Source: Ostreococcus lucimarinus
Lineage: Eukaryota
Assembly: GCA_000092065.1 (NCBI GenBank)
Contig: CP000594.1
DNA length: 64,000 bases
Reading direction: 5' to 3' (one strand)
Part shown: positions 1 to 64,000 of the stretch, one piece after another
Numbering within the stretch: position 1 is the stretch's first letter
How the letters are laid out: each line of letters opens with the position of its first letter
The notes under the pieces: generated by a model
The model's input: the letters and a program-made list of their open reading frames with translations, nothing else
What the model was told of the DNA's origin: nothing
Database searches by the model: none
Made by a program: the position numbers and the translations under genes

Positions 1-1067
1 CGAGAGAGCAAGCGCGCCAAAGAAATCACCATCGTCGGCGCCGTGTTCAAGTTCGCATTCGCCACGGCGGCGATGGGCGCCATCAGCCCTACGATCGTGT
101 CCGCGCTCACGCCTTCGCTGCCGTCATCGGCATCCATCGTGGGCGAATTTGCGAGCGCCAGAAGCGCTTCCGTGGCGTGTTGCGTGAGCAAAGGCTCATC
201 CAAATCCAATAATCCCGCGCACGCATCCGCGCACGCCCCGCACGCGGGTTCGGCGAGTTCGGGCAACAAAACCTTCATCGCGCCGAGCATGTACAGCGCC
301 TCCGTCGCCGCCGCCGTCGCGCGCGCGCGAGCATCTTTCGCACCCGCCGCACCTCGCGCCTTTTGCATCTCCGCCGCCGCGCGTTCGGGCGCCTCGCCAA
401 TCTTTCTCGCGAACGCCGCCGTCATCTCCCCGTACGCCGCCGCGCGCGCCGCGTCCCCACGCACCCTTCGCACGACGTCTCCCAGCGCGTGCACCGCCGC
501 CTTCCGCACCTTTGGCCTTCCATCGATCGACAGATTCAACGTCGCCTGAAACGCGCGCTTCCCGTGTTTCTCGCTCGTCTCTCCTCCCGACTCGCCCTTC
601 GTCGTCGCCGCCGCCGCCGCGCACGACGCCAACAATCTCGCCACGTGTCGCATGCTCTTCGGCGACCTCTCGCTCACCACTCGTCCGCATCCCATCACCA
701 CCTCGATCGTCCGCTCCATCTTCGCCCGTATCACGCGTCCATCGACGTCCGCCGCCGCCTCGGCCGCGCACGCGCACACCGCCTCGAGCGCCTCCAGCGC
801 GTCCTCGCTCCCGTCCGTCCCCGCCCGCGCGCTCGCCCGCTCCAGCGCCCCGAACGCCGCCGCGAACACCGACGTCGCGTTCACTCGCATGTCTCCCTCC
901 GCGATCGCGCGCTCGACCGCGTCGCACGCGCGCACGACGCGCGCCGAGCTCGCGCTCGCGCTTCGTCCGTGCGCGCGCCGCAACCGCTCGAGCGCGCCCT
1001 CGGGCGTCGCGCGCGCGTCGCGCGCGTCCGCGGTCGGGCGCGCGTCGTCGTCATCGCTCGACGCCAT
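1..1067 (-). CDS. Partial CDS (N-terminal ~355 aa; gene continues past window start): Ala/Leu-rich helical-repeat (ARM/HEAT-like) protein, begins MASSDDDDARPTADARD
   Basis: Manual minus-strand translation from the ATG at ~1067 runs without stops to position 1. Composition is protein-like (…ALGDVVRRVRGDAARAAAYGEMTAAFARKIGEAPERAAAEMQKARGAAG…EALYMLGAMKVLLPELAEP…TQHATEALLALANSPTMDADD…). It is absent from the ORF track, presumably because there is no stop inside the window. The listed ORFs over this interval (43..549, 196..927, 363..1250, 512..1429, 652..1320) are R/G/P/S-rich frame artefacts of 70% GC DNA. Confidence 0.4.
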   Translation of the reverse strand, partial: MASSDDDDARPTADARDARATPEGALERLRRAHGRSASASSARVVRACDAVERAIAEGDMRVNATSVFAAAFGALERASARAGTDGSEDALEALEAVCACAAEAAADVDGRVIRAKMERTIEVVMGCGRVVSERSPKSMRHVARLLASCAAAAATTKGESGGETSEKHGKRAFQATLNLSIDGRPKVRKAAVHALGDVVRRVRGDAARAAAYGEMTAAFARKIGEAPERAAAEMQKARGAAGAKDARARATAAATEALYMLGAMKVLLPELAEPACGACADACAGLLDLDEPLLTQHATEALLALANSPTMDADDGSEGVSADTIVGLMAPIAAVANANLNTAPTMVISLARLLS

Positions 1068-1371
1068 CGCGTCGAGCGCGTCGAGCGCGTCGAGCGTCGG
1101 CGCGCGCGCGAATGGCGTCGCGCGCGCGTGGCGGCGGATGGCGGCGATCGACGTCGCGCGCTCGATCCGACGCCGTTCGCGCGGCGCGCGCGGAGGGGCG
1201 CGCGCGAGCGTTTTTATCGGCGAGTCCGTCCGCGCGACGACGCGCGATGACTCGCGTCGCGTCCACGCGCGACGATTCATTCATTCGTGCATTCATTCAC
1301 GGTTCGCTGGCTACCGCTAACGCGCGCGCCGGCGCTGGCTATCGCCGATGCGCGCGACGACGCGCGCGCGA

Positions 1372-1614
1372 TCACGCGCCCTCGAGCGTCGCCGCGCGCG
1401 CCTCGCGCACGGCGCCCGCGAAGGCGTAGAACTGCGCGACGCTCATCTCCATCTGCTCGAACCAACGCCCGTCTCGCGCGTCGTCGTCGCTTCGCGCGTC
1501 GTCGTCCTCGAGCGTCAGCCTGACGACGACGCGCGAGACGCCGCTGGCGTTCGTCTCGCTCGTGCTCGCGGTCACGGCGAGGCGCCAGGCGAGATCGACG
1601 CACCGCGGCGGCAT
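1372..1614 (-). CDS. Small hypothetical protein (80 aa), ATG start confirmed
   Basis: ORF with a non-degenerate composition (…WFEQMEMSVAQFYAFAGAVREARAATLEGA). It may equally be an upstream exon or UTR of the neighbouring genes. Confidence 0.15.
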   Translation of the reverse strand: MPPRCVDLAWRLAVTASTSETNASGVSRVVVRLTLEDDDARSDDDARDGRWFEQMEMSVAQFYAFAGAVREARAATLEGA

Positions 1615-1646
1615 GGAGTGCGGCGCGCGCGGGACACCGCGACGCG

Positions 1647-2657
1647 ATGGCGAACCCGTTCGCGACGCTCGACGGCGACGCGCGCGGCGACGACGGGCGA
1701 GACGACGGCGAGAGTGGCGACGCGGCGCGCGGCGCGCGCGCGGCGACGGCGGCGACGCGCGCGAGACGGACGACGACGACGACGACGAGGGCGGCGAAGA
1801 AGCGCGAGACGGCGGCGCGGCGAGCCGAGGCGGAGGCGATGCGCGCGCGCGCGCACGCGGCGATGGCGATGGAAAAACGAGAGGACGATCGTTGGGGGAA
1901 GGTGGCGAAGGGATCGGGAATCGCGAGGAAGGCGGCGAAGGAGATGGCGAAGACGATGACGACGACGGCGGCGAGGGACGACGACGACGCGACTGGAGAG
2001 ACGACGACGGAGACGACGGAGACGACGGAGACGACGACGACGACGAGTGATGCGATGGCGAAGGTGAGTGAGGTGTTCTGGCACACGTTCGAGGACACGG
2101 GGGCGTCGTGTTGGTGCGTGCGAGTGGAGGACGAGGACGGCGAGTCGACGACGATGTCGATTACGAAATCCGTGCCTCGCGCGAGAAAAATTCCGAGCGA
2201 TGGGGGCGAACGACCGGTGTTGGTGAGCGGCGAGATTCGACTATTACTCGCTGAGTGGGACGATCGCACGCGCATCGATCGAGCGAGGCGCGCGAAGGCG
2301 AAATTGAAGGCGGCCAAGGCGGCGGCCAAGGCGGCCGCGGAGGCGGCCGAGGCGCCGGCCGAGGCGCCGGCCGAGGCGCCGGCGGTCGAGACATCGCCCG
2401 CGCCGGTGGCGGAGACGCTGTCCGCGGCACCGCCTGATTTCGGCGCGACGCGTAGAGCGCCGCCGCCCGGGTTCGAAAAACCTGCGTTTCGAGTCGTGCA
2501 CGTGCCGGTTGTCGATCCTGCTGTCGAGGCGAGGCAACGCGAGCTCGAGGCGCAAGTCGCGGCGTTGCAAGCGCAACTCGCCGCACAGCAGATGATGCAA
2601 CAGACGACGTACGCGCCACCGCCGCCAAGCTTTTCGGGAGGATCATCGATCTGGTAA
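1647..2657 (+). CDS. Hypothetical protein: acidic/Thr-rich N-terminus, conserved-looking core (VSEVFWHTFEDTGASCWCVRVEDEDGE…PVLVSGEIRLLLAEWDDR), Ala/Pro-rich repeats and a coiled-coil C-terminus
   Basis: ATG at 1647 confirmed. The TAA stop at 2655 is followed by an AT-rich 3' region. It is convergent with the PDZ gene. Overlapping minus ORFs 1277..2329 and 1572..2084 are R-rich artefacts. Confidence 0.35.
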   Translation: MANPFATLDGDARGDDGRDDGESGDAARGARAATAATRARRTTTTTTRAAKKRETAARRAEAEAMRARAHAAMAMEKREDDRWGKVAKGSGIARKAAKEMAKTMTTTAARDDDDATGETTTETTETTETTTTTSDAMAKVSEVFWHTFEDTGASCWCVRVEDEDGESTTMSITKSVPRARKIPSDGGERPVLVSGEIRLLLAEWDDRTRIDRARRAKAKLKAAKAAAKAAAEAAEAPAEAPAEAPAVETSPAPVAETLSAAPPDFGATRRAPPPGFEKPAFRVVHVPVVDPAVEARQRELEAQVAALQAQLAAQQMMQQTTYAPPPPSFSGGSSIW

Positions 2658-2732
2658 CTCGTTATTTGTTCGTTGTAATTGTCACATTGACAAATCTAGC
2701 AAACGCGAGCGCAAAATAATCTACAAATAATC

Positions 2733-3185
2733 TCAAGACGATTCTTCGTCGTCGCAACGCTGGAACTCGAGCTTCATCTTTCGAGGCGCGGGCCACGTAG
2801 AGATAGCCGCCATAACGACGTCGAACGACTCTCCACGAGTGGAAAATCTGATTTGCTCTTCGCCTTTTTTAACGCTCACTCCGCCGTAGTCCATTTCGCT
2901 GTTGAACACGATCGCCGACGTAGCGATTAATCTATCACCCACGCTAATCAGGCCGCTCTGCTCGGCCGCACCGCCGGGCACGAGTTCTTCGACAAAAATA
3001 TTTCCATTTTTATCGTTCGCCAGAAACATGCCGAGCGGTTTCTTCAGTTCCACCGCGTATCTCGCGCATCCCGGGGGAACCGGTTCGTCGTCCGCCGCCG
3101 CCGCGCGGCGGCGGGTGAGCCGACGCCGAGACGGTCCCGCGCGCGGCGTCGCGACGGCGCAACGAATGGCAGCACTCGTTGTCAT
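2733..3185 (-). CDS. PDZ-domain protein with N-terminal transit-peptide-like region
   Basis: ATG confirmed. PDZ-like core LKKPLGMFLANDKNGNIFVEELVPGGAAEQSGLISVGDRLIATSAIV. The N-terminus is Arg/Ala/Thr-rich and acid-free, like an organellar targeting peptide. Confidence 0.5.
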   Translation of the reverse strand: MTTSAAIRCAVATPRAGPSRRRLTRRRAAAADDEPVPPGCARYAVELKKPLGMFLANDKNGNIFVEELVPGGAAEQSGLISVGDRLIATSAIVFNSEMDYGGVSVKKGEEQIRFSTRGESFDVVMAAISTWPAPRKMKLEFQRCDDEESS

Positions 3186-4387
3186 CTGCGTTCGAAAATA
3201 AGAAGCGAAAAAGTGAAAATGTCAGTCTTCGTCCGCTCGCTCGTTCATCGTCTCAGAGAGTATGGTCACAAAATATCCACATTGGGTATTCGGTAAAGTT
3301 TTTGGGTTAAAGGTTTTCATCTTCCTTGACGACGGCGCGATGAAGTCGAAGAAAAACGAACGTCGAGAACGACGACGACGACGACGGATGTAGCAGGGGT
3401 TCTAGAGGCCGTTAGTCATGGACAGACACGAAGCCCGCTTTACCCAAGCGTCACTCTACGGGCGTCTTCTGACGCGTCCGCGAATCTTTGAATCGCGGCG
3501 CGCACGTTCGAGATAAATCTCGCACCCAACATCGATCGAAAAGTAAAATGAATCCATTCAGCGGCGTGTCAGTGTTTCGTGAATCTTTTCACCGCGCCGA
3601 AACGCTCTAAAGGTGTCCTAAGATATATTGACGAAGTCATCACCCACACCGCCGAAACGGCGAGAAAAACCAAACAAACAAACCAACGATCGCGTCAGGA
3701 ATCAAAAATGATTTCGTTTCAAAGGAAGCCACTGAACACGGAGTCCTCAATTGAACTATGCCTTGATTCGAGCATCACCCGCGTCGTCGTCCGTCGTCTT
3801 CGTCGTCTTCGTCGTCGCTCGACGAGAGAAAAATCCACCCGCCGCTCGCGCGCGTTTCCAAGCCTCAGCTTAACGAGATTCACAAGTTTGATCGTCACCG
3901 AAATCAGATGGTACGGACAAGTGTGTCTCATCATCGGCTTCGCGCGCGCGACGGGCGGTCGCGCGTTTTCGTTTATCCGGCTAGCGTTCCGGCGTCGCGG
4001 GACCGGCCCGCGCGCCTCGCTCACGGTTCGCCGCGTCTCGCGCGTCGGCTCGCGCTCTCGCGCCCGTCCCGAGAGACGCGCGCTCGATCGCGTGCGTCAT
4101 CGCTCGACGGTGGTTTATCTCGGCGCGACCGAGCGCTGCGCGCGTCATGAGCGGGACGCGGCAGTGACTCTAGAGTGGATCGGCCTCTCGCGTTCTCGCG
4201 CGTCGCGTCGTCGTCGTCGTCGTCGTCGTCCTCGTCGCGTCGCGTCGCGTCGTCGCGCACCTCGTCGCGCGTCTCTCGCGCGCGCGTCTCGCGTTCGCGC
4301 GCGCTCGCGTCGCGCGGTGCGGTCGGGTCCGATTCGCCGCCGCCGCCGCACACCGCGACGCCGCGTCGACGCGCCGCGACGACGCGC

Positions 4388-5422
4388 ATGGAGACGGACG
4401 CCGACACCGGACGGGTGCGCGTGAAACCTGCGCTCGAGGCCGTGCGCGCGCACGACGGCCCGCTCGAGATCGATCTCGGGACGCTGCGCGTCGTCGACGC
4501 CGCGCCGCTCGATGTCACCGCCGCCGACTCGGGCGAGGCGGAGGCGCACGCGCGCGAGCGCGCGCGAGACGTCCTCCAGCGCCTGGTCGCGGAGTTGTTC
4601 GCGCTGCCGAGCGAAACGGACGCGCACGGACGGTTCGCGCAGTTGCCCGAACCGACGACGACGTTCCCGAGGCTGCGCGCGTTGCCCCCGAGCGAGGCGC
4701 CGCTGACGAAGTGGGAAAAGTTCGCGAAGGAGAAGGGGATCAAGAAACGGAAGCGAAGCAAGGAGGTGTTCGATGAGAAGACGGATGAATGGAAACGGCG
4801 GTATGGGTATCAACGCGCGAGGGACGGGAACGATGTCATCATCGCGCCGGGGAAGATGACGGACGTGCCGGGGAAGACGGAGGACCCGTTTACGCGCGAG
4901 GAGCGAGAGAAACGGGAACGGACGTTGAAGAATCGAGAGAAACAAGATAAGAATTTGATGAACGCGGTGGCGGAGAAGGGTGCGAAGGCGTTACCGCCGA
5001 CGCTGCGATTGGCGGTGACTGGTAAGAAGGACTCCGTGGGGAGCGGGAAGCTAGGGAAACGGGAGATGAAGGACGTGGCGGCGCGCGTCTCGCACTCCAC
5101 GGCGTCGGTCGGCAAATTCAACGCCCCAGTGCCGGGAGACGATAAGGTCAAGGTTCGCGGCAAGCGACGTCAGTTTGCGAGCGTGACGGATATGGATTCT
5201 GAGCGTAAGAAGAGCTCGGAAATCATCGATAAGTTGCTCGCGAAGGAGAAGCGCGGCGGCGTCGTCGACGTCAACGCGGCGGCGCGGAAGATTCAGCAAG
5301 AGAAGGAAAAGGCGAACCGCGTGAGCAAGCGCAAGAAGGCTGACGGCGAGAGTAAGGAGCGGGCGTCCGGTAAGCGAGGGAAACCATCCGCAGCCGGAGG
5401 CGCTCGCGCGAAGAAGAAGTGA
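4388..5422 (+). CDS. RRS1: Ribosome biogenesis regulatory protein RRS1 homolog
   Basis: LEIDLGTLRVVD … PLTKWEKFAKEKGIKKRKRSKEVFDEKTDEWKRRYGY … a lysine-rich C-terminus matches the RRS1 family signature (W-x-KFAK-x-KGI). The track ORF 4175..5422 begins at a GTG, and the first ATG in frame is at 4388 (METDADTG). The upstream part is Ser/Arg low-complexity. Confidence 0.7.
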   Translation: METDADTGRVRVKPALEAVRAHDGPLEIDLGTLRVVDAAPLDVTAADSGEAEAHARERARDVLQRLVAELFALPSETDAHGRFAQLPEPTTTFPRLRALPPSEAPLTKWEKFAKEKGIKKRKRSKEVFDEKTDEWKRRYGYQRARDGNDVIIAPGKMTDVPGKTEDPFTREEREKRERTLKNREKQDKNLMNAVAEKGAKALPPTLRLAVTGKKDSVGSGKLGKREMKDVAARVSHSTASVGKFNAPVPGDDKVKVRGKRRQFASVTDMDSERKKSSEIIDKLLAKEKRGGVVDVNAAARKIQQEKEKANRVSKRKKADGESKERASGKRGKPSAAGGARAKKK

Positions 5423-5582
5423 TTAGATTGTGATATAACCAAACGACGACACGACGTTAAAGAACCGTAACAAACATCGCGAGTACATGTCGCGACCCGG
5501 GGCGACCACGACTTATGTTCCCTCGTATAGTTGCGTCTTCTCATAGTGATTTGAAGTCGTAAAGTATGAAAAAAGTTGGTGA

Positions 5583-5680
5583 TCAACAGGTCCGGAGTTC
5601 GATTCTCCGAGGCCCCTACGACAGACCCATACCTAGGGCACTCGGGGTCTTAGCTCAGTGGTAGAGCGGTTGACTGCAGT
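5583..5680 (+). tRNA. Permuted tRNA-Cys(GCA): 3' half (5583-5617: anticodon-stem 3' strand TCAAC, V-loop AGGTC, T-arm CGGAG/TTCGATT/CTCCG, acceptor 3' strand AGGCCCC + discriminator T), 26-nt linker, then 5' half (5644-5680: acceptor GGGGTCT, D-arm GCTC/AGTGGTA/GAGC, anticodon-stem 5' strand GTTGA, loop CTGCAGT)
   Basis: All stems pair canonically when the upstream 3' half is joined to the downstream 5' half (acceptor 7 bp with one G-U, D 4 bp, T 5 bp, anticodon stem GTTGA/TCAAC). There is no T-arm downstream of the 5' half and no 5' half upstream of the 3' half, so the halves are circularly permuted with the breakpoint in the anticodon loop after position ~37. Confidence 0.55.
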
Positions 5681-5810
5681 TAAAAACCATTTCTTTTTTG
5701 GACGTTTCTCGTCTCGACGCGTTTAGGGCACTCGGGGTCTTAGCTCAGTGGTAGAGCGGTTGACTGCAGTTAAAAACCATTTCTTTTTTGGACGTTTCTC
5801 GTCTCGACGC
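5631..5810 (+). repeat. 90-bp x2 tandem duplication containing a second, orphan copy of the tRNA-Cys 5' half (5734-5770)
   Basis: 5631-5720 and 5721-5810 are identical by eye. Confidence 0.8.
5693..5698 (+). terminator. Oligo-T (T6) run downstream of the tRNA 5' half, a candidate RNA polymerase III terminator
   Basis: tttttt lies 13 nt after the anticodon-loop breakpoint and repeats in the tandem copy at 5783-5788. Confidence 0.3.
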
Positions 5811-5909
5811 GTAACGCGATAGACGTGCGCGCGCCGACGTGTCTTCGTGATGTCTTCGTCTAAATCAGCACTTCACTTTTTATCACAATAGTTGACGACG
5901 ACGACGCGT

Positions 5910-7706
5910 CTATTTCTTCGCGACGACTTGCGCGAAGCTCACTTTGACCTTCTTCGCCGCCGCGGTCTCCGTCCCCGCGTGTAAATCATCGTTGAGCGAG
6001 TCCAATTGCGTGATTGAATCGTCTTCTTGCATTTCTTTGCGTTTGCGAGCCGCCTTCGTATCGTCTCCCAGGGGCAAAGGTTTCTCTTCGGAGATTTTCT
6101 TTTCCTCGTCCTCCGCGCTCGCCGCTTTCTTCTCCTTCTCCGGCGCGTAGATGTCCTTGACGTAGCCGTCGATTTCTTCTTTCACGAAGCTCGGTAAATC
6201 CTTGCGCTTCAAATATTTGACGTTCGCCTGCATCCCGGGTACCCAGTTCGATTCCCCAGTCGCGCGATCCATCCACGACGTCACAGTCATTTGGAACTGC
6301 TCCACCGCGGGATTCAAGTTGAGCGAAACCTTCTCCTCCTTCTTCTTCAGGCTCGAAGGAAATAACCCCAAGAACAGCGTGACGTGCGAGTTTTCGTCCT
6401 TCTCCGGATCTTTGTACCTCGACGTGCCGGGATGCGCAAGCATTTGCCCTCCCGTGGCGTTTTCGATGCCTTGGATTAAAAGCTTGATTCGCGAGCCGAC
6501 CCAACCTTCCCACTTCTTAAAGTCATCTTCGTTCTTGGCCGAGATGGTAACCATCAAATAATGCTTGTATTTTTCTAAAAAGTTCAACGAACACCACAGC
6601 TGCTCCCACTTCGCGGTGTTTAAAAGAATCATCTTGGTCACTTCCTTGCCGCGCTTGAACTCGGCTTTGAGCACCTCGAGCGTGCTGACGCTCACGTTGA
6701 ACGTAGAGTTTTGCGCCGGATACGCCGGAGTTAAGATTTTCATCAACTGATATCGCTCTGCCTTGTTCACACGCTCGTCCCACACTCGCATCCCGGGTAA
6801 GCCTTCGTCGACGATGGGTACGAGCATCACCGGCGTCGTCCATTGCCACGCCGACCATAGTTGGAAAAAGCTGTACACGAGCATGGAAGGTGCGGCGTTG
6901 GGGTACAACTGACACACGCGCGCTACTAAAATCGCCAGGTTTACGCCACCGAAAAACCCGACGACGTTGCTATACACCCCGCGCCGCTGCGCCCACAGAC
7001 GCAACGTGCGAAGCGCCACTCGAAACGCGTCGTGGTTTGGCACGACGCGCAACAACTGATCCGCCACGCGACAACCATTCAGGGATTTCACCCCTGGGTC
7101 GTCCAAATTCATCATCACCGACGTCTGACACACGTCTAAGTCCTCTGGCACGTGCGTGTACGACGGTAAGCTCGTGTACGCCATATCTATTTCAAAACCT
7201 CTAAACACGAGTTTGATTTCTGGCACGATGGCGTCGCGCACGGGCACGATGCTCTCCGTTCCAGGGTGTTTCCGCATCACGTCATAAAACGACCCTTCGT
7301 AATCATTCTCATCCCATCCAAAGAAATCCTCCTCTCGGCTCAGATGTCTCGGCCCGAGGCACAGCGTATCGATATCCGCAGCCGGTCCGTGCACGCCCAA
7401 TCTATAGCTCCCAAACGTGTACAAGTTACACGACGGCCGCATATCCTCTGTGATCCCCTTTCGCTCGCTCGCCGCCAGCACCCAGTCTTGCAACAACGCG
7501 TTTATCTCCCCCAGCACCTCCTCGCGTCGCACGCACTCGTCCGCGTCTTCGTACACGTCCTCTTCCCGCAGTTTGTCATCGAGCGCCTTGCTCAACTTTT
7601 CGTCGAACGCCGTCGGCATCTCGTTCGACATCACGCGATTCAGCGCCTCCGCGGACGCCGACTGGGTCATGACCGACGGTGCGGAGGGCGTCTGCGCGCC
7701 GATCAT
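5910..7706 (-). CDS. PAP: Nuclear poly(A) polymerase (canonical PAP)
   Basis: ATG confirmed. Nucleotidyltransferase motif LYTFGSYRLGVHGPAADIDTLCLGP. PAP central-domain motifs (VPEIKLVFRGFEIDMAYTSL, VNLAILVARVCQLYPNA). Lys/Glu-rich C-terminus with an NLS-like KKVKV. Confidence 0.85.
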   Translation of the reverse strand: MIGAQTPSAPSVMTQSASAEALNRVMSNEMPTAFDEKLSKALDDKLREEDVYEDADECVRREEVLGEINALLQDWVLAASERKGITEDMRPSCNLYTFGSYRLGVHGPAADIDTLCLGPRHLSREEDFFGWDENDYEGSFYDVMRKHPGTESIVPVRDAIVPEIKLVFRGFEIDMAYTSLPSYTHVPEDLDVCQTSVMMNLDDPGVKSLNGCRVADQLLRVVPNHDAFRVALRTLRLWAQRRGVYSNVVGFFGGVNLAILVARVCQLYPNAAPSMLVYSFFQLWSAWQWTTPVMLVPIVDEGLPGMRVWDERVNKAERYQLMKILTPAYPAQNSTFNVSVSTLEVLKAEFKRGKEVTKMILLNTAKWEQLWCSLNFLEKYKHYLMVTISAKNEDDFKKWEGWVGSRIKLLIQGIENATGGQMLAHPGTSRYKDPEKDENSHVTLFLGLFPSSLKKKEEKVSLNLNPAVEQFQMTVTSWMDRATGESNWVPGMQANVKYLKRKDLPSFVKEEIDGYVKDIYAPEKEKKAASAEDEEKKISEEKPLPLGDDTKAARKRKEMQEDDSITQLDSLNDDLHAGTETAAAKKVKVSFAQVVAKK

Positions 7707-7833
7707 GATCGCGGGCGACGACGCGCGCGCGTCGATCGCGTCGGAGTGTGAAGTCGGGCGCGATTAATTTCGACGGCGCGACCGTATTTCGCGGCGCGCG
7801 CGCGCGCGTTCGTTCGCGCGCGATTCGGTTTCG

Positions 7834-8724
7834 ATGCTCGGGACTCAATCTCGCGGTCACGCCGCGGGCGATCGCAAGAGCGCGCTCGTGCGCTACGGAC
7901 TCGTGGCGATCGCGTTGATGAATGTCGGTGTCGAATTGATTAAGATGTACTTTGGAACGAGCGCGCGCGGCGTGGAGGGGCGATACGGACGCGTGCGCGC
8001 GGAGGTGGCGTCGGTAAATCATCGCACGTCGTCGCTCGAGCGGACGATGCCGCGCGCGGATGCGCTGGCGCCCGAGGTGGAGGAGACGCGGGCCGAAACG
8101 GCGGCGGCGACGGCGCTGGCGCCCGAGGTGGAGGAGACGACGACGCCGGCGAACGTTCGGCGGCGAGAGAGAGAGTGCGGTTCGCCCGCCGTCGATGGCT
8201 ACGCGCACGTAAATTTGACGTGCTTGGCGATGAGTGCGACGGCGAGAGAATTCGCTCACGCGTCGGCGAGCGGGCGCGAGAAGTTGCGAGCGCACATCGA
8301 AGAACACGCGTCGTACGACGGCGTGGCGGTTCGTTGGGGAATCCATCACACGACGGAAACCGCGGAGGAGTGCGGTGAGCGGTGCAAAGAACACGTGGTA
8401 AAGCCGGACGGAATCGGTGCAGAAGTTTTGCCGTGCAACGTGTTCGTTTGGTGTCCCAAAGACGTCGGTGAGGGCGGTTGCTTTGAACCAGACGCGCACC
8501 AGCACTTCGCGGGCGACTGTTGGCTCAAGTTTAGCGAGACTCCGGAGAACGTCGAGGTGAACCAGCGAGGGGCCAACGACGCACCTGGGTTCGTGAATAA
8601 GGATGGAAAGACGTTCGCCGAGCGACACGCGAACGCGCCGAAATTAGTCCATTGGTCGAGCGGCGTGCTGCTTCCGGAATCGATGACAGCTTCGAGCACG
8701 CTCGGGCCGCGCGCAACGTGGTAG
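7834..8724 (+). CDS. Hypothetical membrane-anchored/secreted Cys-rich protein
   Basis: ATG confirmed. Hydrophobic N-terminus (LVRYGLVAIALMNVGVELI) and a C-terminal half with 7 Cys. It is divergent from PAP with a 127-bp shared promoter region, and is the last gene before the GC drop. Confidence 0.35.
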   Translation: MLGTQSRGHAAGDRKSALVRYGLVAIALMNVGVELIKMYFGTSARGVEGRYGRVRAEVASVNHRTSSLERTMPRADALAPEVEETRAETAAATALAPEVEETTTPANVRRRERECGSPAVDGYAHVNLTCLAMSATAREFAHASASGREKLRAHIEEHASYDGVAVRWGIHHTTETAEECGERCKEHVVKPDGIGAEVLPCNVFVWCPKDVGEGGCFEPDAHQHFAGDCWLKFSETPENVEVNQRGANDAPGFVNKDGKTFAERHANAPKLVHWSSGVLLPESMTASSTLGPRATW

Positions 8725-8768
8725 ACATGTAGAAAATTTGTTGTTATACATATACTTGTACACTTTGA

Positions 8769-9389
8769 TTACTGTACGCGGGCCATCCAGTTTGCAGGCG
8801 GTGACCAGGTTGTCACCGCCGCATGGTGATCTCTCTGGTCTTTAGGTGGGCAAGGCCCCATAGCCAAAAACTTCAAAGAACTACTATATTCCAGCGTGTC
8901 CAGTGCTTCCACATTGCGAAGCTTTTCGTCATCTCTTTTTTCCACCAACACGCAGAATTCATTTACTTCCACTGCCCAGGCCTGGCCGGTGTTTCTTTCT
9001 ATTTTGTACATGCCGGCTCTGCATTGGAGGCCCATATTGAAAAGCTTAGCCTCGTTGACTTGCTAACAAACTTTCTCAAATGCCTCTACCATTTTCGGCG
9101 GTGTGCAACCCACCGGGAAGCGTATAGCAGACCAGCATCGGATCGTTTCACAAATGGGCCACCCCCCCATGTCCTTCAGTGCGCCGTTCAAGATATCTAC
9201 AAGCTCGATCGCCACGGGTGAGTTTCTCGACCAATCTGGGTCACGGGCACGCATGTAGAGAGGCGACGGCGCATGGGTTTTCAGCAGGGGGGCGATGCGC
9301 CAGGACGTGAAGTCGTGTTTCCCCTGAACTTGAAGAACTGCGAGCAGGTCGGGGTGATAGAATGCTGGGGTGCTCAGGCAACAACCCAT
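8769..9389 (-). pseudogene. MGCCLS… (N-myristoylation/palmitoylation-like start) hypothetical ORF interrupted by a single in-frame TAG at 9063-9065. Track ORFs 9063..9389 and 8769..9035 are the same frame.
   Basis: Both ORFs share a frame (start coordinates are both 2 mod 3). Only one stop and 9 codons separate them. Both halves have a non-degenerate composition. Confidence 0.3.
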
Positions 9390-9595
9390 GATGCGCTGTG
9401 TTTCTTTTCTCGGCCACGCGCGCGTTTTCTTTTGTCCGCCTCTCTCTCGCGCGCGCGTCGTCGAGTGATGCTGGTGCCGCTCGTGACGGATTTAAGGGCG
9501 TGAACACCCGCGTGTAAAAGCAGACACTTTATATAGCACTTTGGGAGGTTAAAAGGTGTCCCAAAGTCTCATACATTGGCCTATACTTTGGCAAC

Positions 9596-9637
9596 ATCCC
9601 GCGCTTTGATTACTGTACAGTAATCAAAGCGCGGGAT
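9596..9637. repeat. 42-bp perfect palindrome atcccgcgctttgattactgt|acagtaatcaaagcgcgggat
   Basis: Read directly. A half-copy (ctttgattactgtacgcggg) at 8763-8785 and a 9+6+9 hairpin (ggcggtgac caggtt gtcaccgcc) at 8800-8823 bound the ~0.85-kb unit containing the MGCCLS pseudogene. Confidence 0.85.
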
Positions 9638-9730
9638 ACCGTGGAATGGACTCGGAAAAACCTCTAGAAGTTCGGCGGCGCCATTCCGCGCGCGATCTCA
9701 GCGGGCGAGCGTGATCACCAACGTGGACCG

Positions 9731-11800
9731 ATGAGGCACCGATCGTACCGTGTATGCAATGGACGCACGCTCGCACTCATCGCGCTCGTCGTGCTTGTCG
9801 CACGCACGCAGCGCGTCTTCGCTTCGCCGACCGACGAGCGAAGATTCTGGACGCCCACTGTCGTCGCCGTGGACGACGGCGTCGGTTCGAAGATCCGACG
9901 CATGGGAAACGATGTGGAGAAATCGAAGTCTTTCGTGTTTGAGAACACGGTAGCGGAATCGCTGACAAGAGATGGCGTCGTCGCGGTGCGAGTGCGAGGC
10001 TTGAACGAAGCAAAGACACAGAGCGCAAAACTCTTCATGGATTGCGCGCGGGTTACGGATAATGTTGCAGTAGAAGAGTACGACGATGGATCCAGGCGCG
10101 TGACGCTCGCCACGACGACGAAGCAGAGGGGGAGTGGTTTCGGGGAACCCACGTCCAAAGCATGTAAGAAGTTCGAGGTCACGACGAAAATGCTTCGCGC
10201 GAAAGTTTCTGTGGCCGAACAAGCAATCACGGACGTGTTTCAGAGCAAGTTTTCAGATCTGAGTGAATTTGCGAACGGGGTACTGATGCAGGGAGAGAAC
10301 GGCGAGACCTATAAAACTTTCTCGGAAGTATTGAAAGACTGCGAGCACCTTGAACATTTTCACGGCTACACGATTTCACCACAACAAAAATTGAAGAATA
10401 GTAAAGTGCGGACGATCGAAGAGCACACGGATCAAGGTCTACTCATCGCATTCGTCCCGGCCATAATTGTCGATGCAGTGACGGGAAGGCGCGATAAGTT
10501 TTCCTCAACCGGCGATTTTTATATGACGCTTCCTGGGCATCGCAAGGTGCTTCTCCATTTTGACACGCTTCCAGACGATGTCGTTATTTTTATGCTGGGT
10601 CAAGCAATCGAGCAACAAATCACTCCCAAACTTGCAAACGGCCTTGAGCTTCACGCTGTACCACACGCAATGGATATGCCCAATCTTAAATCTAATCAGT
10701 TCAGATTTTGGTATGGGCGAATGTTCCTCCCACCTGAGAATGCCTTGGACGAAAGCCATGGTCTCTCTTTTGGGACAGTGCGCGCTAACATCATCGAAGA
10801 TTTCGCACGTGGGCTGAAGACATCCGTGGGATGTGGTCGTGAGCTCCTCTCCGTGGCAGGGAGCGGTTCATGCGCTAGCAACCAGATATGGTGCTGGATG
10901 CGATGCATGAATCACTCAGCGCCGGCGAGCAATCCACTCACATGCAGGACGGGTCATAGTGTCCAATGTTTGAGCCAAAGACTGGAAGTCTGGACGGATG
11001 CCGACAGTCATGGTGATTATAATCCTGGATGCACCGACGAGACCAACGAGACAAAGCCCGTCACCGATCCACCGACCATCCCAGCTCGAGCAGCCTCTTG
11101 TACAGATGGAAACGCCTGGGAAACTTTTTTGAACCACTCCGAATATGAAAACAGCTTGGAGCTGTTACAAGATAAGTTATATTTACTCTGGACTGTTCAA
11201 AATGGTAAGTTAAAAGCCCGAGTTGCCTTCAATGGCAAGATTGGTTGGTTTGCTCTCGGCATCAAAAACCTAGGAGGGAAACACAACGGGATGAACGGGG
11301 CGAACATCGTCATGGGCGTCCACGACCCTCATCCAATGGGTCACGACAGCAATTTCGGTTCTCCTTATGTTGGAAAGAGCAGTGCGAAACAATACAAAAT
11401 CCACGATCATTCTTCTGCTTTTCGACATTGGAATGACACTGCTGACGTTGCCTCACCCTTCGTGAGTTCGACGACGTTCAATTCATGTTTCAGTTGTATG
11501 CGTTTCGAGACGGCCTCGATACGGGGCGAGGCTCTGAATCTCACCTCTGGTATTAATGAACTCATCTGGGCTGCTCATGATGGCACTTACCTCAAAGGCT
11601 ACCATGAAGTACAAGGATTCGATCGGAGAGATGCACGCGGGCATCTCACGCTTGACCTGACGCGAAATTACGGTCGTGTAACGTGCGGCTTCTCAAGAGG
11701 CTGGGCTGCGGCGAGTCAAACATGTGCTTTTTCGGCAGCAAGCACTCCTTCAGCGATAGTTTCTATATCCATTGCTGTCATTGCAATCCTCGTTATGTGA
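9731..11800 (+). CDS. Secreted/membrane-anchored protein with an N-terminal 2OG-Fe(II)-oxygenase-like domain (HTD…H) and a C-terminal DOMON-like domain, plus a hydrophobic C-terminal tail (GPI/TM-like)
   Basis: ATG confirmed, followed by a signal peptide (LALIALVVLVARTQRVFA). HxD…H: EEHTDQGLLIAFVP … KVLLHFDT. DOMON-like: GKIGWFALGIKNLGG…MNGANIVMG…SAFRHW…ELIWAAHDG. C-terminus IVSISIAVIAILVM. Confidence 0.45.
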   Translation: MRHRSYRVCNGRTLALIALVVLVARTQRVFASPTDERRFWTPTVVAVDDGVGSKIRRMGNDVEKSKSFVFENTVAESLTRDGVVAVRVRGLNEAKTQSAKLFMDCARVTDNVAVEEYDDGSRRVTLATTTKQRGSGFGEPTSKACKKFEVTTKMLRAKVSVAEQAITDVFQSKFSDLSEFANGVLMQGENGETYKTFSEVLKDCEHLEHFHGYTISPQQKLKNSKVRTIEEHTDQGLLIAFVPAIIVDAVTGRRDKFSSTGDFYMTLPGHRKVLLHFDTLPDDVVIFMLGQAIEQQITPKLANGLELHAVPHAMDMPNLKSNQFRFWYGRMFLPPENALDESHGLSFGTVRANIIEDFARGLKTSVGCGRELLSVAGSGSCASNQIWCWMRCMNHSAPASNPLTCRTGHSVQCLSQRLEVWTDADSHGDYNPGCTDETNETKPVTDPPTIPARAASCTDGNAWETFLNHSEYENSLELLQDKLYLLWTVQNGKLKARVAFNGKIGWFALGIKNLGGKHNGMNGANIVMGVHDPHPMGHDSNFGSPYVGKSSAKQYKIHDHSSAFRHWNDTADVASPFVSSTTFNSCFSCMRFETASIRGEALNLTSGINELIWAAHDGTYLKGYHEVQGFDRRDARGHLTLDLTRNYGRVTCGFSRGWAAASQTCAFSAASTPSAIVSISIAVIAILVM

Positions 11801-12051
11801 CGCGGAAGTTTGCATTCTTCACGATCTTTCAATCGACACCCGAAACAGTCTGAGCACGCACCGACAGTCACGCCGTTGTAGGTCCCGGCGTGATAACAGA
11901 ACTCTTCGCTTGATGCGAGTGCGTTCGTGCTCGCGTACGCACTCGAAACGGTGCAGTCGGCGTGAGAGAAACACACGTCGCCCGGGTCCGCGCGCGCGGT
12001 GTGCGCGACGGCGAGAGCGAAAACGAACGGCACGAGGAGGTTCTGAAACAT
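11716..12051 (-). CDS. Small secreted Cys-rich protein (111 aa, 8 Cys)
   Basis: The track ORF starts at a TTG (12108). The first ATG at 12051 gives a signal peptide (MFQNLLVPFVFALAVAHTARA). Its 3' end overlaps the convergent 9731..11800 gene by 85 nt, which lowers confidence. Confidence 0.25.
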   Translation of the reverse strand: MFQNLLVPFVFALAVAHTARADPGDVCFSHADCTVSSAYASTNALASSEEFCYHAGTYNGVTVGACSDCFGCRLKDREECKLPRHITRIAMTAMDIETIAEGVLAAEKAHV

Positions 12052-12119
12052 TTTTGGTGTGGGTTTAGCTCGCGAAAAAGTTTCAGCGAGGCTTGACGTG
12101 CGCCGCAAAGTGAGGTTCG

Positions 12120-12310
12120 GAGATCCGGAGATCCGCCGGTTGACGCCCCGCGGGGCGTGTGTGCCAGCCCGTAGGGTTTAGGGGATCGGACATATGGAGC
12201 CTCACTATTAAGACACACTGTCATATATATTAATGGATTTATGACAGTGTGTCTTAATAGTGAGGCTCCATATGTCCGACCGCGGGCACACATCCCCGCG
12301 GGGCGCCAGC
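12120..12310. repeat. ~190-bp foldback: perfect 37-bp arms (ggacatatggagcctcactattaagacacactgtcat / rc) around an 18-nt AT loop. Arms are extended imperfectly by cgccccgcgggg(c/a)gtgtgtgcc, and the left arm contains tagggtttagggg.
   Basis: Read directly. A related end-sequence (ggcgccccgcgggtgtgtgtgtcagccc … gtcggacatatggagcctcaca) recurs at 29290-29410. Confidence 0.75.
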
Positions 12311-12439
12311 AGGGTCAGGTCGCAATTTTGCGTTTTCCCGCTCAGCCTTCACTAGAAACGTGTCTAAACCGGCCACTTTTTAAATCTTGTTTTTTGCTAG
12401 GTTTTTACTGTCTCCGGGTCTCGGAGGAATCGCGTGGAG

Positions 12440-12955
12440 TGACCGGTTATGGGTTTAGTGGTTGGAGGTCCTGTGAGGAACTTTCTCTCCGTCACTTTTT
12501 TTCCATTTTTGAAAAAAAAAACGTCACATGTAAACTTTATAAATAAACCTATAACCTATAACCTATAACCTTGAAGGTTGAAATTTCTTAAGACCCGGGG
12601 TCCGCTGTTAAGGGGGGTCGGAACGCACAGAGAAATCGGGCTCGTCGTCCTGTGTATCAGCAGTCCTGTAGTAGGAAGTCATTTTTTGCTGTTTTGGGCA
12701 TCCCTTGCGTTCAGAGATTCCATTCTGAAGAAATCTTAAGCGAGGGCACCAAAAACTCAAGGTCTCAACGGTCGCACGCTTCAGACTAGTTACATCTTCT
12801 GTACCTCCAAGCAGCGAAGTGCTCCTGTGTGTCAGGTTTGTCTCACCAAACACCGAGATCTTCGAGAAGACGAACACGTTCCGCTGAGAGTTTGCACGTG
12901 CACCTGTCTTCCTTTGCCTGATTTGTGAGCCATCACCCCAGATTTGAATGTGGCG
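12440..12955. repeat. Dispersed repeat R, copy 1 (~515 bp). An inverted partner lies at 46500-47045, ~90% identical.
   Basis: Manual alignment of the reverse complement of 46500-47045 to 12440-12955. It includes the (ctataac)n microsatellite and the spurious ORFs 12608..12877 / 46505..46726. Confidence 0.75.
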
Positions 12956-13013
12956 TATCTTATCGCGACACTCTCGCTTAAGATCTCTTCAGAATGGAAT
13001 CTCTGAACGCAAG
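12704..13013. mobile_element. MITE-like 310-bp unit with 41-bp terminal inverted repeats (cttgcgttcagagattccattctgaagaaatcttaagcgag … ctcgcttaagatctcttcagaatggaatctctgaacgcaag, 40/41). Solo TIR copies at 27029-27069 and 46718-46758.
   Basis: TIRs read directly. No clear target-site duplication. The left TIR and interior are shared with repeat R. Confidence 0.45.
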
Positions 13014-13244
13014 CCGTGGATGTATTAAACTGTGAACGAGGCTAGTCATGGTTCGATTTTTTGGATTACAAGTGTAGGTCTACTTTTACGTTTCGTGGAC
13101 TCCGCTTGAGTCGGCCGATGTCACCACGTCAGGTGTTTCGAGTGCACTAGAGACGTGACCGCCGATACACAGGACGTCGAGCTCGGCGTGCCTGATTTCA
13201 CGACTCGGTGACCATGGTTTGAAACCGAAATGACCATCGGCTTC

Positions 13245-13375
13245 AGGCCCAGGCGCGGCCGCAATGCTACTTTAAACTTAATATATTTTTTTTGAAAAAA
13301 GAGTAGTAAGAGTAATAAAAATAAACTTTTTTTTTGAGTTGGGGCACCCCAACATGATAAAACCGCACATCGCGG
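13245..13375. repeat. Module M: ggcccaggcgcggccgcaatgctactttaaactta…(AT-rich)…gagttggggcaccccaacatgataaaaccgcacatcg. The same module flanks the GIY-YIG gene of the primase element (36335-36540, with an internal 75-bp duplication, and partial at 47175-47210).
   Basis: Direct comparison. It contains the inverted repeat ttgggg-ca-ccccaa. Confidence 0.7.
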
Positions 13376-13837
13376 CGAGCCATGCGCGACCATCAATTTG
13401 ATGTCATGTCTAGTCAGGCTCTCGTGGTAAAAACGTAAGATGTGCTTATTACAGCATATGCCAATTGCGCAGTAAATCTCGAAGGACGACATCAAACATA
13501 TCACAGAGCGCGCGCTTCACACCGTACAACACCATCTAAGGTACTTTCGACCGACGTTTTAGGCAATTTTGACTCGCCGACTGGTCTTTTCCAGTTGTGA
13601 CGTCAGATTCGATACGATACTGGGTTACGATGCGTTGAGTTGGACTGTAGAGGCCTGTACCCTTACATGCACATCTTCCATGGAGCGCTGGAGAAAAGGC
13701 ATTGTTGCATAATTATTGTCAAAATATAGATATTTTAATTTGACGCCACCATTATTAACTTTAAAATCAAGCCAGATCGCGACGACACTGAACATTTGAA
13801 TGTGTATTCACACTTGAGAGACACTGGTTTCGGCAAC

Positions 13838-14821
13838 TCACGATCGAGTACCGAAGACAAAATTAGCGCACTTTTTTCTATCATCTGCAGAATGCGAGTT
13901 TGGCGCATTTTTTACTGCGTCGCAGTGTTTCTTAGCCGCTTTGCACTGTTTGGAGCAGACATGCGGACATGCTGCCACCCAGGTTGGGTTGGAACATAGA
14001 TGGCGCCTGCCTTCCGGCTTGCCGCAGCCCCGCGGAATCGATTCACAGGGAGCCATGTTGGGTAGATCAGGCGTTTCCCAGACGGTACCAGAGATACCAT
14101 CGAAACCTGGGCACGTGTAATCGTCACTCAGAGTACAGCCAGTCGCCGCCGAGCCTTGACAAGATCTTTTCCAACCACCCAAACGCCTATGGCCCTTTGT
14201 ACGCTTTTGGCAAGTACCCGTCGACACGTTGTACGCTTGTTTAGCTTCCTTAGTATCAAACGAGTGACACACGCATGAATCAATCAGTGGCAAAGCGCGG
14301 ACCTGTACGGCCGGCTCATGCTCGCACGCCCAACACGAGTGTCCTCCAATACTGATCCCGAACCGCTGGCGCATCTCTGACGCGCAGACTTTCGCGCGTT
14401 CCTCCTCGTTGAGCTCCATTCCCGCGCAGGCACAAGCGCACTGTGCACGCGACCACTCCACTCCATCTGTCGCACCAACATAACCTCTCATATCATTCTC
14501 CAGTTGGGCGTGTTGGTCGTGGCATATTCTCGCACACGCCGCGAATGTCTTCATAGATTCTGGTAGTCCGTAGTGCACCGCGGCCTGGGACACCGCGTCG
14601 TCATCCATGAGTTTCCACCCCGTGACCCCCGAGCTCACTGGCCGCCGCCGCCGCCCGAGCTCACTTGACGGTGCATCCAAATCACCGCCCGCATCGCCTG
14701 GGTCCGTCGCCACCGCCGTGAACGGCGCATCCGCGTCAACGCCCGCGGCGACGTTCAGCGCCGCGGCCCCCACGAACAGCGCCAACGTCAAAGGTGACAC
14801 ACATTGCCTTCGAAACCCCAT
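13838..14821 (-). CDS. Secreted Cys-rich protein (~327 aa after signal peptide MGFRRQCVSPLTLALFVGAAALNVAAG)
   Basis: The track ORF starts at TTG 14962. The first ATG at ~14820/14821 is followed by a signal peptide. There are >25 Cys in CxC/CxxC arrays (…QCACACAGMELNEE…SCWACEHE…). Confidence 0.4.
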   Translation of the reverse strand: MGFRRQCVSPLTLALFVGAAALNVAAGVDADAPFTAVATDPGDAGGDLDAPSSELGRRRRPVSSGVTGWKLMDDDAVSQAAVHYGLPESMKTFAACARICHDQHAQLENDMRGYVGATDGVEWSRAQCACACAGMELNEEERAKVCASEMRQRFGISIGGHSCWACEHEPAVQVRALPLIDSCVCHSFDTKEAKQAYNVSTGTCQKRTKGHRRLGGWKRSCQGSAATGCTLSDDYTCPGFDGISGTVWETPDLPNMAPCESIPRGCGKPEGRRHLCSNPTWVAACPHVCSKQCKAAKKHCDAVKNAPNSHSADDRKKCANFVFGTRS

Positions 14822-15111
14822 CCCGCGCGCGCGATCTGCTTTTTCGTCCACGCGGCGTCCACTCGCGAACGCGCGGATACCGTTCGCTCTCTCAGCGCCC
14901 TCCACGTCCGATCGGTTCGGAAGTGACGCGCGCGCGCAGAATAGTTTCGCGTCACAACGCAATTATTCATTCCCGTGTTGATTTTATTCTATTCCAGGGG
15001 GTATGGGTATAGAGTTTACAGTGCCTTCGTACGAGATATTTCCCAACACCCTTTAGTACCAAAACCTAATTGCGTATCTTCCCTCACTTTCCGACGTCAC
15101 GCGCGCACGCG

Positions 15112-18100
15112 ATGACGTCGGCGACGCCGAAACGACGGCGCGCGCGCAGATTTTTGTATGCGTTCGGAGGACCGACACTCTTATTTAACCTCATGCGCGT
15201 GTTTGCCATGTCCGGGCTCGTGGCAACAATTACAATGTCAACAGCCGCGGGCGCCGCCCACGGTGGAGGTGCGAGCATGGACGAGGGACCGGCGCAAATG
15301 CATTATATGCCTGATCGATTTCGCAGCCTCGCGGGCGGCGGCTGGCTTACTATCTCATCGAGAGACGTGCACAAGAGCCTGATGCCCATGCCTGGGATGC
15401 GCGGTGGCGGGGAAGGCGCGAATGAGTCAGCAGTAAGTGGCAGCGCGATGAAGGACGAGGTGAAGATCGATCTGGCCCACGGTGACCCAGACGGTGAGCG
15501 ATCGTGCGATCTCGTGCATTACAAGTCATCCTCGAATGAGTTGGTGTGTTCACCACGTGCGGTGGATTGCTGTTTGGACGGACTCACGGCGCAGGAGCTC
15601 GCCAGCGTAAGCGATGGGTGCCCGTCGGTGAGACCAGAGCTGAACGTCGAGGTCAACGGTCAGCGATTGACGTGGGGCAGCGCTGGTAGAAATGGAAGGG
15701 ACACGCTCACGGACGAAAGTCTCAAAGTGAGCCATGGGCAGACGCCGACGATCGTGGCGGTCGAGCCGGCTGAGGTTCGTCCCGGTGAGTTGATCACGGT
15801 GTACGGACGAACGTGCTTTGGCGATGTTTGGAAGAAAGATGAAGATGATGGTTCGTCTCTACGTGATGATCCCGACGCACTGCGAGATCTATTCTCGGTT
15901 GAAGCGAGCGCAAGAGAGGATCCGCGCCAAGAAATTGGATTGGAAAAGTCTCTCTACAAGGTGCTCATCGGTGACCTACCGTGCGAGGTTCGAGATCCAC
16001 TCACAAACAGGTACTACCGATCCGAGCGCGGCGATGGTCCATACACAGCCCACCGGCAAACAGAGTGTGGACCCGTTAACGGTTGGTTTCAGTGCCGTGT
16101 ACCCCAAGACATCGATTCCGGTCTTCATCTACTTCATTACGAGACGTACACCAGAGGCAATGCTGTGATCCTGTCTGAGGCGCTCAGATGGAATGCATCG
16201 GACGCGTCCAAGGGCTACGTGCTGTCAGTGGTTGATGATAAGTCGGAAGATGAAGATCCACCGCGTGTTTATAACATAACGCAGCTCTCGAAGGATGAGT
16301 CCAAACAGCGACTCCTTGTTGAGGGTGCGTCTCTTGATGCGCCAAATATCGTCGTCGAGCTTGACGGGGAGCGCTGTGGTGGAAAAAAGGTTGTGTCCAG
16401 ATCTGGCATCGAGGTTGAATGCTCAGGTTCAGCTGGAGCGAGCTCGCAGTATCACTACGGCCCCCCCGCGTGGCTGCGTGAAGACTGGGTGTTCAAGGAC
16501 AAGAATAATAAGTTTGTCGGTGGCAAAGCGTGGTCTAACGCTCTCCACGTTTTGAAGCAGCGTGGAGAAAGGTACAACCCTCTCGCCGACGAAGTCATGG
16601 ACGCTTTAAGCTCGGCATTGGCAACGAATGGCATTGTCCGCGGGTACAAGATCGAGAAAGTTCAACAGTATCTCACGAGCCCATCGGTTGGATCACCATA
16701 TGTTGAGGCAACTAGCGGCATGAAAGCGGCGCACGCCGGACTCATCCGTCACCGAAGGATACGGAATGCTGTGTTTGAACGTGTAAGCGGAGTCATCACC
16801 GCCAAAGCAAACGGGCGAATGCGCGTGGCGATCGCCAATGCGGCGGGCAATAACATGGTGCTTCGTGTGCGACATGTTTCCGACAACTTAAATGTATTCA
16901 AACCTTGGTTGTTAGTTTCCAAATTTTGCGGCACCAGATACAGCAGACAAAACATTTATCGATACGGCTTTTCACAGTGGTTCAGTGTTCGTGGTAACGA
17001 AAAATACTATATGGAATTTCTGATGAACTTGGACCCCAGATACTTGCACAATTTCGGGGGATTCGATGTTAAGATGGAATTTTCCTACGACGCGGGTAAT
17101 CCTGCGGGATCAATTGGGCAACTTACGCACACGACAACGCCTCACGTGCCCAAACGAGCGCATGGTGGCGATTACGTCGTGCGCTTTAGCGGCGCTTCGA
17201 AAACTGCGATCAGATTCGCTCATAATGCAACTTCTTCAAGAAGCAATTTTGAGTGGAAACTCTTCAGTGGCGGCAAGACCATCGAGTTCAATACGAAGAA
17301 TTGGTTGCATGCACGCGAACACGTGCGGAAAGTTAGAGACGCTCTGCGATGGGCTAACTGTACCGCGCTGCCTGAAGACTCAAAGATGTGGGACGCGGAC
17401 TCGACCCATTCTTCGCACCCATTCGACGTCGAGAATCGATGGCTCATGGTGCGTGATACGCAGACCTTCAAAGAGCCCACCACAGATTGGAACTTCATAT
17501 GGCAACGTCGCATGGGCGGATTCAGAGGCGCGTCGATCGACTGGAGTACCTCGTACTGTTCGACACACAGTCAAAAATTTGATTTGTCGTCACTACCCCC
17601 AGGAAGAGTCATCACTCCTTCTTCTCATTTCGACGTACCTGCATCTTCTCGTGCGACGACGAATAAGTTTCTGAACTTTGCCTACAAAGTCACTCCGGGT
17701 ACGCGAGCGACCTTGTTACTTCGTCTAAAGTACCGAAGCGGTAATCGGGACATATCGACCACGTGCGCGGTTCTCCTCACCCATGAACAAGCGACTGGGA
17801 ACGTGAAGAACTTCGATCACCCAGCGTGTGTGGACCTTCGAAGCGTCTTCAAGGATGATGGAGAGTGGCACTTTATTTCATTCGATTGGCGAACTGCGTT
17901 GGCCGGTGGTGAGTATGCCCCGAGTTATTTGGGCGAGGCTATGTTCCCGCATAAAGTGCAAGTTCAACTCGATGGTATCGGTGTCGGCGCGCAGAGATTC
18001 CTCGGCAAGTGTCCGAATAAACAGCGCTTAGCGGAAATGTATGTCGGTGATGAAGGAAGTGAACTGCGCGGTTACCTCTGGTTGGATAGCGTTTCTGTGA

Positions 18101-21100
18101 CACAGGAACGCTACTCTCCTCAACGAGTCGAGACGCCCTCTGCACAGCTCGGAGGTATGCAAGAAGGCGTTCACGCAATCACAGATATTGAATATTCGGT
18201 CATCAGCCGAAGCGATGGCTCTAAGTGCAAATCGCTGTCGGACTGTGATATCATCGTGAGCCTGCGTCAGGTGAAGAGATGCATTGATGCGCAGTCGCGA
18301 GGCGATTTCAATATTTCGCCGATGGTGATGTCACAGACGAGTCCAAACCCGCAACCCGCGACGGTCTCGTGTGGTCGTCACTATGCAGCGAACTGCTCGA
18401 CTTGTCCGTGGAAGGTGTCCGCGGAAGGTGTCCGTGGAAGGTGGATGGGCTGGAAATATTGCAATGGTGCGTGCGAATGGAGATGGCACGGGCGTATCAA
18501 TGCAGGTGGCACGTGCGTGTCAAAGCCAGCTCCAACTCCTCCGGCAATAACAGTCACGGATCGTACTTCTTCAACACGTGGAACCGTCACTGCACAGATC
18601 ACAGGGGGGACGATGACGCAATTTTCCACCTCTGCCAATTCATCTGAAGTGCAGGACGCATTACGTCATGTCCTCGGAGCGCACGACGGAGGCTTCGTGG
18701 TGAGTCCAAGCATGGATTTGTTTGATGCGTGCGGTGTGAGCGCTCATCGCATGCGCGTTGCGCATGCGAGCGATCTCGAATCGATCCAAGCGCGGTACAA
18801 AGAAGTCGTCAATGGTGTGCCCCTGGGAATGCTACCGAAATCTTCCCGAGGCCGCACTGCGGAAAATGACGCAGGTCTCCTTAATATAACTGTGAATGTC
18901 TCAGGCGGCCTCGCTGAGATAGTCGCGACAGACGAGTCGAGCGATTTCATCGGTATGGTGCCCCTGGACACGAGAACAGATCTCGATGTGCGCGCCTTGA
19001 TTCGCGGTGGCGACGCCGTGTTGGCGACGGCTGTTGTGACGGATGGCGACACAGTCGTACCATGTTCTGTCTCACCTGACCGTATGTCTGCGACTGGCTT
19101 CAAACAAGTTCCGAACGGGCAGGCATTCGTTGGCGATGCTTCTTGCCACATCATTGTGCCACACGAGGAAGTTGCATCTGACGCGACCGTGCACGCTCCG
19201 ACGGAGTTGAATCAGGATGGTTTTCCCTCACTCGGTGAGTCCGTGAGTCAATCGAGTCCGACAGACCAGAAACGTCGACGGGACGTCGAAACTATCCGTC
19301 GGCGCAGCATGTCAAACTCGCTAAAATTTCCTGGCCATGATACCTGGGCAAAACGAGATCTATCGATGAGTAGATCCGATCTTGGACGATTAACAGTCAC
19401 AGTGGTTGGTTTTGGTGCGCGTGTGCACAACGGCGCCGCGCACCGTAGAGCTGCGAATCACGCGCGGAAACTGTTGAAAACGGAACTCGTCGCGAAGGAT
19501 GCAGGTCAGGGGAGTCTCAACAATACGAAAAGCAAGTATGAATTTCCGGCGGGCGCGGGTCGATTCAGTGATCCATCGACGTGGGGTCCTCGGGGAGTGC
19601 CGGACCAAAACTCGACGGATATGCTCTTTATTCCTGCCGGTTTCAATCTTACTCTGGATGTCGCCGATACGTACTTCCGCGTGTGGGTGATTGAGGGGCA
19701 CCTAAATTTCCAACGGGGCATGAACATCACGATGCAAGCAGAAATGATCGTCATCAACGGCGACGACGCACACTTTAGCATTGGGAGTGAAACACGTCCC
19801 TTTGAAGATCAGGCGAATATCATCATGCACGGTCACTGGCGATCCCTCGGCTTGCCCAAATATGGGGTGAAGTGCATCTCACTGACGAGCGGACGATTAA
19901 CATTCTATGGTCAGCACGTCACGCCTTGGATGGAACTGGCCACTACGGCTTCAGCTAACGCAAACGTTATTTCCGTCAGAAGCAAGGAAGGCAAGACTCC
20001 AGATCTCGCCGGATGGAAACCGGGTGCGAGTATTGTGGTGACGTCAACCTCTTACGGGGACAGGAGATGTCGGCAAAACCGTACAGACGACTGTCAACCC
20101 GAGGAGCGCGTTATTGAATCTGTCACTCCTAGAGGCAACTTTGCGGACATAACTCTCGATCGACCGTTGAAGTATGAACATTTGGGTGAATCCGTGAATG
20201 TGGCGGGAAGCCCCCGCGGGGCTACGATTGAGCGTCGTGCTGAAGTAATGCTTCTCACGAGAAATATCAACGTGCGCGGCACGACTGAACACAATGGGTA
20301 TAAGCTCGTCGGCTTTGGCGCGCACACTATGATGATGTCTGGTCAAATGGTGTTGAAAAATGTTGAATTCGGCCCAAACGTCGGACAGGCCTTCCAACTG
20401 GGTCGGTATGCCATCCACTACCACACGCCCAATGAAAAGATGTTCAAATATGGTTTGACAGCCTCAAATGACCCGAGGATGCAGGGCGCAGACCAGCGCT
20501 TGAGTCGTGTGGAGGGAGTCTCGGTCCACCAATCAAACAACCGTGCGATCGCGGTGCATGGTTGTTATCGACTGAACATCATTAACAACGTCGCGTACAA
20601 CATCTTGGGACATGGGATGTTCGTTGAAGATGGTGTGGAAATGTGGAACCTCTTCAAGGACAACGTTGTTTCTCTAGTGCATCGCTCTTTCTCTCTTTTG
20701 AACACTGATCAAACACCTGCAGCGTTTTGGATATCGAACGCTAACAATTTCTTCATCGGTAATCGAGTGTCATCGAGTAATCATCATGGATATTGGTTTG
20801 ACCCACCAGGAGGACCTACCGGACCGTCGTCGCGAACGCTCACGGGGCCTTTGGAAATCCAAAAATTAAGCACTCGGAAGGTACCGCTCGGCCAGTTTGA
20901 AAATAACAGAGCCCACTCGAATGGCCACTCCGGACTTTGGATTGATCAAATAAACACGGTCTTGCAGCAAGGCGGCAGGCTCAGAATGTACATGGTCGGT
21001 ACCCACGTATGGAACAATGGAATCAACGGTTTCGGAATGATTACCGGCGTTGGGCATCTACAGATTGTGAATACGTTTGCCATGGGCAACGGGATTGACA

Positions 21101-24100
21101 TCATGTATATCAAGTCGACTGGTGCGACGTGGGCGATGCCGACGAATGGTTGGTCCGGTAACTTGGTGTACAACGCCACCCTTCGCGGTGACCCGAAACG
21201 CAATACCCAGGCAATCGGCTGTCCGCACGGCGGATGGGTAACATTTAACGATATCCTCATTAGTGGCTATCAAAGTAGGTTGCCCCCAATACACCACTGC
21301 GCTGTGTGTCCGGGTTTCAAAGGCGGCATGGAAGTTCGTTTCATGAATATGAAATTCGTCGACAGTGATACAAGGCGGCTCCGCGGTGGTTCAACATCTC
21401 GACCGCGCGTATTCTGGAACGGGTACAACTCCAACCTTTTGCTCGACGTGGATGGGACCCTGAGTGGATCGCCAGGTCCACGATGGGCGCATTCAGTCAA
21501 GGGCGCCAGTGATGATCCCAGGAACCGGCCGACGGGTCATTTTCCGCCAGAACACTGCACCCTCAATGATCACATCGGAGGTGTTGTTTGCGACGCCAAC
21601 ACTGTGTCGTTGCGAGAGGTGCAGTGGCGCCGTATCAAGCCCATGACCCTTATACCCATGGCGATGCAGACAGCACCTGATCAAAATGCAGGGCAAGTGA
21701 ACTTTTATCATTACGACCATATCGAGCGACGTTTCAATTGGCGTACGACATTGGTTATGGTTAAAAGTCCGAACGCGAAGCCATACATCCATAACTTTAC
21801 GTTTAAGTTTAAAACATGGCAAATTGATGACCCGGACGCTTGGTACATGGAGGTCCGTGAGCTTCAGCCCAATGAATGGGCTATAATGCGATTCCCCACA
21901 CTCCGCAATCCGTGGCGTTGGAACTTGAATTCAAGAATACCGACGGTCACATTGAATAACTACAATCAAAGTGATTATAGTTTCAATGAGAGCAAGGCCA
22001 TCACCACCACGAGCAACGAATGGCTGAGTTGGAAAAATCACAAGTTCGGCGACCACACATACCTACCCGTTGTGGAGACAAGGGATGTTAATGTAAAGCC
22101 AGATCCAGGGCTGCTCGATATCATGATATCTGGCAAGCGCGAACAAGGATGGACACAATCGTACGCCCTCGGTGCCAACTATGATGGCGCGCGTGAAGAT
22201 ATGCCCGTCTGCACCACTTCATGCGGAAGCTCGGCAAAGTCAACATGTGGCATGAAACGCTACAACTGCAGACCGGGCGACAAGAAACGATGTTTGCCGA
22301 TGGAAAAGCCTGCAAACTGCTTCGACAATCGACCTATACCCGAGGTAGATCCCGAGCCTAAAACTTTTTCCTGGTGCGACTCAAACGAAGTTTGGTCTCC
22401 GCCGGCATTCGGGGATGACGTCATGATCAAGGCTGGTTGGACGGTCATCTTAGATGAAACCTGTCTGGTGACCAACATAACTAGACACGTGGATTTATAT
22501 GGGTCCCTGTTGCTTCGTGATCCAGGCGCTGGTAAAACCATCAAGTTCCGAGCGCAGACCATCCACGTCGCGGCTGGGATTGGATACCTCGAAGCTGGTG
22601 ACCAGGATGATCCGATATCGAATGGCGACGTTCGTATCGAGCTTTATGGGAACAGATTTTCTAACGCTCGAATGGGCTACGGTATGGAGACAAAGTACAT
22701 CGCCGTTCTCGGACACCTCAGCCTCGTCGGAAAGGCGAGCGTGGAGCAAACGTGGTCGACGCTTAGAAGCGATGCGCCCGCGGGAAGCAGTACAATTGAA
22801 ACGACAGCCTGTGGCGGTTGGAATACTGGCGACACGCTCATGATTGGTGGCGCTATGCACAATTGGACCGGGATCAAGCATGCTTGGTTTTTGAGCGCGG
22901 AGCGCTGTGATATTTCCTCCATAGCAGTTGCGAGCGAAGGTTGCGTCATACGGTGTACTTCCAGCTTCAACTACACGCACTCAGGCCCGGCCCAAAAGCA
23001 CGAGGTCAGTTTTGGTGGAATGCCAGTGACTCTCATGCATAGGCGCTCTCCAGGTGGGCGCGTGCAGGTAGTTGGCATGGAAGACAAAAACAAGGCACTG
23101 GCAGAGCAGCACTATGGTGCTGTTATTACTATCCTGAAACCGAAAAAGAAAGGCTATGACGCAAAATTGGCTAAGAGATTCAAGATAGAACTCAAGACGC
23201 CCGAGCGCATGCAAGCGGCAACTGAAAGCATGAAACATGATCCCCCGCCTGAATGCCACCGCAGACAAGGTTCGGCTGTGATCGTCAATGTCAACTTTGC
23301 GCATTGCGGTCAGCGGCACTCTAGTCGCGCGTGTGTTTCTTTTGCCGCCGGTATTGGCGCTGAGTATCGAGCTACGTTCGCAGAAACGACATCGATGGCA
23401 CTCGTTGCGAACAACACATTTGCGGACGCCTACAATTTTGCCGTGAGCGCAGCAGGAGATGGAATTATTATAGAGAATAACGCCATCGCACAAACCTATC
23501 ACGGTGGATTCGAGGTCTCTGGTGCGAACAACACAATGTCTAATAACGCAGCTGTTCGATTATTCGACGATGTTAGTGATTACTTTCACGACATTGGGTC
23601 GGTTGGTTTCAAGTTGTCGGGATCAGGGAAATGGTATACTAACGTCGTCGCCTCCGTGCAGTACACTGGGTTTAAAATTCCTGGATATCCGTGCGAAATG
23701 ATGACTCCAGACGTGGAGGATGAGGGTTTAGACGTTCGCGCTGTGACCACCGTTCCCGCCGAACCTACAATGCGTGACCTTCGCGCGTATGGTGGCATGG
23801 TAGGCGTGAATCTGCGGGGCGGGCGTACTCGGATGGTCACACGTGAACCGGTGGAGGCCTACGCGCCGCTCGAGTGTCGCCAATGGAGCGACTTCGAGAT
23901 TCGTTCAATGGTTTGGTACGGCGTAACCACGTTTGGTCAGGGAAAAACGTCTATTGTGTTGAAAAACTTTAATATTTGGGACACCGGACTTGGTTTCGCG
24001 CTGTGGATGGTCAACGGTGGCTCAGCCGCAGGTTCGAGCAGCGAGCGAGGGCATTTCGCAGAAATCAGTGACACGACGATAATCGGTTCTGCAAGTCGAT

Positions 24101-26946
24101 GTAGAAACGACGGCATTGGGTTTCCCGCGTTTTACTTAACGGCAGAACCGTACCGGCCGGATCAAGGAGTGAAAACGCCATCGCGCTTTGGTGGAACGAC
24201 GCTAAGAAACATAAGGTTTCGCGATTTCGGCGCATGTGAAAAGAAAGGCGTTCGTCAAGTTCGTCAAAAGAATTACGCATTGGTGAACGCCATGAACCGT
24301 GGGCGATACGCGTGGGTTTACTACGACAACGCGAACCCCGTGCGATCTTCTGGCTTGAGCTTTAAGGGTGTACCATTCGAAAACAGGTTACTCATGATCC
24401 ATCCAAGCTGGGGTCGAATAGGCAATGGGAAATGGGGCTGTGCCCAAATGTACTGCGACGGACATCGCAACACGTTTGTGATGGATGAGGACGGTTCGCT
24501 GCTCGGTGATAACGCCGCATTCGGGACCATCTTGCCCGAAAACGAGATTGGTTGGTTCAAGAAACTGGCCTATATCGATCCGCTCAGCCGTGACATTCTT
24601 GAAGATTTGGTTCCATTCACACACCAGTGGCTGCCCAACGGTACCAAACTGACGCCCATGCGAGGGAAGCTCTACGACGAGCCAGGCCATCTCAAAATGG
24701 GCTGTCGAAAGGAGGCTTCATGGCAGGCGTGGCTCTGTCCCGAACACAGGCACAGGCAAATAATCCACGAAAGTTTGGACGGCGATCACACGAAGAGGCG
24801 CATCTCCCCAACTTCTGTTCTCACAGAGCTACCATCTCAGAGCAAGCGTTTCATGTCTCTGTACACTGGGCCTGCGAAATACGGAGGAAACTGGGCAGGT
24901 AAAATAACCAGACATAACACACTCTGGATTACCGGCCATGTCGGCGCGACGCACACGATCCACCACTCGAGCACGAATCCATCCATTTCGCGCGTAACAT
25001 TTGCCGATGCCACGGAGGATGAGGCCGTGCATGTCAAGCTTTATTACGGCGTACCAAATCGTGTCGACGTTTACGTCGATGGAAGGTACGTCCCACCGCT
25101 TGCGAACATCACTTGGGATCAGCCGGACGTTCCTGATATCAGTAGCTCGGGCAGTCTTGAGACTATGCCACACGGCGCGAACTTTTACAATCGTCTGAAC
25201 GGTTATCTCGAATTCGTGCTGAGAGGCCCTAAAGAAGTGCAAATTCGCGTCTCGAACATCGTCGTACTCAGCGCTACCGTCACAGTCACCGAGGACACAT
25301 TCTTCGTGCCGGGAATAAAAGCACTGGTGAACAACATTCGTCTCTTGCTTAACATTCCGGAGGAACGAATCGCAGTCGCGGGAGTTGGCGATTTCAAGCT
25401 AGCGAAACAAATCGCAAAAACTGAAGCATCCTCCCTTGGGTCATCTGGAGACAGTACTGAGCACGTCATCGAATTGCTCATAGAGGAGGCAACTACAACA
25501 CAGCTCAGTTCGAGCGAGGAAGACGTCGAAGACGTAGATCCGGTCGCAGAGGCAAACGCGTACTCGAACTCTAGTTCTGAGCTTACTTCGCTGGCTCGGC
25601 GTGTGCAGCAAAACGCTAAAAATTTGACGTTGGGAACTGCTCTGGGGTTGGCAAATTCAACATTACCAGTTGAAAAGTCACCTATTGACATGGTGGCGGG
25701 CTGGACGTGTGAAACCAGAATGTATAACGATGGCACTTGCGATTGTGATTGTGGCGCGTGGGATCCTGATTGTGACGGTGGGCAGACTATCTTGCGAGGC
25801 TGCCCATCGCACGCGGAGATCAACAGCACCGGTACCCCATTTGAATTCGCAAATAGTGTACGGGCATACTGCGTTAACAATTCAGACGTCGTGACGTGTA
25901 GTTTAGCAGTGCCTCCTGATGACCTCTGCAACGAGTGGCCATGCCTGGATAGTGATCCGTCTGATGTTCTCGTCTCTTACTTACAACGGGCCTCTAGTAA
26001 TGAGTTAAAATGCGTCAAGCGGCAGAGTTCGCCACATGCAATGCATACGGGAGAGTGTGCTTTAAGCATGTTGGACGAGCGTGGCGACACCCTTGAACCG
26101 ATTCTGAGCTGGAACTCCACAGATTTGCCTGCTTCACCACAACCACAAACGTCATCTTCGGTACCGTCTTCACCGCGTCCGGATGTCCCCGCACCAGTAC
26201 CGTCTTCATCGCGTCCGGATGTACCCGCACCAGTACCGTCTTCGCTGCGTCCAGATGTACCCGCACCGGTACCGTCTTCGCCGCGTCCGGATGTACCCGC
26301 ACCGGTACCGTCTTCGCCGCGTCCGGATGTACCCGCACCGGTACCGTCTTCGCCGCGTCCGGATGCTCCGCATCGAGGCCCCTCACGAGAGTCAGCACAA
26401 GCGCGACGAGACCGCCGTCGTGACGACCGCGCGCGTCAAAGACGAAGCATTAGAAGGCTTCAAAGACAAATCGCTAGAAGATTTTCTGTCTCACAGGAAG
26501 ACTTGAGAAATGCGACAACATTGAGCTCGATTGTTGAGCTTGCGCAGGCTGAGGTGCAAGAAGCCCAACGCTCCGTACCAACACTACAGACGAAATATGA
26601 GTCGGCGAAGGCTCTGTACAAAGGGAACAGAACTACTACAAATAAAGCGGCGCGCCGCCAGGCAAAGATAAATTTGCGCGTTGGAAGAAAACAACTGAGG
26701 CGCGCGAACAAGAAGCTTGAATTACTTGAAGAACTCAGCAGGGCACTCACCACACCGGAACAAGGCGGCGCTTTTGCCCTTGGTATCGGTAACCCACGCG
26801 GACGAGAAAATTCGATGCTCGTCGTCGCTGTCGCGATGGGCGCGTGCGCCATGGCCTCCCTCGCCGTGCGATCTCACCGCAGAGCGAACAAACGACTTTA
26901 CGTGGATGAATCCACGGCACTCTTGAGGAATCGTAGGCGTTTTTGA
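15112..26946 (+). CDS. Giant (~3,944 aa) intron-less type-I membrane protein with a fibrocystin/PKHD1L1/CEMIP/TMEM2-like architecture. It has an N-terminal signal-anchor, two G8 domains, parallel beta-helix (PbH1) repeats, (PSSPRPDVPAPV)x6 Pro-rich repeats, a basic coiled-coil, a C-terminal TM and a short tail.
   Basis: The track ORF starts at TTG 15070 and the first ATG is at 15112 (MTSATPKRRRARRFLYAFGGPTLLFNL…). G8-1: WGPRGVPDQNSTDMLFIPAGFNLTLDVADTYFRVWVIEGHLNFQRG…IVINGDDAHFSIGSETRPFEDQANIIMHG (DNA ~19.58 kb). G8-2: WSPPAFGDDVMIKAGWTVILDETCLVTNITRHVDLYGSLLLRD…VRIELYG (DNA ~22.39 kb). Beta-helix: NNVAYNILGHGMFVEDGVEMWNLFKDNVV. TM MLVVAVAMGACAMASLAV near the C-terminus. The ORF is uninterrupted for 11.9 kb. 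Confidence 0.7.
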   Translation: MTSATPKRRRARRFLYAFGGPTLLFNLMRVFAMSGLVATITMSTAAGAAHGGGASMDEGPAQMHYMPDRFRSLAGGGWLTISSRDVHKSLMPMPGMRGGGEGANESAVSGSAMKDEVKIDLAHGDPDGERSCDLVHYKSSSNELVCSPRAVDCCLDGLTAQELASVSDGCPSVRPELNVEVNGQRLTWGSAGRNGRDTLTDESLKVSHGQTPTIVAVEPAEVRPGELITVYGRTCFGDVWKKDEDDGSSLRDDPDALRDLFSVEASAREDPRQEIGLEKSLYKVLIGDLPCEVRDPLTNRYYRSERGDGPYTAHRQTECGPVNGWFQCRVPQDIDSGLHLLHYETYTRGNAVILSEALRWNASDASKGYVLSVVDDKSEDEDPPRVYNITQLSKDESKQRLLVEGASLDAPNIVVELDGERCGGKKVVSRSGIEVECSGSAGASSQYHYGPPAWLREDWVFKDKNNKFVGGKAWSNALHVLKQRGERYNPLADEVMDALSSALATNGIVRGYKIEKVQQYLTSPSVGSPYVEATSGMKAAHAGLIRHRRIRNAVFERVSGVITAKANGRMRVAIANAAGNNMVLRVRHVSDNLNVFKPWLLVSKFCGTRYSRQNIYRYGFSQWFSVRGNEKYYMEFLMNLDPRYLHNFGGFDVKMEFSYDAGNPAGSIGQLTHTTTPHVPKRAHGGDYVVRFSGASKTAIRFAHNATSSRSNFEWKLFSGGKTIEFNTKNWLHAREHVRKVRDALRWANCTALPEDSKMWDADSTHSSHPFDVENRWLMVRDTQTFKEPTTDWNFIWQRRMGGFRGASIDWSTSYCSTHSQKFDLSSLPPGRVITPSSHFDVPASSRATTNKFLNFAYKVTPGTRATLLLRLKYRSGNRDISTTCAVLLTHEQATGNVKNFDHPACVDLRSVFKDDGEWHFISFDWRTALAGGEYAPSYLGEAMFPHKVQVQLDGIGVGAQRFLGKCPNKQRLAEMYVGDEGSELRGYLWLDSVSVTQERYSPQRVETPSAQLGGMQEGVHAITDIEYSVISRSDGSKCKSLSDCDIIVSLRQVKRCIDAQSRGDFNISPMVMSQTSPNPQPATVSCGRHYAANCSTCPWKVSAEGVRGRWMGWKYCNGACEWRWHGRINAGGTCVSKPAPTPPAITVTDRTSSTRGTVTAQITGGTMTQFSTSANSSEVQDALRHVLGAHDGGFVVSPSMDLFDACGVSAHRMRVAHASDLESIQARYKEVVNGVPLGMLPKSSRGRTAENDAGLLNITVNVSGGLAEIVATDESSDFIGMVPLDTRTDLDVRALIRGGDAVLATAVVTDGDTVVPCSVSPDRMSATGFKQVPNGQAFVGDASCHIIVPHEEVASDATVHAPTELNQDGFPSLGESVSQSSPTDQKRRRDVETIRRRSMSNSLKFPGHDTWAKRDLSMSRSDLGRLTVTVVGFGARVHNGAAHRRAANHARKLLKTELVAKDAGQGSLNNTKSKYEFPAGAGRFSDPSTWGPRGVPDQNSTDMLFIPAGFNLTLDVADTYFRVWVIEGHLNFQRGMNITMQAEMIVINGDDAHFSIGSETRPFEDQANIIMHGHWRSLGLPKYGVKCISLTSGRLTFYGQHVTPWMELATTASANANVISVRSKEGKTPDLAGWKPGASIVVTSTSYGDRRCRQNRTDDCQPEERVIESVTPRGNFADITLDRPLKYEHLGESVNVAGSPRGATIERRAEVMLLTRNINVRGTTEHNGYKLVGFGAHTMMMSGQMVLKNVEFGPNVGQAFQLGRYAIHYHTPNEKMFKYGLTASNDPRMQGADQRLSRVEGVSVHQSNNRAIAVHGCYRLNIINNVAYNILGHGMFVEDGVEMWNLFKDNVVSLVHRSFSLLNTDQTPAAFWISNANNFFIGNRVSSSNHHGYWFDPPGGPTGPSSRTLTGPLEIQKLSTRKVPLGQFENNRAHSNGHSGLWIDQINTVLQQGGRLRMYMVGTHVWNNGINGFGMITGVGHLQIVNTFAMGNGIDIMYIKSTGATWAMPTNGWSGNLVYNATLRGDPKRNTQAIGCPHGGWVTFNDILISGYQSRLPPIHHCAVCPGFKGGMEVRFMNMKFVDSDTRRLRGGSTSRPRVFWNGYNSNLLLDVDGTLSGSPGPRWAHSVKGASDDPRNRPTGHFPPEHCTLNDHIGGVVCDANTVSLREVQWRRIKPMTLIPMAMQTAPDQNAGQVNFYHYDHIERRFNWRTTLVMVKSPNAKPYIHNFTFKFKTWQIDDPDAWYMEVRELQPNEWAIMRFPTLRNPWRWNLNSRIPTVTLNNYNQSDYSFNESKAITTTSNEWLSWKNHKFGDHTYLPVVETRDVNVKPDPGLLDIMISGKREQGWTQSYALGANYDGAREDMPVCTTSCGSSAKSTCGMKRYNCRPGDKKRCLPMEKPANCFDNRPIPEVDPEPKTFSWCDSNEVWSPPAFGDDVMIKAGWTVILDETCLVTNITRHVDLYGSLLLRDPGAGKTIKFRAQTIHVAAGIGYLEAGDQDDPISNGDVRIELYGNRFSNARMGYGMETKYIAVLGHLSLVGKASVEQTWSTLRSDAPAGSSTIETTACGGWNTGDTLMIGGAMHNWTGIKHAWFLSAERCDISSIAVASEGCVIRCTSSFNYTHSGPAQKHEVSFGGMPVTLMHRRSPGGRVQVVGMEDKNKALAEQHYGAVITILKPKKKGYDAKLAKRFKIELKTPERMQAATESMKHDPPPECHRRQGSAVIVNVNFAHCGQRHSSRACVSFAAGIGAEYRATFAETTSMALVANNTFADAYNFAVSAAGDGIIIENNAIAQTYHGGFEVSGANNTMSNNAAVRLFDDVSDYFHDIGSVGFKLSGSGKWYTNVVASVQYTGFKIPGYPCEMMTPDVEDEGLDVRAVTTVPAEPTMRDLRAYGGMVGVNLRGGRTRMVTREPVEAYAPLECRQWSDFEIRSMVWYGVTTFGQGKTSIVLKNFNIWDTGLGFALWMVNGGSAAGSSSERGHFAEISDTTIIGSASRCRNDGIGFPAFYLTAEPYRPDQGVKTPSRFGGTTLRNIRFRDFGACEKKGVRQVRQKNYALVNAMNRGRYAWVYYDNANPVRSSGLSFKGVPFENRLLMIHPSWGRIGNGKWGCAQMYCDGHRNTFVMDEDGSLLGDNAAFGTILPENEIGWFKKLAYIDPLSRDILEDLVPFTHQWLPNGTKLTPMRGKLYDEPGHLKMGCRKEASWQAWLCPEHRHRQIIHESLDGDHTKRRISPTSVLTELPSQSKRFMSLYTGPAKYGGNWAGKITRHNTLWITGHVGATHTIHHSSTNPSISRVTFADATEDEAVHVKLYYGVPNRVDVYVDGRYVPPLANITWDQPDVPDISSSGSLETMPHGANFYNRLNGYLEFVLRGPKEVQIRVSNIVVLSATVTVTEDTFFVPGIKALVNNIRLLLNIPEERIAVAGVGDFKLAKQIAKTEASSLGSSGDSTEHVIELLIEEATTTQLSSSEEDVEDVDPVAEANAYSNSSSELTSLARRVQQNAKNLTLGTALGLANSTLPVEKSPIDMVAGWTCETRMYNDGTCDCDCGAWDPDCDGGQTILRGCPSHAEINSTGTPFEFANSVRAYCVNNSDVVTCSLAVPPDDLCNEWPCLDSDPSDVLVSYLQRASSNELKCVKRQSSPHAMHTGECALSMLDERGDTLEPILSWNSTDLPASPQPQTSSSVPSSPRPDVPAPVPSSSRPDVPAPVPSSLRPDVPAPVPSSPRPDVPAPVPSSPRPDVPAPVPSSPRPDAPHRGPSRESAQARRDRRRDDRARQRRSIRRLQRQIARRFSVSQEDLRNATTLSSIVELAQAEVQEAQRSVPTLQTKYESAKALYKGNRTTTNKAARRQAKINLRVGRKQLRRANKKLELLEELSRALTTPEQGGAFALGIGNPRGRENSMLVVAVAMGACAMASLAVRSHRRANKRLYVDESTALLRNRRRF
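26150..26350 (+). repeat. 60-bp x ~3.5 near-perfect tandem coding repeat (PSSPRPDVPAPV units) inside the G8 giant gene
   Basis: Repeated gtaccgtcttcgccgcgtccggatgtacccgcaccg… units read directly. Antisense ORFs 26015..26398 and 26183..26506 are repeat artefacts. Confidence 0.8.
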
Positions 26947-27234
26947 ACAGTACAATTTTGTCATACCTACAGTCGCAAGCAAAAACGCCACATTCAAATT
27001 TGGGCGTCCCGCTTAAGATTTCGGTACCCTCGCTTAAGATTTCTTCAGAATGGAATCTCTGAACGCAAGGCGTGAAATCACTTAGCCATCCTGCCCGAGT
27101 CTGACGAAAGTAGCAAAGTAGCACTTTTTGCACGCCTCCCAAAGGTGGCCCCTGGGGAAATTATTTATTTTGTGGAGTGGTGAAAAATAAAAATTCCCAC
27201 TGGATACCTTCTGGGACACTGCTTTTTTGCTACT

Positions 27235-27530
27235 TTTGCTACTTTTTCGACGAGATCGGGGTACTGCAAAGCACACGGCGAAGACGGGTGGCCGATGATC
27301 CGTGTGCGCGTGTCGCCTTTGATGGGTCGCTCCCGTTCATGACTCAAGAGTTGTCGCGCGACCTCGCGCGTGCACGAGGGTGCCACGTTTTAGGTACCAG
27401 AGGTGCCCATTTCTTCGTGGTAAGATGGTCCCTCGTGTATCACGCCGCTCCCCTTTAAGCATGAAAAGTTGTGTCCAATATATTGCGCGCGATGTCCGAT
27501 GGTACATCATACAATATCATAGTTAAGCCA
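27235..27530 (-). repeat. Inverted fragment (~300 bp) of the 5'/promoter region of the primase-helicase element, with no ORF attached
   Basis: The reverse complement of 27240-27530 aligns to 33660-33955 (upstream of primase copy A). 27235-27290 also matches 50500-50560. Confidence 0.7.
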
Positions 27531-27544
27531 CACTTATCATACGA

Positions 27545-27700
27545 CGGTGGCGGTCCACCTGTCGGTCGTCACAGAAAAGTTGCGTCTGAGACTGAGGATG
27601 TGTGTTGCTCATGTGTCTTATATATACCTCATACATACATATATTAACATTTACAACGATATGTATGGGGTGCCCAGCCCATCCGCGCGGCGTGGCTTCT
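27545..27700. repeat. ~160-bp repeat, second copy at 28450-28620. Both end in the ggtgcccagcccatccgcgcgg motif. 27665-27875 additionally forms an inverted-repeat pair (gggtgcccagcc … ggctgggcaccc) around 170 bp of AT-rich DNA. A 46-bp x2 tandem lies at 28030-28120.
   Basis: Direct comparison. Confidence 0.65.
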
Positions 27701-28644
27701 GCCGGTTTTTGCCATTCGAACCATGAGAAACTACAACTCTATAATAACTTAAACTTAAAATTTTTTTAAGTTTAAGTACCTACACGTTAGTAATTTTGAA
27801 AATTTTTGTGACCCGTGACTCCCAAGCAAAAAGTCGCGCGTTGCTCCAGTGGCTGGGCACCCAAACATGGACCCAGACTCATGAATCATGAACCGTGAAT
27901 AGCCGAGTCCCAGGATTGACGAATCATGACTCGTATCAATCCGCCGCTCCCGAATGCGTGTGCCCCGTGTGACGAAATCGTCTCCGGGATCCGGAGGAAA
28001 AAACCTCCAGGAGGAAAACCTAAAGCGCGCGATCGACGTCTCCGAACGTCAAAGCCCGCCGCCTCCCTCCGCGCGCGATCGACGTCTCCGAACGTCAAAG
28101 CCCGCCGCCTCCCTCTGCGCGTGCTCGCGCGCCCGAGGAACGGTCAGCGTTTCCGCTCCGGCGTCCAGTAGGAGTTCCCGTGAAACGGACCAAAAGGAGG
28201 CTTTGTTGCGTGTTTGCCAGTTTTCGAGGACGTTGGAGTGAGAGGGCGCTTGCCGAGATGCCCTCCATCTTGATCTCGCGCGAAAACTGTTTCATGTTCC
28301 GCCGGGCCATCGTCGCCGATCGCGTCGCCGTGCATACTGTCCACGGGCTTAAAAAGGTCGCGGAGGTCAACGTTATCACTCATGGTCATTTTTTGACGTT
28401 TTGTTTCTGTCGCGCCCGACATCTTGCGTCGGAGTGGGTCAATGGCGACGGCGGCGGCGGCCCACCTGTCGGTGTTTACGGAAAAGTTGCGGCTCGAAAT
28501 GAGGATGGCGTGGCCCATGTTTCTTATAGATACCTCATGAATACATATATTACAAGTTATAATGCTATTAATATATAATTGATTGGATGGGTGCCCAGCC
28601 CATCCGCGCGGGCTGTATCTAGCTAGCTATGTATGTGCGACGGA

Positions 28645-29145
28645 TTAAAAACAGCACCAAATATTTTTTAAACAGCACCAACATTTTTTATAGTCGGTTT
28701 CATCGGTTTCCTCGATGGTCGAGCCTAGTTCCAGTTCACCGAGGAGCTGCTCGTCTTCTTCATGCAACCACGGTTCGTCCGCGCGTCCAGGCACAACGTT
28801 CGGACACTGGTTCACAAAATGGCCCAACTGACCACACCTGAAGCATCGATCACCCGCACCTCGCATCATGAGTTCGATAATCTCGAGGTGCGATCTCGGG
28901 AGAACGATCTGACTGAACGTCCCACCGCGTACGTTCTCAACGCCGTGTTCGGCCATGAGTCGTAACACGTGCTTGTCCTCGTCAAATGGTCCACATTCCT
29001 CGATGAACAGTCGACGGTACGGTTTGTATTTTTTCGTCCACGCGGCACCCATGCCGCGAAAATGGTCGTCGATCCTCGACCTGTTGTCGCACCGCCCCAC
29101 GTAGTATTTGCCCTGCGCACACGCGAGGCCGTATATCAGTGACAT
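28645..29145 (-). CDS. GIY-YIG nuclease domain protein with a CCHC zinc knuckle and a Cys-rich C-terminal tail
   Basis: ATG confirmed. GIY-YIG: LIYGLACAQGKYYVGRCDNRSRIDDHFRG. Knuckle CFRCGQLGHFVNQC (CX2CX4HX4C). C-terminus KKCWCCLKNIWCCF. Confidence 0.5.
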   Translation of the reverse strand: MSLIYGLACAQGKYYVGRCDNRSRIDDHFRGMGAAWTKKYKPYRRLFIEECGPFDEDKHVLRLMAEHGVENVRGGTFSQIVLPRSHLEIIELMMRGAGDRCFRCGQLGHFVNQCPNVVPGRADEPWLHEEDEQLLGELELGSTIEETDETDYKKCWCCLKNIWCCF

Positions 29146-29873
29146 GATCCATGTGGTCTAGTGCCCCCGGGCCGTCGTCGCGCGCGCCGCGGTGTGCGGG
29201 GGCACGCAGACCAGCGGCGGCGGTCGAGTCGCAGATGCGTCCATCACTGACGTCGAACGAGAATCGGGATCACCCGTGGGTCCGTTGGCGCCCCGCGGGT
29301 GTGTGTGTCAGCCCTCAGGATAACCAGCCGCGCGAGGATCAAATCAAACATGGACCCGAACTCGCGGGTGTCGACACGGTCGGTCGGACATATGGAGCCT
29401 CACAATTTGGCCGTATGACCACATATATTAATTTATGTATGGCTATCATCCCGTGCTATCCCGGGGGTAAATTACAGTACAGTAATCTATACCCGGGATA
29501 GCGCGGGCTGAATAGAATAAATCCAGTAATATACGTTGTTTTTTGGTGTTGCACATTTTTTTAGTGTTACACCGCGCGTGCAAGCGACACTTCGTCCCGC
29601 GGTGGCGGAAGTTCTGTCATCTATAGAAAGCGATCTTCACCATTGATCAGTTCGATTAGCTCTGTTCTTTGAGCGTACTCATTATTCTTGGATCACTTAA
29701 ATAATCTTAAGCGGTGACAGAAAAAACAAAATTTTGGTGATTTTGGTGATAATCCGACCGACCGAACAACACGCGCGCTCGAACGAACGTCGAGTGTTAC
29801 GCCATCATTCGTCCGCGCTCTTGCACGTGAACTCGAGGCACCGACGAAAGAAAAATCACCACATAATCGCCCG

Positions 29874-31805
29874 ATGCCTCTCTCGACGCGCGCCATGCGC
29901 GAGGCCGAACTCGACGTCGATTCCTTCCGGACGGACCTCTTCGCGAATCGCGACCGCGCGCGTCAACGGCGGGAGCGCCGTTCGAGGCTCGGACTCATGT
30001 TCACGTGTGCGTTAGCGATCGTGGCGCTGATGATATTCGTTGACAATGCGTGCGCAGAGGCCATAATGAATGACGTCGGTGAAGCGGTAATGCCGAAGAT
30101 GCGTTTCCAGCGCCAACCCCATAACACCATCGCTAATCTCGGCGGATGGAAGAAGTGGACGAAAAAAGCTTCAAAAGCCGCGAAGAAAGCAGCCGATCAG
30201 GCAGCCGCGGCGCGGGCAGCCGCGGAGGCAGCCGCACGGGCAGCCGCAGAAAGGGCAGCCGCGGAGGCAGCCGCACGGGCAGCCGCGGCAAAGAAAGCCG
30301 CGGAGGAAGCCGCGAGGAGAGCCGCGGAGGAAGCCGCGGCGAGGGCAGCCGCGGCAGAAGCGGCCGCGAAGGCAGCCGCGGAGGAAGCCGCGGCGAAGGC
30401 AGCCGCAGAGGCAGCCGCAGCAAAGAAAGCCGCGGAGGAAGCCGCGGCGAAAGCAGCCGCAGAGGCAGCCGCGGCTAAGGCAGCCGTGGCGCAAGCCGCA
30501 ACCGACGCGTACGACGCGGGTAAGACACTCGCTGGAAACACGTATTCCCAGACACTCTCCAATGTGAGAAACAAGTTTGGCGATGCCAAAGTGAACGCGT
30601 ACTTCGGTAACCAGAGAGATATGCTGCAAAATAAGTACGACTCGGCTAAGGGCTTCACCGATGCCGCTGTGAATGACATGAAGTCCGAAGTGAAAGAGCT
30701 CAGGAAGGATCTCGTCGGCGTCGCAGAAATGGTCGTCGCTTTCTTTAACGGCTTGAATTGCAACATCGGCCCATCAACGATGACCAGTTTTACCACGTCT
30801 TTGAAAAATGCTTTCAAGTCCAGCGGTACTGCTGATTTGGTAAACAAAATTAAAAACGAGCCGTCGCGATTCTACAGAGACATGGATGCGGCGACATGCG
30901 ATTTGATCTGGAATACGGTGTTCACTTCATCTTCTGCTGCCATCACGACCTTCGGGACTGCCATTAAGACGCTTAAGAGCGATTGCCCCGCGCTCGGTGG
31001 TGCCAACCCTGCGTTTACGCTCGGTTTCACACTCGACGTCGACGTAACCTTTGCGTCAAGGACGGGCGGCATTGGCACAGAGATTGGCGTCGGATTTGAT
31101 ATGACGGGCCAAAAGTTCTGCTACGTCGGCGGGTGTGTCACTGCTGGCCGGACTTTTGGTTCCAACTCAGCTGCCAACGCGGATCTCACTCCAGGCCTCG
31201 CTTTGTCCGGCTACAAAGAACTCACTTCTGTCCCGGGTGAATGTTCTTTGCTCGACGTCGGCATTGATATCAATCTTCCGACTCCCATTAAAGTCGAGGG
31301 CGGCGGCGGCCTCACATATCTGTATGGCGGAGGTATGGGAGATTTTGTTGGCCTTTCATACCCAATGGAGCTCGGCGCTGGTGATCCGGTGCCTGGTGCT
31401 GATGTTTCCATCAAACGTGGCATGTGCTGCACGCCCATCTGTTTGAAGACGGACGGTACCTCGTGCGCGCCGACGAACTGGAAAAACCCGTGCCCGACGA
31501 TGGCAGATCCGAATGCGTACCTAAATCTCATCACGACGTCGTCGAGCGCTGCTCTTGGTGGAGAGCGAACGCTCGATATGAGCCACGAGGACCATACTAA
31601 GTACTACCGACGCATCGGTGATCCGAAATCGCACACATACGATGCAATCTCTGAGCGTCTGTCGCAGTCGACCATCGTTGCTTCAGTGTTGACGATCTCC
31701 GTGCTGGCGCTCGCCATCGTCGCACATCGTCGCCGCGTCGCTCGCAAGATTACCGCGGACGAATCCACGCCTCTTCTCGAAGAAGCGTGCTTAAAACATG
31801 AGTGA
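29874..31805 (+). CDS. Hypothetical bitopic membrane protein: N-terminal TM, ~130-aa poly-Ala/Glu/Lys helical repeat (AAEAAARAAAEK…), a Gly/Thr/Cys-rich globular region, C-terminal TM
   Basis: ATG confirmed. TM1 LGLMFTCALAIVALMIFV. TM2 IVASVLTISVLALAIVAHRRR. Coding tandem repeats at 30170-30480 account for antisense ORFs 30133..30847. Confidence 0.45.
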   Translation: MPLSTRAMREAELDVDSFRTDLFANRDRARQRRERRSRLGLMFTCALAIVALMIFVDNACAEAIMNDVGEAVMPKMRFQRQPHNTIANLGGWKKWTKKASKAAKKAADQAAAARAAAEAAARAAAERAAAEAAARAAAAKKAAEEAARRAAEEAAARAAAAEAAAKAAAEEAAAKAAAEAAAAKKAAEEAAAKAAAEAAAAKAAVAQAATDAYDAGKTLAGNTYSQTLSNVRNKFGDAKVNAYFGNQRDMLQNKYDSAKGFTDAAVNDMKSEVKELRKDLVGVAEMVVAFFNGLNCNIGPSTMTSFTTSLKNAFKSSGTADLVNKIKNEPSRFYRDMDAATCDLIWNTVFTSSSAAITTFGTAIKTLKSDCPALGGANPAFTLGFTLDVDVTFASRTGGIGTEIGVGFDMTGQKFCYVGGCVTAGRTFGSNSAANADLTPGLALSGYKELTSVPGECSLLDVGIDINLPTPIKVEGGGGLTYLYGGGMGDFVGLSYPMELGAGDPVPGADVSIKRGMCCTPICLKTDGTSCAPTNWKNPCPTMADPNAYLNLITTSSSAALGGERTLDMSHEDHTKYYRRIGDPKSHTYDAISERLSQSTIVASVLTISVLALAIVAHRRRVARKITADESTPLLEEACLKHE

Positions 31806-32026
31806 AGACGATTGAAGCTTCTTCACTTATTCGCGGGCTTCGTCCCGGCGCCGCAATTTTCGCCCTTTATTTCACTTCAACTCAACTAAAACTAAAAGCC
31901 TTTAAATACTCCTTAACTACTCAAGTACTTTTTGTAAATCTTGCAATCAAAACTTTCGTCATAAGCTGTCGCGCGTAGCTTTATCGGGAGCGACCTGCGA
32001 TTCCCTCCGCCACGAGCGCCGCGACG

Positions 32027-33499
32027 ATGGTAGCCGACGATCGACAGCGAAATCGCGCGCTCGGACGGCGTCGTGCGACGGCAATACGCTTAGCCTTTAG
32101 TGCGCTCATGTTCACGTGCGCGGCGAACTCGCTGGTGTGGCTTCAGGGATTGACGTCGAGCGCGGGTGCTACCGAACGCGAAGTGTCATCACGCGCGCGA
32201 CGTCGAGATGCGGAGACGTGTAAAGTCGATGCGCCGACGAGGCTGGCTGAACGTACGGCGCGTGATAGACTTTTCGGGTACAGACGACGAGACGTAGGCG
32301 CGCTCGCGGCGTTGCGAGGCGATGGTGTGACGCTCTCAACGTCGACGACGCGCTGGCGCGATCTCCAATATGGAGACGCACTGGATCGGTACGGGTTCTT
32401 TGTTACGTCTGAACCGGTTTTAAGCGAGAAAGAGGCGGACAAGACGCGGGCGCACCTGCTCAGTCTGTTGCGAAGTACGGATGTGTACGAGCAAAACGAT
32501 GGGTGTCTCGGCGAACTTGCGGACTGTCAGGAGAGATTTGATTTGTCTCTTCGACTCACAACGACTGTGACACGCGCGGTGAATAAGATTGTGTCCACAC
32601 TTAAGCCCGCACTGGTGGATATATTCGGCGATGAAGACTGTGAACTCGTAGAACTGAGTGCGTTGATCACATGTAAAGGCTCACCCACGCAAGGCATCCA
32701 CAGTGATGCGGAAGGGGTGAAAGGAGACGATCGACTTGTCAGCGTGTTCGTATCATTACAAGACACCCCCACGAATCTTGGTCCAACGCACGTTTTCTTT
32801 AACTCACCGAATGCTGTAACAGAGTTTGACTACTATTCCGCACTCATGCTGATGAGGATTGTGGCGGCCGAGCTCAAGAACTCGACGGTTGCGTTAAGAG
32901 ATCATGGTCTTGGTGATATTTATATCAAGCAAGGCGTCGCAGCCATCCCAGAAAACGAGGTTGCGACAGAAGAAGAACTAAAATTCTTCAATGCGCACTG
33001 TAGAGTCGATGAGAGGGATAATACACTGGCATTCTATCCCCCTTGGGAGTCCTCCCCAAACGCCCGTCTCGTGTTTGGCGTCGTCGCTGCTACGCGACAG
33101 GGAGCCGCTCTCGTGTATGACTCGCGGACTCAACACAGAGGTGGAGCTAACACAGTAGGAGCGCGAGTACAACTTATGTTTAGTTTTCAGACGAAGCGTG
33201 CTTTTGTGGCTGGGTCGACATTCACAATGCGACGTAGGTATCATCGCATTGAACGCATGCCACTGACCCTCATGGAGAGAGCGACTCTGACATCATTTGG
33301 GCATGAATACGAGAAAAGCAAGTCGAACCTTGCGTGGTACCTGCGAGTATTCGGAAAGATACGCCTTCGAGACTTCCCATTACGAGCTGACACCACTGAT
33401 CAGGAACGTGAATGGGTGAATGCTGACTTAGTGCAAAACTCTGAAAACAAGTCGGACTTTGATGTCGATAGGATGGGGTTACAAGGTGGAGTGTTGTGA
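32027..33499 (+). CDS. Membrane-anchored phytanoyl-CoA-dioxygenase (PhyH)-like 2OG-Fe(II) oxygenase
   Basis: ATG confirmed. TM AIRLAFSALMFTCAANSLVWL. HxD: GIHSDAEG. Distal H/R: LVYDSRTQHRGGANTVGARVQLMFSF. Confidence 0.45.
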   Translation: MVADDRQRNRALGRRRATAIRLAFSALMFTCAANSLVWLQGLTSSAGATEREVSSRARRRDAETCKVDAPTRLAERTARDRLFGYRRRDVGALAALRGDGVTLSTSTTRWRDLQYGDALDRYGFFVTSEPVLSEKEADKTRAHLLSLLRSTDVYEQNDGCLGELADCQERFDLSLRLTTTVTRAVNKIVSTLKPALVDIFGDEDCELVELSALITCKGSPTQGIHSDAEGVKGDDRLVSVFVSLQDTPTNLGPTHVFFNSPNAVTEFDYYSALMLMRIVAAELKNSTVALRDHGLGDIYIKQGVAAIPENEVATEEELKFFNAHCRVDERDNTLAFYPPWESSPNARLVFGVVAATRQGAALVYDSRTQHRGGANTVGARVQLMFSFQTKRAFVAGSTFTMRRRYHRIERMPLTLMERATLTSFGHEYEKSKSNLAWYLRVFGKIRLRDFPLRADTTDQEREWVNADLVQNSENKSDFDVDRMGLQGGVL

Positions 33500-34073
33500 T
33501 GTAGATGTTGGTATAATTGCAGTTACCTCGACTACCGCTACATCATGCTCATGTTTGTTTTAAGTTCCTCTTCGAATCGAACGGTGCTCGGGTAATGCTC
33601 GGCGACCGGCGGCTCCTCAGAAATTTCTCCAGGTTCGTCAGAAGGCTCTTCAGATTGAACTGGATTCTTAACTATGATATTGTATGGTGTACCATCGGAC
33701 ATCGCGCGCAATATATTGGACATAACTTTTCATACTTAAAGGGGAGCCGCGTGATACACGAGGGACCATCTCACCACGAAGAAATGGGCACCTCTGGTAC
33801 CGAAAAACGTGGCACCCTCGTTCACGCGCGACCACTCTTGAGCCATGAACGGGAGCGACCCATCAAAGGAGACACGCGCACACCGATTCTCGACCACCCG
33901 TCTTCGCCGTGTGCTTTGCAGTACCCCGATCTCGTCGAAAAAGTAGCAAAATGTTGACCAGTGGGGCGTGCTGGCGTGCTTTTCCAGGCTGTTGAAAAAC
34001 TTGAAAATCAGTCATCGCGCCGATGTGACCAGGAAAAACACGGCTTAAAGAATTCTTTTCTTATGTGATATAT

Positions 34074-35345
34074 ATGGACGCCAGAGAATTTACGAACGGC
34101 ATGCATCTGATCCCACTCGACCAGGACAAGGAACCAACATGCGGCAGGGGGTTCCTCGATGAAGCAAACTATGAACAGAACACGCAGAAAGTCATCCCAG
34201 GAGAAATGTACGGCGTGCTGACAGGGCGACCGAACCGTGTCCTCGTCGTCGACTGGGATTGTTACGGTGGCAAGTGCGAGTTTGAACTCACGGAAGAAAT
34301 GTTGACGCGCAAGGTTGGCGGGGAAGGCGCGTACATCGTCAAAACGCGATCAGGCGGGTACCACACGTACTTCGCATGGGACGAAGAACGAGTCGGCGAT
34401 TGGAAAGGCACAGTAGGCATCGAAGGGTTCGTCGATATCCGTACGACGGGTAACTACGTGGTCGGTGCCCATGCCCCGGGCTACGAGCTACTCCGAGGAG
34501 ACATCAACAATTTACCACCAATGCCCAACGATTTGTACAGTTTCTTTGATGGCAAAGTCGGTCACAAGGTCGAACGCGCCGACACGGAGTGCAGCTTTAC
34601 GCAAGCATCTGTGACACCTTTGCTCGAGGACATGGGGTTCACCGGCATACATTGGCTCAGTGGAGCGACATCGTATGATTTTGAATGCGACCAATGTCGC
34701 CCACAGCGAGGCACCTCTGTGGGCCAATGTCCTTGCTGTGGGGGCTTCCACGAAGGCAATGGAAAGGGCGGCGGGAACCACTTTTACGTCGCCGAGGTCG
34801 GCCTCGGCGTGCTCACCGTGAAAAACCATGGCAACTGCAAGCCCAGGCAGTTTCGCTTTGAGGTTGGGTGTCTGGTGACCGGTATCACCGAAAAGGAGCA
34901 GAACGAAATCAAAGAGGGCACGTCTGCGGGCTACATCGAGGTCCGCCGTGAGTTCGAGAAGCACGTCGCAAAGATCTTGACCAAGGACCTCTTCTGCGAC
35001 GATAGCTGTTATGGAACCACCGGGGAGATCGCCAAATTCAGCGAGGCCGCTTTGGTGAGGCGCTATCGAGAACTCTCCTTTGTCGATGAGAACGGCGCGT
35101 CCGATGAGCGTCTTGCTCACGGTGCAACCGTCCTGTTGGACCTTGAACTGAATTTTGGCGAAAGAGAGAAAGTCCTCGGGATCATTTGTCTTTTCAAAGA
35201 GCGCATTCAGACGGTCGCAGAGGTCGTCGTTCTCCGCCCATTCGGCGATGCTCTTCCTCACTGCATCGGGCGCGACGGGCTTCGTCGCCTCGTACGCCTT
35301 GAGGAGCAGCGAACGCGAAACGAACCGGTGATATATATATATTAA
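34074..35345 (+). pseudogene. Truncated primase-helicase. The Prim-Pol domain is intact for ~330 aa, then it diverges into unrelated sequence and terminates, with no helicase domain.
   Basis: The first ~330 aa are ~98% identical to the 48183..50384 protein (DWD, SGGYH, VDIRTTG motifs). The track start 34065 is a GTG and the ATG is at 34074. The divergence point at ~35105 coincides with a 36-nt segment also found at 47118-47153. Confidence 0.6.
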
Positions 35346-35415
35346 GTAAAATTTGGCTATTGAGTCTTCATATGGGAAGCGTACCGATTACAAATTTCTA
35401 CTTCTGGCCCATCAC

Positions 35416-36132
35416 TTACTCAGCTGACTGGCACGAGGTGTACAGGTTCGCTGGGTCGTCCACCTTGACGAACTCGTACTTCGCGTGAGGGCTTATGGTA
35501 CCGGGGAAAGAGCACTCTTGCTTGCCACCCTTATCTTGACAGTACTTGTTCCGCTGCTGACTATAGATGGAGGTCTTGCCGTCTGCCAGCGTGGCGAGAG
35601 TAAACTTGGCGCCGACGAAAATTTCTTCGCCCTCAGCCTCCTTCGGCACGTCACACATAATTAGAGTCTTCCTCCATCCCGGGGGACCACGACTGAGGGT
35701 GTCATCAGCGTCCGTCGCGCAACGGAACTCGGCACCCGTCTCGTCCAAGCGAGTGAGGGTGTAAAAATTGCCCTCGTTCTTCAGGTACACGAGCTTTGGA
35801 GCGTTGTTCGCCGCCGAGGGATCCTCAGACGCAACGCATCGCTGCGAACAGGCGAAGCCCCACTGTCCATTTCCAGCGGTTCCGATGTTATAGTTGCAGA
35901 AGTTTTGATTCATCATGTTAGTCCCATACTTCGATGGGACCCAACCCCCTCGCATCAAGTACGCTCCGTCCTCGAGCGTCGCGCCTTGGCCGAGCGTCGG
36001 AAAGTGTGTTGAACCGACTCCCACGAGCGCGACGACACCGAGACAAGCGATCACGAGCGTTTTACCTCGGCGCACGTCGCTCGCCGCCTTGGCCGCGCGC
36101 ACTTCATCGCGCAGAGGCGTCGATTCGTCCAT
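35416..36132 (-). CDS. Hypothetical type-II membrane protein (cytoplasmic N-terminus, TM LVIACLGVVALVGV, Cys-containing lumenal domain)
   Basis: The track ORF starts at TTG 36270 and the first ATG is at 36132 (MDESTPLRDEVRAAKAASDVRRGKTLVIACLGVV…). It sits inside the rearranged element copy A. Confidence 0.35.
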   Translation of the reverse strand: MDESTPLRDEVRAAKAASDVRRGKTLVIACLGVVALVGVGSTHFPTLGQGATLEDGAYLMRGGWVPSKYGTNMMNQNFCNYNIGTAGNGQWGFACSQRCVASEDPSAANNAPKLVYLKNEGNFYTLTRLDETGAEFRCATDADDTLSRGPPGWRKTLIMCDVPKEAEGEEIFVGAKFTLATLADGKTSIYSQQRNKYCQDKGGKQECSFPGTISPHAKYEFVKVDDPANLYTSCQSAE

Positions 36133-36583
36133 CGAATTAGTGTTGAGCGAACCCCTTCCGGCTGCTGTTTCGATCCCGTCGACCACGATTAACGACGCGC
36201 GTGTTTCACTCGTGCGTCCGACGCGCTTTTTCCCGACGCGGTTCCCGACTGCACTGACGTGCGTCGTCAAGTGCCTCGTCGTCGAGGGTGCTCGAGTTTT
36301 ACTTTTACTGTTGACGCGCCACGTCGGATTCCGACAGGCCCAGGCGCGGCCGCAATGCTACTTTAAACTTAGTATATTTTTTTTGAAAAAAGAGTAGTAA
36401 GAGTAATAAAAACAAACTTTTTGCTACTTTAAACTTAGTATATTTTTTTTGAAAAAAGAGTAGTAAGAGTAATAAAAACAAACTTTTTTTTGAGTTGCGG
36501 CACCCCAACATGATAAAACCGCACATCGACGTCGATGTACCACATGTAAGATTTCTCCAGAACCAATCGTGTGAGTGAAGTGG

Positions 36584-37081
36584 TCAAACCAAGCCACGCA
36601 ACTCGTCTACCGTAAATTGATACTTGTCGAGACTGCGCTTCGAAGGCAGCGTGCCGCGCGCTCGAGCATTCTTGAGGCACGTCTTACGCAGTATTCTTTT
36701 CGCGTGCTGCTTGTAATAATTGAGTTGTCTGTAGTTACCATCGCCGCCGTCCCGCTTCGGCGTATATTTAGCTCTGCCAAGGGTTCGACTCTCGTCCACG
36801 TTCTCGTGGCACGTGTGTTTCTGGCTGAGTCCAGCAGCTCGGGAGTTGAATAAGCCGTCACGCTTCTCTCTCATGTAGGCACTTTTACGTTGATGGAGCT
36901 CTCCAGCTGGAATGTCCTTTTCGAGAACTCTCACGTTCGCGTCGCCAAACTTGAAGATTGGATGCCGTGCGTATTTATGCGAGGCAAGGCGCGCTCTGAG
37001 CGAACCTGTCGTCGATCCGATGTACGTTTTGTTACATTTTGCATTATCGCTAAACATTTCGTACACGCATCCCGACGGCAT
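36584..37081 (-). CDS. GIY-YIG nuclease (165 aa), element copy A
   Basis: ATG confirmed. CVYEMFSDNAKCNKTYIGSTTGSLRARLASHKY is a GIY-(10)-YIG-type motif with a downstream R…H…E. It is 95% identical to 47262..47759. Confidence 0.55.
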   Translation of the reverse strand: MPSGCVYEMFSDNAKCNKTYIGSTTGSLRARLASHKYARHPIFKFGDANVRVLEKDIPAGELHQRKSAYMREKRDGLFNSRAAGLSQKHTCHENVDESRTLGRAKYTPKRDGGDGNYRQLNYYKQHAKRILRKTCLKNARARGTLPSKRSLDKYQFTVDELRGLV

Positions 37082-37689
37082 TTGTCCTGGTCACCTATCT
37101 ATCCCTAAGAAAATATAGTTGCCAAAAGTGCTCCTCTTGCGGTTTGCAGTCACATTCGAGAGATCATAGGTGCTCGTGTTGCTGCGTGGGGTGCAAGGTC
37201 TGGGATGTAGATATCGAACCGCCTGATTTCACACCTGGACGTTCGTGATCCGACGAGACCTGACGAAATGACGAACTTGTTTTGTCGTCCCCAAATTCGT
37301 CAGCCCGTCGTTCGGTCACACTTTGTGTGTACCAATGATGAAAATGACGAAATGTTAAAATATTTCAATGTTTATTTTTATTTTAGATCTATGAAAAGCA
37401 ACAGTGTAGACCTTTATGAAAACAGTTCGTCATTCGTCATTTCGTCAGGATCCAAACCATGGTCTTTTTGGTGTCTTGTTGAGTCTTCATATTGCAAATG
37501 TACGAATCACAAAATTAGTATGAACACCAGACGACCGCCGGCGCGAGCTCCGTCTCCCCCGTTTACCCATTGTCCTTCAGCCACTCGAAGCACCCGTCGC
37601 GGTCAATTTCCCAATAGACGCCATTCTCGTCCCTAGCTTGCCTCAGGTGGTCCTCTTAATACACCAAAAAGTAAATGCAATTATGGTGT

Positions 37690-37870
37690 TTCATTATTCC
37701 ATACGAGTACCCCAGAACGACGAGTCGTGACCCATACGGTAAAAATATCACGTCCCGCCGGTCCGGTCCCCATAGTATATAGAATTTATACAATTCAGCC
37801 CGCGTCATTACGGGGGTACAGTAATCTATGTGTCCGACATTAAACTCGATTTTTGCTAGGGTTTAGCGTC
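37690..37870. repeat. Repeat upstream of DUF285 gene 1, partner at 51885-52000. Sequence: cgagtaccccagaacgacgagtcgtgacccatacggtaaaaatatcacgtcccgccggtccggtccccata…attcagcccgcg … gtacagtaatct … ctagggtttag.
   Basis: Direct comparison. It contains the interstitial plant-type telomere motif TTTAGGG. Confidence 0.7.
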
Positions 37871-38366
37871 CCCGGTGTCCCGCGCGCGCATGCGTTGGCG
37901 CCGTCGACACTCGTCGACGCCCCGGCCCGCGGTCGTTCGCGTCCACACGGTTCAAGTAGTGCCCTTGGACGACGAACGTGCGCTTGTGCACCCTTGCGCG
38001 GATGAAGTGCGTTTCCATCGTGCGTCGCCGCCGTTCGGTCCTTTAAGGGCGACCGTAGCGCAACCGGGCGATCTCCGTGCGGACGGCGCGATGCCGGCGT
38101 ACGCATCGCAAGGAGTGCACACCGGGGGCACTGCGCCATTCGCGACGTACCGTGCAGCACAACACGCGTTTGCAACGCCAGACGGCATGCATTGGCGCGG
38201 TGGACGCAGCGTTTCATTGAAAATTGCGCGCAGCACTAGTGGGCAAAGCGGCTCGTTGGCACCCCAACGGGTCTTAAACACAATACTTGTTTTGTTCGGA
38301 TACTCGCCCAGGGATCTAGACACACGTGAGGGTAGTCGAAGGGCTAGCGTCCGGTGCCAAAAGAAC

Positions 38367-41300
38367 ATGCTCTTTGCTACGGCCACGTGGATGCTGCTAT
38401 TGCTCACGTCGTTTGTCGATGGGGCAATAGTAGACCGCGACGCTTTGAAAGTTGCAGTGGACAACTGTTTGGCGGCAAATGCCACTGGTAACTGCGATTG
38501 TAGCAGTGACTCTGTGGACTGCGGTACCGCTGGAAGTCTTCCCATCTCGCAGTGGGATACGAGCCGCGTGAACGATATGAATAGACTATTCAGCAACCAG
38601 GGTTCATTTAACGCGAATATCTCCGCGTGGGACGTGAGCGGCGTGACGGACATGACTCGAATGTTCGAGGGCGCTAATAGTTTCGCTCAGGACATCAGCT
38701 CGTGGAACGTGGTGAACGTCACGAGCATGGACACTATGTTCTATCGCGCGGATGCGTTCAACGCGCCCATCGGCAGTTGGAACACAGACGGCGTGACAAA
38801 CATGTTTCAGATGTTCCACTCAGCACATTTGTTCGATCAACCGATCGGAAGCTGGAACACGGAACGGGTGACGACCATGCAGTGTATGTTCATGTATGCG
38901 CGTGAATTCAATCAGGATATCAGCTCCTGGAACACGGCCAACGTGGTAAATATGTGGGATATGTTTTATAGTGCGGATGCGTTCAACCAGAACATTGGGT
39001 CATGGAACACAGAGGAGGTGACGGATATGAGGTACATGTTTTATAGTGCGGATGCGTTCAACCAGAACATTGGGTCATGGAACACAGAGAAGGTGACGGA
39101 TCTGAGCGGAATGTTTCAGGGCGCAGCGGCGTTCAACCAGGACATTGGCTCATGGAACACAGAGGAGGTGACAGACATGAGCGGAATGTTTCAGGGCGCA
39201 GCGGCGTTCAACCAGGACATTGGTTCATGGACGACGACGTCGGTGAAGAACATGGAGAGCATGTTCGAGGATGCGACGGCGTTCAACCAGAACATTAGCT
39301 CCTGGAACGTCAGTGCCGTCACAGACTTCGATCGGATGTTCTACACAGCGACCGCCTTCAACAAAGGCATAATCACCACGAAAACGACATGGACTGGCGC
39401 CACCGGCGCGTCCGCGACAGACATGTTCTCCGCCGCCACGGCGTGGCTGCAGAGGTATGAGTACACGACGAATCCCAGCGGAAGCGTCGTGAATGGTCCC
39501 GCGTCGGCTTGGAGTGTGAAGAAGTGTTCGTCCAATCAGTACGTTTTGAGCAACACATGCAAGGCGTGTGCCTCTGGCAAATTTCGCAGTGCTGGTGACG
39601 ACCCTGATGGCTCCAATACGGCGTGTACGTACGCGTCGCCGTTTGCTTCAAATACCCAGCTGAAAGACACGATCGAGTCTTCGTACTGCTTGGGAGGCAG
39701 CGACGCCACGGGCGCGAATTGCACGGACGGCAAGGGTATGTATATAGCGCAGTGGGATACGAGCTTGATCACGGATATGAATCACTTGTTCTACAACAAA
39801 ATTTCATTCGACGCCAATATCAGCACGTGGAACACGGCGAAAGTGACAAAAATGGATAGCATGTTTTCTCAAGCACGTGCATTTAACCAGAGGATTAATG
39901 AATGGAATACATCGAGCGTGGTGACAATGGAAGCTATGTTCCGCTACGCCGAGTCCTTTGACCAGCCCATTGGTGAGTGGAATACCGGAAGAGTCACCAA
40001 TATGAAAGACATGTTTTCGCAGGCGTCTGAATTCAATCAGAATATCGGTAATTGGGATACATCGAGTGTGACGACGATGGATACTATGTTTCGCTACACC
40101 GAGTCCTTTAACCAGCCCATTAGTGAGTGGAATACCGGAAGAGTCACCAATATGAAAGACATGTTTTCGCATGCGTACGCATTCAATCATTCAATCGGTG
40201 ACTGGAACACGGGTGCCGTGGAGAATATGGAGCTTATGTTCCAAAATACCGGCGTTTTCAACCAGGACATCAGCAGTTGGAACACGGCGGCGGTGACTCA
40301 GATGGACTCAATGTTTTACGGTGCTTCAGCCTTCAATTATGACATCACTGGTTGGAGTTCAGCAAGCCTTACGTCGTCGACGGACATGTTTCTCTCCGCG
40401 ACGGCTTGGCTGGCGAGGTACAAGAACACCGCCTCCCCAGGTAGCAAAAATGGGCCATCGTCGAACTGGCTCGGTCCCGGTCCGTTCACGACCAAGTCGG
40501 CGTTGGAGACCGCTACATGGAACTGCTTGGCGGGGAGCGCCGATGCCGATGGCAACTGCGACTGTACGACCGTCGATTGTGGCGCGGCGGTGTATGAATC
40601 GATTTCGAACTGGAACACGAGTTTGATCACGGACATGACCGGTTTGTTTGAAGGTAAGTCTTCATTCAACGCGAATATCGGCGGATGGAACACGGGGAGC
40701 GTCACAAACATGCACCAGATGTTTAACGGCGCGACTGCTTTCAACCAAGACATCGGTTCTTGGGATGTCTCGGATGTAGCGGACATGTATCAAATGTTCG
40801 GTAGCGCGTCCTCGTTCAATCAAAACATTGGGTCGTGGAACACAGGCAGTGTGACGGATATGAGCGGTATGTTCATGAATGCATCTGCGTTTAACCAGCC
40901 CGTTGGTGACTGGAACACAGGCAGCGTCGTGGATATGAGCGGCATGTTTGAGAGCGTGTCTGCGTTTAACCAGCCCATTGGTGAGTGGAATACCGGAAGA
41001 GTCACCAATATGAAAGAAATGTTTTCGCAGGCGTCTGAATTCAATCAGAATATCGGTAATTGGGATACATCGAGTGTGACGACGATGGATACTATGTTTC
41101 GCTACACCGAGTCCTTTAACCAGCCCATTAGTGAGTGGAATACCGGAAGAGTCACCAATATGAAAGACATGTTTTCGCATGCGTACGCATTCAATCATTC
41201 AATCGGTGACTGGAACACGGGTGCCGTGGAGAATATGGAGCTTATGTTCCAAAATACCGGCGTTTTCAACCAGGACATCAGCAGTTGGAACACGGCGGCG

Positions 41301-44300
41301 GTGACTCAGATGGACTCAATGTTTTACGGTGCTTCAGCCTTCAATTATGACATCACTGGTTGGAGTTCAGCAAGCCTTACGTCGTCGGCGAGCATGTTTC
41401 TCGACGCGCCGGCTTGGCTGGCGAGGTACAAGAACACCGTCGCCTCTGGTAGCAAAAATGGGCCATCGTCGAACTGGCTCGGTCCCGGTCCGTTCACGAC
41501 CAAGTCGGCGTTGGAGACCGCTACATGGAACTGCTTGGCGGGGAGCGCCGATGCCGATGGCAACTGCGACTGTACGACCGTCGATTGTGGCGCGGCGGTG
41601 TATGAATCGATTTCGAACTGGAACACGAGTTTGATCACGGACATGACCGGTTTGTTTGAAGGTAAGTCTTCATTCAACGCGAATATCGGCGGATGGAACA
41701 CGGGGAGCGTCACAAACATGCACCAGATGTTTAACGGCGCGACTGCTTTCAACCAAGACATCGGTTCTTGGGATGTCTCGGATGTAGCGGACATGTATCA
41801 AATGTTCGGTAGCGCGTCGTCGTTCAATCAAAACATTGGGTCGTGGAACACAGGCAGTGTGACGGATATGAGCGGTATGTTCATGAATGCATCTGCGTTT
41901 AACCAGCCCGTTGGTGACTGGAACACAGGCAGCGTCGTGGATATGAGCGGCATGTTTGAGAGCGTGTCTGCGTTTAACCAGCCCATTGGTGAGTGGAACA
42001 CAGGTAGCGTGGCGGATATGAACGGTATGTTCAGGAGCGCATCCGCGTTTAACGAGCCCGTTGGTGCATGGAACACAGGCAGCGTGACGGATATGAGCGG
42101 CATGTTTGAGAGCGTGTCTGCGTTTAACCAGCCCATTGGTGAGTGGAACACAGGTAGCGTGGCGGATATGAACGGTATGTTCAGGAGCGCATCCGCGTTT
42201 AACCAGCCGATTGGTGAGTGGGCCACAGGAAGCGTGGCGGATATGAGCGGCATGTTTGAGAGTGCATCCGCGTTTAACCAGCCGATTGGTGAGTGGGACA
42301 CAGACAGCGTGACGGATATGAGCAGCATGTTTGAGAGCGCGTCTGAATTCAATTATAACATCACTGATTGGAGTTCAGCTAGTCTCACGACGGACATGTT
42401 TCTCGATGCGACAGCTTGGCTGGGAAGATTTGCACGCAAAGATGGCGAAGACACCACTGATGGCCCACCATCCAAGTGGGGCGAACCGTGTGGCAATGAG
42501 TGGTACGATGCGACCTTTGAGGAGAAGTGTGAGCCAAGAGTGAACGGGATTGAAGTGAAAGGATGCAATTCTACGTGCGGGATAAAAGACAACTGGCGGT
42601 GCGACAATTTCGACTTGCTACGCCCCCCCGGTGATGACTTAGATAGCTACAATTGTACGTGCGACAACCCGGCGGGCACGTACGCATCGCCTGATCTTGA
42701 TTGTGCTCGCACAGATTGCATTTACGGCGAGCGGTGTCTCGCTAACGGCCTAGGCTGTGCGCCCGGTGCCGGTGGAAACGCATGCGACCGGTGTTTGACG
42801 GCCGCTGATATTGCCGAGCTTCCACTCAACGAACGAAGTCTCAGCAAGAATGGCTATTACAAGACTGGGCAGATGTGCACGGCTTGTCCAGAGACATCGG
42901 CTGGTCAACTTTTCGCTGCGGCTGCGGTTGTCGTCGTCCTCGCTTTTTGTGGTTTCAAAGCCTCTCAATTGATGGGCGCTCAAGCGACGAACAATTTGAA
43001 GAAAATTGTCGAGTCGCTGCAGTTCTTCTCTCTTTCGCTCAGTATGAGTATCAAGTGGCCTGGACCCGTACTCAATCTCGGTAAATATTTGGAAGCTTTC
43101 ACGTTCAGTATTGAGTTTCTACGACCCGAATGCGTCGCTACGGGGCTGAATTGGCTCAATATATTTTTGTCCTCAGTGTTTTTCGTTCCCGCTCTCATCT
43201 TCATAATCATCGTCGTGAACAATAGACGGGCGAAGCACCGTTACAAAACAACGGTGCGCGCGATCGACAGTGAACGACACGAGGATGGCGAAACAGTCTA
43301 CTGGATCAAGAAACCAGGTTTCTTGTGGGGTACGCGGAGAGCTTACGAGTCCAAGGGTGGAGATAAGATTGTTCGCGAGTTGCAGCGCCAGTATCGGTTT
43401 CGAGCCGCGCTTCGATCTTTCGGCGTACTGTCGCTGACCGTCCTATACCTTCCCATCGTGCGTATGTGCCTTCAGTCATACGATTGCATAAAGATAGACG
43501 GCGTGGATGGGCTTCGATTGGAGCATGACATAGATATCCTCTGTGAAAGCGAAGGGCACGTGATCATCCAGGCCGCCGCCGCGGTGATGTTGGCCATTGT
43601 CGGTATCGGCATGCCAATTTACGTCATAATGCAAGTTCGTAAGATCCGTTTGAGCGGTAAACTGGATGATCCACAGACTATCGACTCGTATGGTCCGTTC
43701 TACGACGTCTACCGGCGCGAGGAGCTCACACACGATCACAAATTGGAGATTGCGAGCATTCGACAAACCGCGGTCGAGTCGTCCTCATTTCGACGAGGCG
43801 AAGGCACGAGCGACGAACGTCCTTTCGATGCAGCAACTGATGATATTGCAGAAGAAATCGCAAATGAAGCCAGGGTCGATACGGAAGAAGATTCAAGCGA
43901 CGTTGATCGTGTTGACGTCGAGGACGATAGTGATACTCCACCACCTCAGAAAGTTGCATCCGGTCTCGGTAAGCTCGCTCGGGCGTTAACGATGACGAAG
44001 TCTGCTTTAGGCCGGACGACGTCAGCGAAAGCGCGCGAACGGGCACATCGAATGCACTGGAAGGACAGGTTCGCGCTTCACTACCTGGCCGTTGAACTAG
44101 TGCAGAAGAGTTGCGTCATTTTGACGACGTCTCCGCTAGTGGCCGAAACCGCGGTGAGCGGTTGGGCTCTGGTTGTCGTACACTGGTTTACCGGCGCCTT
44201 CGTCTACGTGTGTCAGCCTTGGCGCATCATGACGCTCGGCTTCGGCAAATACAAGGTGCGAAATTGCTTAAACAAAGTCGAGTCCTTGGCTGGATTTTTG

Positions 44301-44597
44301 CAGGGCGTGGGACCGTTCTTGGCGATGATCTTCCCTGTTCAGAGAAACGAGTTGGGCGAGGTGAAGCAAACTGTGACACTCTCAGCCATAACTGTCCTGC
44401 TGACCATCATAATCACCGGGCTGCTTTCTATTCGTATCATTGTTTTCGTCGGCGAACGCGTCGCCGTCAAACGAAAGAAGATGGACATTGACAAGGATCC
44501 CGAGAAATGCATGCAAAATGTTCACAAACAACTGGTCAAGCTCGCAACCAACAGAGCGATTGTGAGCATGTTGCTTTCAAGGCAGATTTCGACATAA
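38367..44597 (+). CDS. Giant (~2,076 aa) membrane protein. It has a signal peptide, >30 DUF285-type repeats (F-x-x-A-x-x-FNQ-x-I-x-x-W-N/D-T-x-x-V-T-x-M-x-x-MF), Cys-rich EGF-like modules, a multi-TM C-terminal region and an acidic tail.
   Basis: The track ORF starts at GTG 37875. The signal peptide [19 protein letters not shown] begins at ATG 38367. Example repeats: [33 protein letters not shown]…, [20 protein letters not shown]…. TMs [68 protein letters not shown]. Confidence 0.65.
   Translation: [2076 protein letters not shown]
39961..41976 (+). repeat. 1008-bp x2 near-identical (>99%) in-frame tandem duplication (336 aa = 13 DUF285 units) inside DUF285 gene 1
   Basis: ORF pairs are offset by exactly 1008 nt (40321..40626/41329..41634; 40337..40786/41345..41794). 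A direct read of 39961-40180 versus 40969-41188 shows 1-2 differences. Confidence 0.85.
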
Positions 44598-46399
44598 AGC
44601 GCCGTAAAGCACGCGCGAGGCTGGAAGATACCCGCCAAGCGATGTTATCGCGCATCGATATCTTGAAGTCACAACAGACCGACGAGGACCATTCCGATAA
44701 AATTACCGCGTTGTACGAAGTGGCGAATGAAATGGCACACATCGTGAATACGATCGTACCCCAAGCACCCCCAACCGGTCCCAACGCAGAAGGGTCTATC
44801 GAATTGCTGGATGAACAACTGGCATCAATTCTCAAGGACGTCGACGTCCGAGCGCGGGCGAACGCGTTAGATGCCCCAAATTCTGCGGCAGTACATATCG
44901 TGATGAAAGTCCACGCGTTCGATACAATCATATGTCGACTTGACGAACATTTGCTCGAATTCGCGGCGGCAGAACTTGTGAGTGAGCTTGCCGAGCTGGG
45001 TCGAAGACACGCTGAATTACGACATACGCGAAGTTGTGTCGCGATAGGTTTCGGTGACGCAGAGCTTCGAGCTACTTTCGATGCGCTACGATCGTCTATC
45101 GAGACACTTCGCCATGCCGTTGAGAACGACGACTTCGAAGCTGTATTCACCACTTTGAATGGTGGGAAGGAGATCATTGATTCTCACTTACGATGGTGTC
45201 GGGATCAATGTGAATTGTTCAAGAGCGCCGAGGACGAGCACCCCGATTTCCTCGAGGACGAGCCTCCACTGACGACCAAGTTTTTCAAGGCGACAGTCAA
45301 GGTGATACAATCCCATGAAAAGCAACTGTCTAAATTCAAATCGGAGTGTATTCGTAACTGGCCCCCGCTTTTCAAGAACTTTGGCCGCGTCAAGTACATA
45401 CAAGGCTTTGCTGAGCAACTTCAGAATCAACTCCATCTCGATCTCAATGAAAGCACGCCGGAGGAGGCCAAGGCTGTTTTCGATCAGGTGTTGGCCTTCA
45501 CAGATGGCTTCGCGGTTTGGTGCGGCGATTTAGTGGCACAGGTCGAAGGCTCAGATGTCTTCATCTTGTTTGAGCCAATCGCCCGCGCGATGATGGAAAG
45601 CTTGAAAGCCATCAGAACAGACGCTGAGTCGCAAAGTGCACTCGCGAGGCAAGCATTGAGTATGATAGATTATGCGGTGACGCAACGGGCGTTGGCCGCA
45701 ACGACGCGATCGGGCTTGCAGACAGCACTCGCAGATGGTACGTCTGCGCTTGAAGACCAGCTCGCCGCAGAAATTGCACACATGGACGCTGCGAAGATTT
45801 CTCGAGAGACTACTTTCGAGACCGACAAGATGCGCATCGAGGAAGCTTTGACTACATCAGAGCAAGAGTCGGACGGTAGGCGAGCGGTTTTAGAGGATGA
45901 CATTCGATCGCAACAGGACACTATCGCGCGGCTACAAAACTTGAAACGGGAAGAGGCCGCGGCATCGAGCTCTATAAACCCGTTGAAATGGGAGCGTTTC
46001 AGTCGAAGCACTGAGCTCGCCGAAGCTGTAAGTGCACTCCGTATGAGCAAACAAAACTTGAAGAATGAAGAGCTTGCAAATGAGAAGGCCCGCGGGGATG
46101 CCCGTAAGGCTGTTCATTCGTTGGAACGGGGCCTGAAAAAGGACCTGGTCGAATGTGACGTCCGAGCAAAAAAAATCCGAGACGATGTGGCAAAGGAGCT
46201 GAAGAAACAAACTCTGGATGCTCAGAGGAAGACACCCGAAGACGCTAAAGCCCATAAGGCTAGTCTGGCTTCCAGGCGCGCGGTGTTCCAGCAACAACGC
46301 GCCGCCGCCAAACTCATCGCGAGCGAAAGTAGAGAAGCTACGCGAATCCAAGCACAGCTTGCATACTACATGCGAAATTTAAAGGCGCGCGAATCGTGA
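44507..46399 (+). CDS. Hypothetical coiled-coil protein (~590-630 aa), Gln/Glu/Ala/Lys-rich C-terminal half
   Basis: ATG confirmed at 44507, but it overlaps the previous gene's last 91 nt in another frame. The next in-frame ATG is ~44642 (MLSRIDILKSQQTDEDH…), just after that gene's stop. Either may be the real start. Confidence 0.4.
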   Translation: MHAKCSQTTGQARNQQSDCEHVAFKADFDIKRRKARARLEDTRQAMLSRIDILKSQQTDEDHSDKITALYEVANEMAHIVNTIVPQAPPTGPNAEGSIELLDEQLASILKDVDVRARANALDAPNSAAVHIVMKVHAFDTIICRLDEHLLEFAAAELVSELAELGRRHAELRHTRSCVAIGFGDAELRATFDALRSSIETLRHAVENDDFEAVFTTLNGGKEIIDSHLRWCRDQCELFKSAEDEHPDFLEDEPPLTTKFFKATVKVIQSHEKQLSKFKSECIRNWPPLFKNFGRVKYIQGFAEQLQNQLHLDLNESTPEEAKAVFDQVLAFTDGFAVWCGDLVAQVEGSDVFILFEPIARAMMESLKAIRTDAESQSALARQALSMIDYAVTQRALAATTRSGLQTALADGTSALEDQLAAEIAHMDAAKISRETTFETDKMRIEEALTTSEQESDGRRAVLEDDIRSQQDTIARLQNLKREEAAASSSINPLKWERFSRSTELAEAVSALRMSKQNLKNEELANEKARGDARKAVHSLERGLKKDLVECDVRAKKIRDDVAKELKKQTLDAQRKTPEDAKAHKASLASRRAVFQQQRAAAKLIASESREATRIQAQLAYYMRNLKARES

Positions 46400-46499
46400 T
46401 ATAGCGGTCGTCTACGAGGAATACACGCATAGTCTAAACATGACCATCCTGTTGGAGAAGGAGCTGAGTTTCCGCTTCGTTACGGATGAGATTGTCGCG

Positions 46500-47045
46500 A
46501 GGAGATGAGCCTTCAAATTCGGGGCGATGGCTCACAAATCAGGCAAGGGAAGACAGGTGCACGTGCAAACTCTCAGCGGAAAGAGTTCATCGTCTCGAAG
46601 ATCTCGGTGTTTGGTGAGACAAACTCGACACACAGCAGGAGCACTTCACTGCCTGAGTGTACAGAAGATGTAACTAGCCTGAAGCGTTCGACCGTTGAGA
46701 CCTCAAGTTTTGGTGCCCTCGCTTAAGATTTCTTCAGAATAGAATCTCTGAAAGCAAGGGATGCTCAAAGCAGCAAAAATGACTTCCTACTACGGGCCAC
46801 ACAGGACGCCGAGCCCGATTTCTCTGTGCGTTCCGACCCCCCTTAACAGCGGACCCTTGGGTCTTAAGAAATTTCAACCTTTAAGGTTATAGGTTATATA
46901 GGTTATAGGTTTATTTATAAAGTTTACATGTGACGTTTTTTTTCAAAAATGGAAAAAAAAGTGACGGAGAGAAAGTTCCTCACAGGACCTCCAACCACTA
47001 AACCCATAACCGGTCACTCTTCCTCGCCCCGTTCTTTGATACACG
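46500..47045. repeat. Dispersed repeat R, copy 2, inverted relative to 12440-12955
   Basis: See 12440-12955. Confidence 0.75.
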
Positions 47046-47261
47046 TTCGCCCCACGACGGTTCGACCTGAAATTTTTTTCGGTTTGGCTTCGAACCCGAG
47101 CTTGGTCAGCGCGCGTCCGATGAGCATCTTGCTCACGGTGCAGCCGTTAAAAATATCAACTTTTTTGTTTCAGTTGGGGCACCCCAACATGATAAAACGC
47201 TCATCGACGTTGATGTACCGCATGTACGATTTCTTCAGAACCAATCGTTCGAGTGAAGTGG

Positions 47262-47759
47262 TCAAACCAAGCCACGCAACTCATCTACCGTAAATTGATA
47301 CTTGTCGAGACTGCGCTTCGAAGGCAGCGTGCCGCGCGCTCGAGCATTCTTGAGACACGTCTTACGCAGTATTCTTTTCGCGTGCTGCTTGTAATAATTG
47401 AGTTGTCTGTAGTTACCATCGCCGCCGTCCCGCTTCGGCGTATATTGAGCTCTGCTGTAGGCCAGACTCTCGTCCACGTTCTCGTGGCACGCGTGTTTCC
47501 GACTGCGTCCAGGAACTCGGGAGTTGAATACGCCGTCGCGCTTCTCTCTCATGTATGCACTTTTACGTTGACGGAGCTCTCCAGCTGGAATGTCCTTTTC
47601 GAGAACTCTCACGTCCGCGTCGCCAAACGTGAAGATTGGATGCCGTGCGTATTTATGCGAGGCAAGGCGCGCTCTGAGCGAACCTGTCGTCGATCCGATG
47701 TACGTTTTGTCACATTTCGCATTATCGCTAAACATTTCGTACACGCATCCCGACGGCAT
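47262..47759 (-). CDS. GIY-YIG nuclease (165 aa), element copy B
   Basis: ATG confirmed. CVYEMFSDNAKCDKTYIGSTTGSLRARLASHKY…. Confidence 0.6.
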   Translation of the reverse strand: MPSGCVYEMFSDNAKCDKTYIGSTTGSLRARLASHKYARHPIFTFGDADVRVLEKDIPAGELRQRKSAYMREKRDGVFNSRVPGRSRKHACHENVDESLAYSRAQYTPKRDGGDGNYRQLNYYKQHAKRILRKTCLKNARARGTLPSKRSLDKYQFTVDELRGLV

Positions 47760-48182
47760 TTGTCCTGGTTACCTGTCTATCCCTAAGAAAATATTGTTGT
47801 CAAAAGTCCTCCTGCTGCGGTTTGCAGTCGCATTCGAGAGACCGTATCGCTGCGTGGGCTGCAAGGTCTGGGATGTAGATATCGAACCGCCCGATTTCAC
47901 ACCTGGACGTTCGTGATCCGTCGAGACCTGACGAAATGACGAACTTGTTTTGTCGTCCCGAAATTCGTCAGCCCGTCGTTCGGTCACACTTTGTGTGTAC
48001 CAATGATGAAAATGACGAAATGTTAAAATATTTTAATGTTTATTTTTATTTTAGATCTACGACAAGCAACAGTGTAGACCTTTATGAAAACAGTTCGTCA
48101 TTCGTCATTTCGTCAGGATCCAAACCATGGTCTTTTCGGTGTCTTGTTGAGTCTTCATATTGCAAATGTACGAATCACAAAA

Positions 48183-50384
48183 TTAGTATGAACACCAGAC
48201 GACCGCCGGCGCGAGCTCCGTCTCCCCCGTGTACCCATTGTTCTTCAGCCACTCGAAGCACCCGTCGCGGTCAATTTCCCAATAGACGCCATTCTCGTCC
48301 CTACCTTGCCTCAGGTGGTCCTCGCGCATTGGGATCCTGTGGCCCTTTTCCTTCTTGAAGAAGTCCTTGAGCTTATTGCCGACCCTGGTCGCGCTATCTT
48401 GACCGCGCGTAGCCGCTGGCAACCACGTCTGGTATTCGATGAAGATGTCACTGTTGCGGATTTTATTTCCAACCCACTTCTCAGGGAATTCAACAGTGAC
48501 GCAATGCTCAAACCATCGAGTGAACTTGGGCATGCAGCCACGCTTCATTTCCGAATACGCGTCGGTCGTAGGTCTGTCTTTCACGTAGTCAAAAGTCGAT
48601 AGGTCGAGCCCCATGAGGTGGTCGTAGATCGCCCTCAAGTTCCTCAGATCCTTGATGTACACGTCGCGGAATTCCTTCAAGAATCCAGTCTGGTCGTTCA
48701 AGTGCGTGAGCAGTGGCTCCATAACGACGAACCGACGATCACTCATTTCCAGAAAAACGGGGTAGTCGTCGTTCGAGAAAAATAGGAACCCAACCAGATT
48801 CATGATGACGTACAGCTGCACGTGCTTCGGGTTGATTGTGAAACTCGTGTCCGTGAGCATCGATTTCAGCAACTTTCTATACATTTTCATGATGCACTCA
48901 TCTGCTTCGTTCAACGCGAGACACTTTTTGCCTTCAATCATGTTCGCATGCGTCCCAAATATGTCCTTTTTCGGATCAGCCGTCTCATGAAACGTCTTGC
49001 CCATGAGCGCATGAAGCAGGTGCAGGAAAGTGCCCTTGCCGGTACCTTGGACTCCTCGAAACACGAGCGACGTGATCGGCTTCTCTTCGGGTCTCTGGAA
49101 GAGACACGCGAACCAATTCAAAGCGTACTCGAGCGCATTTTCTGAACCGCCACATAGCACCAGGAGGAGCTCGAGGAAAGGCTTTACGTCGCCCTCTTTG
49201 CCCAGTTCACTGGGGATGCCTTCGACCGGATAGCCTCGCCACAGATTGTACGTCTTGTTGCTGCAGTTTTTCGGGACGACATCGAGGGTATCGTACACCC
49301 GTTTATTGTCGTCGTCGAGCCACTTTTCGATGAACCCGTTCTTCTTGCCTTTCCTCAAGACACCGTTCTCATCGACAAAGGAGAGTTCTCGATAGCGCCT
49401 CACCAAAGCGGCCTCGCTGAACTTGGTAATGTCCCCGGTGGTTCCATAACAGCTATCGTCGCAGAAGAGGTCCTTGGTTAAGATCTTTGCGACGTGCTTC
49501 TCGAACTCACGGCGGACCTCGATGTAGCCCGCAGACGTGCCCTCTTTGATTTCGTTCTGCTCCTTTTCGGTGATACCGGTCACCAAACACCCAACCTCAA
49601 AGCGAAACTGTCTGGGCTTGCAGTTGCCATGGTTTTTCACGGTGAGCACGCCGAGACCGACCTCGGCGACGTAAAAGTGATTCCCACCGCCCCTTCCATT
49701 GCCTTCGTGGAAGCCCCCACAGCAAGGACATTGGCCCACAGTGGTGCCTCGCTGTGGGCGACATTGGTCGCATTCAAAATCATACGATGTCGCTCCACTG
49801 AGCCAATGTATGCCCGTGAACCCCATTTCCTCGAGCAAAGGTGTCACAGATGCTTGCGTAAAGCTGCACTCCGTGTCCGCGCGTTCGACCTTGTGACCGA
49901 CTTTGCCATCAAGGAAACTGTACAAATCGTTGGGCATCGGTGGTAAATTGTTGATGTCGCCTCGGAGTAGCTCGTAGCCCGGGGCATCGGCACCGACCAC
50001 GTAGTTACCCGTCGTACGGATATCGACGAACCCTTCGATGCCCACCGTGCCTTTCCAATCGCCGAATCGTTCTTCGTCCCATGCGAAGTACGTGTGGTAC
50101 CCGCCTGATCGCGTTTTGACGATGTACGCGCCTTCCCCGCCAACCTTGCGCGTCAACATTTCTTCCGTCAGTTCAAACTCGCACTTGCCACCGTAACAAT
50201 CCCAGTCGATGACGAGGACACGGTTCGGTCGCCCTGTCAGCACGCCGTACATTTCTCCTGGGATGACTTTCTGCGTATTCTGTTCATAGTTTGCTTCATC
50301 GAGGAACCCTCTGCCGCATGTTGGCTCCTTGTTCTGGTCGAGTGGGATCAGATGCATGCCGTTCGTAAATTCTCTGGCGTCCAT
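48183..50384 (-). CDS. Primase-helicase. N-terminal bifunctional Prim-Pol domain plus Cys-rich Zn-binding segment, central/C-terminal D5-like SF3 helicase (Walker A GVQGTGKGT, Walker B LALNEADE, motif C FFSND), ~733 aa.
   Basis: The track start 50393 is a GTG. The ATG is at 50384 (MDAREFTNG…). Prim-Pol motifs VLVIDWDCYGG (DxD), RSGGYHTYF (sGGxH), VDIRTTGNYVVG. Zn segment CDQCRPQRGTTVGQCPCCGGFHEGNG. Confidence 0.75.
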   Translation of the reverse strand: MDAREFTNGMHLIPLDQNKEPTCGRGFLDEANYEQNTQKVIPGEMYGVLTGRPNRVLVIDWDCYGGKCEFELTEEMLTRKVGGEGAYIVKTRSGGYHTYFAWDEERFGDWKGTVGIEGFVDIRTTGNYVVGADAPGYELLRGDINNLPPMPNDLYSFLDGKVGHKVERADTECSFTQASVTPLLEEMGFTGIHWLSGATSYDFECDQCRPQRGTTVGQCPCCGGFHEGNGRGGGNHFYVAEVGLGVLTVKNHGNCKPRQFRFEVGCLVTGITEKEQNEIKEGTSAGYIEVRREFEKHVAKILTKDLFCDDSCYGTTGDITKFSEAALVRRYRELSFVDENGVLRKGKKNGFIEKWLDDDNKRVYDTLDVVPKNCSNKTYNLWRGYPVEGIPSELGKEGDVKPFLELLLVLCGGSENALEYALNWFACLFQRPEEKPITSLVFRGVQGTGKGTFLHLLHALMGKTFHETADPKKDIFGTHANMIEGKKCLALNEADECIMKMYRKLLKSMLTDTSFTINPKHVQLYVIMNLVGFLFFSNDDYPVFLEMSDRRFVVMEPLLTHLNDQTGFLKEFRDVYIKDLRNLRAIYDHLMGLDLSTFDYVKDRPTTDAYSEMKRGCMPKFTRWFEHCVTVEFPEKWVGNKIRNSDIFIEYQTWLPAATRGQDSATRVGNKLKDFFKKEKGHRIPMREDHLRQGRDENGVYWEIDRDGCFEWLKNNGYTGETELAPAVVWCSY

Positions 50385-50695
50385 ATATATCACATAAGAA
50401 AAGAATTCTTTAAGCCGTGTTTTTCCTGGTCACATCGGCGCGATGACTGATTTTCAAGTTTTTCAACAGCCTGGAAAAGCACGCCAGCGCGCCCCACTGG
50501 TCAACGTTTTGCCACTTTTTCGACGAGATCGGGGTACTGCAAAGCACACGGCGAAGACCCGAGAGATCAGCAGATCGACGAACTCCGCAGTGAGCTCAGT
50601 GACATCGTGTCAAGACTGGAGGCGGTGGAGAGCGCCTAATCATCGTTTTTCTATATCGCGCCATTCGTGGACAACAAAATATACGTCCACATATA

Positions 50696-51691
50696 TTAAC
50701 TCCCCGTGCTTGCCTCGTCCAAATTGGCATCGCCCATGCGCCGTCGAAGCGAAGACGTGTCATCTCCCGAACCACTGAGCGCCTTTAGCGCGCCCTCTAC
50801 GCCACGAAGCGCGCTGTAAAGAAGGTCTTGGGCGCCAACTTTGTTGTACCAATCTTGGAAGCTTTTGCACGCACAAAATTGCTTCTCAGGTCCCCATTCA
50901 GGCTGCCACTTTGGTACGTTACACTGACCATAACCATCATAGTTAACGTATCCATCAACGCTGAGGTTACTGCCATCGCAGCCAATGACACCCACAGGAT
51001 GAACAATGAAGCTACTTGAGCCACTTCGGTGGCCAACATACTGGGGTGGACATGACCCATAATTCCCACGATAATTCCACAGTGTGAGCCTCTGTTGTTC
51101 CATTTTCGCCTCGTAGCTGCGCAACGCATCGCTCAACTCCTCGAGGTTGCGTTCCAAAGATACACTAGTCCTTTTTCTTTTGTGTTGCTGGAGTTGTTCA
51201 GAGGCGTGTTCTTTTATGTCGGCAATTTTATCGGGCAAGCCTTTCAAATCTGCGATAACCGCATCCACATCGGCGCACATCGCGTTCAATGAATTGTCTT
51301 TCTCTTTTAATTTCGCACGAGTGTCCTCGATGTGCTGCGGGATAACCGACCGTCGCGTTTCGGAGATATTCTCGTCTTGTAGCTGCGCTTCCAGAACTCG
51401 GATATCTTTATCGATGCGCTCTACGGTGCGAAGATAACTCGCCCGTAAGAGGCGCTTGAACTCCTCGAGGCCGTCGGGCGTCGGTTTGTCATACTCGTCT
51501 CGTGATCTGGCGAATTTCTCGTAGCATGGGTCCTTGAAGAATGGCTTGTTCTTGTACGAGCGCTCGAGATCATCCTCCGCTGTTTTGACCGCCTCTGACT
51601 CCGCCGTGCCGTTCATCCAGTCCGGTTGCAGCGACGGGTCTAATGAGTTCGTTCTCCATGTCGGTGAGGCGTGCGCGACTGAATCGGTCAT
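50696..51691 (-). CDS. Hypothetical cytosolic coiled-coil protein with a C-terminal Cys/Trp-rich domain
   Basis: The track ORF starts at TTG 51769. The first ATG is ~51691 (MTDSVAHASPTWRT…). No signal peptide. Confidence 0.35.
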   Translation of the reverse strand: MTDSVAHASPTWRTNSLDPSLQPDWMNGTAESEAVKTAEDDLERSYKNKPFFKDPCYEKFARSRDEYDKPTPDGLEEFKRLLRASYLRTVERIDKDIRVLEAQLQDENISETRRSVIPQHIEDTRAKLKEKDNSLNAMCADVDAVIADLKGLPDKIADIKEHASEQLQQHKRKRTSVSLERNLEELSDALRSYEAKMEQQRLTLWNYRGNYGSCPPQYVGHRSGSSSFIVHPVGVIGCDGSNLSVDGYVNYDGYGQCNVPKWQPEWGPEKQFCACKSFQDWYNKVGAQDLLYSALRGVEGALKALSGSGDDTSSLRRRMGDANLDEASTGS

Positions 51692-51719
51692 CGCGTGCGT
51701 CGATGAGTGGCGCCGACAC

Positions 51720-51751
<32 letters not shown>

Positions 51752-51753
51752 GC

Positions 51754-51759
<6 letters not shown>

Positions 51760-51786
<27 letters not shown>

Positions 51787-52130
51787 TTGTCGATTTTTAA
51801 CACGTTTACAGTGGAACCTCTGCGGTTTTTGACGCCTAAACCCTAATTTCTAAACCCTAATGTGTAAATACGAGTACGACGTTTCATTAACCCATACGAG
51901 TACCCCCGAACGACGAGTCGTGACTCATACGGTAAAAATATCACGTCCCGCCGGTCCGGTCCCCATATACTATGGAATTTATGCTATTCAGCCCGCGCAA
52001 ACAGTCGGGTAGATTACTGTACAGTAATCTACCCGTATCTTACTGTACAGTAATCTGTGCGCGGAATCAGTAATCTGTACCCGGAATGACGCGGGATGTG
52101 GCGTAATCTATACCCGACATCCCGTGTTCT
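51760..52130. repeat. Composite repeat: interstitial telomere-like motifs (ctaaaccctagc; taaaccctaatttctaaaccctaatg), a copy of the 37.7-kb repeat, then palindromes gggtagattactgt|acagtaatctaccc (52029-52056) and ttactgtacagtaa
   Basis: Read directly. 51760-51792 is the reverse complement of 37835-37862. Confidence 0.75.
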
Positions 52131-52437
52131 GTACACTGTGGGGCTTCAGGCCGCCGAGTATGATTAAGCCTATTTTGCATCACAATTGTCGGTCTACTCT
52201 TAACATTTGGCGGACTCGCGTTACATGCTATTCTGATCGAGTGGAATTTTCCATAGTTATTGTCCGTATGTTGAACGGCCCTCTCTTAAGATTGGGTGCG
52301 CATCTGAAGCGAGGCTTCCAGGATCTGAACAGTCGTGTACAGGTGGTTCGGTTAACGGCGTCTTCTGTACCCTCAGGTGGCGAACTTCATCTCCAAGATA
52401 TCAGGTTTTTGTGCCAAAACACACTCACTTCTTCGAC

Positions 52438-55400
52438 TCAACGGCTTGATTCCAAGGTCGAGCCGTAATCATACGCTCGCGAGCCTACGAACACCGCATC
52501 GCACTCGTTTATTGGCGCGCGTCGCGACTTACGACGTACAATCGCCACAAACGCAACAAAGGTAAACATCGCAAGGTACAGAGTTAATGTGAAGGGTCGA
52601 GGCGCCCCCAATCTGGCTCTCGACTGTTGCACGGCGTTACATTCGCACAGTTCCAATGCCTTGCTTCGTTGCTCGGCATTTTTCCAGTTACGCGTGAAGC
52701 TGACATTAAAGTTTGCGACTCCACGAAACATTTCGTCGACGTTCGCGTCAGCGCTCAATACCCACGAATTCAGATCTTGATTGAAACTTTTGGCGAAAGC
52801 AAACATCCGATGAAAGCTCTTGACGTTGGAGACGTTCCAATCGCTTAGGTTTTGATTGAAATTTCGATTGTACGCGAACATTTCTGACATGTCCGTAGCA
52901 GACGCCGTGTTCCACGCACTGATGATGGTCGCCGCCGTCGATCCAACGCCATTCAGACTATCGTAATGTGTTTGAAATAGACTTCTGAAATTCCTCACCT
53001 CACTTGTATCCACCATGTTTAGAGGCCCAAATCTACAACAGTAGCTGTACTTCGAGAAATTCGACCCCATGCAGTTACTCCGAGCTGACTCTTGGCTTCG
53101 GCAGGAGCGTATCACTTGGTATAAACTCGAACGATCGCCACGAAGTGGTGATAAACCTTGCGCCGTACCAGAATACGCAAAGAGATCTATAAACTGTTGA
53201 TGATCGCTTCGGTGAGTATTGACTTGTTTTTCCTTGATATTTTCGGCAAATGACGGCGAACGATAGCTTGGATTCAGAAAGTAGGTGGAATGGAACATCC
53301 CGTAAGCGGTCGTAACCGAGGAAACATCCCACGTCCACTTTCGCAAATCGCGCGAGAATGCGCGCGCGCCATTGAACATGTATTGCATGTTCTGAACTTT
53401 TTTCACGTTCCATGACGACAAATCCTGATCAAAACTTGTCGCATATTGAAACATTTTCACCATCGTCCCGACTTGCGCGACATTCCAAGATCCGATTGAC
53501 GCGTTGAAGTCTCTCCGATTTTGGAAAAGTTCATTCATGTTCGTTACCCTACTGACATCCCACGTCTCCATGGTCCCAAACTGTAAGTCTCGACACATAC
53601 CTCCGACGGGATCGACTTCCAAACATTTATCTATGATATCATCGATGTTGTCGTTATCGATGTGCTCCATAACTTTGGTTTCAGCGATTTTCGGTTTCCA
53701 ATTGCACGGGGGGCCATGTCTCATGTTCGACTTGCTGATTGAGACGAGTTTGAAATCGAACGAGCTCCGTCTGCCTCTTGCATAGTGACTGAACCATTTG
53801 GTAACGCGAACTTCGTCCTTCAATGCGTACTTCACCTTCCACGCGGCGGCGTTCAGGAACATGTCACCCACGATTGGCTGCAGAACGGTCGATTGCGACG
53901 TTGCGTGCTGGGCGAGACAAACGTACTCGCCTCGAACGGCAGCTTCGCCGCGGCCCCAATTTGTAATGTCGGCATCAAACATCCAAGCGTCGTCAAACAT
54001 TTTATAAAAGTCTGTGACTGATCTCACGTTCCAATCCCCCAAGTCTCCGTTAAATTTATAGGCGTTGGAAAACATCTGGTTCATGTCTTCAACCTGGGCG
54101 ACGTTCCAAAGTTTCAAAGAGCCCCGGAATCGACGCGCGCCGTAGAACATGCGGAACATACTCGTGACTGAAGCAACGTTCCAGTTTTCGATATTGCCAT
54201 TGAAGTCGCGTGCGCCCGAGAAGGCTTCAGACATATCGAACACACCTGAAGTATTCCAGGTTGACATCGCGCCATACTTGGAGTCGACGCAAGCGCCATC
54301 AGTGGGATGTGTCTCCAAACATTTGCCGACGGCGTACAAGAAATTACCTTGATGTACTTCGGCGAAGGTTGATGAATTCGTTGAGTTCTTGCTCGTTGTA
54401 GGCACGGTGCACTTAGCTGGCGAAGCACGATTTGGTTTCTTCGCCAACCCAACACAGTCGACATCACCATATATGGCGTGGCGACCATATTTCCCGTCTT
54501 TGTCGCGCCCCCACTTGTAGCCAATTTTCGTATTGTATTCCAGGCAAGTGCGCGGCTTGCAGGTCCACTTCGACACGGGACCAGAGAGAGACCACGTTCT
54601 TCTACGTTCGTGGCCTTCGCGCGTGCATGCCTCAAGCCAGGCCGTCGCAAGACCAAACATATTGGCACTCCCCAACCTGTCCAGACTCGCGGAATCCCAC
54701 TTGGAGATATCTTGCGCAAACTTCGACGCGCCGTAAAACATCCCCTCCATATTGTACACGTTGCGTACGTCCCAATTGCCAATGTCTTGATTGAAACTCG
54801 AAGCGCCTTGAAACATGCGCAACATAAATGTTACGGAACTCACATCCCAAGCAGATATATCGCCATCGAACTGGTCTCTGCCCTTAAATGCCTCGCGCAT
54901 GTCGGTGACTCGGCTTACGTCCCAGCCAGACATACATCCGTGTCTAAATCCAGAGCAGTCTCCGTACTTTGGGTCTTCACTCAAGCATTCTTCAATCGCA
55001 TCATAGAAGACAGCATTTTCAATGTTTACGTGCTTTCGTTTCCAAACAATCGGTGGTCCATCACTTTTCCCTCCGACGGCGAGAGGATCGCGATAAAACT
55101 CCATTTGAAACTCCGTGATGCCGTCGAACATCTTCGTCGAAACTTCCAACGAAGCCGTCGACCAAGAAGTGACATCAGGAAAGTCTGGGACCACTACTCT
55201 GGAAAACATCTCGCGCATGTTTTTCACTTTTCGCACATTCCAGTGCGATATCTCTGATGGGATCTTTCCAAAGCGAACGCCCTTGAACATCATTTCCATA
55301 CTTGTAGCCGAACTCGTGTCCCATGAAGCAAATCCTGAAGGCAAGCGGGTAGTGCGATATCGCGATGAAAACATGCTCCTAAAGTTCGTTATACCAATGG

Positions 55401-58400
55401 TGCGCATGTTGGATACATCGCAGGTCGTCGACACGGGTGAATTCAAACCAGAAAACATGGAATCAGCATCGACGTTTGATCCGAAACTCCATGAGATGTT
55501 GACATCCGTGCACTCAGAACCCTTCATCATTGCCTTGATATCATTGGCAGAGTCTAGTTTCCACGCGCTCGCTTGACGAAGAATGGGTGGTTTTGAGAAA
55601 GCAAACGCGGATTGCATCTTCTGAACTCGTTTAGGATCCCATTTGCCAAGACCGTCGATGGCGTCGTGACCAATCCGAGCAAATGCAAGCTCCATGCTCT
55701 TCACATTCCTCACGTCCCAAGAACCAATATCGCCGATGCGTCCTTGATTTGTCATTTTGAAGAATATTCCGTCCATGTTGGTGACCGAGGAGACATCCCA
55801 ATGTTTGAACATATTGTGCCAATCACGCCCCAGACCACTGAAGGTGAACCGCATGCTCCGCACGCTACTTACATTCCACGCACCCAAGTTACCAAAAGTC
55901 GCTCCCGGTAGAATGACCACAGTGCGTGGAACATCTAATCTGAAACGCGTTTCGGAATGCGAAGATGCCTTCCATTCTCCCGTATCATTGAAATACCGTT
56001 CTCCATATCTGAAAATGTGGTAATTATAGCGCTGCATGAACATTGCATCCATGTTCACGACTGAACTCGTGTTCCACTGTGACAAGTCGCCCACGTCGCC
56101 TTCAAAATCCTCAAACATCGCACCCATGTCCGTCACGGAGCTCACGTCCCATCTCGACAGGTCACGTGAAAAGTTGGGCGCGTCCTTGTATGCAGCACCA
56201 AACTCTCCAGGGCTTGCTTGAAAGAATTTCCATCGCAAACATACGTAGCCGAACGTTCGGTAATGTCCCGGAAACGCGGCTTGGTCAAACTGAAAGTGGT
56301 TAACAGTACCAATTTTGAACGCGTACGACATGTCGGTTACTCGCGAGACATCCCATTCTGACATCGGCCCGTATCTCAATTCGCATGTCGTTAAATTCTT
56401 TCTGCATGCGATGATCGCGGTATAGAAATCATCATCTGTACGAGTCAAGTTGAGTGGTTTGGATACCAGAGCGCTCAAAAGTCGGCGTCCAAGTGGAAGC
56501 CGAACAGGATCGTCGATACTTTTACCCAAACGTGCGCTGACGCTCATCGCCGGCGACTTGGCGGAGGTGAGCTCCTCTTCGAGCCTTCGCAGCTTGGCCC
56601 GCAAACCTACAAGCCCTCGGTTCCTCGGATTGCGAGCCTCGATCCGCGCAATTTTTGTGCGGAGCTTTGTCATTTCCGGCGTCGGGCTCGGTGGCGGCGG
56701 GCTCGGACTTGTCGACGGCGTGTCGCCGAAGAGCTCCTCTTCGAGCCTTCGCAGCTTGGCCCGCAAACCTACAAGCCCTCGGTTCCTCGGATTGCGAGCC
56801 TCGATCCGCGCAATTTTTGTGCGAAGCTTTGTCATTTCCGGCGTCGGGCTCGGTGGCGGCGGGCTCGGACTTGTCGACGGCGTGTCGCCGAAGAGCTCCT
56901 CTTCGAGCCTTCGCAGCTTGGCCCGCAAACCTACAAGCCCTCGGTTCCTCGGATTGCGAGCCTCGATCCGCGCAATTTTTGTGCGGAGGTTTGTCATTTC
57001 CGGCGTCGGGCTCGGTGGCGGCGGGCTCGGACTTGGTGTAGTCGTCAGATAATCGATCGATGAGCTCGGCGATTGACTCGGACTCGGCGAGCTCTTCTCT
57101 TCGTCAGCGTCCTCCTCTTCGTCAGCATGTTCGACTTCGTCTTTGTCTGCCTCTTCGTCCTCCTCTTCGTCTGCATTGTAAGGCGATGGACTCGGACTCG
57201 GCGAGCTCTTCTCTTCGTCAGCGTCCTCCTCTTCGTCAGCATGTTCGACTTCGTCTTTGTCTGCCTCTTCGTCCTCCTCTTCGTCTGCATTGTAAGGCGA
57301 TGGACTCGGACTCGGCGAGCTCTTCTCTTCGTCAGCGTCCTCCTCTTCGTCAGCATCTTCGACTTCGTCTTTGTCTGCCTCTTCGTCCTCCTCTTCATCT
57401 GCATTGTAAGGCGATGGACTCGGACTCGGCGAGCTCTTCTCTTCGTCAGCGTCCTCCTCTTCGTCAGCATGTTCGACTTCGTCTTTGTCTGCCTCTTCGT
57501 CCTCCTCTTCGTCAGCATTGTAAGGCGATGGACTCGGACTCGGCGAGCTCTTCTCTTCGTCAGCGTCCTCCTCTTCGTCAGCATGTTCGACTTCGTCTTT
57601 GTCTACCTCTTCGTCCTCCTCTTCGTCAGCATTGTAAGGCGATGGACTCGGACTCGGCGCACTTGCTTGTGCGTCGATACCTGTATATTCTGGTTCATCG
57701 GATGGCGTGTAGTTCTGAAATGGTTCATACGAATCTGTGGTTGTATTCGTTTTACTCGACGCAGCACGATGACCGATGGTATCCGCGTCGACCTCAAAAC
57801 TAAAATTGCCATTAAGACGGAAACTGGACTCCTTAGAGTCAAGAATTGCTTGGTCGTCGTCACTCACGGATACTTTATCGAGAATTTTGAGCGAATGTAT
57901 CGTTGGTAGCGGAGCACCTAGTACACTGCGGCGTACGTCATGAAGACGATCGCGAGTGGACAGCAAACGACGGTGACTTGGGCTCGTGGCAGTACACATC
58001 TTGAACAGTTTCTCGTCGTGCAATGACGAATATAGTACCTTTTTGCTTCGGGCGAGCACATCAAAGCTTGAAGTAAGTAGCGCGTCTAAATGACTCGGTA
58101 TACCAACGCCCCTCACGGACGTTAACAATTCAAACGAAGAAGCTCGTGGCGGTAAACTTTTCAGCTTTTCACGCCTCGCCCACGGGAGAGGCTTGGCAAG
58201 GTCTACCATTTCTTCCTCACCGTCTTCATTTTCGCATTTCCCATCGTCGTCGTAGACGCACATTTGACAGGTTGTCTCGTTGATGCTTGCTACATACTTG
58301 AGCGGTAGTTCGGGCAGTACAATATTCTGTAAAAAGCCAGTCACGTTTCCCACGATACTCAAACCCTGCTCTGAATCGGGATATTTCCCCCAGAAATTGA

Positions 58401-61400
58401 GCACCGGTTTGACGTGAAGATCCAGAAGGGTCCCGAATCGACTCTTCACATCACGCGCACCGTGGAAATTACTCTTTGATCGGTTCACCATGGCGTACAA
58501 AGGCCGAAGCGCATCTGTTGGCTCGACAAGTCGAGTTTCACATTCACCCCATGCCGCGCGAATCAAATCTTCGTACACATACGTCACATCCGATGTGTTG
58601 AACCATTGGCGTTTGCAATTATGATTCAGCGTGTGCAGCATCCATTTTCGCGCTTCGATATCGCAGAACGGCCGAGTAACTTGAATGACATCCTCCATGA
58701 GAATTTTGTGTATCTCTGGGTCCTCTTTGCATTTTAATGTCATAGATACTGAGCGTATCATCTTGTAGAATGTGCTCGGGTAATACATCGCGTGTGGGCG
58801 AAATACGGCGTACACACGCTTGATGAGGGTTTGATTCGTGATTGACGCCACGTCGATGTGGTTAATGAGCGTCTCCCAAGCCTCGATGTTGTGTGGATTC
58901 GATTCTAACGCTGAGAGTAAAATCGCACCGACGCGATCGACAACTTGAGCGCCAGCATCCATGTACACGTTCTGGAACAAAAGCATCGCCAAGCGCGTCT
59001 CAACGTACGAATCCAACCCTTTGCTTACCGCTCTTGAAAGTGCACGGACATGGTCGACGGAAACGATGGCATTCTTCTTCACACCTGGCGCGTTACGATG
59101 TTCCAAAATACTCAACGTCGTTCTCGCAAACGTCGAGTTGGTGGGCCAATGCAGTGGTACCGTACGCCACAAGCGCGAGAGTTCATCAAATTTAAAGCTA
59201 ATACCTCCAGGAATGGCTCCCCTCTTTTTGGAAACTTTCGTCGGGATCCCGAGACATGTTTGCATACCGATGGACAGATAAGCGATCATCGCGGCGTCAC
59301 CGCCGTCTTGAGCGATCCGTGGAAGAGAATTCGGGTGCCAGTTTGACGCCTTGCATAGAGTTTCCGCGCGTTCGGTGACGTTTGCGTGATTCAACCTCAA
59401 CCAAGTTGTATTGAGATTCCTTCTGCTGGCAATGTGCATGCATTCACTCGTTGGAAAGTGCGCACCAGCGTGCATGGCTACGACTGGCCACGGAATTCGA
59501 CCAAAATTCATCGCTCCGTTGACGTTTGCATTCAACGTGCTGTGCATGTAGTGAATTGCCTGGAGCGGACTCGGATTCAATTCTCGACTTCCTGGCATGG
59601 CCAATGTCCCATTTATGAGCTTCTTCCTGATTTCACAGACATCGCCGACTTCTTCATCCCGAGACTGATCCAAAAGCGTTGAAGTAGAGTCTGCGATGAA
59701 ATTCATATGACGATAATTGAAAGCTGTCGCAAGGATAGCATCGGATATGTTCGCGGCATCACCTCTAAAATAATTTGCCAAATATCGCACGTGATCCAAC
59801 GCTTTCATGTGCGTCGGCATCGTTAGACTATAAAGTGCTTTTCGAAACGAAACGCCTTGGCTTAACTTGGTGTGTTCTATCCATTCCCAAATAGGGTCGC
59901 TCTGCGGTATTCTCGTCAGCCGCTTGCTGAGACGCTCGTTGGATTCGAGAACTTGTTTTGAAAGCGCCTCACTCCAAGCACCCTTTGCATTTTGAACAGC
60001 AATCAAGAGCTCGTCTTGTGGAAACGCTGTGAGGAAACCACGACGCATAAATGTGTGCTCAGCAGAAATGTCCGAACGTGATAGAGAGGACAAATCAAAT
60101 TGAAGATGATGAATGAGCCGACACGTACCCGCGGCCGCAAACCCAATGAAGACGAATCCTGGGCACTTGGGCGTGTTCATACACAGAGAAGAGCACACAT
60201 CGACGGACACAGACACCGGCGACACTGGATAACTCGTCATCGTCATTTGCGGGAGGAGAACAAAATGAGTTGCAGCCGCTCGTCGCGCTGTGGTGTTCCA
60301 TGCGTGCGGTAAATCCATGATCGGTGTTGACCCTGAGACGCTGATTCTCGGCCGCGAGCCTTTAAACAGATTTGAGGAGCACCCTGTCTGTTGTTCCGAG
60401 GGTTTTGTCACGGGGTCGCAGACGACATCGCAATGCGCGTCTTCGTCATCCCTTCGAACACACTCTACGTCACGAATACGGATGCCGTTGATGCACGCGC
60501 CCCACGTAGTTTTCACGCGCCAGGACGCGCCTACACATCTGGGAATCTGAACATCGCAAGCGCCAGTTTCACCGCGTGTCCAACCATTCAAGCAGGTACA
60601 CTTGTAGTCGTAAGTCCAAGGTTTCGTGTCGTGATAATGTTTCTCACATGCGCCATTCGCGCACGACGTTGCGCCTCTTCTGGTTAAAGAGCAAGCTTGA
60701 GGAGGACACTCTTCACGCGTGTTGCAACTCCGAATACTTTCTGGCCTCGCGAGGGGACATAGAGCGCTTCTGGCGAGAGTCCCATTGGCATACGTACACG
60801 ATAACGATCTGACTTGAAAGGGCCGAGCGTCGTAGTCCAAAGTAGCACACTGTGCGCTGCACTCGCCATATGGCATACTGATCCAGTCAGCGTCGTCTCG
60901 TGGAGGCGGCGCGTAACATTCACGTTCGCGAAAATCTGTCATGATTACCCCGTCAGGTCGAGGGACAAAGCAACATCCATGATCTTCGCATACCAAAGCA
61001 CGAACTTCAGGGCTCGTGGAGCCCCGTCGATCATCGCTCTCGTAGCCAGCACACACCATTCTTCCGGAGTCTTGTCTACACTGCGCATCGCAATGGAAAT
61101 GATTACAGAATTCCTTTTCAGTAGGCTTTTCTGCGTGCGTACAGTGATCATCGGGCAGCGTTATATTTGTGCCTCTTTCGTCTTCGTGCGAGCACCAGAC
61201 CCTACGAATGCGCACTCCACCACCACACGATTTGGAACAAGAGGTAAAAGGGGAGGATTTCCAACGCACGAATTTGAGCTTTGTGAAGAAGCTTGACTGG
61301 ACGGAACTCACCACGAATTCGCGTAGGCCGTCGATCGTGACTGGGTGTTCGTACTCGACATTCGTGTACAACGTTGATCCAGATTCGCTCTCAATCGGCT

Positions 61401-64000
61401 TTGGTAAATCACTTCGTGAACGCACACCGTGAGGTTGTTCGGCGTCACCGCACGCAGATGACCATAAAGTACACTGTCCACTCGGCGAATATTCAGCCGC
61501 CGTGCACGAATTCTCTAGCGCGCATAGCGAAACGCATTCACTTGAAGAATTTGCATCTCGTGTCGCACCATTTCCAGTACAACGCTTCTTCAAGCATGAA
61601 CGAGAGAAAGTGCCATCCCGAACTAGGTCCGGCTCGGTAAATTCAATGGTCGCACACAATGGTATCACTTCACTAGGATTTTCCATCGGCGATCCGGACT
61701 TTTTAACTTGTCTTGTACCCCAAGTACCGTAGATTGGTGGGAGTGTGGGTATGACGTTATCCATCGCGCTCCAAAAGAAGCCAATCGCCACGCTATCAGC
61801 GTCGCACGCAAGATGATCGATATCGGAACTTTCCGGTATATCGTGCTCGGTGTAGTCCTTGACGCTGAATCCTGCCGGCACCCCGCATCGAGGCATGACA
61901 CCTGTAGTGTTTTCCGAAGATCCAAGAATGCCGGCAATACCGGTGAGGACTTGGCCGGGTGGACATAAAATACGAATCATACTTTCACCTCGATTGCGAT
62001 AGGCAGCGTTAACACTACGAGGTTTCCATCCATCGGTGTTGTAAATCTTGTTGCCTTGAGCGCTACCGCTTAAAACCTCTCCGGTAGTGGGATCAGTATA
62101 TCCATAGCCTGAAGTGAGGCTCAACGGGTGCGCCAACATACGCGATGTCATACCATGAATCTCCCCATTGAATCCAGGCCAATGTTGGAACTCTGTGTAT
62201 CTTTCGCTTGAAACGCACAAAGAGCTGCGAAGACGAAGTCGACACGTGCGGCGTAAGTGCTCAGAGCCAACGTTTAGGAATGGCACACCACTGGAAGTGC
62301 GATAACTTCCTCCAAAACGATTAACTCCATTGTCACCGAATGTGTTGGCCTTGGCCTGAAAAGCCATCCACAGCGAGTTGTCGCACGCAATCGCGTCCAC
62401 GGGCGCGTGCCAATCATCGGTGAGCATTTGAACTTCGCCACCCCTAAATCGTGTGTTATGCGATGCCTTCTCGCGTCCAAAAGGTCTGGTCCATTGCTCC
62501 TTGACTATAGCTTCGCATTCGCAGTAACCCCATCGGGAAAGCTTTTTGTTTGTGAAACAAGCTAGACGCGTACGATTTGGATCAATGTCTATAGAACACT
62601 GCGGATTAATCACGTCAGCGTTGCGTGGGTCTCTACTGAACATGACGTTACACGGAGCGCCATTCGCGTTTCCACCACAGGTTCGTCTCGGTTTCGCTTG
62701 ATACAGTCCCCCCTTAATTTTAGTGACGCTTCGAGGGGCGGCGCACTTTTGCGATTCGTCAAGCGATCCAGGAACATCATCTGATTCTGTGATGACAACC
62801 GAGACGTTTGCAAGTCGACCTCGGTTTTCTTCAGACGCGTACGGATATACAATAACTTTGGAAATGTCGACAACCCGACCAAGATCAATCATGAGGAAGT
62901 TTTGAGGGGTGTCCATCCGCATCGTGCTATAACGTTGCCATGTGCTATAACGTTGCCATGATATAGCACGATCGCTATATCCCGGTGATTTCTCCCCGTC
63001 GATGAGTGCAGGCCAATTTCCGGTTGCAGGCCAATTTCCGGTTCCGGTTGCGCTGATGGCAACATTCTCACCATTTTTGTCAATGATTTCCAATTCAGCA
63101 ATGTAGTAGCGGTACTCTCTACAACAAGAATTCCTCCAAGAGCTGCAGCAACTGTACGCGTACGTTTGATGATCTCCAGGTTTGACGTGCTTCCGCACGA
63201 TGACGTATCGTCCCCGTCCCCCCGCCACGGTGTAGTTGTCGTGAACGCCACTCAACTCACGAGTAACGCAGGGGGCATGAGTACGCATGTTCTCTTTGAC
63301 GCAGGAATCAAGCCCACTACGCCGTGGTATTTTTTCACTTGTTGAGCCGATGAACACGCCCCCCGTGGGAGGCGAGAAAGAGCCAGTTCGCTGGGCGGGA
63401 AGAAAATCGAATATTTGACCGTCTCCAGAATGCACGCTGTAATGACGGTCTTCGACGCCATCAATATGATCAGTTCGATCACCTTCAGCACGAAGGTATT
63501 CCAAATTGGAATTCCGCACGTATCGGCGCTGAGCCATTCCGTATGGTTTCCGACCAAACACGTGCATTGACATGAAGAAGTTCCGTAAACGTCTAAAGGA
63601 GACAGCAGAGACGTTGAAGAAATGAGCTCGGAATCCAGCCAGGCCCTCTGGAAGCTCTTGATCAAATCCAGCGGGAATTTGAATAACTCTGCGAGACGCA
63701 TACGTTTCATTTACCGAAGGATACCAATCCCAGTCTTCTCTTCGTGCAATTGTATCGAAATAAAATTCGTGCAAGGCTGATGGTACCTTGTGCAGAACGT
63801 AATTTTCACCACGTAGTCGACAGAACCGTTGAATAAGTCCGCGTTCGTCGACGCTGTCGGCGTGTACGAATTCGCCCTTGAGCCAAGAGTGAGGCATATG
63901 CGTTCTCAACTGCGACCCGTCGTGATTCATCTCATCGAGAGAAAGCGCGCTCGGACCGTAATCAAATCCGACGCACAGCGCATTCGCCTTGCAGCGTTGC
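52438..64000 (-). CDS. Giant (>3,850 aa, 5' end beyond the window) type-I membrane protein. The N-terminal ectodomain has a discoidin/F5-8-type-C-like module, a PAN/apple-like module and TSP1 repeats. This is followed by a large helical region, acidic 40-aa x5 and basic 54-aa x3 tandem repeats, and a C-terminal block of ~35 DUF285 repeats. It ends in a TM (TLTLYLAMFTFVAFVAIV) and a short tail.
   Basis: The listed ATG at 63930 is internal: the frame stays open upstream to 64000 (…QRCKANALCVGFDYGPSALSLDE-M…), and no signal peptide is seen. TSP1: SPFTSCSKSCGGGVRIRRVWCS. Discoidin-like: NFLMIDLGRVVDISKVIVYPYASEENRGRLANVSVV. PAN-like: CVSLCALENSCTAAEYSPSGQCTLW. DUF285 units: e.g. FKGRDQFDGDISAWDVSSVTFMLRMFQGASSFNQDIGNWDVRNVYNMEGMF. 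Confidence 0.7.
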   Translation of the reverse strand, partial: QRCKANALCVGFDYGPSALSLDEMNHDGSQLRTHMPHSWLKGEFVHADSVDERGLIQRFCRLRGENYVLHKVPSALHEFYFDTIARREDWDWYPSVNETYASRRVIQIPAGFDQELPEGLAGFRAHFFNVSAVSFRRLRNFFMSMHVFGRKPYGMAQRRYVRNSNLEYLRAEGDRTDHIDGVEDRHYSVHSGDGQIFDFLPAQRTGSFSPPTGGVFIGSTSEKIPRRSGLDSCVKENMRTHAPCVTRELSGVHDNYTVAGGRGRYVIVRKHVKPGDHQTYAYSCCSSWRNSCCREYRYYIAELEIIDKNGENVAISATGTGNWPATGNWPALIDGEKSPGYSDRAISWQRYSTWQRYSTMRMDTPQNFLMIDLGRVVDISKVIVYPYASEENRGRLANVSVVITESDDVPGSLDESQKCAAPRSVTKIKGGLYQAKPRRTCGGNANGAPCNVMFSRDPRNADVINPQCSIDIDPNRTRLACFTNKKLSRWGYCECEAIVKEQWTRPFGREKASHNTRFRGGEVQMLTDDWHAPVDAIACDNSLWMAFQAKANTFGDNGVNRFGGSYRTSSGVPFLNVGSEHLRRTCRLRLRSSLCVSSERYTEFQHWPGFNGEIHGMTSRMLAHPLSLTSGYGYTDPTTGEVLSGSAQGNKIYNTDGWKPRSVNAAYRNRGESMIRILCPPGQVLTGIAGILGSSENTTGVMPRCGVPAGFSVKDYTEHDIPESSDIDHLACDADSVAIGFFWSAMDNVIPTLPPIYGTWGTRQVKKSGSPMENPSEVIPLCATIEFTEPDLVRDGTFSRSCLKKRCTGNGATRDANSSSECVSLCALENSCTAAEYSPSGQCTLWSSACGDAEQPHGVRSRSDLPKPIESESGSTLYTNVEYEHPVTIDGLREFVVSSVQSSFFTKLKFVRWKSSPFTSCSKSCGGGVRIRRVWCSHEDERGTNITLPDDHCTHAEKPTEKEFCNHFHCDAQCRQDSGRMVCAGYESDDRRGSTSPEVRALVCEDHGCCFVPRPDGVIMTDFRERECYAPPPRDDADWISMPYGECSAQCATLDYDARPFQVRSLSCTYANGTLARSALCPLARPESIRSCNTREECPPQACSLTRRGATSCANGACEKHYHDTKPWTYDYKCTCLNGWTRGETGACDVQIPRCVGASWRVKTTWGACINGIRIRDVECVRRDDEDAHCDVVCDPVTKPSEQQTGCSSNLFKGSRPRISVSGSTPIMDLPHAWNTTARRAAATHFVLLPQMTMTSYPVSPVSVSVDVCSSLCMNTPKCPGFVFIGFAAAGTCRLIHHLQFDLSSLSRSDISAEHTFMRRGFLTAFPQDELLIAVQNAKGAWSEALSKQVLESNERLSKRLTRIPQSDPIWEWIEHTKLSQGVSFRKALYSLTMPTHMKALDHVRYLANYFRGDAANISDAILATAFNYRHMNFIADSTSTLLDQSRDEEVGDVCEIRKKLINGTLAMPGSRELNPSPLQAIHYMHSTLNANVNGAMNFGRIPWPVVAMHAGAHFPTSECMHIASRRNLNTTWLRLNHANVTERAETLCKASNWHPNSLPRIAQDGGDAAMIAYLSIGMQTCLGIPTKVSKKRGAIPGGISFKFDELSRLWRTVPLHWPTNSTFARTTLSILEHRNAPGVKKNAIVSVDHVRALSRAVSKGLDSYVETRLAMLLFQNVYMDAGAQVVDRVGAILLSALESNPHNIEAWETLINHIDVASITNQTLIKRVYAVFRPHAMYYPSTFYKMIRSVSMTLKCKEDPEIHKILMEDVIQVTRPFCDIEARKWMLHTLNHNCKRQWFNTSDVTYVYEDLIRAAWGECETRLVEPTDALRPLYAMVNRSKSNFHGARDVKSRFGTLLDLHVKPVLNFWGKYPDSEQGLSIVGNVTGFLQNIVLPELPLKYVASINETTCQMCVYDDDGKCENEDGEEEMVDLAKPLPWARREKLKSLPPRASSFELLTSVRGVGIPSHLDALLTSSFDVLARSKKVLYSSLHDEKLFKMCTATSPSHRRLLSTRDRLHDVRRSVLGAPLPTIHSLKILDKVSVSDDDQAILDSKESSFRLNGNFSFEVDADTIGHRAASSKTNTTTDSYEPFQNYTPSDEPEYTGIDAQASAPSPSPSPYNADEEEDEEVDKDEVEHADEEEDADEEKSSPSPSPSPYNADEEEDEEADKDEVEHADEEEDADEEKSSPSPSPSPYNADEEEDEEADKDEVEDADEEEDADEEKSSPSPSPSPYNADEEEDEEADKDEVEHADEEEDADEEKSSPSPSPSPYNADEEEDEEADKDEVEHADEEEDADEEKSSPSPSQSPSSSIDYLTTTPSPSPPPPSPTPEMTNLRTKIARIEARNPRNRGLVGLRAKLRRLEEELFGDTPSTSPSPPPPSPTPEMTKLRTKIARIEARNPRNRGLVGLRAKLRRLEEELFGDTPSTSPSPPPPSPTPEMTKLRTKIARIEARNPRNRGLVGLRAKLRRLEEELTSAKSPAMSVSARLGKSIDDPVRLPLGRRLLSALVSKPLNLTRTDDDFYTAIIACRKNLTTCELRYGPMSEWDVSRVTDMSYAFKIGTVNHFQFDQAAFPGHYRTFGYVCLRWKFFQASPGEFGAAYKDAPNFSRDLSRWDVSSVTDMGAMFEDFEGDVGDLSQWNTSSVVNMDAMFMQRYNYHIFRYGERYFNDTGEWKASSHSETRFRLDVPRTVVILPGATFGNLGAWNVSSVRSMRFTFSGLGRDWHNMFKHWDVSSVTNMDGIFFKMTNQGRIGDIGSWDVRNVKSMELAFARIGHDAIDGLGKWDPKRVQKMQSAFAFSKPPILRQASAWKLDSANDIKAMMKGSECTDVNISWSFGSNVDADSMFSGLNSPVSTTCDVSNMRTIGITNFRSMFSSRYRTTRLPSGFASWDTSSATSMEMMFKGVRFGKIPSEISHWNVRKVKNMREMFSRVVVPDFPDVTSWSTASLEVSTKMFDGITEFQMEFYRDPLAVGGKSDGPPIVWKRKHVNIENAVFYDAIEECLSEDPKYGDCSGFRHGCMSGWDVSRVTDMREAFKGRDQFDGDISAWDVSSVTFMLRMFQGASSFNQDIGNWDVRNVYNMEGMFYGASKFAQDISKWDSASLDRLGSANMFGLATAWLEACTREGHERRRTWSLSGPVSKWTCKPRTCLEYNTKIGYKWGRDKDGKYGRHAIYGDVDCVGLAKKPNRASPAKCTVPTTSKNSTNSSTFAEVHQGNFLYAVGKCLETHPTDGACVDSKYGAMSTWNTSGVFDMSEAFSGARDFNGNIENWNVASVTSMFRMFYGARRFRGSLKLWNVAQVEDMNQMFSNAYKFNGDLGDWNVRSVTDFYKMFDDAWMFDADITNWGRGEAAVRGEYVCLAQHATSQSTVLQPIVGDMFLNAAAWKVKYALKDEVRVTKWFSHYARGRRSSFDFKLVSISKSNMRHGPPCNWKPKIAETKVMEHIDNDNIDDIIDKCLEVDPVGGMCRDLQFGTMETWDVSRVTNMNELFQNRRDFNASIGSWNVAQVGTMVKMFQYATSFDQDLSSWNVKKVQNMQYMFNGARAFSRDLRKWTWDVSSVTTAYGMFHSTYFLNPSYRSPSFAENIKEKQVNTHRSDHQQFIDLFAYSGTAQGLSPLRGDRSSLYQVIRSCRSQESARSNCMGSNFSKYSYCCRFGPLNMVDTSEVRNFRSLFQTHYDSLNGVGSTAATIISAWNTASATDMSEMFAYNRNFNQNLSDWNVSNVKSFHRMFAFAKSFNQDLNSWVLSADANVDEMFRGVANFNVSFTRNWKNAEQRSKALELCECNAVQQSRARLGAPRPFTLTLYLAMFTFVAFVAIVRRKSRRAPINECDAVFVGSRAYDYGSTLESSR
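56540..57665 (-). repeat. In-frame coding tandem repeats of giant gene 2. 162-bp x3 (56551-57036; basic/coiled-coil unit …KLRTKIARIEARNPRNRGLVGLRAKLRRLEEEL…) and 120-bp x5 (~57065-57665; acidic unit SSPSPSPSPYNADEEEDEEADKDEVEHADEEEDADEEK).
   Basis: Periods measured between repeated strings (gacggcgtgtcgccgaagagc every 162 nt; cgagctcttctcttcgtcagcg every 120 nt). They produce the spurious ORFs 56450..57052, 57045..57584, 57060..57803 and 57073..57909. Confidence 0.85.

Follow-up and report, generated by a model that had tools for sequence, protein, structure and literature searches.

[quoted passage not shown] Both questions are raised by a short segment of DNA from the marine green alga Ostreococcus lucimarinus, examined here within a window of 64 kb (the whole stretch that was analysed). 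In permuted tRNA genes of this kind, the tRNA is stored back to front and is recovered through a circular RNA. The initial annotation placed a circularly permuted tRNA-Cys(GCA) gene at 5583-5810 and noted such genes in the red alga Cyanidioschyzon, in the nuclear genomes of Mamiellophyceae and in nucleomorphs; these taxa are correctly named.

The permuted gene and the additional 5' half are both already known. In Table 1 of a review (Soma 2014, PMC3978253), the O. lucimarinus Cys(GCA) gene appears as type II (37/38), free of introns and with 26 nt of intervening sequence. The same review, whose table sets out the permuted tRNA genes reported by Maruyama et al. 2010 (Mol Biol Evol 27:1070), states that an extra 5' half is present downstream. 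Organism, anticodon, junction, spacer and extra half all agree, so the published O. lucimarinus Cys(GCA) gene (Maruyama, Sugahara, Kanai, Nozaki 2010) is the one in the window. The neighbouring open reading frame for poly(A) polymerase (PAP; 5910-7706, minus strand) is identical to XP_001421431/XP_001421465 of O. lucimarinus CCE9901. Our overall reading, which we hold to be highly probable, is that the locus is a nuclear circularly permuted tRNA-Cys(GCA) gene of type II, with a 37/38 junction, and that the extra 5' half arose by a recent duplication peculiar to the reference strain and is most likely inert.

Anatomy of the permuted gene

The features of the locus are collected in Table 1. The 3' half opens with A38 at 5582 and continues as TCAAC-AGGTC-CGGAG-TTCGATT-CTCCG-AGGCCCC (5583-5616, plus strand), that is, the 3' strand of the anticodon stem, the variable loop AGGTC, the T arm CGGAG-TTCGATT-CTCCG and the 3' strand of the acceptor stem, AGGCCCC. 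It closes with the discriminator T at 5617. No CCA is encoded, the three bases after U73 being ACG. The 5' half, GGGGTCT-TA-GCTC-AGTGGTA-GAGC-G-GTTGA-CTGCAG, supplies in turn the 5' strand of the acceptor stem, the D arm, the 5' strand of the anticodon stem and CTGCAG, within which the anticodon GCA is found. The annotated coordinates were nearly right; the 3' half begins at A38 (5582), and the repeat that follows ends at 5812.

Table 1. Features of the tRNA-Cys(GCA) locus, in window coordinates
Feature	Position	Strand	Basis or remark
GTATAG, TATA-like element	5525..5530	+	About 52 nt 5' of the 3' half; possible Pol III promoter element
Precursor leader, ...GAAAAAAGTTGGTG	5560..5581	+	Sequence reading
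tRNA-Cys 3' half, A38 to U73	5582..5617	+	Sequence and ARAGORN on the joined halves
Intervening sequence (spacer), 26 nt, tRNA 3' end to 5' end	5618..5643	+	
tRNA-Cys 5' half, G1 to G37	5644..5679	+	Sequence and ARAGORN on the joined halves
Trailer TTAAAAACCA then TTTCTTTTTT	5680..5699	+	TTTCTTTTTT at 5690-5699; run of six T at 5694-5699
Tandem duplication, 2 x 90 bp	5634..5812	+	Tandem Repeats Finder, 2.0 copies, 100% identity
Orphan second 5' half	5734..5769	+	Identical to 5644-5679; own T-run 5780-5789

When the two halves are joined in silico, ARAGORN calls a 72-nt tRNA-Cys(GCA) with a canonical cloverleaf, in which 7 of 7 acceptor pairs (one of them G.U), 4 of 4 D pairs, 5 of 5 anticodon pairs and 5 of 5 T pairs are formed. 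The two main claims of the initial annotation, a 3' half placed 26 nt 5' of its 5' half and four stems that pair only in the permuted arrangement, hold on this evidence; the joined molecule is fully paired, and the unrearranged window yields no tRNA by ARAGORN, with introns allowed or not, the outcome to be expected of a permuted gene. The discriminator U73 is the main identity element of tRNA-Cys for cysteinyl-tRNA synthetase. Given an artificial ‘intron’, ARAGORN also returned a Ser(GCT) call, with the intron wrongly placed. This was rejected on three counts: a long variable arm is lacking, U73 stands at the discriminator position, and joining 37 directly to 38 yields Cys(GCA).

The window was also scanned for the permuted topology itself, defined as a T arm and an acceptor 3' strand followed within 100 nt by a complementary acceptor 5' strand and a D arm. 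On the 64 kb, read on either strand, 16 loose candidates emerged; ARAGORN confirmed a single one of them (5610/5644), and none in five shuffled windows. The permuted gene is far above chance expectation. TTCGATT also occurs at 6247, within the coding sequence of PAP, but no stems pair around it and the match is due to chance.

Downstream of the 5' half, TTTCTTTTTT presumably ends transcription of the functional unit by Pol III, the function of T-stretches in permuted tRNA genes being described in the review (Soma 2014, PMC3978253).

Conservation across Ostreococcus and the predicted route to the mature tRNA

The exact PAP protein is encoded on many marine metagenome contigs. Ten of these were fetched, and the tRNA locus is present on nine of them, about 99% identical to the window. 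Homologues of PAP with 71-80% identity led to three other Ostreococcus lineages, in which PAP, the permuted tRNA-Cys and RRS1 are syntenic; in one lineage (L015) the tRNA gene is inverted relative to PAP. Scanning the metagenome collection with the 29-nt stretch that extends from the D arm to the anticodon brought in 25 more loci, each with one match and each in the permuted arrangement. The permuted gene is thereby found at 40 related loci from 8 lineages, and the 29-nt stretch is identical in all 40. Viral contigs were scanned for the 5' half with no match, so there is no sign among them of a prasinovirus copy.

Conservation follows the tRNA rather than the DNA around it. The segment from the D arm through G37 is invariant over the 8 lineages, as is U73, whereas leader, trailer and spacer are unrelated in sequence between lineages and the spacer varies from 26 to 58 nt. 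By inspection, a T run of at least four follows the 5' half in every lineage whose contig extends far enough, and AT-rich or TATA-like stretches lie upstream at variable distance. For some green-algal permuted tRNA genes, only an ambiguous AT-rich region is reported upstream (Soma 2014, PMC3978253).

Five distinct sequences of the mature tRNA-Cys are found. They differ in the stems only, and each difference is compensatory. The changed pairs are 3:70 and 4:69 in the acceptor stem, which pairs across the two halves, and three in the T stem. All cells of the alignment of these five sequences (100%) are paired and 5 of the 21 pairs change on both sides, a result reached by none of 500 shuffles; controls in which the pairing was slid are 36-53% paired. 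Such covariation is strong comparative evidence that the two halves function together as one tRNA. The permuted Cys genes of O. tauri (38-nt spacer) and Micromonas pusilla (12-nt spacer) share the isoacceptor and the type II junction with the gene in the window (Soma 2014, PMC3978253). The order of the halves, the cloverleaf, the junction motif, the T-stretch with no encoded CCA and the signs of compensatory selection are all those of a type II (37/38) green-algal permuted gene.

The junction can be read from the ends of the precursor. G5579, at position -3, pairs with C32, and T5580-G5581-A5582 form a 3-nt bulge that contains the 3' cleavage site. This anticodon-intron pair, C32:G(-3), shows no variation in any lineage. 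In the window helix H is weak, with three of four pairs (C-G, U.G and G.U) and one mismatch; elsewhere it has 1 to 4 pairs. The mature loop, CUGCAGA, could be joined at 36/37 or at 37/38 with an identical product, because a G stands on both sides. Judged by sequence, the leader-trailer motif is a relaxed hBH, the form that the review assigns to green algae. The strict hBHBh' form is absent, in agreement with what the review says of green algae. That form and a leader-trailer h' helix were sought across the lineages; neither is conserved, nor is a second bulge, and the conserved parts of the motif are the anticodon-stem-proximal bulge and C32:G(-3) only. The relaxed hBH with its anticodon-intron pair is the form needed by standard eukaryotic splicing endonucleases (Soma 2014, PMC3978253). 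Just upstream of the bulge the leader is polymorphic in the wild (AAAAAAG, AAAAAG, ACCAAG, AATACG). In minimum free energy the precursor gains nothing over shuffled sequences (z = -0.55). This is usual for tRNA, whose folding energy is generally no better than that of shuffles, and the result speaks neither for nor against the gene.

The pathway that we infer for O. lucimarinus tRNA-Cys is drawn from the literature on this class of gene and is consistent with the anatomy described above. RNA polymerase III would start 5' of the 3' half, read from leader to trailer and stop at the run of six T. In the precursor the halves would already fold into the core of the cloverleaf, with leader and trailer meeting at the open anticodon loop as the hBH, the key element of which would be the pairing of C32 with the G three nucleotides before the 3' cleavage site. 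The tRNA splicing endonuclease would then cut after G37 and before A38, and a ligase would join G37 to A38 to give a circular intermediate. The 26-nt spacer would be removed from this circle by RNase P and tRNase Z, after which CCA would be added.

In the permuted genes of Cyanidioschyzon merolae (Soma et al. 2007, Science 318:450), the 3' half comes first, as here, and an AT-rich or TATA-like element upstream is matched by a T-stretch downstream, again as here. The circular intermediate made there by splicing endonuclease and ligase, with processing of the ends to follow, is the route proposed by analogy for O. lucimarinus. The C. merolae genes differ in that their junctions are at 20/21, 37/38, 50/51 or 59/60, their BHB forms vary and additional introns are frequent, whereas the green-algal permuted genes, O. 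lucimarinus Cys among them, are nearly all 37/38 with a relaxed hBH suited to the standard eukaryotic endonuclease. The split tRNAs of Nanoarchaeum equitans and Caldivirga are likewise joined at a BHB-type motif by splicing endonuclease, but their halves are separate transcripts of distant genes, whereas here a single transcript carries both in reversed order.

The additional 5' half and the alternative readings

The initial annotation also described a 90-bp tandem duplication that leaves a second 5' half without a partner, and Tandem Repeats Finder agrees. Each 90-bp unit runs from the final 10 nt of the spacer through the 5' half, its trailer and the T-run into 24 nt of unrelated DNA downstream. 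The orphan 5' half sits 3' of the first terminator, TTTCTTTTTT, which is a strong one, and no T-arm-like element or 3' half was found downstream of it. If the unit is phased one base earlier, the sole difference between the copies is C5633 against T5723, and single-copy alleles have T at this position.

In the metagenomes the 5' half is single. This is so in all 15 O. lucimarinus-type contigs (about 99% identical to the window) and at 25 further loci, and it holds for every other lineage; the metagenomic Ostreococcus lineages differ from the window in spacer, leader and trailer, and none has the duplicated 5' half. A 32-mer spanning the duplication junction has no match in the metagenome contigs. 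The duplication is seen in one reference assembly, and short-read metagenome assemblers can collapse tandem repeats. Some of the assemblies are named k127 and k141, however, and a k of 127-141 exceeds the 90-bp unit and would resolve it, so collapse is unlikely to explain the absence from those contigs. The duplication is most simply read as very recent and private to the reference strain, an assembly artefact being the less likely account. Most probably the second 5' half has no activity and reflects instability at the locus.

Could the whole arrangement be debris, whether a chance match, a tRNA-fragment pseudogene or another RNA such as YrlA? The raw window does lack a tRNA by ARAGORN, and the only permissive Rfam match at the locus is to YrlA (RF02553), aligned over 5565-5699. 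Its 32.8 bits fall far under the gathering score of 69 for that family. YrlA is a bacterial family acting with Ro60-like proteins. In the model's consensus a T arm precedes an acceptor-like helix and then a D arm, the permuted order of the window, and the match arises because this order is shared; it is a topological echo rather than a sign of membership, and as such it independently confirms the permuted topology. Unlike YrlA, the sequence in the window has an anticodon stem, the GCA anticodon and U73, and it becomes an ordinary tRNA once rearranged. Debris would not be expected to show stem substitutions that are all compensatory over 8 lineages, nor an invariant U73, an invariant segment from the D arm through G37 and an invariant C32:G(-3). 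The shuffled controls contain no confirmed candidate, and some green-algal permuted tRNA genes are expressed, as detected by northern blotting or RT-PCR (Soma 2014, PMC3978253). The covariation effectively refutes this reading, to which we attach next to no probability.

The other alternatives concern the extra 5' half alone. [quoted passage not shown] A surviving intermediate is nevertheless highly improbable. Over 179 bp the two copies match at 100%, with trailer, terminator and the 24 nt of flank included, and the second is not followed by a 3' half, whole or decayed. Other Ostreococcus lineages and the 15 conspecific contigs also have the permuted gene at this locus with only one 5' half, from which it follows that the permutation is old and the duplication young. 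As the permuted arrangement is common to all sampled Ostreococcus lineages, the extra half is not a relic of the origin of the gene. Another suspicion, that the real locus has one 5' half and the 90-bp duplication arose in assembling or cloning the reference genome, draws on the presence of the duplication in the window only, on its absence (junction included) from every metagenome contig and on the derivation of all published mentions from the same assembly. We consider it unlikely. No other haplotype shares the T arm and leader of the window; the window therefore represents a separate strain allele, which could have variants of its own, and a perfect head-to-tail duplication of 90 bp is presumably atypical as an artefact of a finished capillary-read assembly, which we take this genome to be. 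A function for the second 5' half, either through read-through and pairing with the 3' half across a 116-nt spacer or as a stand-alone tRNA-half RNA, is very unlikely. The copy is intact, with its own trailer and T-run, and a read-through transcript could form the same leader-trailer motif and acceptor pairing; but the copy lies behind TTTCTTTTTT, has neither an upstream TATA-like element of its own nor a downstream B box, and is missing from all wild haplotypes, which shows it not to be under conservation. The preferred reading stays that of a recent, strain-private duplication with a second 5' half that is probably inert.

Variation and surroundings of the locus

Several observations on the locus in the wild stand apart from the argument above. 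Three T-arm alleles exist among haplotypes that are about 99% identical, namely CGGAG-TTCGATT-CTCCG in the window (5593-5609), CCGCG-TTCGATT-CGCGG and CCGAG-TTCAATT-CTCGG; the window was compared with the contigs L001/L010 and L030/L031/L036/L039. The CGGAG/CTCCG allele of the window was found in no other contig, and most other Ostreococcus lineages have CCGAG-TTCAATT-CTCGG too. The alleles differ by compensatory pairs plus R57. They place five variable sites inside 15 nt of a functional RNA; flanking coding DNA has 0-2 per 100 bp. Over the 2.6 kb that was aligned, 25 of about 37 variable sites fall within 5500-5840, an excess that is partly expected because this stretch is mostly intergenic.

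Larger changes are also found. Four contigs from two projects (ENA and JGI) carry a 53-nt insertion in the 3' half, between TCAAC and AGGTC (window 5587/5588); these are L004, L005, L008 and L009, in which the locus is on the minus strand at about 9720-9775. The insertion contains three CCCTAAA units, which we take to be the plant-type telomere repeat, and two inverted copies of leader segments. It looks like telomerase-assisted repair of a break inside the tRNA gene. On folding the L004-type allele, no BHB-type splice motif was recognisable for the insertion; the fold has a 7-bp hairpin adjoining the anticodon stem and a competing pairing with the leader. A second insertion, of about 405 bp (TGATCTGCTGCCCCTCAACC...GGCAAAGGCCCTTTCGTCA), lies at window position 5835, 22 bp 3' of the tRNA repeat, in four contigs (L001 at 11873-12290, L002, L006 and L003), and apparently duplicated a short target, CGTCG. 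What follows the element in L003 is another neighbourhood, with a ZIP transporter gene and others and without the tRNA, which points to a repeated or mobile element as the agent of rearrangement.

A truncated second copy of the locus is present in another Ostreococcus lineage (L018), about 5.4 kb from the intact gene. In coordinates of the reverse complement of L018, 2805-3280 aligns with 8200-8785 in two blocks, 98% and 93% identical. The 5' half of the copy breaks off behind the D arm (GGGTTCTTAGCTCAGTGGTAGAGCG) and 23 nt stand in place of about 115 nt, so this is a pseudogene copy. This partial duplicate differs from that in the window, so partial copies arise repeatedly.

It is possible, though to us doubtful, that the permuted tRNA-Cys locus is a site of recurrent breakage and repair in wild Ostreococcus populations. 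This reading draws on the three T arms, the 90-bp duplication and the insertions of about 405 bp and 53 nt among haplotypes about 99% identical, and on the truncated paralogue of the other lineage. If tRNA-Cys were single-copy, the allele with the 53-nt insertion would have to be rescued by an undescribed processing route or complemented by a second source of tRNA-Cys.

The rest of the window has its own irregularities. A block of about 37 kb (9618-46897) is inverted relative to all conspecific metagenome contigs, which join 46897 to 9617. The block and its surroundings have a lower GC content (about 50-55%) and many internal direct and inverted repeats; inverted pairs include 33900-35095/49363-50558 at 97% and 12437-12975/46488-47019 at 90%. 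The PAP of CCE9901 has two NCBI accessions, the XP_001421431 and XP_001421465 mentioned above, which are 34 numbers apart and suggest that the gene is duplicated in the reference assembly; L003 may be the second PAP context. The lower-GC part of the window also contains several long tandem arrays (39827-42353, 56569-57659 and 26159-26365), whose units of about 75-150 bp and about 1 kb are 80-99% identical; some of the arrays are within very large open reading frames. For the matching metagenome contigs, the gene callers give a DUF285 protein longer than 2,600 aa. The first 2000 nt of the window (1-2000) have 72% GC, the remainder 50-62%. At gathering thresholds, the only Rfam match in the window is snoR117 (RF01423), a plant-type C/D-box snoRNA at 3860-3939 on the minus strand (43.4 bits, gathering score 42).

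The gene and its extra 5' half were described in 2010, and finding them again adds nothing of substance. What is added to the published record is that the extra 5' half appears to be young and specific to the strain, and it should not serve as evidence for a model in which permuted genes originate through such an intermediate stage. Permuted tRNA genes bear on the evolution of tRNA genes and of their introns.

Follow-up and report, generated by a model that had tools for sequence, protein, structure and literature searches.

A low-GC accessory island probably interrupts a standard, otherwise syntenic Ostreococcus lucimarinus chromosome

The window analysed here is a stretch of 64,000 nucleotides of Ostreococcus lucimarinus DNA that begins inside the RRP12 gene. 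The 5' part of this gene (positions 1–1045, minus strand) has a local GC content of 70–81% and is collinear at 99% with metagenome contig L001, where the RRP12 HEAT domains are called. It is followed by a lineage-specific gene of 336 aa (1647–2657, plus strand, GC3 0.81), which is called at 336–339 aa in L001 and L002 and gave no match in a Pfam search, and by a PDZ-domain protein gene (ABO99756/ABO99723; 2733–3185, minus strand, GC3 0.65; Pfam PDZ, E = 1.5e-6) whose product matches an O. lucimarinus protein exactly. The ribosome-biogenesis gene RRS1 (4388–5422, plus strand; Pfam RRS1, E = 4.9e-48) has a 344-aa model in L001; its ORF starts at 4175, and a GC peak of 74.5% corresponds to its GC-rich, low-complexity N-terminus. 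The nuclear poly(A) polymerase gene (PAP, ABO99758/ABO99724; 5910–7706, minus strand) was recognized by its Pfam PAP domains and an exact O. lucimarinus protein match. Its overall GC is 55% but its GC3 is 0.73, and it is therefore standard DNA despite looking low in GC. Direct repeats at 5700–5813 were considered as a target-site duplication and rejected, as Tandem Repeats Finder showed a perfect 90-bp tandem duplication. The last gene of this standard flank encodes an Apple/PAN-domain protein of the ABO99581 family (7834–8724, plus strand, stop codon at 8722–8724), named after its protein cluster and with an orthologue beside PAP in all relatives.

Right of this gene lies DNA of another kind, which we refer to as the island. 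Its first large gene encodes a DOMON-domain protein (ABO99582/ABO99547; 9731–11800, plus strand, GC3 0.54). A Cys-rich ORF of 374 aa (13838–14962, minus strand; 355 aa in wild contigs), to which no function is assigned, is divergent from the adjoining giant gene, an uninterrupted ORF of 3958 aa (15070–26946, plus strand) with Pfam matches to two G8 domains and a CEMIP beta-helix. The product of this giant gene has a C-terminal membrane anchor and is predicted to be a surface protein; the same gene is present in wild contigs. Next comes a small nuclease-like ORF (28645–29145, minus strand) with two Pfam matches, a zinc knuckle (zf-CCHC, E = 1.5e-6) above its cut-off and a GIY-YIG domain (E = 3.5e-4, 21.2 bits) just under its cut-off of 22.6 bits. 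A cassette at 29874–37081 holds genes for a 643-aa Ala-rich membrane protein, a 490-aa protein, a truncated PrimPol copy (34065–35345; 97% identity to the full-length copy) and a 284-aa Cys-rich protein, together with a 66-bp AT-rich tandem repeat (36356–36488) and, at 36584–37081, a 165-aa ORF whose match to GIY-YIG is weak. Judged by eye, the 643-aa and 284-aa products resemble proteins that are secreted or sit in a membrane.

The cassette is followed by a giant ORF of 2240 aa with 13 DUF285 repeat matches in Pfam and an overlapping ORF of 630 aa (both within 37875–46399, plus strand). Genes of a selfish element occupy 47262–51769 (minus strand): a full-length 736-aa PrimPol plus D5-like helicase (DUF5906), a 357-aa coiled-coil ORF and a 165-aa near-copy of the weak GIY-YIG ORF of the cassette. 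A third giant ORF, of 3830 aa (52438–63930, minus strand), has DUF285 repeats and a TSP1 domain in Pfam, and also a PAN match that stays below the threshold. Many of the island ORFs, which are long and open, gave no Pfam match. Searches with Pfam, PHROGs and PDB sequences found no recombinase or transposase (DDE enzymes included) among the island ORFs tested and no capsid, packaging or integrase gene among the window ORFs tested; among the window ORFs scanned with Pfam there was no glycosyltransferase or methyltransferase gene.

A reading of the sequence alone had placed a sharp boundary at 8700–8800, with compact, extremely GC3-rich housekeeping DNA of about 70% GC on its left and repeat-rich accessory DNA of about 50% GC on its right. 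The position was accurate; a change point lies at 8720, and the first island base (see below) is 8755. The GC value for the right side was also close (52.1% on average over 8721–64000, sd 3.8), but that for the left side was too high: the mean of 1–8700 is 62.3%, and 70% is reached in local peaks of a kilobase-scale mosaic. Optimal partitioning divided this mosaic into segments of 71.1% (1–2550), 53.1% (2551–3950), 74.5% (3951–4700), 54.8% (4701–7600) and 66.9% (7601–8400). The left 8.7 kb is at the normal genome level: standard O. lucimarinus DNA averages 60.8% GC (sd 7.8, n = 95 windows of 500 bp), and the published genome average is 60% (PMC3491373). The GC profile showed the change near 8.7 kb, yet without a clean step from 70% to 50%. 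At a scale of 300 bp, the values across the transition are 0.59, 0.56 and 0.49, and they return to 0.58–0.61 at 9.2–9.9 kb. Moreover, 8720 ranks only second among the change points, the strongest in the window being at 2630.

The two sides differ in other ways. Windows of 500 bp with at least 62% GC make up 1% of 8721–64000 versus 39% of standard DNA (Mann-Whitney p = 1.5e-17), which is itself a mosaic of 50–80% GC in which 25% of such windows have 55% or less. Short GC spikes to the right of the boundary (13951–15800, 30201–30500 and 37851–38200) are at the 5' ends of genes. The average GC3 falls from about 0.75 on the left to about 0.55–0.58 on the right; the ranges of single genes (0.65–0.83 and 0.53–0.69) overlap, so that the left genes had been overstated as extremely GC3-rich. 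Self-similar repeats cover 0% of 1–8720 and 20% of 8721–64000, and the giant ORFs, nucleases, selfish elements, palindromes and repeats attributed to the right side are indeed found there. Six independent metagenome contigs (L001–L004, L018 and L025) cross the boundary, which is therefore not an assembly artefact.

To the left of the island, and beyond it, gene order is conserved. In five related lineages (L014–L016, L026 and L033) the order is cofilin-RRP12-COMM-PDZ-RRS1-PAP-Apple-RBFA-Mito_carr-ABC-HECT without a block in between, the Apple-domain gene and RBFA adjoining directly. A search for RBFA homologues gave five matches, one of which led to L026; L034–L036 also carry RBFA, and the detailed synteny reading from this set is that of L033. 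L026 has 93–97% DNA identity to both flanks and a clean empty site, in which the base 34 bp past the RBFA stop codon is joined to window position 8754. The idea that L026 represents a third species was rejected, as the nucleotide comparison makes it a relative at 93–97%. Four Ostreococcus lineages at a greater distance lack the island as well. When L026 was compared with the window and with wild contig L027, homology to the island-free sequence stopped at 8754, which sets the first island base at 8755; the left junction (8755–8777) contains a remnant junction repeat (...CTTTGATTACTGTAC, 8757–8777 by motif positions). On the other side, in wild contigs L032 and L027, a TTACTGTAC motif and an island-type repeat come within 45 bp after RBFA, and past this edge lies DNA of ~50% GC with a giant ORF that has 2886 aa or more. 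Both edges of the island are thus abrupt, the one beside the Apple-domain gene in the window and the one beside RBFA in these two contigs. The Apple-domain gene and RBFA are convergent, and the island sits in the spacer between them. No tRNA gene was found when the island border was scanned.

Proteins of the window match those of O. lucimarinus CCE9901 exactly, on a record of 708,927 bp. The DNA is thus from this strain or one nearly identical to it, which confirms its earlier assignment to the Mamiellophyceae. ABO99776, the ABCF orthologue of O. lucimarinus, shares this record with PAP (ABO99758) and lies 18 minus-strand accession numbers past it where 2 would be expected; in CCE9901 the flanking genes are thus separated by only about 16 additional gene models on one strand. 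With a length of at least 55 kb, the island continues past the end of the window and is probably larger overall. That its host chromosome is a standard one rests on the record size, the synteny and our own reading of the accession order.

Wild strains carry the same island genes in different orders, and their contigs align within the island at 95.9–99.1% identity. The DUF285 unit (37875–46399) is inverted in wild contigs, between 9617 and the DOMON gene; the length of the DUF285 gene varies from 1440 to 2740 aa among strains; and the 643aa-490aa-PrimPol cassette occurs in at least three genomic contexts in nature. These rearrangements have breakpoints that fall, to the base, on TTACTGTA/CAGTAA palindromic junction repeats. 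Such repeats are 50–95 nt long, occur in inverted pairs and belong to two families, both of which start with CAGTAAT... and are found in both orientations; the palindromic ones end in TTACTG-TA-CAGTAA. A 10-mer of the junction repeats was observed eight times against 0.12 expected, and in the island only.

One example is a family-2 repeat (9527–9615) ending in a perfect 42-bp palindrome (9596–9637); the window and the wild contigs part precisely at the centre of this palindrome, 9616/9617. Two family-1 repeats placed tip to tip (29410–29546, ...TTACAGTA/CAGTAATC...) form the left border of the 643aa-490aa-PrimPol cassette, and a third with a truncated tip (37760–37826), abutting TA/CAGTAATC, forms the border of the DUF285 cassette. 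At 51953–52056 a family-1 repeat is followed by two tandem TTACTGTACAGTAA palindromes. Some junction repeats are accompanied by (TTTAGGG)3 telomere repeats, TTTAGGG being the telomere motif of O. lucimarinus (PMC2794166), and the window has CCCTAAA telomere-like repeats at 51835–51862 and a degenerate telomere-like 14-mer at 12170–12183. A hairpin with 43-nt arms (12186–12279) lies next to the latter, and a dispersed repeat at 12437–12975 is an inverted 90% copy of 46488–47019. A short telomere-repeat insertion also exists outside the island, in the PAP-RRS1 spacer of L004, so these insertions are not specific to the island. In the literature searched we found no description of an Ostreococcus transposon with such ends, or of interstitial telomere repeats.

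Taken together, the GC change at ~8.75 kb most probably marks the left end of a large, recently acquired accessory island with ~52% GC, which is embedded in an otherwise syntenic standard chromosome and was already low in GC on arrival. The argument for the last point is one of time. Flanks of carriers and non-carriers differ by a few percent, too little for GC3 to have decayed in place from about 0.75 to about 0.55, which argues that the island DNA would have been low in GC before it arrived. The compositional boundary would then be the scar of an insertion and not a gradient made locally. As to the source, the cell's own low-GC hypervariable compartment, that is, DNA of small-outlier-chromosome (SOC) type, seems most likely by analogy with O. 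mediterraneus, where experiments show that the SOC fuses and exchanges pieces with standard chromosomes (PMC13390643). AT-biased mutation is offset by GC-biased gene conversion (PMC8557840), and structurally variable DNA, which according to the literature recombines rarely, would escape the latter; the low GC would probably be maintained in this way after arrival. The island might instead have been lost in the relatives and not gained in O. lucimarinus, although this polarity is less parsimonious.

We compared the island with the SOCs of O. lucimarinus (chr18) and O. tauri (chr19). The former has 149 kb and a GC content of 53% (PMC3491373), near the 52.1% measured here over 55 kb. Like the SOC, the island consists mostly of lineage-specific genes without an assigned function, has few introns or none and is not colinear with relatives (PMC3491373); it also shows the strong structural variation between strains. 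Outlier compartments are further marked by hypomethylation, high transcription and spatial insulation (bioRxiv 10.1101/2025.04.21.649811). On the other hand, the island is not a separate small chromosome but is embedded between conserved genes of the 708,927-bp record, and its 55 kb within the window contain no sugar-metabolism or methylation genes. The outlier-like character proposed from the sequence alone (52% versus the published 53% GC, giant surface-type genes, selfish elements, structural variation) therefore stood up, while a placement in an outlier region already described did not, given a record of 708,927 bp versus 149 kb for chr18 and flanks that adjoin in relatives. Low-GC outlier DNA of the Mamiellales has so far been described only as one region of a big chromosome plus one small chromosome, and we found no account in the literature searched of a low-GC island, or a known duplication, on another chromosome. 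An island in an ordinary chromosome together with an empty site in a relative diverged by 3–7% amounts to a natural experiment, which argues that low GC travels with the DNA and does not originate locally. Giant surface proteins that vary between strains are a type of trait expected to matter in the interactions of this alga, among the most abundant picoalgae of the ocean, with viruses and grazers.

The junctions, resolved to the base with their palindromic repeats and telomere-repeat seals, are places to seek the mechanism of rearrangement. Tc1-type transposons terminate in ...ACTG TA CAGT... beside a TA target. The island repeats resemble Tc1/mariner-pogo elements and their miniature derivatives in ending ...ACTG TA CAGT..., in starting with CAGT and in forming inverted pairs. 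They differ in that their tips face each other across TA and do not point outward around a compact element, that the units between tips are gene blocks of 0.8–30 kb, and that the window holds no DDE transposase. TA sits between the facing tips; we resolved no complete element that pairs a duplicated TA with a corresponding empty site. The Starships and lineage-specific regions of fungi are tens of kilobases long, compositionally distinct and repeat-bearing, with host-type cargo and clean empty sites in close relatives. The island, likewise lineage-specific and repeat-bearing with host-type cargo and a clean empty site, may be likened to them in behaviour only: it comes from another kingdom, and neither a tyrosine-recombinase 'captain' nor another recombinase was found in the window.

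The most substantial alternative is that the island is foreign, being a virus or virus-like element that has integrated, or a giant cargo-carrying transposon, with a GC content derived from its donor. This reading overlaps with the one we prefer. It could account for the PrimPol plus D5-like helicase gene with its 97% truncated copy, the small GIY-YIG-like ORFs, the terminal-repeat-like CAGT ends beside TA, the occurrence of the 643aa-490aa-PrimPol unit in several genomic contexts and the fact that a close relative has a clean empty site. We nevertheless regard it as unlikely. Pfam, PHROGs and PDB sequence searches found no capsid, packaging, integrase or transposase gene; IMG/VR yielded one helicase match at 26% identity and no PrimPol match; the 16-mer core of the junction repeats occurs at chance frequency in viral contigs; most of the block codes for giant host-type surface proteins; and its 52% GC equals what the outlier DNA of the alga itself shows (PMC3491373).

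The accessory island that we favour might also be built in a particular way, as an array of movable cassettes of 1–30 kb that carry giant surface-protein genes and insert, excise and invert at TTACTGTA/CAGTAA, sometimes with a telomere-repeat seal. A hypothetical recombinase or transposase would act in trans, possibly linked to the element with the PrimPol-helicase and GIY-YIG-like genes. We offer this model as speculation and think it rather improbable as a whole. If true, it would constitute a site-specific cassette-shuffling system in a eukaryote, and would explain how the outlier DNA of the Mamiellales becomes hypervariable and how it can spread into ordinary chromosomes.

That the window straddles a border of the big outlier chromosome's low-GC region (BOC1; chromosome 2, candidate mating-type locus), as the reading of the sequence alone implied, is very improbable. 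The composition would fit: that region is defined by a GC drop of 9–17% (PMC8557840), and the island shows a drop of about 10 points, from 62.3% to 52.1%, with GC3 going from about 0.75 to about 0.58. So would the layout, as both consist of a low-GC stretch with abrupt edges between normal-GC DNA of one chromosome (PMC7016971). BOC1, however, is ancient and common to all Mamiellales, with collinear flanks, whereas the island is missing from relatives, its flanks adjoining in five lineages of which one is 93–97% identical. The BOC1 region has 193–633 genes (PMC3491373), compared to about 16 extra minus-strand models from PAP to ABC. Many of the former are housekeeping genes with AT-rich introns of 40–65 bp, of which the island has none, being made up of giant uninterrupted ORFs. 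Furthermore, BOC1 exists as two deeply diverged haplotypes that cannot be aligned, while wild contigs align inside the island at 96–99%. Finally, the protein accession numbers appear to fall at ~80% of the proteome order, with a next record of 468 kb, which also points away from chromosome 2.

That there is no special boundary at all, but ordinary kilobase-scale GC heterogeneity or an assembly chimera, is hardly credible: the mosaic of standard DNA, the stronger change point at 2630 and the stepless 300-bp profile would suit it, but not 55 kb almost devoid of GC-rich windows, the shift in GC3, the confinement of repeats to one side, the coincidence of synteny break and empty site with the boundary, or the six contigs spanning the junction. 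One of these contigs, L003, has a different flank with Zip, LHC and other genes, which in CCE9901 are placed on the 468-kb record. The breakpoint is at the end of an insertion of ~400 bp shared by L001 and, judging from a matching alignment gap, probably by L002. We did not retain this flank as a translocation, as with a breakpoint at the insertion end a repeat-mediated assembly chimera is at least as likely.

The left edge of the low-GC island is an insertion junction with a matching empty site, and both edges of the island are abrupt. In a sister species (PAP 77% identical), the order cofilin-RRP12-COMM-PDZ-RRS1-PAP-Apple-like-RBFA-Mito_carr-ABC-HECT is found on three independent contigs of normal GC, and the Apple-RBFA adjacency recurs in L033, a more distant Ostreococcus contig. 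A closer relative lacking the island, L026, is 96.2% (5804-8754), 92.9% (1321-5572) and 94.4% (1-1096) identical to the window, and 93.9-96.8% identical to L027, an O. lucimarinus contig from the RBFA side. L026 links position 15237 of L027, 34 bp past the RBFA stop, to window position 8754 with about 4 bases between; therefore the first island base is window 8755, 31 bp past the Apple stop codon. L026 is the decisive contig for reading the block as an insertion. On the opposite edge, in L032, the GC of RBFA falls from 77% to 58% and GGTTACTGTAC starts 41 bp past the RBFA stop, followed by a repeat 91% identical to window 12966-13270 and then by 9 kb at ~50% GC taken up by a convergent ORF 2886 aa or more in length; L027 terminates in the same island-edge sequence. 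In the reference strain CCE9901, PAP and the ABCF orthologue (ABO99776) share the 708,927-bp record, the latter 18 minus-strand accession numbers past PAP versus 2 predicted from ancestral synteny, so that ~16 extra minus-strand gene models lie between the two and the island extends well past the window.

The sequence-only reading had drawn a sharp compositional boundary at 8700-8800, and the position is right: 8720 is the second-best change point in window GC (the best single one is 2630), with means of 62.3% (1-8700) and 52.1% (8701-64000). The contrast itself is real in mean GC, GC3 and repeats, but the step is seen only above the kilobase scale, and the left side described as ~70% GC is actually a mosaic averaging 62%. 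Optimal partitioning gave 71.1% (1-2550), 53.1% (2551-3950), 74.5% (3951-4700), 54.8% (4701-7600), 66.9% (7601-8400) and ~52-53% from 8401 onward, there interrupted by short spikes at 13951-15800 (59%), 30201-30500 (76%) and 37851-38200 (67%) and, at 36351-36550, by an AT-rich dip to 29.5%. The same kilobase-scale mosaic occurs in other standard DNA of the species. When compared in 500-bp windows, standard DNA (95 windows from L027 and from two wild left-edge contigs, L001 beyond the window and the right part of L003) averaged 60.8% (sd 7.8; 39% of windows at >=62% GC) versus 52.1% (sd 3.8; 1%) for the right part of the window (Mann-Whitney p=1.5e-17). Published values are 60% for the genome and 53% for the 149-kb small outlier chromosome, chr18 (PMC3491373).

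The two sides are better told apart by GC3 than by GC profile: 0.81 (336-aa gene), 0.65 (PDZ), 0.81-0.83 (RRS1), 0.73 (PAP) and 0.75 (Apple) on the left, 0.54 (DOMON), 0.56 (G8 giant), 0.53 (3830-aa giant), 0.64 (DUF285 giant) and 0.65-0.69 (PrimPol genes) on the right. Self-similar repeats cover 0% of 1-8720 versus 20% of 8721-64000, and the giant ORFs contain tandem arrays. In standard genes (window 1-8700, L014, L027, L001), GC climbs to 70-81% at 5' ends, in divergent promoters and in low-complexity N-termini, against 50-58% in conserved domain cores; along PAP, GC falls from 65% to 50%. Weaker 5' spikes occur in island genes (14.5-15.8, 30.2-30.5 and 37.85-38.2 kb). The most AT-rich spot of the window (29.5% GC locally) is a perfect tandem repeat of two 66-bp units at 36356-36488, and a related 28-bp match occurs in L027 just past the RBFA-side motif.

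The left side carries a partial RRP12, a COMM-domain gene, the 336-aa gene, PDZ (CCE9901 accessions ABO99756/ABO99723), RRS1, PAP (ABO99758/ABO99724) and the Apple-domain gene. A C/D-box snoRNA (3860-3939, minus strand; Rfam snoR117 at 43.4 bits, threshold 42 bits) sits in the low-GC trough between PDZ and RRS1. On the right are DOMON (ABO99582/ABO99547); a 3958-aa ORF carrying G8 and CEMIP beta-helix domains; a small ORF that combines a zinc knuckle with a GIY-YIG match close to threshold; an Ala-rich membrane protein of 643 aa; a 490-aa protein exactly annotated in CCE9901; a truncated PrimPol (34065-35345); a 2240-aa ORF in which DUF285 repeats match 13 times; a complete PrimPol of 736 aa with D5-like helicase, which shares 97% identity with the truncated copy across 345 aa; a pair of near-identical 165-aa ORFs, of which one gives a weak GIY-YIG match; and a 3830-aa ORF that has DUF285 and TSP1 domains as well as a PAN match below threshold. 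The tRNA scan of the window detected none. Seven window ORFs match the protein collection exactly and four of these (PAP, PDZ, DOMON, 490-aa) are annotated CCE9901 proteins, ABO99584 being among the exact matches; the proposed Mamiellophyceae lineage is thereby confirmed. Two recent duplications lie within the window: the PrimPol 5' half (33900-35095 versus 49363-50558; 97% identical, inverted), whose copy at 34065-35345 lacks the helicase, and a direct 1.2-kb duplication (36473-37655 versus 47148-48323; 94% identical) carrying the 165-aa ORF with the weak GIY-YIG match. Together with a 357-aa coiled-coil ORF, both look like pieces of one selfish element, with its full copy at 47.1-52.0 kb.

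Within the island, DNA has been rearranged between strains in a cassette-like manner, at junction repeats. Up to 9617 every wild O. lucimarinus contig is collinear with the window (98.6-99.8% identical from PAP leftward), and past this point each carries window segment 46897-to-38962, inverted. DOMON-anchored wild contigs have the order Apple-148aa-82aa-[DUF285 giant, 1440-2740 aa]-DOMON-...-G8 giant. The window breakpoint is the exact centre of a perfect 42-bp palindrome at 9596-9637, ATCCCGCGCTTTGATTACTGT/ACAGTAATCAAAGCGCGGGAT. In wild contigs its halves are held apart by a 141-bp element, the 9-kb DUF285 unit and ...AAATTACTGTA/CAGTAATTTTAGGGTTTAGGGTTTTGGGTTTACTGTA/CAGTAATC..., that is, two cores (facing repeat tips across TA) with three telomere repeats between; O. 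lucimarinus POT1 binds TTTAGGG-type repeats as its telomere motif (PMC2794166). The window's DUF285 unit likewise begins at TA/CAGTAATC (37817). The junction repeats form two families of 50-95 nt, with profile matches in island DNA only (9527-9615, 29410-29546, 37760-37820, 51953-52019) and none in standard flanks or relatives by profile search; the 10-mer GATTACTGTA occurs 8 times versus 0.12 expected, as estimated from sequence length alone. Furthermore, the 643aa-490aa-PrimPol cassette has at least three upstream contexts in metagenomes, joining at the core in each, with its own half CAGTAATCTATACCCGGGATAGCGCGGGCTGAATAG constant and the neighbouring half variable. In another strain context, contig L005 (10300-15753), a 602aa-490aa-PrimPol cassette adjoins cobW, GTP cyclohydrolase II and FMN-dependent dehydrogenase, housekeeping-type genes in low-GC DNA (GC3 0.46-0.54) that may be the big outlier region, so the cassette may pass from one low-GC compartment to another. 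The relocated DUF285 unit has its far end (46880-46910) in a run of AACCTAT/ATAGGTT heptamers, and in L001-L004 (~7900) this end is preceded by the 141-bp element, which has 26-nt inverted ends with CCCTAAT/ATTAGGG; this element and run may represent either degenerate telomere-like sequence or another small mobile element.

The likeness to known outlier regions stands in part, but placement in one of them is not supported. The block resembles the small outlier chromosome in its GC, the character of its genes, its hypervariability and its lack of colinearity, but is not a separate small chromosome, and no sugar or methylation genes were found among the window ORFs scanned; all CCE9901 protein matches of the window are on the one 708,927-bp record, which excludes the 149-kb chr18. 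Of the features of BOC1, the low-GC candidate mating-type region (PMC3491373, PMC8557840, PMC7016971), the block shows the GC drop but differs in the others, namely conserved position with collinear flanks, gene number with small-intron housekeeping content, and unalignable haplotypes, since wild contigs align inside it at 96-99%. Accession order suggests a mid-to-late-numbered chromosome rather than chromosome 2: UniProt A4S7K0 and the XP_0014214xx series lie ~80% of the way along the proteome order, and the record that comes next has 468,366 bp. The papers covered place outlier DNA only in BOC1 and the small outlier chromosome, terming the others 'standard' (PMC3491373, PMC7016971, bioRxiv 10.1101/2025.04.21.649811), and fusions of small outlier and standard chromosomes are reported only for experimental O. 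mediterraneus lines (PMC13390643). Against the literature covered (papers other than the 2007 genome description, the reference genome itself having been publicly available from that year), an interstitial, species-wide outlier-type island in a standard chromosome, with base-precise junctions and a junction-repeat family, would be new.

With carrier and non-carrier flanks only 3-7% apart, there would have been too little time for a GC3 deficit of ~0.2 to develop in the island where it now lies, so the island DNA would have arrived already low in GC. A foreign source, viral or a giant transposon, seems unlikely. The ...ACTG-TA-CAGT... form of the junction repeats matches Tc1/mariner-pogo termini beside TA; no transposase or recombinase was found by Pfam, PHROGs and PDB sequence search of the window ORFs tested, and the junction core occurs in viral contigs at chance frequency only. 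The most economical source would be the cell's own outlier compartment; in O. mediterraneus, laboratory time is long enough for this compartment to fuse with standard chromosomes and to copy pieces of them (PMC13390643). Low GC would then persist, because mutation is biased towards AT while gene conversion, which favours GC, depends on recombination (PMC8557840), and structurally polymorphic DNA should recombine little.

PDZ, PAP and DOMON each have two GenBank accessions, offset by 33-35 numbers, which implies that the reference assembly has a second identical, directly oriented copy of the flank-island junction of window 2733-11800, upstream by ~34 genes on each strand. Either a genuine recent segmental duplication or an artefact of assembly could account for this; no sign of it was seen in the 271-kb wild contig to which L001 belongs. 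The PAP-RRS1 3'-3' spacer (5560-5812) contains a sequence that resembles a circularly permuted tRNA-Cys(GCA) gene: the 3' half, with T-arm and acceptor, precedes the 5' half (GGGGTCTTAGCTCAGTGGTAGAGCGGTTGACTGCAGTT), and a T-run follows; ARAGORN made no call there. In the window the 90-bp unit that includes the 5' half forms a perfect tandem duplication. Among the counterpart spacers (L004 8101-8196, L001 11873-12290, L026 13650-14030), L004 has a (TTTAGGG)3-containing insert at the same spot, and a ~400-bp insert is present in L001, L003 and, from a matching alignment gap, probably L002. Finally, in L003 (11619-21222) the PAP 3' end is linked to Zip-LHC-exonuclease-choline transporter genes, whose place in CCE9901 is on the different, 468,366-bp record (ABO99938). 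Chimeric assembly via a dispersed repeat is as likely here as true translocation; the switch point is the exact end of the ~400-bp insert shared with L001.

Follow-up and report, generated by a model that had tools for sequence, protein, structure and literature searches.

Results

The window analysed here is a 64,000-nucleotide stretch of Ostreococcus lucimarinus contig CP000594.1 (assembly GCA_000092065.1). Between its positions 15112 and 26946 on the plus strand, stop codon included, lies a single uninterrupted frame of 3,944 codons, referred to below as the giant. In the ORF listing the longest frame containing it runs from a TTG at 15070 to 26946 (+; 3,958 codons); the first ATG, at 15112, gives a protein of 3,944 amino acids and the second, at 15193, one of 3,917 amino acids, and metagenome gene callers picked the latter start, their calls being 3,869–3,917 amino acids long. 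A stop-free frame of 11.8 kb at about 53% GC cannot be due to chance. By exact look-up the protein from either ATG was absent from the protein collection while neighbours from the reference annotation were present there as exact O. lucimarinus CCE9901 entries, so the giant may be unannotated or modelled differently; the sources behind its fragmentary matches are all ENA metagenome assemblies. The sequence-only reading of this DNA had claimed an intron-less 11.8-kb ORF in an alga, and both the one open frame and the identity of the neighbours bear this out.

Pfam searches recovered the two G8 domains (PF10162) of that reading, the first full length (1–124/124) at aa 1490–1610 (19579..19941, +; E 4.6e-25) and the second at aa 2429–2551 (22396..22764, +; E 1.6e-19), with scores of 88.4 and 70.4 bits against a gathering cutoff of 22.9. 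The predicted beta-helix was found as well: about 120 aa beyond the first G8 domain there is a full-length match (1–212/212; 156.6 bits, E 9.5e-46) to the CEMIP-type right-handed beta-helix PF24606 at aa 1734–1942 (20311..20937, +). After the second G8 domain there is just a weak PbH1/Beta_helix match (PF13229) at aa 2758–2814 (23383..23553, +), taken as the start of beta-helix 2, which scored 39.2 bits when the whole protein was scanned and 20.8 bits, under the cutoff of 25.9, when this piece was scanned alone. The sole solved structure matched by the giant's sequence is the TMEM2 ectodomain 8c6i (aa 1606–1948; E 9.5e-25 in a PDB sequence search).

Only two strongly hydrophobic 19-mers were detected in a Kyte-Doolittle scan. 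The first, at aa 22–45 (15175..15246, +), follows a KRRRARR stretch and may be a signal peptide or a signal anchor; the second, at aa 3900–3921 (26809..26874, +; maximum 2.18), is the C-terminal transmembrane helix that had been anticipated. It is followed by a basic 23-aa tail (26875..26943, +), predicted to be cytoplasmic, with DESTALL, an acidic di-leucine-type motif. A signal-like segment, a single C-terminal transmembrane helix and a short tail are consistent with type I topology. The tail of a 643-aa neighbour bears a comparable motif, DESTPLL. Preceding the helix are a highly basic, Arg/Lys/Gln-rich juxtamembrane segment at about aa 3756–3895 (26377..26796, +), the coiled-coil character of which was judged only by eye, and a Pro-rich tandem repeat at 26159..26365 (+), where TRF reports a 36-bp unit in 5.8 copies (94% matches) that encodes the expected six or so copies of (PSSPRPDVPAPV). 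The repeat is presumed to form an extended, glycosylated stalk.

The giant is also present in nature. Nine independent metagenome contigs hold it at 99.85–99.98% nucleotide identity with local synteny kept, and of ten contigs found through an upstream 689-aa gene, eight hold it nearly unchanged and two end before the site. The frame is open in every contig examined and all indels are in frame, including a 72-bp deletion in the repeat of contig L007 (gene calls of 3,917 vs 3,893 and 3,869 aa); contigs L030 and L031 have about three repeat copies, and copy number thus varies in nature. Contig L009 differs from the giant by 10 synonymous and four non-synonymous substitutions. Against the 93%-identical relative on L030, dN/dS is 0.27 overall and 0.06–0.17 in the beta-helix-2/post-helix part (which includes the first part of aa 3051–3655), and it climbs to 0.5–0.57 over the C-terminal 450 codons. 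The sequence on L031 is a mosaic: its ectodomain shows 55–62% amino acid identity, yet beginning with the repeat the nucleotide identity is 97%; the basic juxtamembrane segment is nearly identical in L030 and L031. More distantly, P0122, from another eukaryote, is a collinear homologue of 4,370 aa (38% identity over 3,176 aa) and P0156, on contig L018, is another full-length collinear homologue. The G8-PbH1-G8-PbH1 order recurs in both, and collinear homologues with identities of 38% and about 33% retain the whole architecture. The giant is under purifying selection and is a real, selectively constrained, single intron-less gene of O. lucimarinus.

Much of the protein falls outside known domains. 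The N-terminal 1,450 aa appear to be almost orphan and lineage-specific: a search of 1.84 billion representative proteins with the first 1,200 aa gave 26 relatives, and aa 51–1450 gave no match in the PDB. Scanned piece by piece with Pfam, the giant had no TIG match with E <= 1, whereas each of two homologues has one IPT/TIG match; that of P0122 (367–416, 25.1 bits) aligns to aa 381–440 of the giant, the aligned segment being placed at aa 386–440 (16267..16431, +). The best-conserved region is the one after beta-helix 2, aa 3051–3655 (24262..26076, +), at 49–54% identity to P0122 vs 38% elsewhere. This region gave no Pfam match, and aa 3001–3683 none in the PDB. It contains a conserved Cys motif, WTC..Y.DG.CDCDCG..DPDC (25702-25773, +); an LNR/Notch-like reading of its CDCDCG..DPDC part was considered and set aside, as Pfam gives it no support. 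With about 2,000 aa (the N-terminal 1,450 and aa 3051–3655) lacking a known domain, the main function of the giant could reside there.

Homologues were sought with a 1,200-aa segment of the giant as query, a search that missed near-identical metagenome proteins, so that absences from its list are uninformative. Most of the top matches combine TIG, G8 and CEMIP beta-helix domains. The best named match is fibrocystin-L-like (175 bits), ahead of TMEM2/CEMIP2 (88 bits). Module 1 of the giant matches both modules of a crab fibrocystin-L-like protein, P0078 (202 and 52 bits), and module 2 matches the first (47 bits). The bacterial proteins P0089 and P0103 are 25–30% identical over about 40% of the query.

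Two genes near the giant had been described as membrane-anchored 2OG-Fe(II) oxygenases. The ORFs are real in both cases and their products have hydrophobic anchors; neither was recovered as an oxygenase by Pfam, and only the first gained a fold assignment. The upstream gene (9731..11800, +) encodes 689 aa with a signal peptide, and the product would be secreted or anchored; its AF2 model (pLDDT 63 overall, 70–90 in the oxygenase domain) and Foldseek support a 2OG-Fe(II) oxygenase fold, a Cys-rich linker, a DOMON-like beta-sandwich (a weak match) and a C-terminal hydrophobic tail. Sequence and profile searches of Pfam, NCBIfam and the PDB found no oxygenase domain, P4Hc/2OG-FeII_Oxy_3 included in the case of Pfam; the fold search alone succeeded, with PDB matches to 9eis, 6ku3 and 5mof (E ~1e-10), a best E of 6e-11 at probability 1.0, and TM (target) values of 0.5–0.63 to EFE, GA2ox3 and DAO1. 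H232, D234, H312 and R325 are invariant across 15 sequences of the family. The fold matches are of the 2-ODD, ethylene-forming-enzyme, GA2-oxidase and halogenase types, no prolyl 4-hydroxylase occurs among the 50 listed, and the protein belongs to the plant 2-ODD/ethylene-forming class and not to the prolyl-hydroxylase class. Members of this oxygenase-DOMON fusion family also occur in the proteomes of Pyramimonas and other eukaryotes. The downstream gene (32027..33499, +) encodes an N-terminally anchored orphan of 490 aa with an HxD...H...R motif, of which H225-x-D227, H370 and R380 do not vary across 10 sequences of its family. It has no Pfam or PDB match, its family profile found nothing in the PDB, its structure model is unusable (pLDDT 43), and no relative was detected beyond close Ostreococcus-like sequences.

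Discussion

We think it probable that the giant is a functional intron-less gene and that its product, some 3,900 residues long, is a surface glycoprotein that crosses the membrane once with type I topology, carries a fibrocystin-L/CEMIP-type unit twice and has a coat, adhesion or glycan-handling role. With the animal giant type I membrane proteins fibrocystin-L (PKHD1L1) and fibrocystin (PKHD1) it shares size (about 4,000 aa) and the order of parts, namely a signal, a long N-terminal part, G8-PbH1 twice, a single C-terminal transmembrane helix and a short tail. In human FPC the G8 domains are at 1932–2053 and 2740–2873 and the transmembrane helix at 3859–3881, and the tail of FPC-L has 9 aa (PMC13424714). 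Unlike these proteins, the giant has no detected PA14 or SEA domain and has, ahead of the membrane, tandem Pro-rich repeats followed by a basic helical segment. Judged by its domains, it is fibrocystin-L-like in layout without the IPT/TIG array that defines fibrocystins; the description of the giant as fibrocystin/CEMIP-like thus stands for the G8/beta-helix layout and the best named match, and fails for the N-terminal 1,450 aa, where no such array was found. The same architecture had been presented as a novelty for an alga, which it is not, as putative fibrocystin-L orthologues ranging from green algae to vertebrates are already in the literature (PMC13424714).

Other families share parts of this layout. 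CEMIP (KIAA1199/HYBID) and TMEM2 (CEMIP2) likewise have a G8 domain followed by a CEMIP-type beta-helix, in a single unit with inserted GG/lectin-like domains and a length of about 1,400 aa, whereas the giant has two units, leaves just some 120 aa between its first G8 domain and the helix match, and gave no Pfam match to a GG (ILEI/PANDER-like lectin) domain. TMEM2 is a type II membrane protein, whereas the anchor of the giant is C-terminal. Bacterial G8 proteins (about 650–1,100 aa; Gammaproteobacteria, Gemmataceae) contain the same G8 and CEMIP beta-helix unit once and lack the N-terminal, post-helix, stalk and anchor parts. The hydroxyproline-rich glycoproteins of green algae and plants share with the repeat a tandem short Pro/Ser-rich unit with SP, AP and VP dipeptides; the repeat of the giant, in contrast, covers about 72 of 3,944 residues, is without Ser-Pro(3-5) extensin blocks, and its hydroxylation and glycosylation are putative.

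We propose that the N-terminal signal sequence would route the chain to the secretory pathway and that the C-terminal helix would anchor it at the plasma membrane, leaving 23 aa with a di-leucine-type sorting motif as a tail in the cytosol. The basic helical segment and the Pro-rich, probably O-glycosylated, variable-length stalk would keep the ectodomain off the membrane. This ectodomain would consist of the lineage-specific 1,450-aa N-terminal part, the two G8/beta-helix modules and the conserved 600-aa C-terminal part, and the modules, each a G8 cap with a right-handed parallel beta-helix, may bind, and perhaps cleave, an extracellular polysaccharide or glycoprotein. Ostreococcus is a naked cell, and scales, which had been named as material for proteomics, are therefore not an option. 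No cilia are known in O. lucimarinus, so a ciliary role is excluded, and Ostreococcus is not known to produce hyaluronan. The G8 domain of the TMEM2 ectodomain is part of a continuous beta-helix typical of polysaccharide-degrading enzymes; as the purified ectodomain had no hyaluronidase activity and no active site has been defined for the CEMIP/TMEM2 family (PMC10206443), glycan processing by the giant is a weak proposition. By analogy, the giant may be a coat, adhesion or glycan-handling component of this wall-less cell, a surface-coat role parallel to that of PKHD1L1, which one study describes as part of the stereocilia coat (PMC6707252).

One alternative, which we regard as possible though doubtful, is that the giant mainly serves, for instance as a receptor, decoy or shield, as a variable determinant at the surface where host and virus or cell and cell interact. 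It would be part of the cargo of a rearranging island whose genes and alleles vary from strain to strain, and glycan binding would be secondary. The island around the gene is indeed low in GC, subject to rearrangement and populated by giant adhesin-like genes: GC3 is 0.53–0.69 in island genes vs 0.73–0.83 in the core ORFs to the left (PAP, the RRS1 gene and others), and besides two more giants, in which DUF285/PARCEL, TSP1 and PAN domains occur, the island harbours a zf-CCHC/GIY-YIG-like ORF and a primase-helicase that is also present as a truncated copy. PARCEL genes have been described as horizontally mobile (PMC2996958). Gene order is unlike between the window and wild contigs, contig L005 is without the giant and another contig has an SRCR/He_PIG giant in its place. 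There may be presence/absence and mosaic alleles of the giant, and the L031 mosaic, the polymorphic repeat number and the higher dN/dS of the C-terminal 450 codons would fit a variable determinant. Against this, L005 and L031 are single short contigs with break points at repeats, where assemblies form chimeras, and conservation of the giant in eight of the ten contigs is unlike that of a rapidly diversifying antigen. A role in virus interaction is putative, and a viral-contig scan found no homologue of the G8 module. A scan for the primase-helicase gave one distant match, and this single match, at 26%, is too little for the island to be considered viral. In a related and, in our view, rather unlikely scenario, the giant would be a single cassette within a 'surface-giant island' that differs between strains and lies on an ordinary Ostreococcus chromosome. 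Adhesin-like giants (G8/beta-helix, PARCEL/DUF285, TSP1/PAN, SRCR) would come and go, change place and recombine in this island; in some exchanges the stalk-anchor cassette would be shared and divergent ectodomains would be joined to it at the Pro-rich repeat. The naked cell surface would in this way vary under virus or grazer pressure.

Another proposal is that the giant works together with the oxygenase-like genes on either side of it as a functional unit, in which the enzymes hydroxylate prolines of the repeat in the secretory pathway and so prime O-glycosylation. The predicted fold, signal peptide and hydrophobic tail of the 689-aa protein, the N-terminal anchor of the 490-aa protein and the invariant HxD...H...R residues of both families would suit such enzymes, and wild contigs of O. 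lucimarinus repeat the order 689aa-355aa-giant-210aa-602/643aa-490aa. However, those contigs are >99.8% identical, so the shared order is uninformative on selection for linkage, and in distant species homologues of both neighbours lie in ordinary or housekeeping surroundings, and within 10 kb of them there is no G8 giant (L019, L020-L024). The 2-ODD type of the 689-aa fold matches, with no prolyl 4-hydroxylase among the 50 listed, and the narrow distribution and unusable model of the 490-aa protein also argue against the idea that the neighbours supply prolyl hydroxylase, and we consider the unit very unlikely; the surface-protein model has no need of either gene. Its atypical composition, the mobile-element-type genes nearby and the missing protein record might suggest that the ORF is a relic that is not expressed, or foreign DNA of recent origin, with no function in the alga. 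This is highly improbable given a frame open in all contigs examined, in-frame indels, dN/dS well under 1 and the full architecture retained in the collinear homologues.

The giant offers a clean, intron-less and experimentally tractable example of the fibrocystin-L/CEMIP module, in a unicell with a genome of 13 Mb and with neither wall nor cilium, and it is apparently absent from the reference protein set or wrongly modelled there. The 2OG-oxygenase-DOMON fusion upstream is, in addition, a family that Pfam searches failed to recover. The rearranging island of surface giants may bear on strain-level differences in virus susceptibility and, were the 'surface-giant island' to prove true, it would be an equivalent of antigen-variation loci outside the known hypervariable outlier chromosome. 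The biochemical function of the G8/beta-helix module is still unsettled in animals, and the ligand of the two units of the giant would inform the ancestral, non-ciliary role of the family.

Results

The ORF listing of the window contained a single open frame at 15070-26946 (+), which from its first ATG (15112) encodes the giant, a protein of 3,944 aa, and from its second (15193), the start chosen by metagenome gene callers, a protein of 3,917 aa. Pfam searches recovered both G8 domains (aa 1490-1610, 88 bits; aa 2429-2551, 70 bits), a full-length CEMIP_beta-hel domain (aa 1734-1942, 157 bits) and a weak Beta_helix match (aa 2758-2814), and the sole solved structure matched by the sequence was the TMEM2 ectodomain (8c6i, E 1e-24, query 1606-1948). 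Peaks in the hydropathy scan were restricted to aa 22-45 and aa 3900-3921, and TRF detected a 36-bp unit in 5.8 copies at 26159-26365, encoding (PSSPRPDVPAPV)x6. The ORF, paired G8 domains, beta-helix, Pro-rich tandem repeat and C-terminal TM segment described in the sequence-only reading are thus all present where it had placed them.

Nine independent marine metagenome contigs carry the ORF, 99.85-99.98% identical in nucleotides, with the local order 689aa(+), 355aa(-), giant(+), 210aa(-), 602/643aa(+), 490aa(+) and Prim-Pol. The copy in metagenome contig L009 differs from that in the window by 10 synonymous versus 4 non-synonymous changes and a 3-bp in-frame insertion. Against L030, a relative with 93% amino acid identity from the metagenome scan, dN/dS (Nei-Gojobori) was 0.27 over 1,375 codons, falling to 0.06-0.17 across the second beta-helix and the region after it and rising to 0.5-0.57 over the final 450 codons. 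The called lengths in metagenomes (3,917, 3,893 and 3,869 aa) imply variation in repeat number, and a 72-bp in-frame deletion within the repeat was observed directly in L007. Together with the collinear homologues P0122 and P0156, these sequence comparisons argue against a relic and against a split gene. Neither start gave a protein with an exact record in the protein collection, and three flanking plus-strand genes carry consecutive accessions (ABO99582, ABO99583, ABO99584); if accession order follows position, the reference annotation may therefore lack the giant gene.

P0122, a EukProt protein of 4,370 aa, is 38% identical to the giant across aa 132-3050 and 49% identical across aa 3051-3655, and contains two stretches each of G8 and CEMIP beta-helix together with one TIG match; P0156, encoded on a 68%-GC Tara contig (L018), has TIG, two G8 domains and a CEMIP beta-helix. 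The named relatives included a crab fibrocystin-L-like protein (175 bits) and TMEM2 (88 bits), and most top matches of the search that returned the crab protein combined TIG, G8 and CEMIP beta-helix. In its size and in the order G8-helix-G8-helix-TM-short tail, the giant agrees with the published domain table of human fibrocystin. However, the N-terminal IPT/TIG array that defines fibrocystins is missing, with no TIG match in the giant at E <= 1, and so are the GG/lectin domains typical of CEMIP and TMEM2. The earlier description of the protein as fibrocystin/CEMIP-like was largely right. According to a review (PMC13424714), fibrocystin-L, whose tail is 9 aa long, probably represents the ancestral member, and putative orthologues range 'from green algae to vertebrates'. 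On its predicted domains we file the giant as a G8/CEMIP-beta-helix protein with fibrocystin-L-like architecture, a placement that stops short of demonstrated orthology to animal fibrocystins; it is a further member of an architecture class already known.

Outside these domains, aa 51-1450 had no PDB match, and an exhaustive HMMER search with aa 201-1400 returned only 26 matches among 1.84 billion representative proteins, mostly fragments of close relatives. The best-conserved part, aa 3051-3655, matched no known domain. A Cys motif, GWTC..Y.DG.CDCDCG..DPDC (25702-25773; aa 3531-3554), is kept in P0122, L030 and L031; its likeness to a Lin-12/Notch repeat, seen by eye only, had no Pfam match.

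Two neighbours, the 689-aa (9731-11800, +) and 490-aa (32027-33499, +) ORFs, had been read as 2OG-Fe(II) oxygenases, possibly supplying prolyl-hydroxylase-like activity to the giant. Neither had an oxygenase match in Pfam, NCBIfam or PDB sequence searches. The AlphaFold model of the 689-aa protein (pLDDT 63 overall, 70-90 in two domains) nevertheless matches the fold of 2OG-Fe(II) oxygenases, including ethylene-forming enzyme, GA 2-oxidase and DAO1 (E about 1e-10, probability 1.0, TM 0.5-0.63 on target), and H232-x-D234, H312 and R325 are invariant in a 15-sequence alignment that includes a Pyramimonas homologue. For this protein the first part of the proposal is supported by fold; for the 490-aa protein the structure model was unusable, its relatives are Ostreococcus-like sequences only, and H225-x-D227, H370 and R380 are invariant in the family. 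The C-terminal half of the 689-aa protein is DOMON-like (weak Pfam match) and ends in a hydrophobic tail. Its layout reads as signal peptide, 2OG-Fe(II) oxygenase fold, Cys-rich linker, DOMON-like beta-sandwich and C-terminal hydrophobic tail; an extracellular 2OG oxygenase-DOMON fusion is unusual. Pyramimonas, other eukaryote proteomes and metagenomes contain homologues with 31-40% identity. The second part of the proposal fared worse: homologues of the 689-aa (L019) and 490-aa (L020-L024) genes are surrounded by housekeeping genes, no G8 giant is found within 10 kb of them, and no prolyl 4-hydroxylase was among the 50 fold matches listed for the 689-aa model. Their closeness in a single species is thus all that speaks for a link between giant and oxygenases.

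From ~9.6 kb to at least 64 kb, the stretch that contains the giant has GC3 of 0.53-0.69; core ORFs to its left have GC3 of 0.73-0.83. Also within this island are a 3,829-aa DUF285/PARCEL giant (52438-63930, -) with 8 DUF285/PARCEL stretches, TSP1, a weak PAN match and a C-terminal TM, and a 2,240-aa DUF285 giant (37875-44597, +) with 13 DUF285 stretches and internal 75-bp-periodic repeats. A Prim-Pol/P4-type primase-helicase is encoded at 48183-50393 (-), and a 1.2-kb inverted repeat (33900-35095/49363-50558, 97%) identifies the Prim-Pol ORF at 34065-35345 as a truncated inverted copy of it. Direct repeats of ~1 kb (36516-37474/47194-48142, 94-97% identical) stand on both sides of the DUF285 block, and a ~0.5-kb element is inverted at two sites (12558-13090/46488-47019, about 90%). 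Just downstream of the giant, a 166-aa ORF (28645-29145, -) combines a zf-CCHC zinc knuckle (28.5 bits) with a sub-threshold GIY-YIG nuclease match (20.5 bits), suggestive of a mobile-element gene.

The poly(A) polymerase (5910-7706, -), 689-aa and 490-aa proteins are identical or nearly identical to O. lucimarinus CCE9901 proteins, and the 643-aa protein (29874-31805, +) has a 636-aa counterpart; all four matches are on a 708,927-bp chromosome. As two PARCEL/DUF285-repeat ORFs are listed for chromosome 14 (PMC2996958) and two DUF285 giants lie in the window, the window is likely part of chromosome 14. Between its N-terminal anchor and its C-terminal TM, the 643-aa protein has a ~130-aa low-complexity helix rich in Ala/Glu/Lys and a Cys-containing domain; it is 602 aa in metagenomes and 636 aa in the reference model. 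In O. lucimarinus, the polymerase and 689-aa protein are each recorded under two GenBank and two RefSeq accessions, and metagenome contigs show two contexts downstream of the polymerase, an RRS1 side (L001/L002/L004) and a Zip transporter side (L003), which suggests a segmental duplication in the genome. Window positions 1-2000 have 72% GC (47-62% elsewhere in the window), and long ORFs on the two strands overlap there, as such a composition predicts.

Discussion

We propose that the giant would be a type I membrane protein in which a basic helical juxtamembrane segment is followed outward by a Pro-rich stalk, variable in length and probably glycosylated, that carries the ectodomain, and that the two beta-helix modules may bind extracellular glycans and perhaps cut them. 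The G8 domain of TMEM2 forms part of an uninterrupted beta-helix such as polysaccharide-degrading enzymes typically have, but an active site could not be assigned, and the pure ectodomain showed no activity (PMC10206443); by analogy, glycan binding is the safer assumption for the giant. Its short cytoplasmic tail carries an acidic di-leucine-type motif, DESTALL (26884-26904), and the 643-aa membrane protein, 3 kb downstream, ends in a similar one, DESTPLL (31758-31778), which suggests a common sorting signal. A 284-aa ORF (35416-36270, -) has DESTPL near its N-terminus.

The surroundings of the gene vary. In all metagenome contigs spanning the site (L001-L004, L008-L015), the block 37825-46897, carrying the 2,240-aa DUF285 gene and a 630-aa ORF, is inverted and sits between 9617 and 9610, with the poly(A) polymerase side to one hand and the 689-aa gene to the other; its place in the window is 28 kb to the right of this. 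In these contigs the 8 bases 9610-9617 flank the block on either side, which may reflect a target-site duplication or simply overlapping alignments. After 36469, wild contigs continue with cobW and other metabolic genes. One 15.7-kb contig (L005) is 99% identical to window 29384-36469 and has no G8 giant upstream (L005 1-3400 versus window 13378-29384), and in another the Prim-Pol gene is followed by one for a 1,606-aa SRCR/He_PIG protein; these may reflect presence/absence and cargo variation between strains, or chimeric assembly. L031 (3,139 bp, compared with window 24176-27299) is a mosaic: the ectodomain end is 55-62% identical to the giant (about 55% over its last 690 ectodomain residues, with synonymous sites saturated), and nucleotide identity is 97% from the Pro-rich repeat through the TM and stop codon to 350 bp downstream. 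As single contigs, L005 and L031 could be chimeras assembled at repeats, and we treat them as leads, not findings. The interest of the giant comes mostly from its non-ciliary, wall-less host and from the variable island around the gene.

Follow-up and report, generated by a model that had tools for sequence, protein, structure and literature searches.

Analysis of a 64,000-nt stretch of the Ostreococcus lucimarinus CCE9901 genome (contig CP000594.1; the whole stretch is referred to as the window) revealed several copies of a unit composed of (i) a gene encoding a Prim-Pol/SF3-helicase initiator, followed by (ii) an iteron-bearing inverted repeat, together with (iii) a GIY-YIG nuclease gene. 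With a probability of roughly 0.7, these copies stem from a polinton-like virus (PLV) able to integrate into Ostreococcus chromosomes, whose replication module they represent. The chromosome region carrying them is strain-variable, and the proteins encoded nearby are exact matches to O. lucimarinus CCE9901.

Module copies in the window

The window contains one intact primase-helicase (PH) gene, two truncated copies, two genes for 165-aa GIY-YIG proteins and one promoter-only fragment. Copy A comprises the intact PH gene (48183–50384, minus strand; 733 aa), recognized as an ORF and by Pfam and family profile searches, and an upstream region (50385–50558, minus strand) shared, on sequence identity, with copies B1 and C. 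Its 3′ region (47148–47261, minus strand) is truncated, as judged by alignment, at 47148, which corresponds to position 5224 of contig L087. The upstream part also ends early, at 50558; other copies exceed copy A by approximately 400 bp upstream (L087 1392–1810) and approximately 400 bp downstream. In contig L167, a break approached from the opposite side lies within about 4 bp or less of the 47148 end.

The remaining copies were delimited by alignment. B1 (33667–35095, plus strand) consists of the upstream region (33667–34073) and PH codons 1–342, after which its ORF continues through unrelated sequence to 35345. B2 (36335–37655, minus strand) contains the 3′ region, in which 67 bp are duplicated in tandem (36356–36488), the GIY-YIG gene (36584–37081), an origin-like repeat (37259–37449) and the last 46 PH codons (37518–37655). 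Copy C (27234–27912, minus strand) is an upstream (promoter) region only, and the equivalent fragment in contigs L166 and L167 ends in the cap CCCTAAACCCTAA. A solo copy of the 3′ region, which follows the GIY-YIG gene in full-length units, is located at 12969–13372 (minus strand; 93.7% identity to L087 5164–5565).

Pairwise comparison showed 97.4% identity between 33900–35095 and 49363–50558 (inverted), 94.0% between 36473–37655 and 47148–48323 (direct) and 91.5% between 27234–27527 and 33667–33951 (inverted). The encoded proteins are 97% (PH; 334/345) and 91% (GIY-YIG; 150/165) identical. Copies A, B1, B2 and C bear out the original prediction of one multi-copy unit in differing orientations and states of decay, and copy C corresponds to the third, promoter-region fragment that it had listed. 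The second gene pair that it had described (34074–35345 with 36584–37081) turned out to be two independent truncated copies in opposite orientation. The B1 junction recurs in contigs L088 and L167; in L088 it is adjoined by a full-length counterpart of B2, and in L167 B1 is present and B2 absent. Nor did a bounded element of about 3.4 kb emerge: other copies extend past A on both sides, and the ends vary from one copy to another. A search for terminal inverted repeats (TIRs), target-site duplications (TSDs), common termini and a transposase found none.

Primase-helicase, candidate origin and GIY-YIG genes

In the PH protein, a Prim-Pol domain and a Cys/His zinc motif are combined with a D5_N-like region and an SF3 helicase. 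As had been predicted for a Prim-Pol/SF3 primase-helicase, both Prim-Pol (PF09250; 40.1 bits vs a cutoff of 22.8, E 6.7e-10, N-terminus scanned alone) and DUF5906 (D5-type P-loop; 54.6 bits vs a cutoff of 27.6, E 2e-14) exceeded their Pfam cutoffs. The predicted DxD, sGGxH and hD..R motifs of Prim-Pol, Walker A/B and motif C, together with an Arg finger, are invariant in an alignment of 19 family members. The family profile matched the 6k9c primase-helicase at 1e-28 and, with its N-terminal part, the structures of pRN1 ORF904 at E 6e-8. PH shares the Prim-Pol and SF3 domain order with ORF904, but the sequence kinship is remote, and the archaeal plasmid protein has its counterpart here in a gene integrated in a eukaryotic nuclear chromosome.

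A candidate replication origin is located 3′ of the helicase gene (copy A, 47927–48117). It is bounded by 17-nt perfect inverted repeats (CCTGACGAAATGACGAA / TTCGTCATTTCGTCAGG) spaced 157 nt apart, contains seven TGACGAA heptamers and has a palindromic, AT-rich centre (48018–48041). This heptamer occurs 43 times in the window (15.9 expected), with seven occurrences per copy of the 190-bp region, and the DNA fold z-score of the region is -3.8. The 17-nt arms are identical in A, B2, L087 and L166, whereas the flanking DNA differs by 3–6%; in L002 and L003 the arms co-vary, and L099 contains an analogous structure built on GGAGGAT. No obvious equivalent was found in L004-type PLV contigs. An iteron-bearing inverted repeat after the helicase gene is a new feature and, judging from its sequence, probably serves as the origin. 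This position next to the gene matches pRN1, whose initiator acts on an adjacent origin. By analogy with ORF904-type initiators, PH would bind the TGACGAA iterons, melt the AT-rich centre and prime synthesis.

The GIY-YIG gene of copy A (47262–47759, minus strand; 165 aa, ABO99766), assigned by family profile, encodes a protein with a C-terminal DNA-binding-like domain. That the product is a GIY-YIG nuclease, as originally proposed, holds at the family level: 11 of 15 relatives matched PF01541 (best E 3e-9), and the family profile matched I-TevI (1mk0) at E 0.002. Taken singly, the window proteins of A and B2 fall below the Pfam cutoff (17.1 bits, or no match). As in I-TevI, T4 Seg and PgVV Seg2, the proteins contain the GIY and YIG motifs together with the conserved Arg and Asn; conservation of the catalytic Glu is not clear. 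The C-terminal domain recurs at the N-terminus of the associated tyrosine recombinases; to our knowledge, this is not a described feature of Seg proteins. The dN/dS values of the gene are 0.25–0.6.

The GIY-YIG gene sits inserted within the conserved origin palindrome. It lies downstream of PH in the window and upstream of it in L003/L089/L091 and in PLV contigs, and it is absent from L002/L090, where PH and the origin persist. It thus behaves as a separately mobile cassette inserted in the origin palindrome, which is a new finding. Sporadic, mobile GIY-YIG genes have been described in PLVs (10.1101/2022.07.28.501842, PMC4642659). The presence, absence or repositioning of this putative nuclease gene among colinear relatives resembles the behaviour of free-standing homing endonucleases. 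If it encodes a nuclease of this type, the gene may spread between origin copies by break repair, and the enzyme may promote the observed rearrangements. A different GIY-YIG ORF, with a CCHC zinc knuckle (28645–29145, minus strand; 166 aa, ABO99763), was identified by domain scan in a segment of approximately 1.3 kb (27935–29277) missing at the same locus in contig L094; its family adjoins PH in seven loci.

Linkage to polinton-like viruses

PH relatives of 30–37% identity have a member of this GIY-YIG family and a tyrosine recombinase as neighbours; the former was found near PH in 29 of 85 loci and the latter in 20 loci. The linked recombinase has conserved R, K, R, H and Y residues and a XerC-like structure match (E 0.011). 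In one clade, a 449-aa neighbour of PH folds as a double-jelly-roll capsid protein, with Foldseek matches to the PBCV-1 and SGIV capsids (~1e-15), Sputnik (8e-12), mavirus (1e-10) and a BFVD entry (3e-32). In two provirus-type contigs, L002 and L090, a PH 81% identical to that of the window is accompanied by two recombinases, the origin repeat, an ATPase with Walker A/B motifs, a penton-like gene and a gene for a capsid protein (hhalign probability 89.7%, E 1.8e-6). L002 additionally contains a piece of PH whose DNA is 97.6% identical to the window type. This contig comes from long-read metagenome data and may be a chimera; the same order from PH to capsid is seen independently in L090.

This linkage to recombinase, GIY-YIG family and capsid upholds the predicted PLV-type replication module, and the sequence evidence indicates that the module is derived from a PLV. 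Neither the window nor any window-type copy yielded capsid, ATPase, penton or recombinase/integrase genes or their remnants, in line with the earlier claim that capsid genes are lacking, so we infer provirus descent at these loci from the relatives.

In PgVV/Gezel-type PLVs the gene order is Seg1 GIY-YIG, OLV11-like tyrosine recombinase, replicase-S3H, lipase, A32 ATPase, mCP and MCP (10.1101/2022.07.28.501842; PLV features for comparison also from PMC4642659). The relatives of the window genes have the same arrangement: recombinase, GIY-YIG and replicase-helicase, followed by genes for lipase-like, ATPase, penton-like and double-jelly-roll capsid proteins. However, the N-terminus of the replicase is here of the Prim-Pol (AEP) type and includes a zinc motif, rather than being TVpol, and the window copies are without the recombinase and the whole morphogenetic module, and show no TIRs.

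A GIY-YIG nuclease that acts in integration has a precedent in Penelope-like elements. A new autonomous two-gene transposon, in which the nuclease would cut the target and the Prim-Pol/helicase would copy the element in, would agree with this precedent, with the conservation of the gene pair over deep divergence and with its multiple, dispersed copies. Nevertheless, this explanation is quite improbable: the lack of terminal repeats, TSDs and transposase and the variable ends leave the novel transposon class that had been considered unsupported, the GIY-YIG gene moves or vanishes while PH and origin persist, and tyrosine recombinase and capsid genes accompany the pair in relatives, which argues for a virus. 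Between these two options of the original prediction, the evidence favours the decayed PLV-like provirus.

NCLDV D5 proteins have an AEP + D5_N + SF3 layout, giant viruses often carry GIY-YIG genes, and prasinoviruses infect Ostreococcus. PH has the same layout and, as in NCLDV D5 and the S3H of virophages and PLVs, an AEP or polymerase domain is fused to a D5-type SF3 helicase. Capture of the pair from an Ostreococcus prasinovirus or another NCLDV is nonetheless highly unlikely. The helicase half is common to thousands of proteins, but the full-length architecture occurs in only about 15 clusters at 50% identity; no named prasinovirus, NCLDV or virophage protein was present among the close PH homologues, the nearest named one being bacterial (26% identity). 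IMG/VR yielded no close relative, its matches covering the helicase part alone at 30% identity or less, and the nearest full-length relatives are found on 3–19-kb contigs with PLV-type gene sets.

Dispersal, decay and telomere proximity

An ordinary host gene pair, duplicated locally and without copies elsewhere in the genome, might also account for three pieces lying within 25 kb in a repeat-rich region. This is hardly credible, because copies at least 95% identical in DNA recur in a minimum of four further host settings (their neighbours being amylase and inositol-phosphate synthase, ferritin, FAD-monooxygenase and cobW genes), clustering at 90% grouped 601 and 898 members, and the viral linkage is direct. 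The outcome that the original prediction had named as its refutation was therefore not observed.

A weightier alternative, to which we attach a smaller though appreciable probability, is that the copies are inert remnants of dead PLV proviruses, multiplied only by segmental duplication and recombination in a hypervariable region. Variable ends, truncation of three of the four PH copies in the window, junctions common to strains and the absence of integrase and capsid genes are all consistent with it. The dN/dS of PH is 0.1–0.2, the comparison of A with B1 included, indicating that PH is under purifying selection. This selection could instead date from the virus phase before integration, and in the inert-remnant explanation the low values would reflect divergence accrued while the lineages were infectious; the truncated B1 likewise shows a low dN/dS. 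On the other hand, stop-free 733-aa PH ORFs recur in many independent contigs (L001, L086–L088), most listed members of the 601-member cluster are full-length and stop-free, and the origin arms are perfectly kept amid diverged flanks.

In the preferred explanation of a PLV replication module, proviruses would integrate by means of the tyrosine recombinase into strain-variable, often subtelomeric, regions, and would then be cut down through breakage, telomere healing and ectopic recombination. Such processes would also spread the surviving primase-helicase, origin and GIY-YIG pieces among these regions. The unit may remain a potential mini-replicon, amplified alone or with a full-length PLV or prasinovirus helper.

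A further new observation is that, in other algae, true telomere arrays occur no more than a few kb from related PH genes. Arrays of (TTTAGGG)n were found 0.1–4.9 kb from PH genes of three clades (L003/L089, L116/L152 and L134). In L003/L089 the telomere takes the place of the provirus from codon 30 of the ATPase gene. L152 runs on into housekeeping genes and therefore represents a real chromosome end; its PH is split into ORFs of 206 and 379 aa. DUF285 genes are located directly upstream of PH in 14 loci and also beside copy A.

Yeast Y′ elements and fungal telomere-linked helicase genes are subtelomeric, multi-copy and recombining, and encode SF2/RecQ helicases. The PH units of these telomeric contigs resemble them as multi-copy, recombining helicase units beside telomeres, but the helicase here is SF3 and of viral origin. 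By analogy, the host might keep PH and the origin at chromosome ends for a function of its own, for example to maintain the ends or to diversify the DUF285 surface-protein genes nearby. Telomere arrays, DUF285 neighbours, purifying selection and the telomere-like motifs beside the window copies would fit such domestication. We consider it unlikely, as subtelomeres accumulate mobile DNA anyway, the PH gene of L152 is broken, and window-type copies also occur away from any visible telomere.

Upstream of copy A (51864–52127), repeat comparison identified the modules V and X, with a 30-bp perfect palindrome (52006–52035) and repeated GTAATCT motifs; related modules are located at 29384–29539, 12135–12297 and 37671–37804. 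In L002, the PLV-like provirus likewise has module X at its left edge (4294–4354). Telomere-repeat-like motifs of the CCCTAAA type (51754–51860, plus strand), with others at 12171–12183 and 37856–37868, all adjoin X/V modules, and the motif count gave five matches in the window, compared to 0.36 expected.

Primase-helicase copies and their boundaries

Analysis with tblastn revealed exactly three pieces of the Prim-Pol/SF3-helicase primase-helicase (PH) in the window, comprising residues 1–733, 1–342 and 688–733. As originally predicted, copy A consists of ORFs of 733 aa (PH; 48183–50384, minus strand) and 165 aa (GIY-YIG; 47262–47759, minus strand). Both predicted halves of the larger protein were confirmed. 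The residues of the archaeo-eukaryotic primase (AEP) motifs DxD, sGGxH and hD..R (D60, D62, G94, G95, H97, D121, R123) are invariant in 19 full-length sequences, as are a Cys/His cluster (C205, C219, C222, H226) and the Walker A/B, motif C and arginine finger residues of the SF3 helicase (G447, G449, K450, E493, N538, R550, R551). A scan of the whole protein misses the Prim-Pol domain; when the N-terminal 161 residues were scanned alone, PF09250 was matched with 40.1 bits (cutoff 22.8). DUF5906 scored 54.6 bits (cutoff 27.6), and the family profile matched the N-terminus of pRN1 ORF904 (6e-8) and the 6k9c primase-helicase (1e-28).

Among 1.84 billion representative sequences, 43,390 relatives of the helicase half were detected at E <1e-3, and full-length matches formed only about 15 clusters. 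The protein search recovered a 98%-identical cluster (601 members), others at 84, 81 and 57% identity and approximately 15 full-length proteins at 30–36%; all of these originate from marine metagenomes. In IMG/VR, the helicase half alone was matched, at no more than 30% identity. The dN/dS ratio of PH is 0.08–0.20 among window-type copies, 0.15 between copy A and truncated copy B1, and 0.17–0.20 relative to the clades with 81–84% identity. In some relatives (L005, L131, L142, L144, L145 and L151) two PH paralogues lie in tandem. The upstream paralogue of L005 is a fusion with an N6/N4 DNA methyltransferase domain, and the presence of a phage-tail-like gene in this locus suggests that its clade may belong to another kind of virus.

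Two near-identical gene pairs had been proposed for the window. The copy A pair stood, and the second pair proved to be two separate truncated copies, B1 (33667–35095) and B2 (36335–37655). Self-comparison of the window showed that 33900–35095 is the reverse complement of 49363–50558 (97.4% identity) and that 36473–37655 is 94.0% identical to 47148–48323. In contig L088, the B2 side belongs to a complete unit that includes a PH gene, adjoining an identical B1 junction. Contig L167 is 99.1% identical to window positions 29384–36469, and its B1 is followed by cobW, GTP cyclohydrolase II and FMN dehydrogenase genes in place of B2. The third predicted fragment (copy C, 27234–27912) is also real, since 27234–27527 is the reverse complement of 33667–33951 (91.5% identity).

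Window-type copies with at least 95% DNA identity adjoin alpha-amylase and inositol-phosphate synthase genes (L092), a ferritin gene (L149), a RuBisCO-methyltransferase-like gene and an FAD monooxygenase gene (L166, on a 296-kb contig) and cobW (L167). This dispersal among gene contexts excludes a purely local duplication, and the unit is multi-copy, as had been claimed.

The boundaries of the copies were compared in the coordinates of L087, a full-length window-type reference. Homology starts at 1392–1449 in five loci, at 1570–1612 in B1 and L088, and at 1810 in copy A; it ends at 5224 in copy A, at 5273–5295 in B2 and L088, and at approximately 5565–5628 in L087, L166 and a solo fragment of the window (12969–13372). 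No terminal inverted repeats (TIRs) flank the copies, no target-site duplications (TSDs) were found at the indel junctions examined, and domain scans identified no transposase. The suggestion of a novel two-gene transposon class is therefore not supported, as the ends vary from copy to copy and none of the three features was found. The sequences compared for TIRs were such copies and incomplete proviruses. Near the 5′ sides of copies lie palindromic X modules (12186–12279, 29418–29539 and 52006–52127), which also occur upstream of PH in L087 and L166, and in L002 at the left edge of the provirus. They take the form of a near-perfect hairpin with 43-nt arms, an imperfect palindrome with 61-nt arms, or a perfect palindrome of 30 bp with repeated GTAATCT motifs after it, and may be recombination sites or termini.

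Neither direct nor inverted terminal repeats were present in any of approximately 85 contigs searched for terminally redundant or circular forms, which indicates that the numerous 3–5-kb contigs are products of assembly breaks and not small plasmids. A 357-aa ORF upstream of copy A (50696–51769) was rejected as a member of the unit, as none of the other copies has a homologue of it alongside. An inverted 540-bp repeat (12437–12975 and 46488–47019; 90% identity) adjoins the 3′ sides of the solo fragment and copy A, facing them in opposite relative orientations, and is probably an independent small repeat family. A 611-bp unit, whole in L166 (16216–16826), is split in the window into parts sharing a 37-bp overlap (35095–35131 at the truncated B1 end, and 47111–47147 at the 3′ end of copy A); the arrangement resembles what an insertion and a subsequent inversion between element copies would leave behind. 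The end of copy A (47148; L087 position 5224) and the start of the L167 fragment (10441–10488) coincide to within about 4 bp at an A/T-rich repeat (CAAAAAAAAAGTTTATTTTTA) downstream of GIY-YIG, and this position (L087 ~5224) may be a recurrent breakpoint.

Relationship to polinton-like viruses

The metagenome scan yielded 80 loci, and the neighbours of PH were analyzed by clustering all ORFs of 85 loci. The GIY-YIG family of the window was present in 29 of the 85 and a CCHC-GIY family in seven. DUF285 genes lie directly upstream of PH, on the same strand, in 14 unrelated contigs. A family of approximately 300 aa, found in 20 loci, is a tyrosine recombinase, with conserved R, K, R, H and Y residues; it weakly matches a XerC-like recombinase. 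A common gene order is recombinase, GIY-YIG, PH.

In five loci (L004, L115, L117, L122 and L129), this block is followed by a gene for a 449-aa protein. Searches with Pfam and PHROGs on the neighbours in L004 and L002 produced nothing useful besides a weak lipase match, and the protein was therefore identified through structure prediction. Its AlphaFold model (pLDDT 72, pTM 0.76) matched PBCV-1 Vp54 and the SGIV major capsid protein (~1e-15), the capsid proteins of Sputnik (8e-12) and mavirus (1e-10), and a BFVD entry (3e-32). As modelled, the 449-aa protein of the L004-type clade thus matches double-jelly-roll capsid proteins. A GHSLGG lipase-motif protein and a penton-like ORF are encoded close by, and the gene layout of this clade equals that of the PgVV-type polinton-like virus (PLV; 10.1101/2022.07.28.501842). 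The original prediction of a PLV-type affinity is borne out by this association of PH relatives with the recombinase, the GIY-YIG family and the capsid protein.

A closer relative is the PLV-like provirus L002, located at the end of a 112-kb contig, whose PH is 81% identical to that of the window; a second, inverted PH fragment 9 kb away shows 97.6% DNA identity to the window type. The provirus contains, in order, an X module, a 522-aa ORF, two recombinase genes, PH, an intergenic inverted repeat as in the window, a Walker A/B ATPase gene, a 141–143-aa ORF, a 374–381-aa ORF and a capsid ORF. The last of these is frameshifted in L002 and intact in the independent Tara contig L090. In hhalign comparisons with the L004-type profiles, single L002 ORFs and the L090 penton-like ORF gave no significant result; only the intact L090 capsid ORF matched the verified capsid profile (89.7% probability, E 1.8e-6, 234 colinear columns). 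The 374–381-aa ORF is termed penton-like from its position and sequence pattern only.

The predicted lack of capsid genes in the window held: HMM and tblastn searches of the window and the window-type copies L087, L088 and L166 yielded no double-jelly-roll capsid gene and no penton or packaging ATPase matches. Likewise, a recombinase HMM (OLV11-like integration enzyme) detected nothing in the window or L166. The window element is an Ostreococcus PLV replication module that has no capsid or integrase genes. Several rearranged copies of it remain in an island that is hypervariable and may be subtelomeric. No description of this element was found in the literature. Bellas et al. 2023 record Ostreococcus genomes with one or two PLV-type capsid genes, and O. 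lucimarinus is not named in the supplement consulted.

Candidate origin and GIY-YIG cassette

An origin-like structure was identified directly after the PH stop codon, at 47927–48117 (copy A) and 37259–37449 (B2). It consists of 17-nt perfect inverted arms placed 157 nt apart around an AT-rich palindromic centre. The window contains 43 TGACGAA heptamers (15.9 expected), with seven exact repeats in each 190-bp origin-like region; folded as single-stranded DNA, the region has a z-score of -3.8. The arms are identical among A, B2, L087 and L166. In L002 and L003 both are altered together, into GTGATGAA-type repeats, and the spacing is unchanged. Locus L099, whose PH is 34% identical, carries directly after this gene (5662–5909) an inverted GGAGGAT array with a TATATA centre and 17-nt perfect arms 214 nt apart, a region with the architecture of the TGACGAA region and an unrelated sequence. 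Clustered inverted short repeats around an AT-rich segment, next to an initiator gene, constitute the layout of iteron-type origins, and the TGACGAA region is probably an iteron origin, which would be served by the adjacent PH as initiator.

The GIY-YIG assignment was upheld at the family level: 11 of 15 members match PF01541 (best E 3e-9) and the family profile matches the catalytic domain of I-TevI (E 0.002), but the window proteins by themselves score below the Pfam cutoff. Conservation extends to residues Y7, Y20, G22, R31 and N79, but no clear alignment was obtained for the catalytic Glu. The dN/dS ratio is 0.25–0.6, and most of the changes fall in the linker. Several associated recombinases have at their N-terminus the motif that is C-terminal in this family.

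Comparison of the units showed that homology of L002 and L090 to the window type reaches L087 position 4439, at the inner right arm, and resumes at 5321. The cassette of approximately 880 bp that carries GIY-YIG (L087 4440–5312), which has the inner arm on one side and an outer inverted repeat (GACCATGGTTTGGATCC / GGTTTCAAACCATGGTC) on the other, is missing from both. In L003, L089 and L091, a 32%-identical member is encoded upstream of PH with an HNH ORF alongside, and GIY-YIG lies upstream of PH in PLV contigs also. The CCHC-GIY gene is located on a 1.3-kb segment that is lacking in the otherwise 98–99.8% identical L094. Only CGTG-type microhomology was found in a search for TSDs at this indel, so insertion and deletion are indistinguishable. 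The GIY-YIG genes thus show presence/absence polymorphism between otherwise colinear genomes, as do homing endonucleases, and from these comparisons we infer that GIY-YIG is a separate mobile cassette, encoding a putative homing endonuclease.

Genomic setting and telomere association

Eight proteins of the window exactly match strain CCE9901 proteins (chromosome of 708,927 bp): poly(A) polymerase, RRS1, a DOMON protein, GIY-YIG proteins ABO99766 and ABO99767, CCHC protein ABO99763 and two unnamed proteins. The GC content is 72% and 57–62% in the first 10–12 kb or so and falls to approximately 50–54% afterwards. Metagenomic contigs sharing the poly(A) polymerase gene split from the window and from one another about 3 kb past it (in one, a 2615-aa DUF285 gene replaces the DOMON gene), which places the PH locus in a strain-variable island adjoining conserved core genes. 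The GC drop is sharp and falls at the point of divergence, marking the boundary between core and hypervariable DNA. Beyond it lie three giant intron-less ORFs, encoding proteins of 3958 aa (15070–26946; G8 and CEMIP beta-helix domains), 2240 aa (37875–44597; 13 DUF285 repeats in 75/150-nt periodic arrays) and 3830 aa (52438–63930; DUF285, TSP1 and PAN domains).

Exact (TTTAGGG)n arrays terminate five of the metagenomic contigs. Both L003 and L089 run from GIY-YIG through HNH, PH and the origin repeat into the provirus ATPase gene, of which 29 codons are present (E 1.9e-6) before telomere repeats begin; here a chromosome end has arisen within a provirus. The telomere of L116/L152, like that of L134, is followed by one or more DUF285 genes and PH, and as L152 runs on into diphthamide-synthesis, ankyrin, amidohydrolase and RING genes, it represents a real eukaryotic chromosome end. 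Truncated upstream fragments in L166 and L167 are capped by CCCTAAACCCTAA. A position within a few kb of telomere arrays holds for these relatives (L003/L089, L116/L152 and L134); the window has short telomere-like motifs only. Five telomere-like 13-mers (0.36 expected) are present in it, all by the X or V repeat modules flanking PH fragments. Such interstitial motifs are located at junctions of repeat modules and truncated fragments, at window positions 12171, 37856, 51754, 51834 and 51848, at 7399 and 20373 in L166, and at 2171 and 3379 in L167. Those at 37856 and 51754 fall within 42 bp that the two sites have in common, a short way upstream of ORF starts, and could instead be telo-box promoter elements.

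The PLV module may still be active as a mini-replicon, or may have been domesticated as a component of chromosome ends. We consider it unlikely, at roughly one chance in seven, that the virus-derived PH and origin are a resident, selected chromosome-end component in picoplanktonic green algae, acting as proposed below. Such a component would be the counterpart of yeast Y′ elements and fungal telomere-linked helicases, with an SF3/Prim-Pol protein in their place. Local re-replication or recombination would then maintain the ends and diversify the adjacent giant DUF285 surface-protein genes; alternatively, the module might act as an inducible decoy replicon against prasinoviruses.

Ostreococcus, the smallest free-living eukaryote, serves as a model of how viruses and hosts coexist. 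Its low-GC strain-variable regions are linked to virus resistance, and evidence is emerging from other protists that integrated PLVs and virophages act as antiviral defences. The present locus shows an input of PLV DNA into such regions, where a self-contained replication module (initiator, probable origin and mobile nuclease) survives under selection in numerous copies. Its recurrent association with telomeres suggests how a provirus could have become a capsid-less element, one example being a provirus that was cut and telomere-capped, and also hints that the module may have a role at chromosome ends. With its defined iteron sequence, a nuclease whose target is predicted and full-length PLV relatives as potential helpers, the locus would make the idea of antiviral defence testable in an ecologically dominant alga.

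The tRNA scan and Rfam search gave nothing bearing on the PH element. A match to the C/D-box snoRNA snoR117 was obtained at 3860–3939 (minus strand; 43.4 bits, gathering score 42 bits), and this plant-type snoRNA and the housekeeping domains of the window are consistent with a green-algal nucleus. Two GenBank accessions, offset by 34–35 (e.g. ABO99545/ABO99580), exist for each of RRS1, poly(A) polymerase and the DOMON protein (4175–5422, 5910–7706 and 9731–11800), which suggests that the core segment is duplicated in the CCE9901 assembly. A 643-aa ORF (29874–31805) contains an alanine-rich tract (30136–30516) derived from 12–15-nt periodic repeats, and its length varies among strains (602, 636 and 643 aa).
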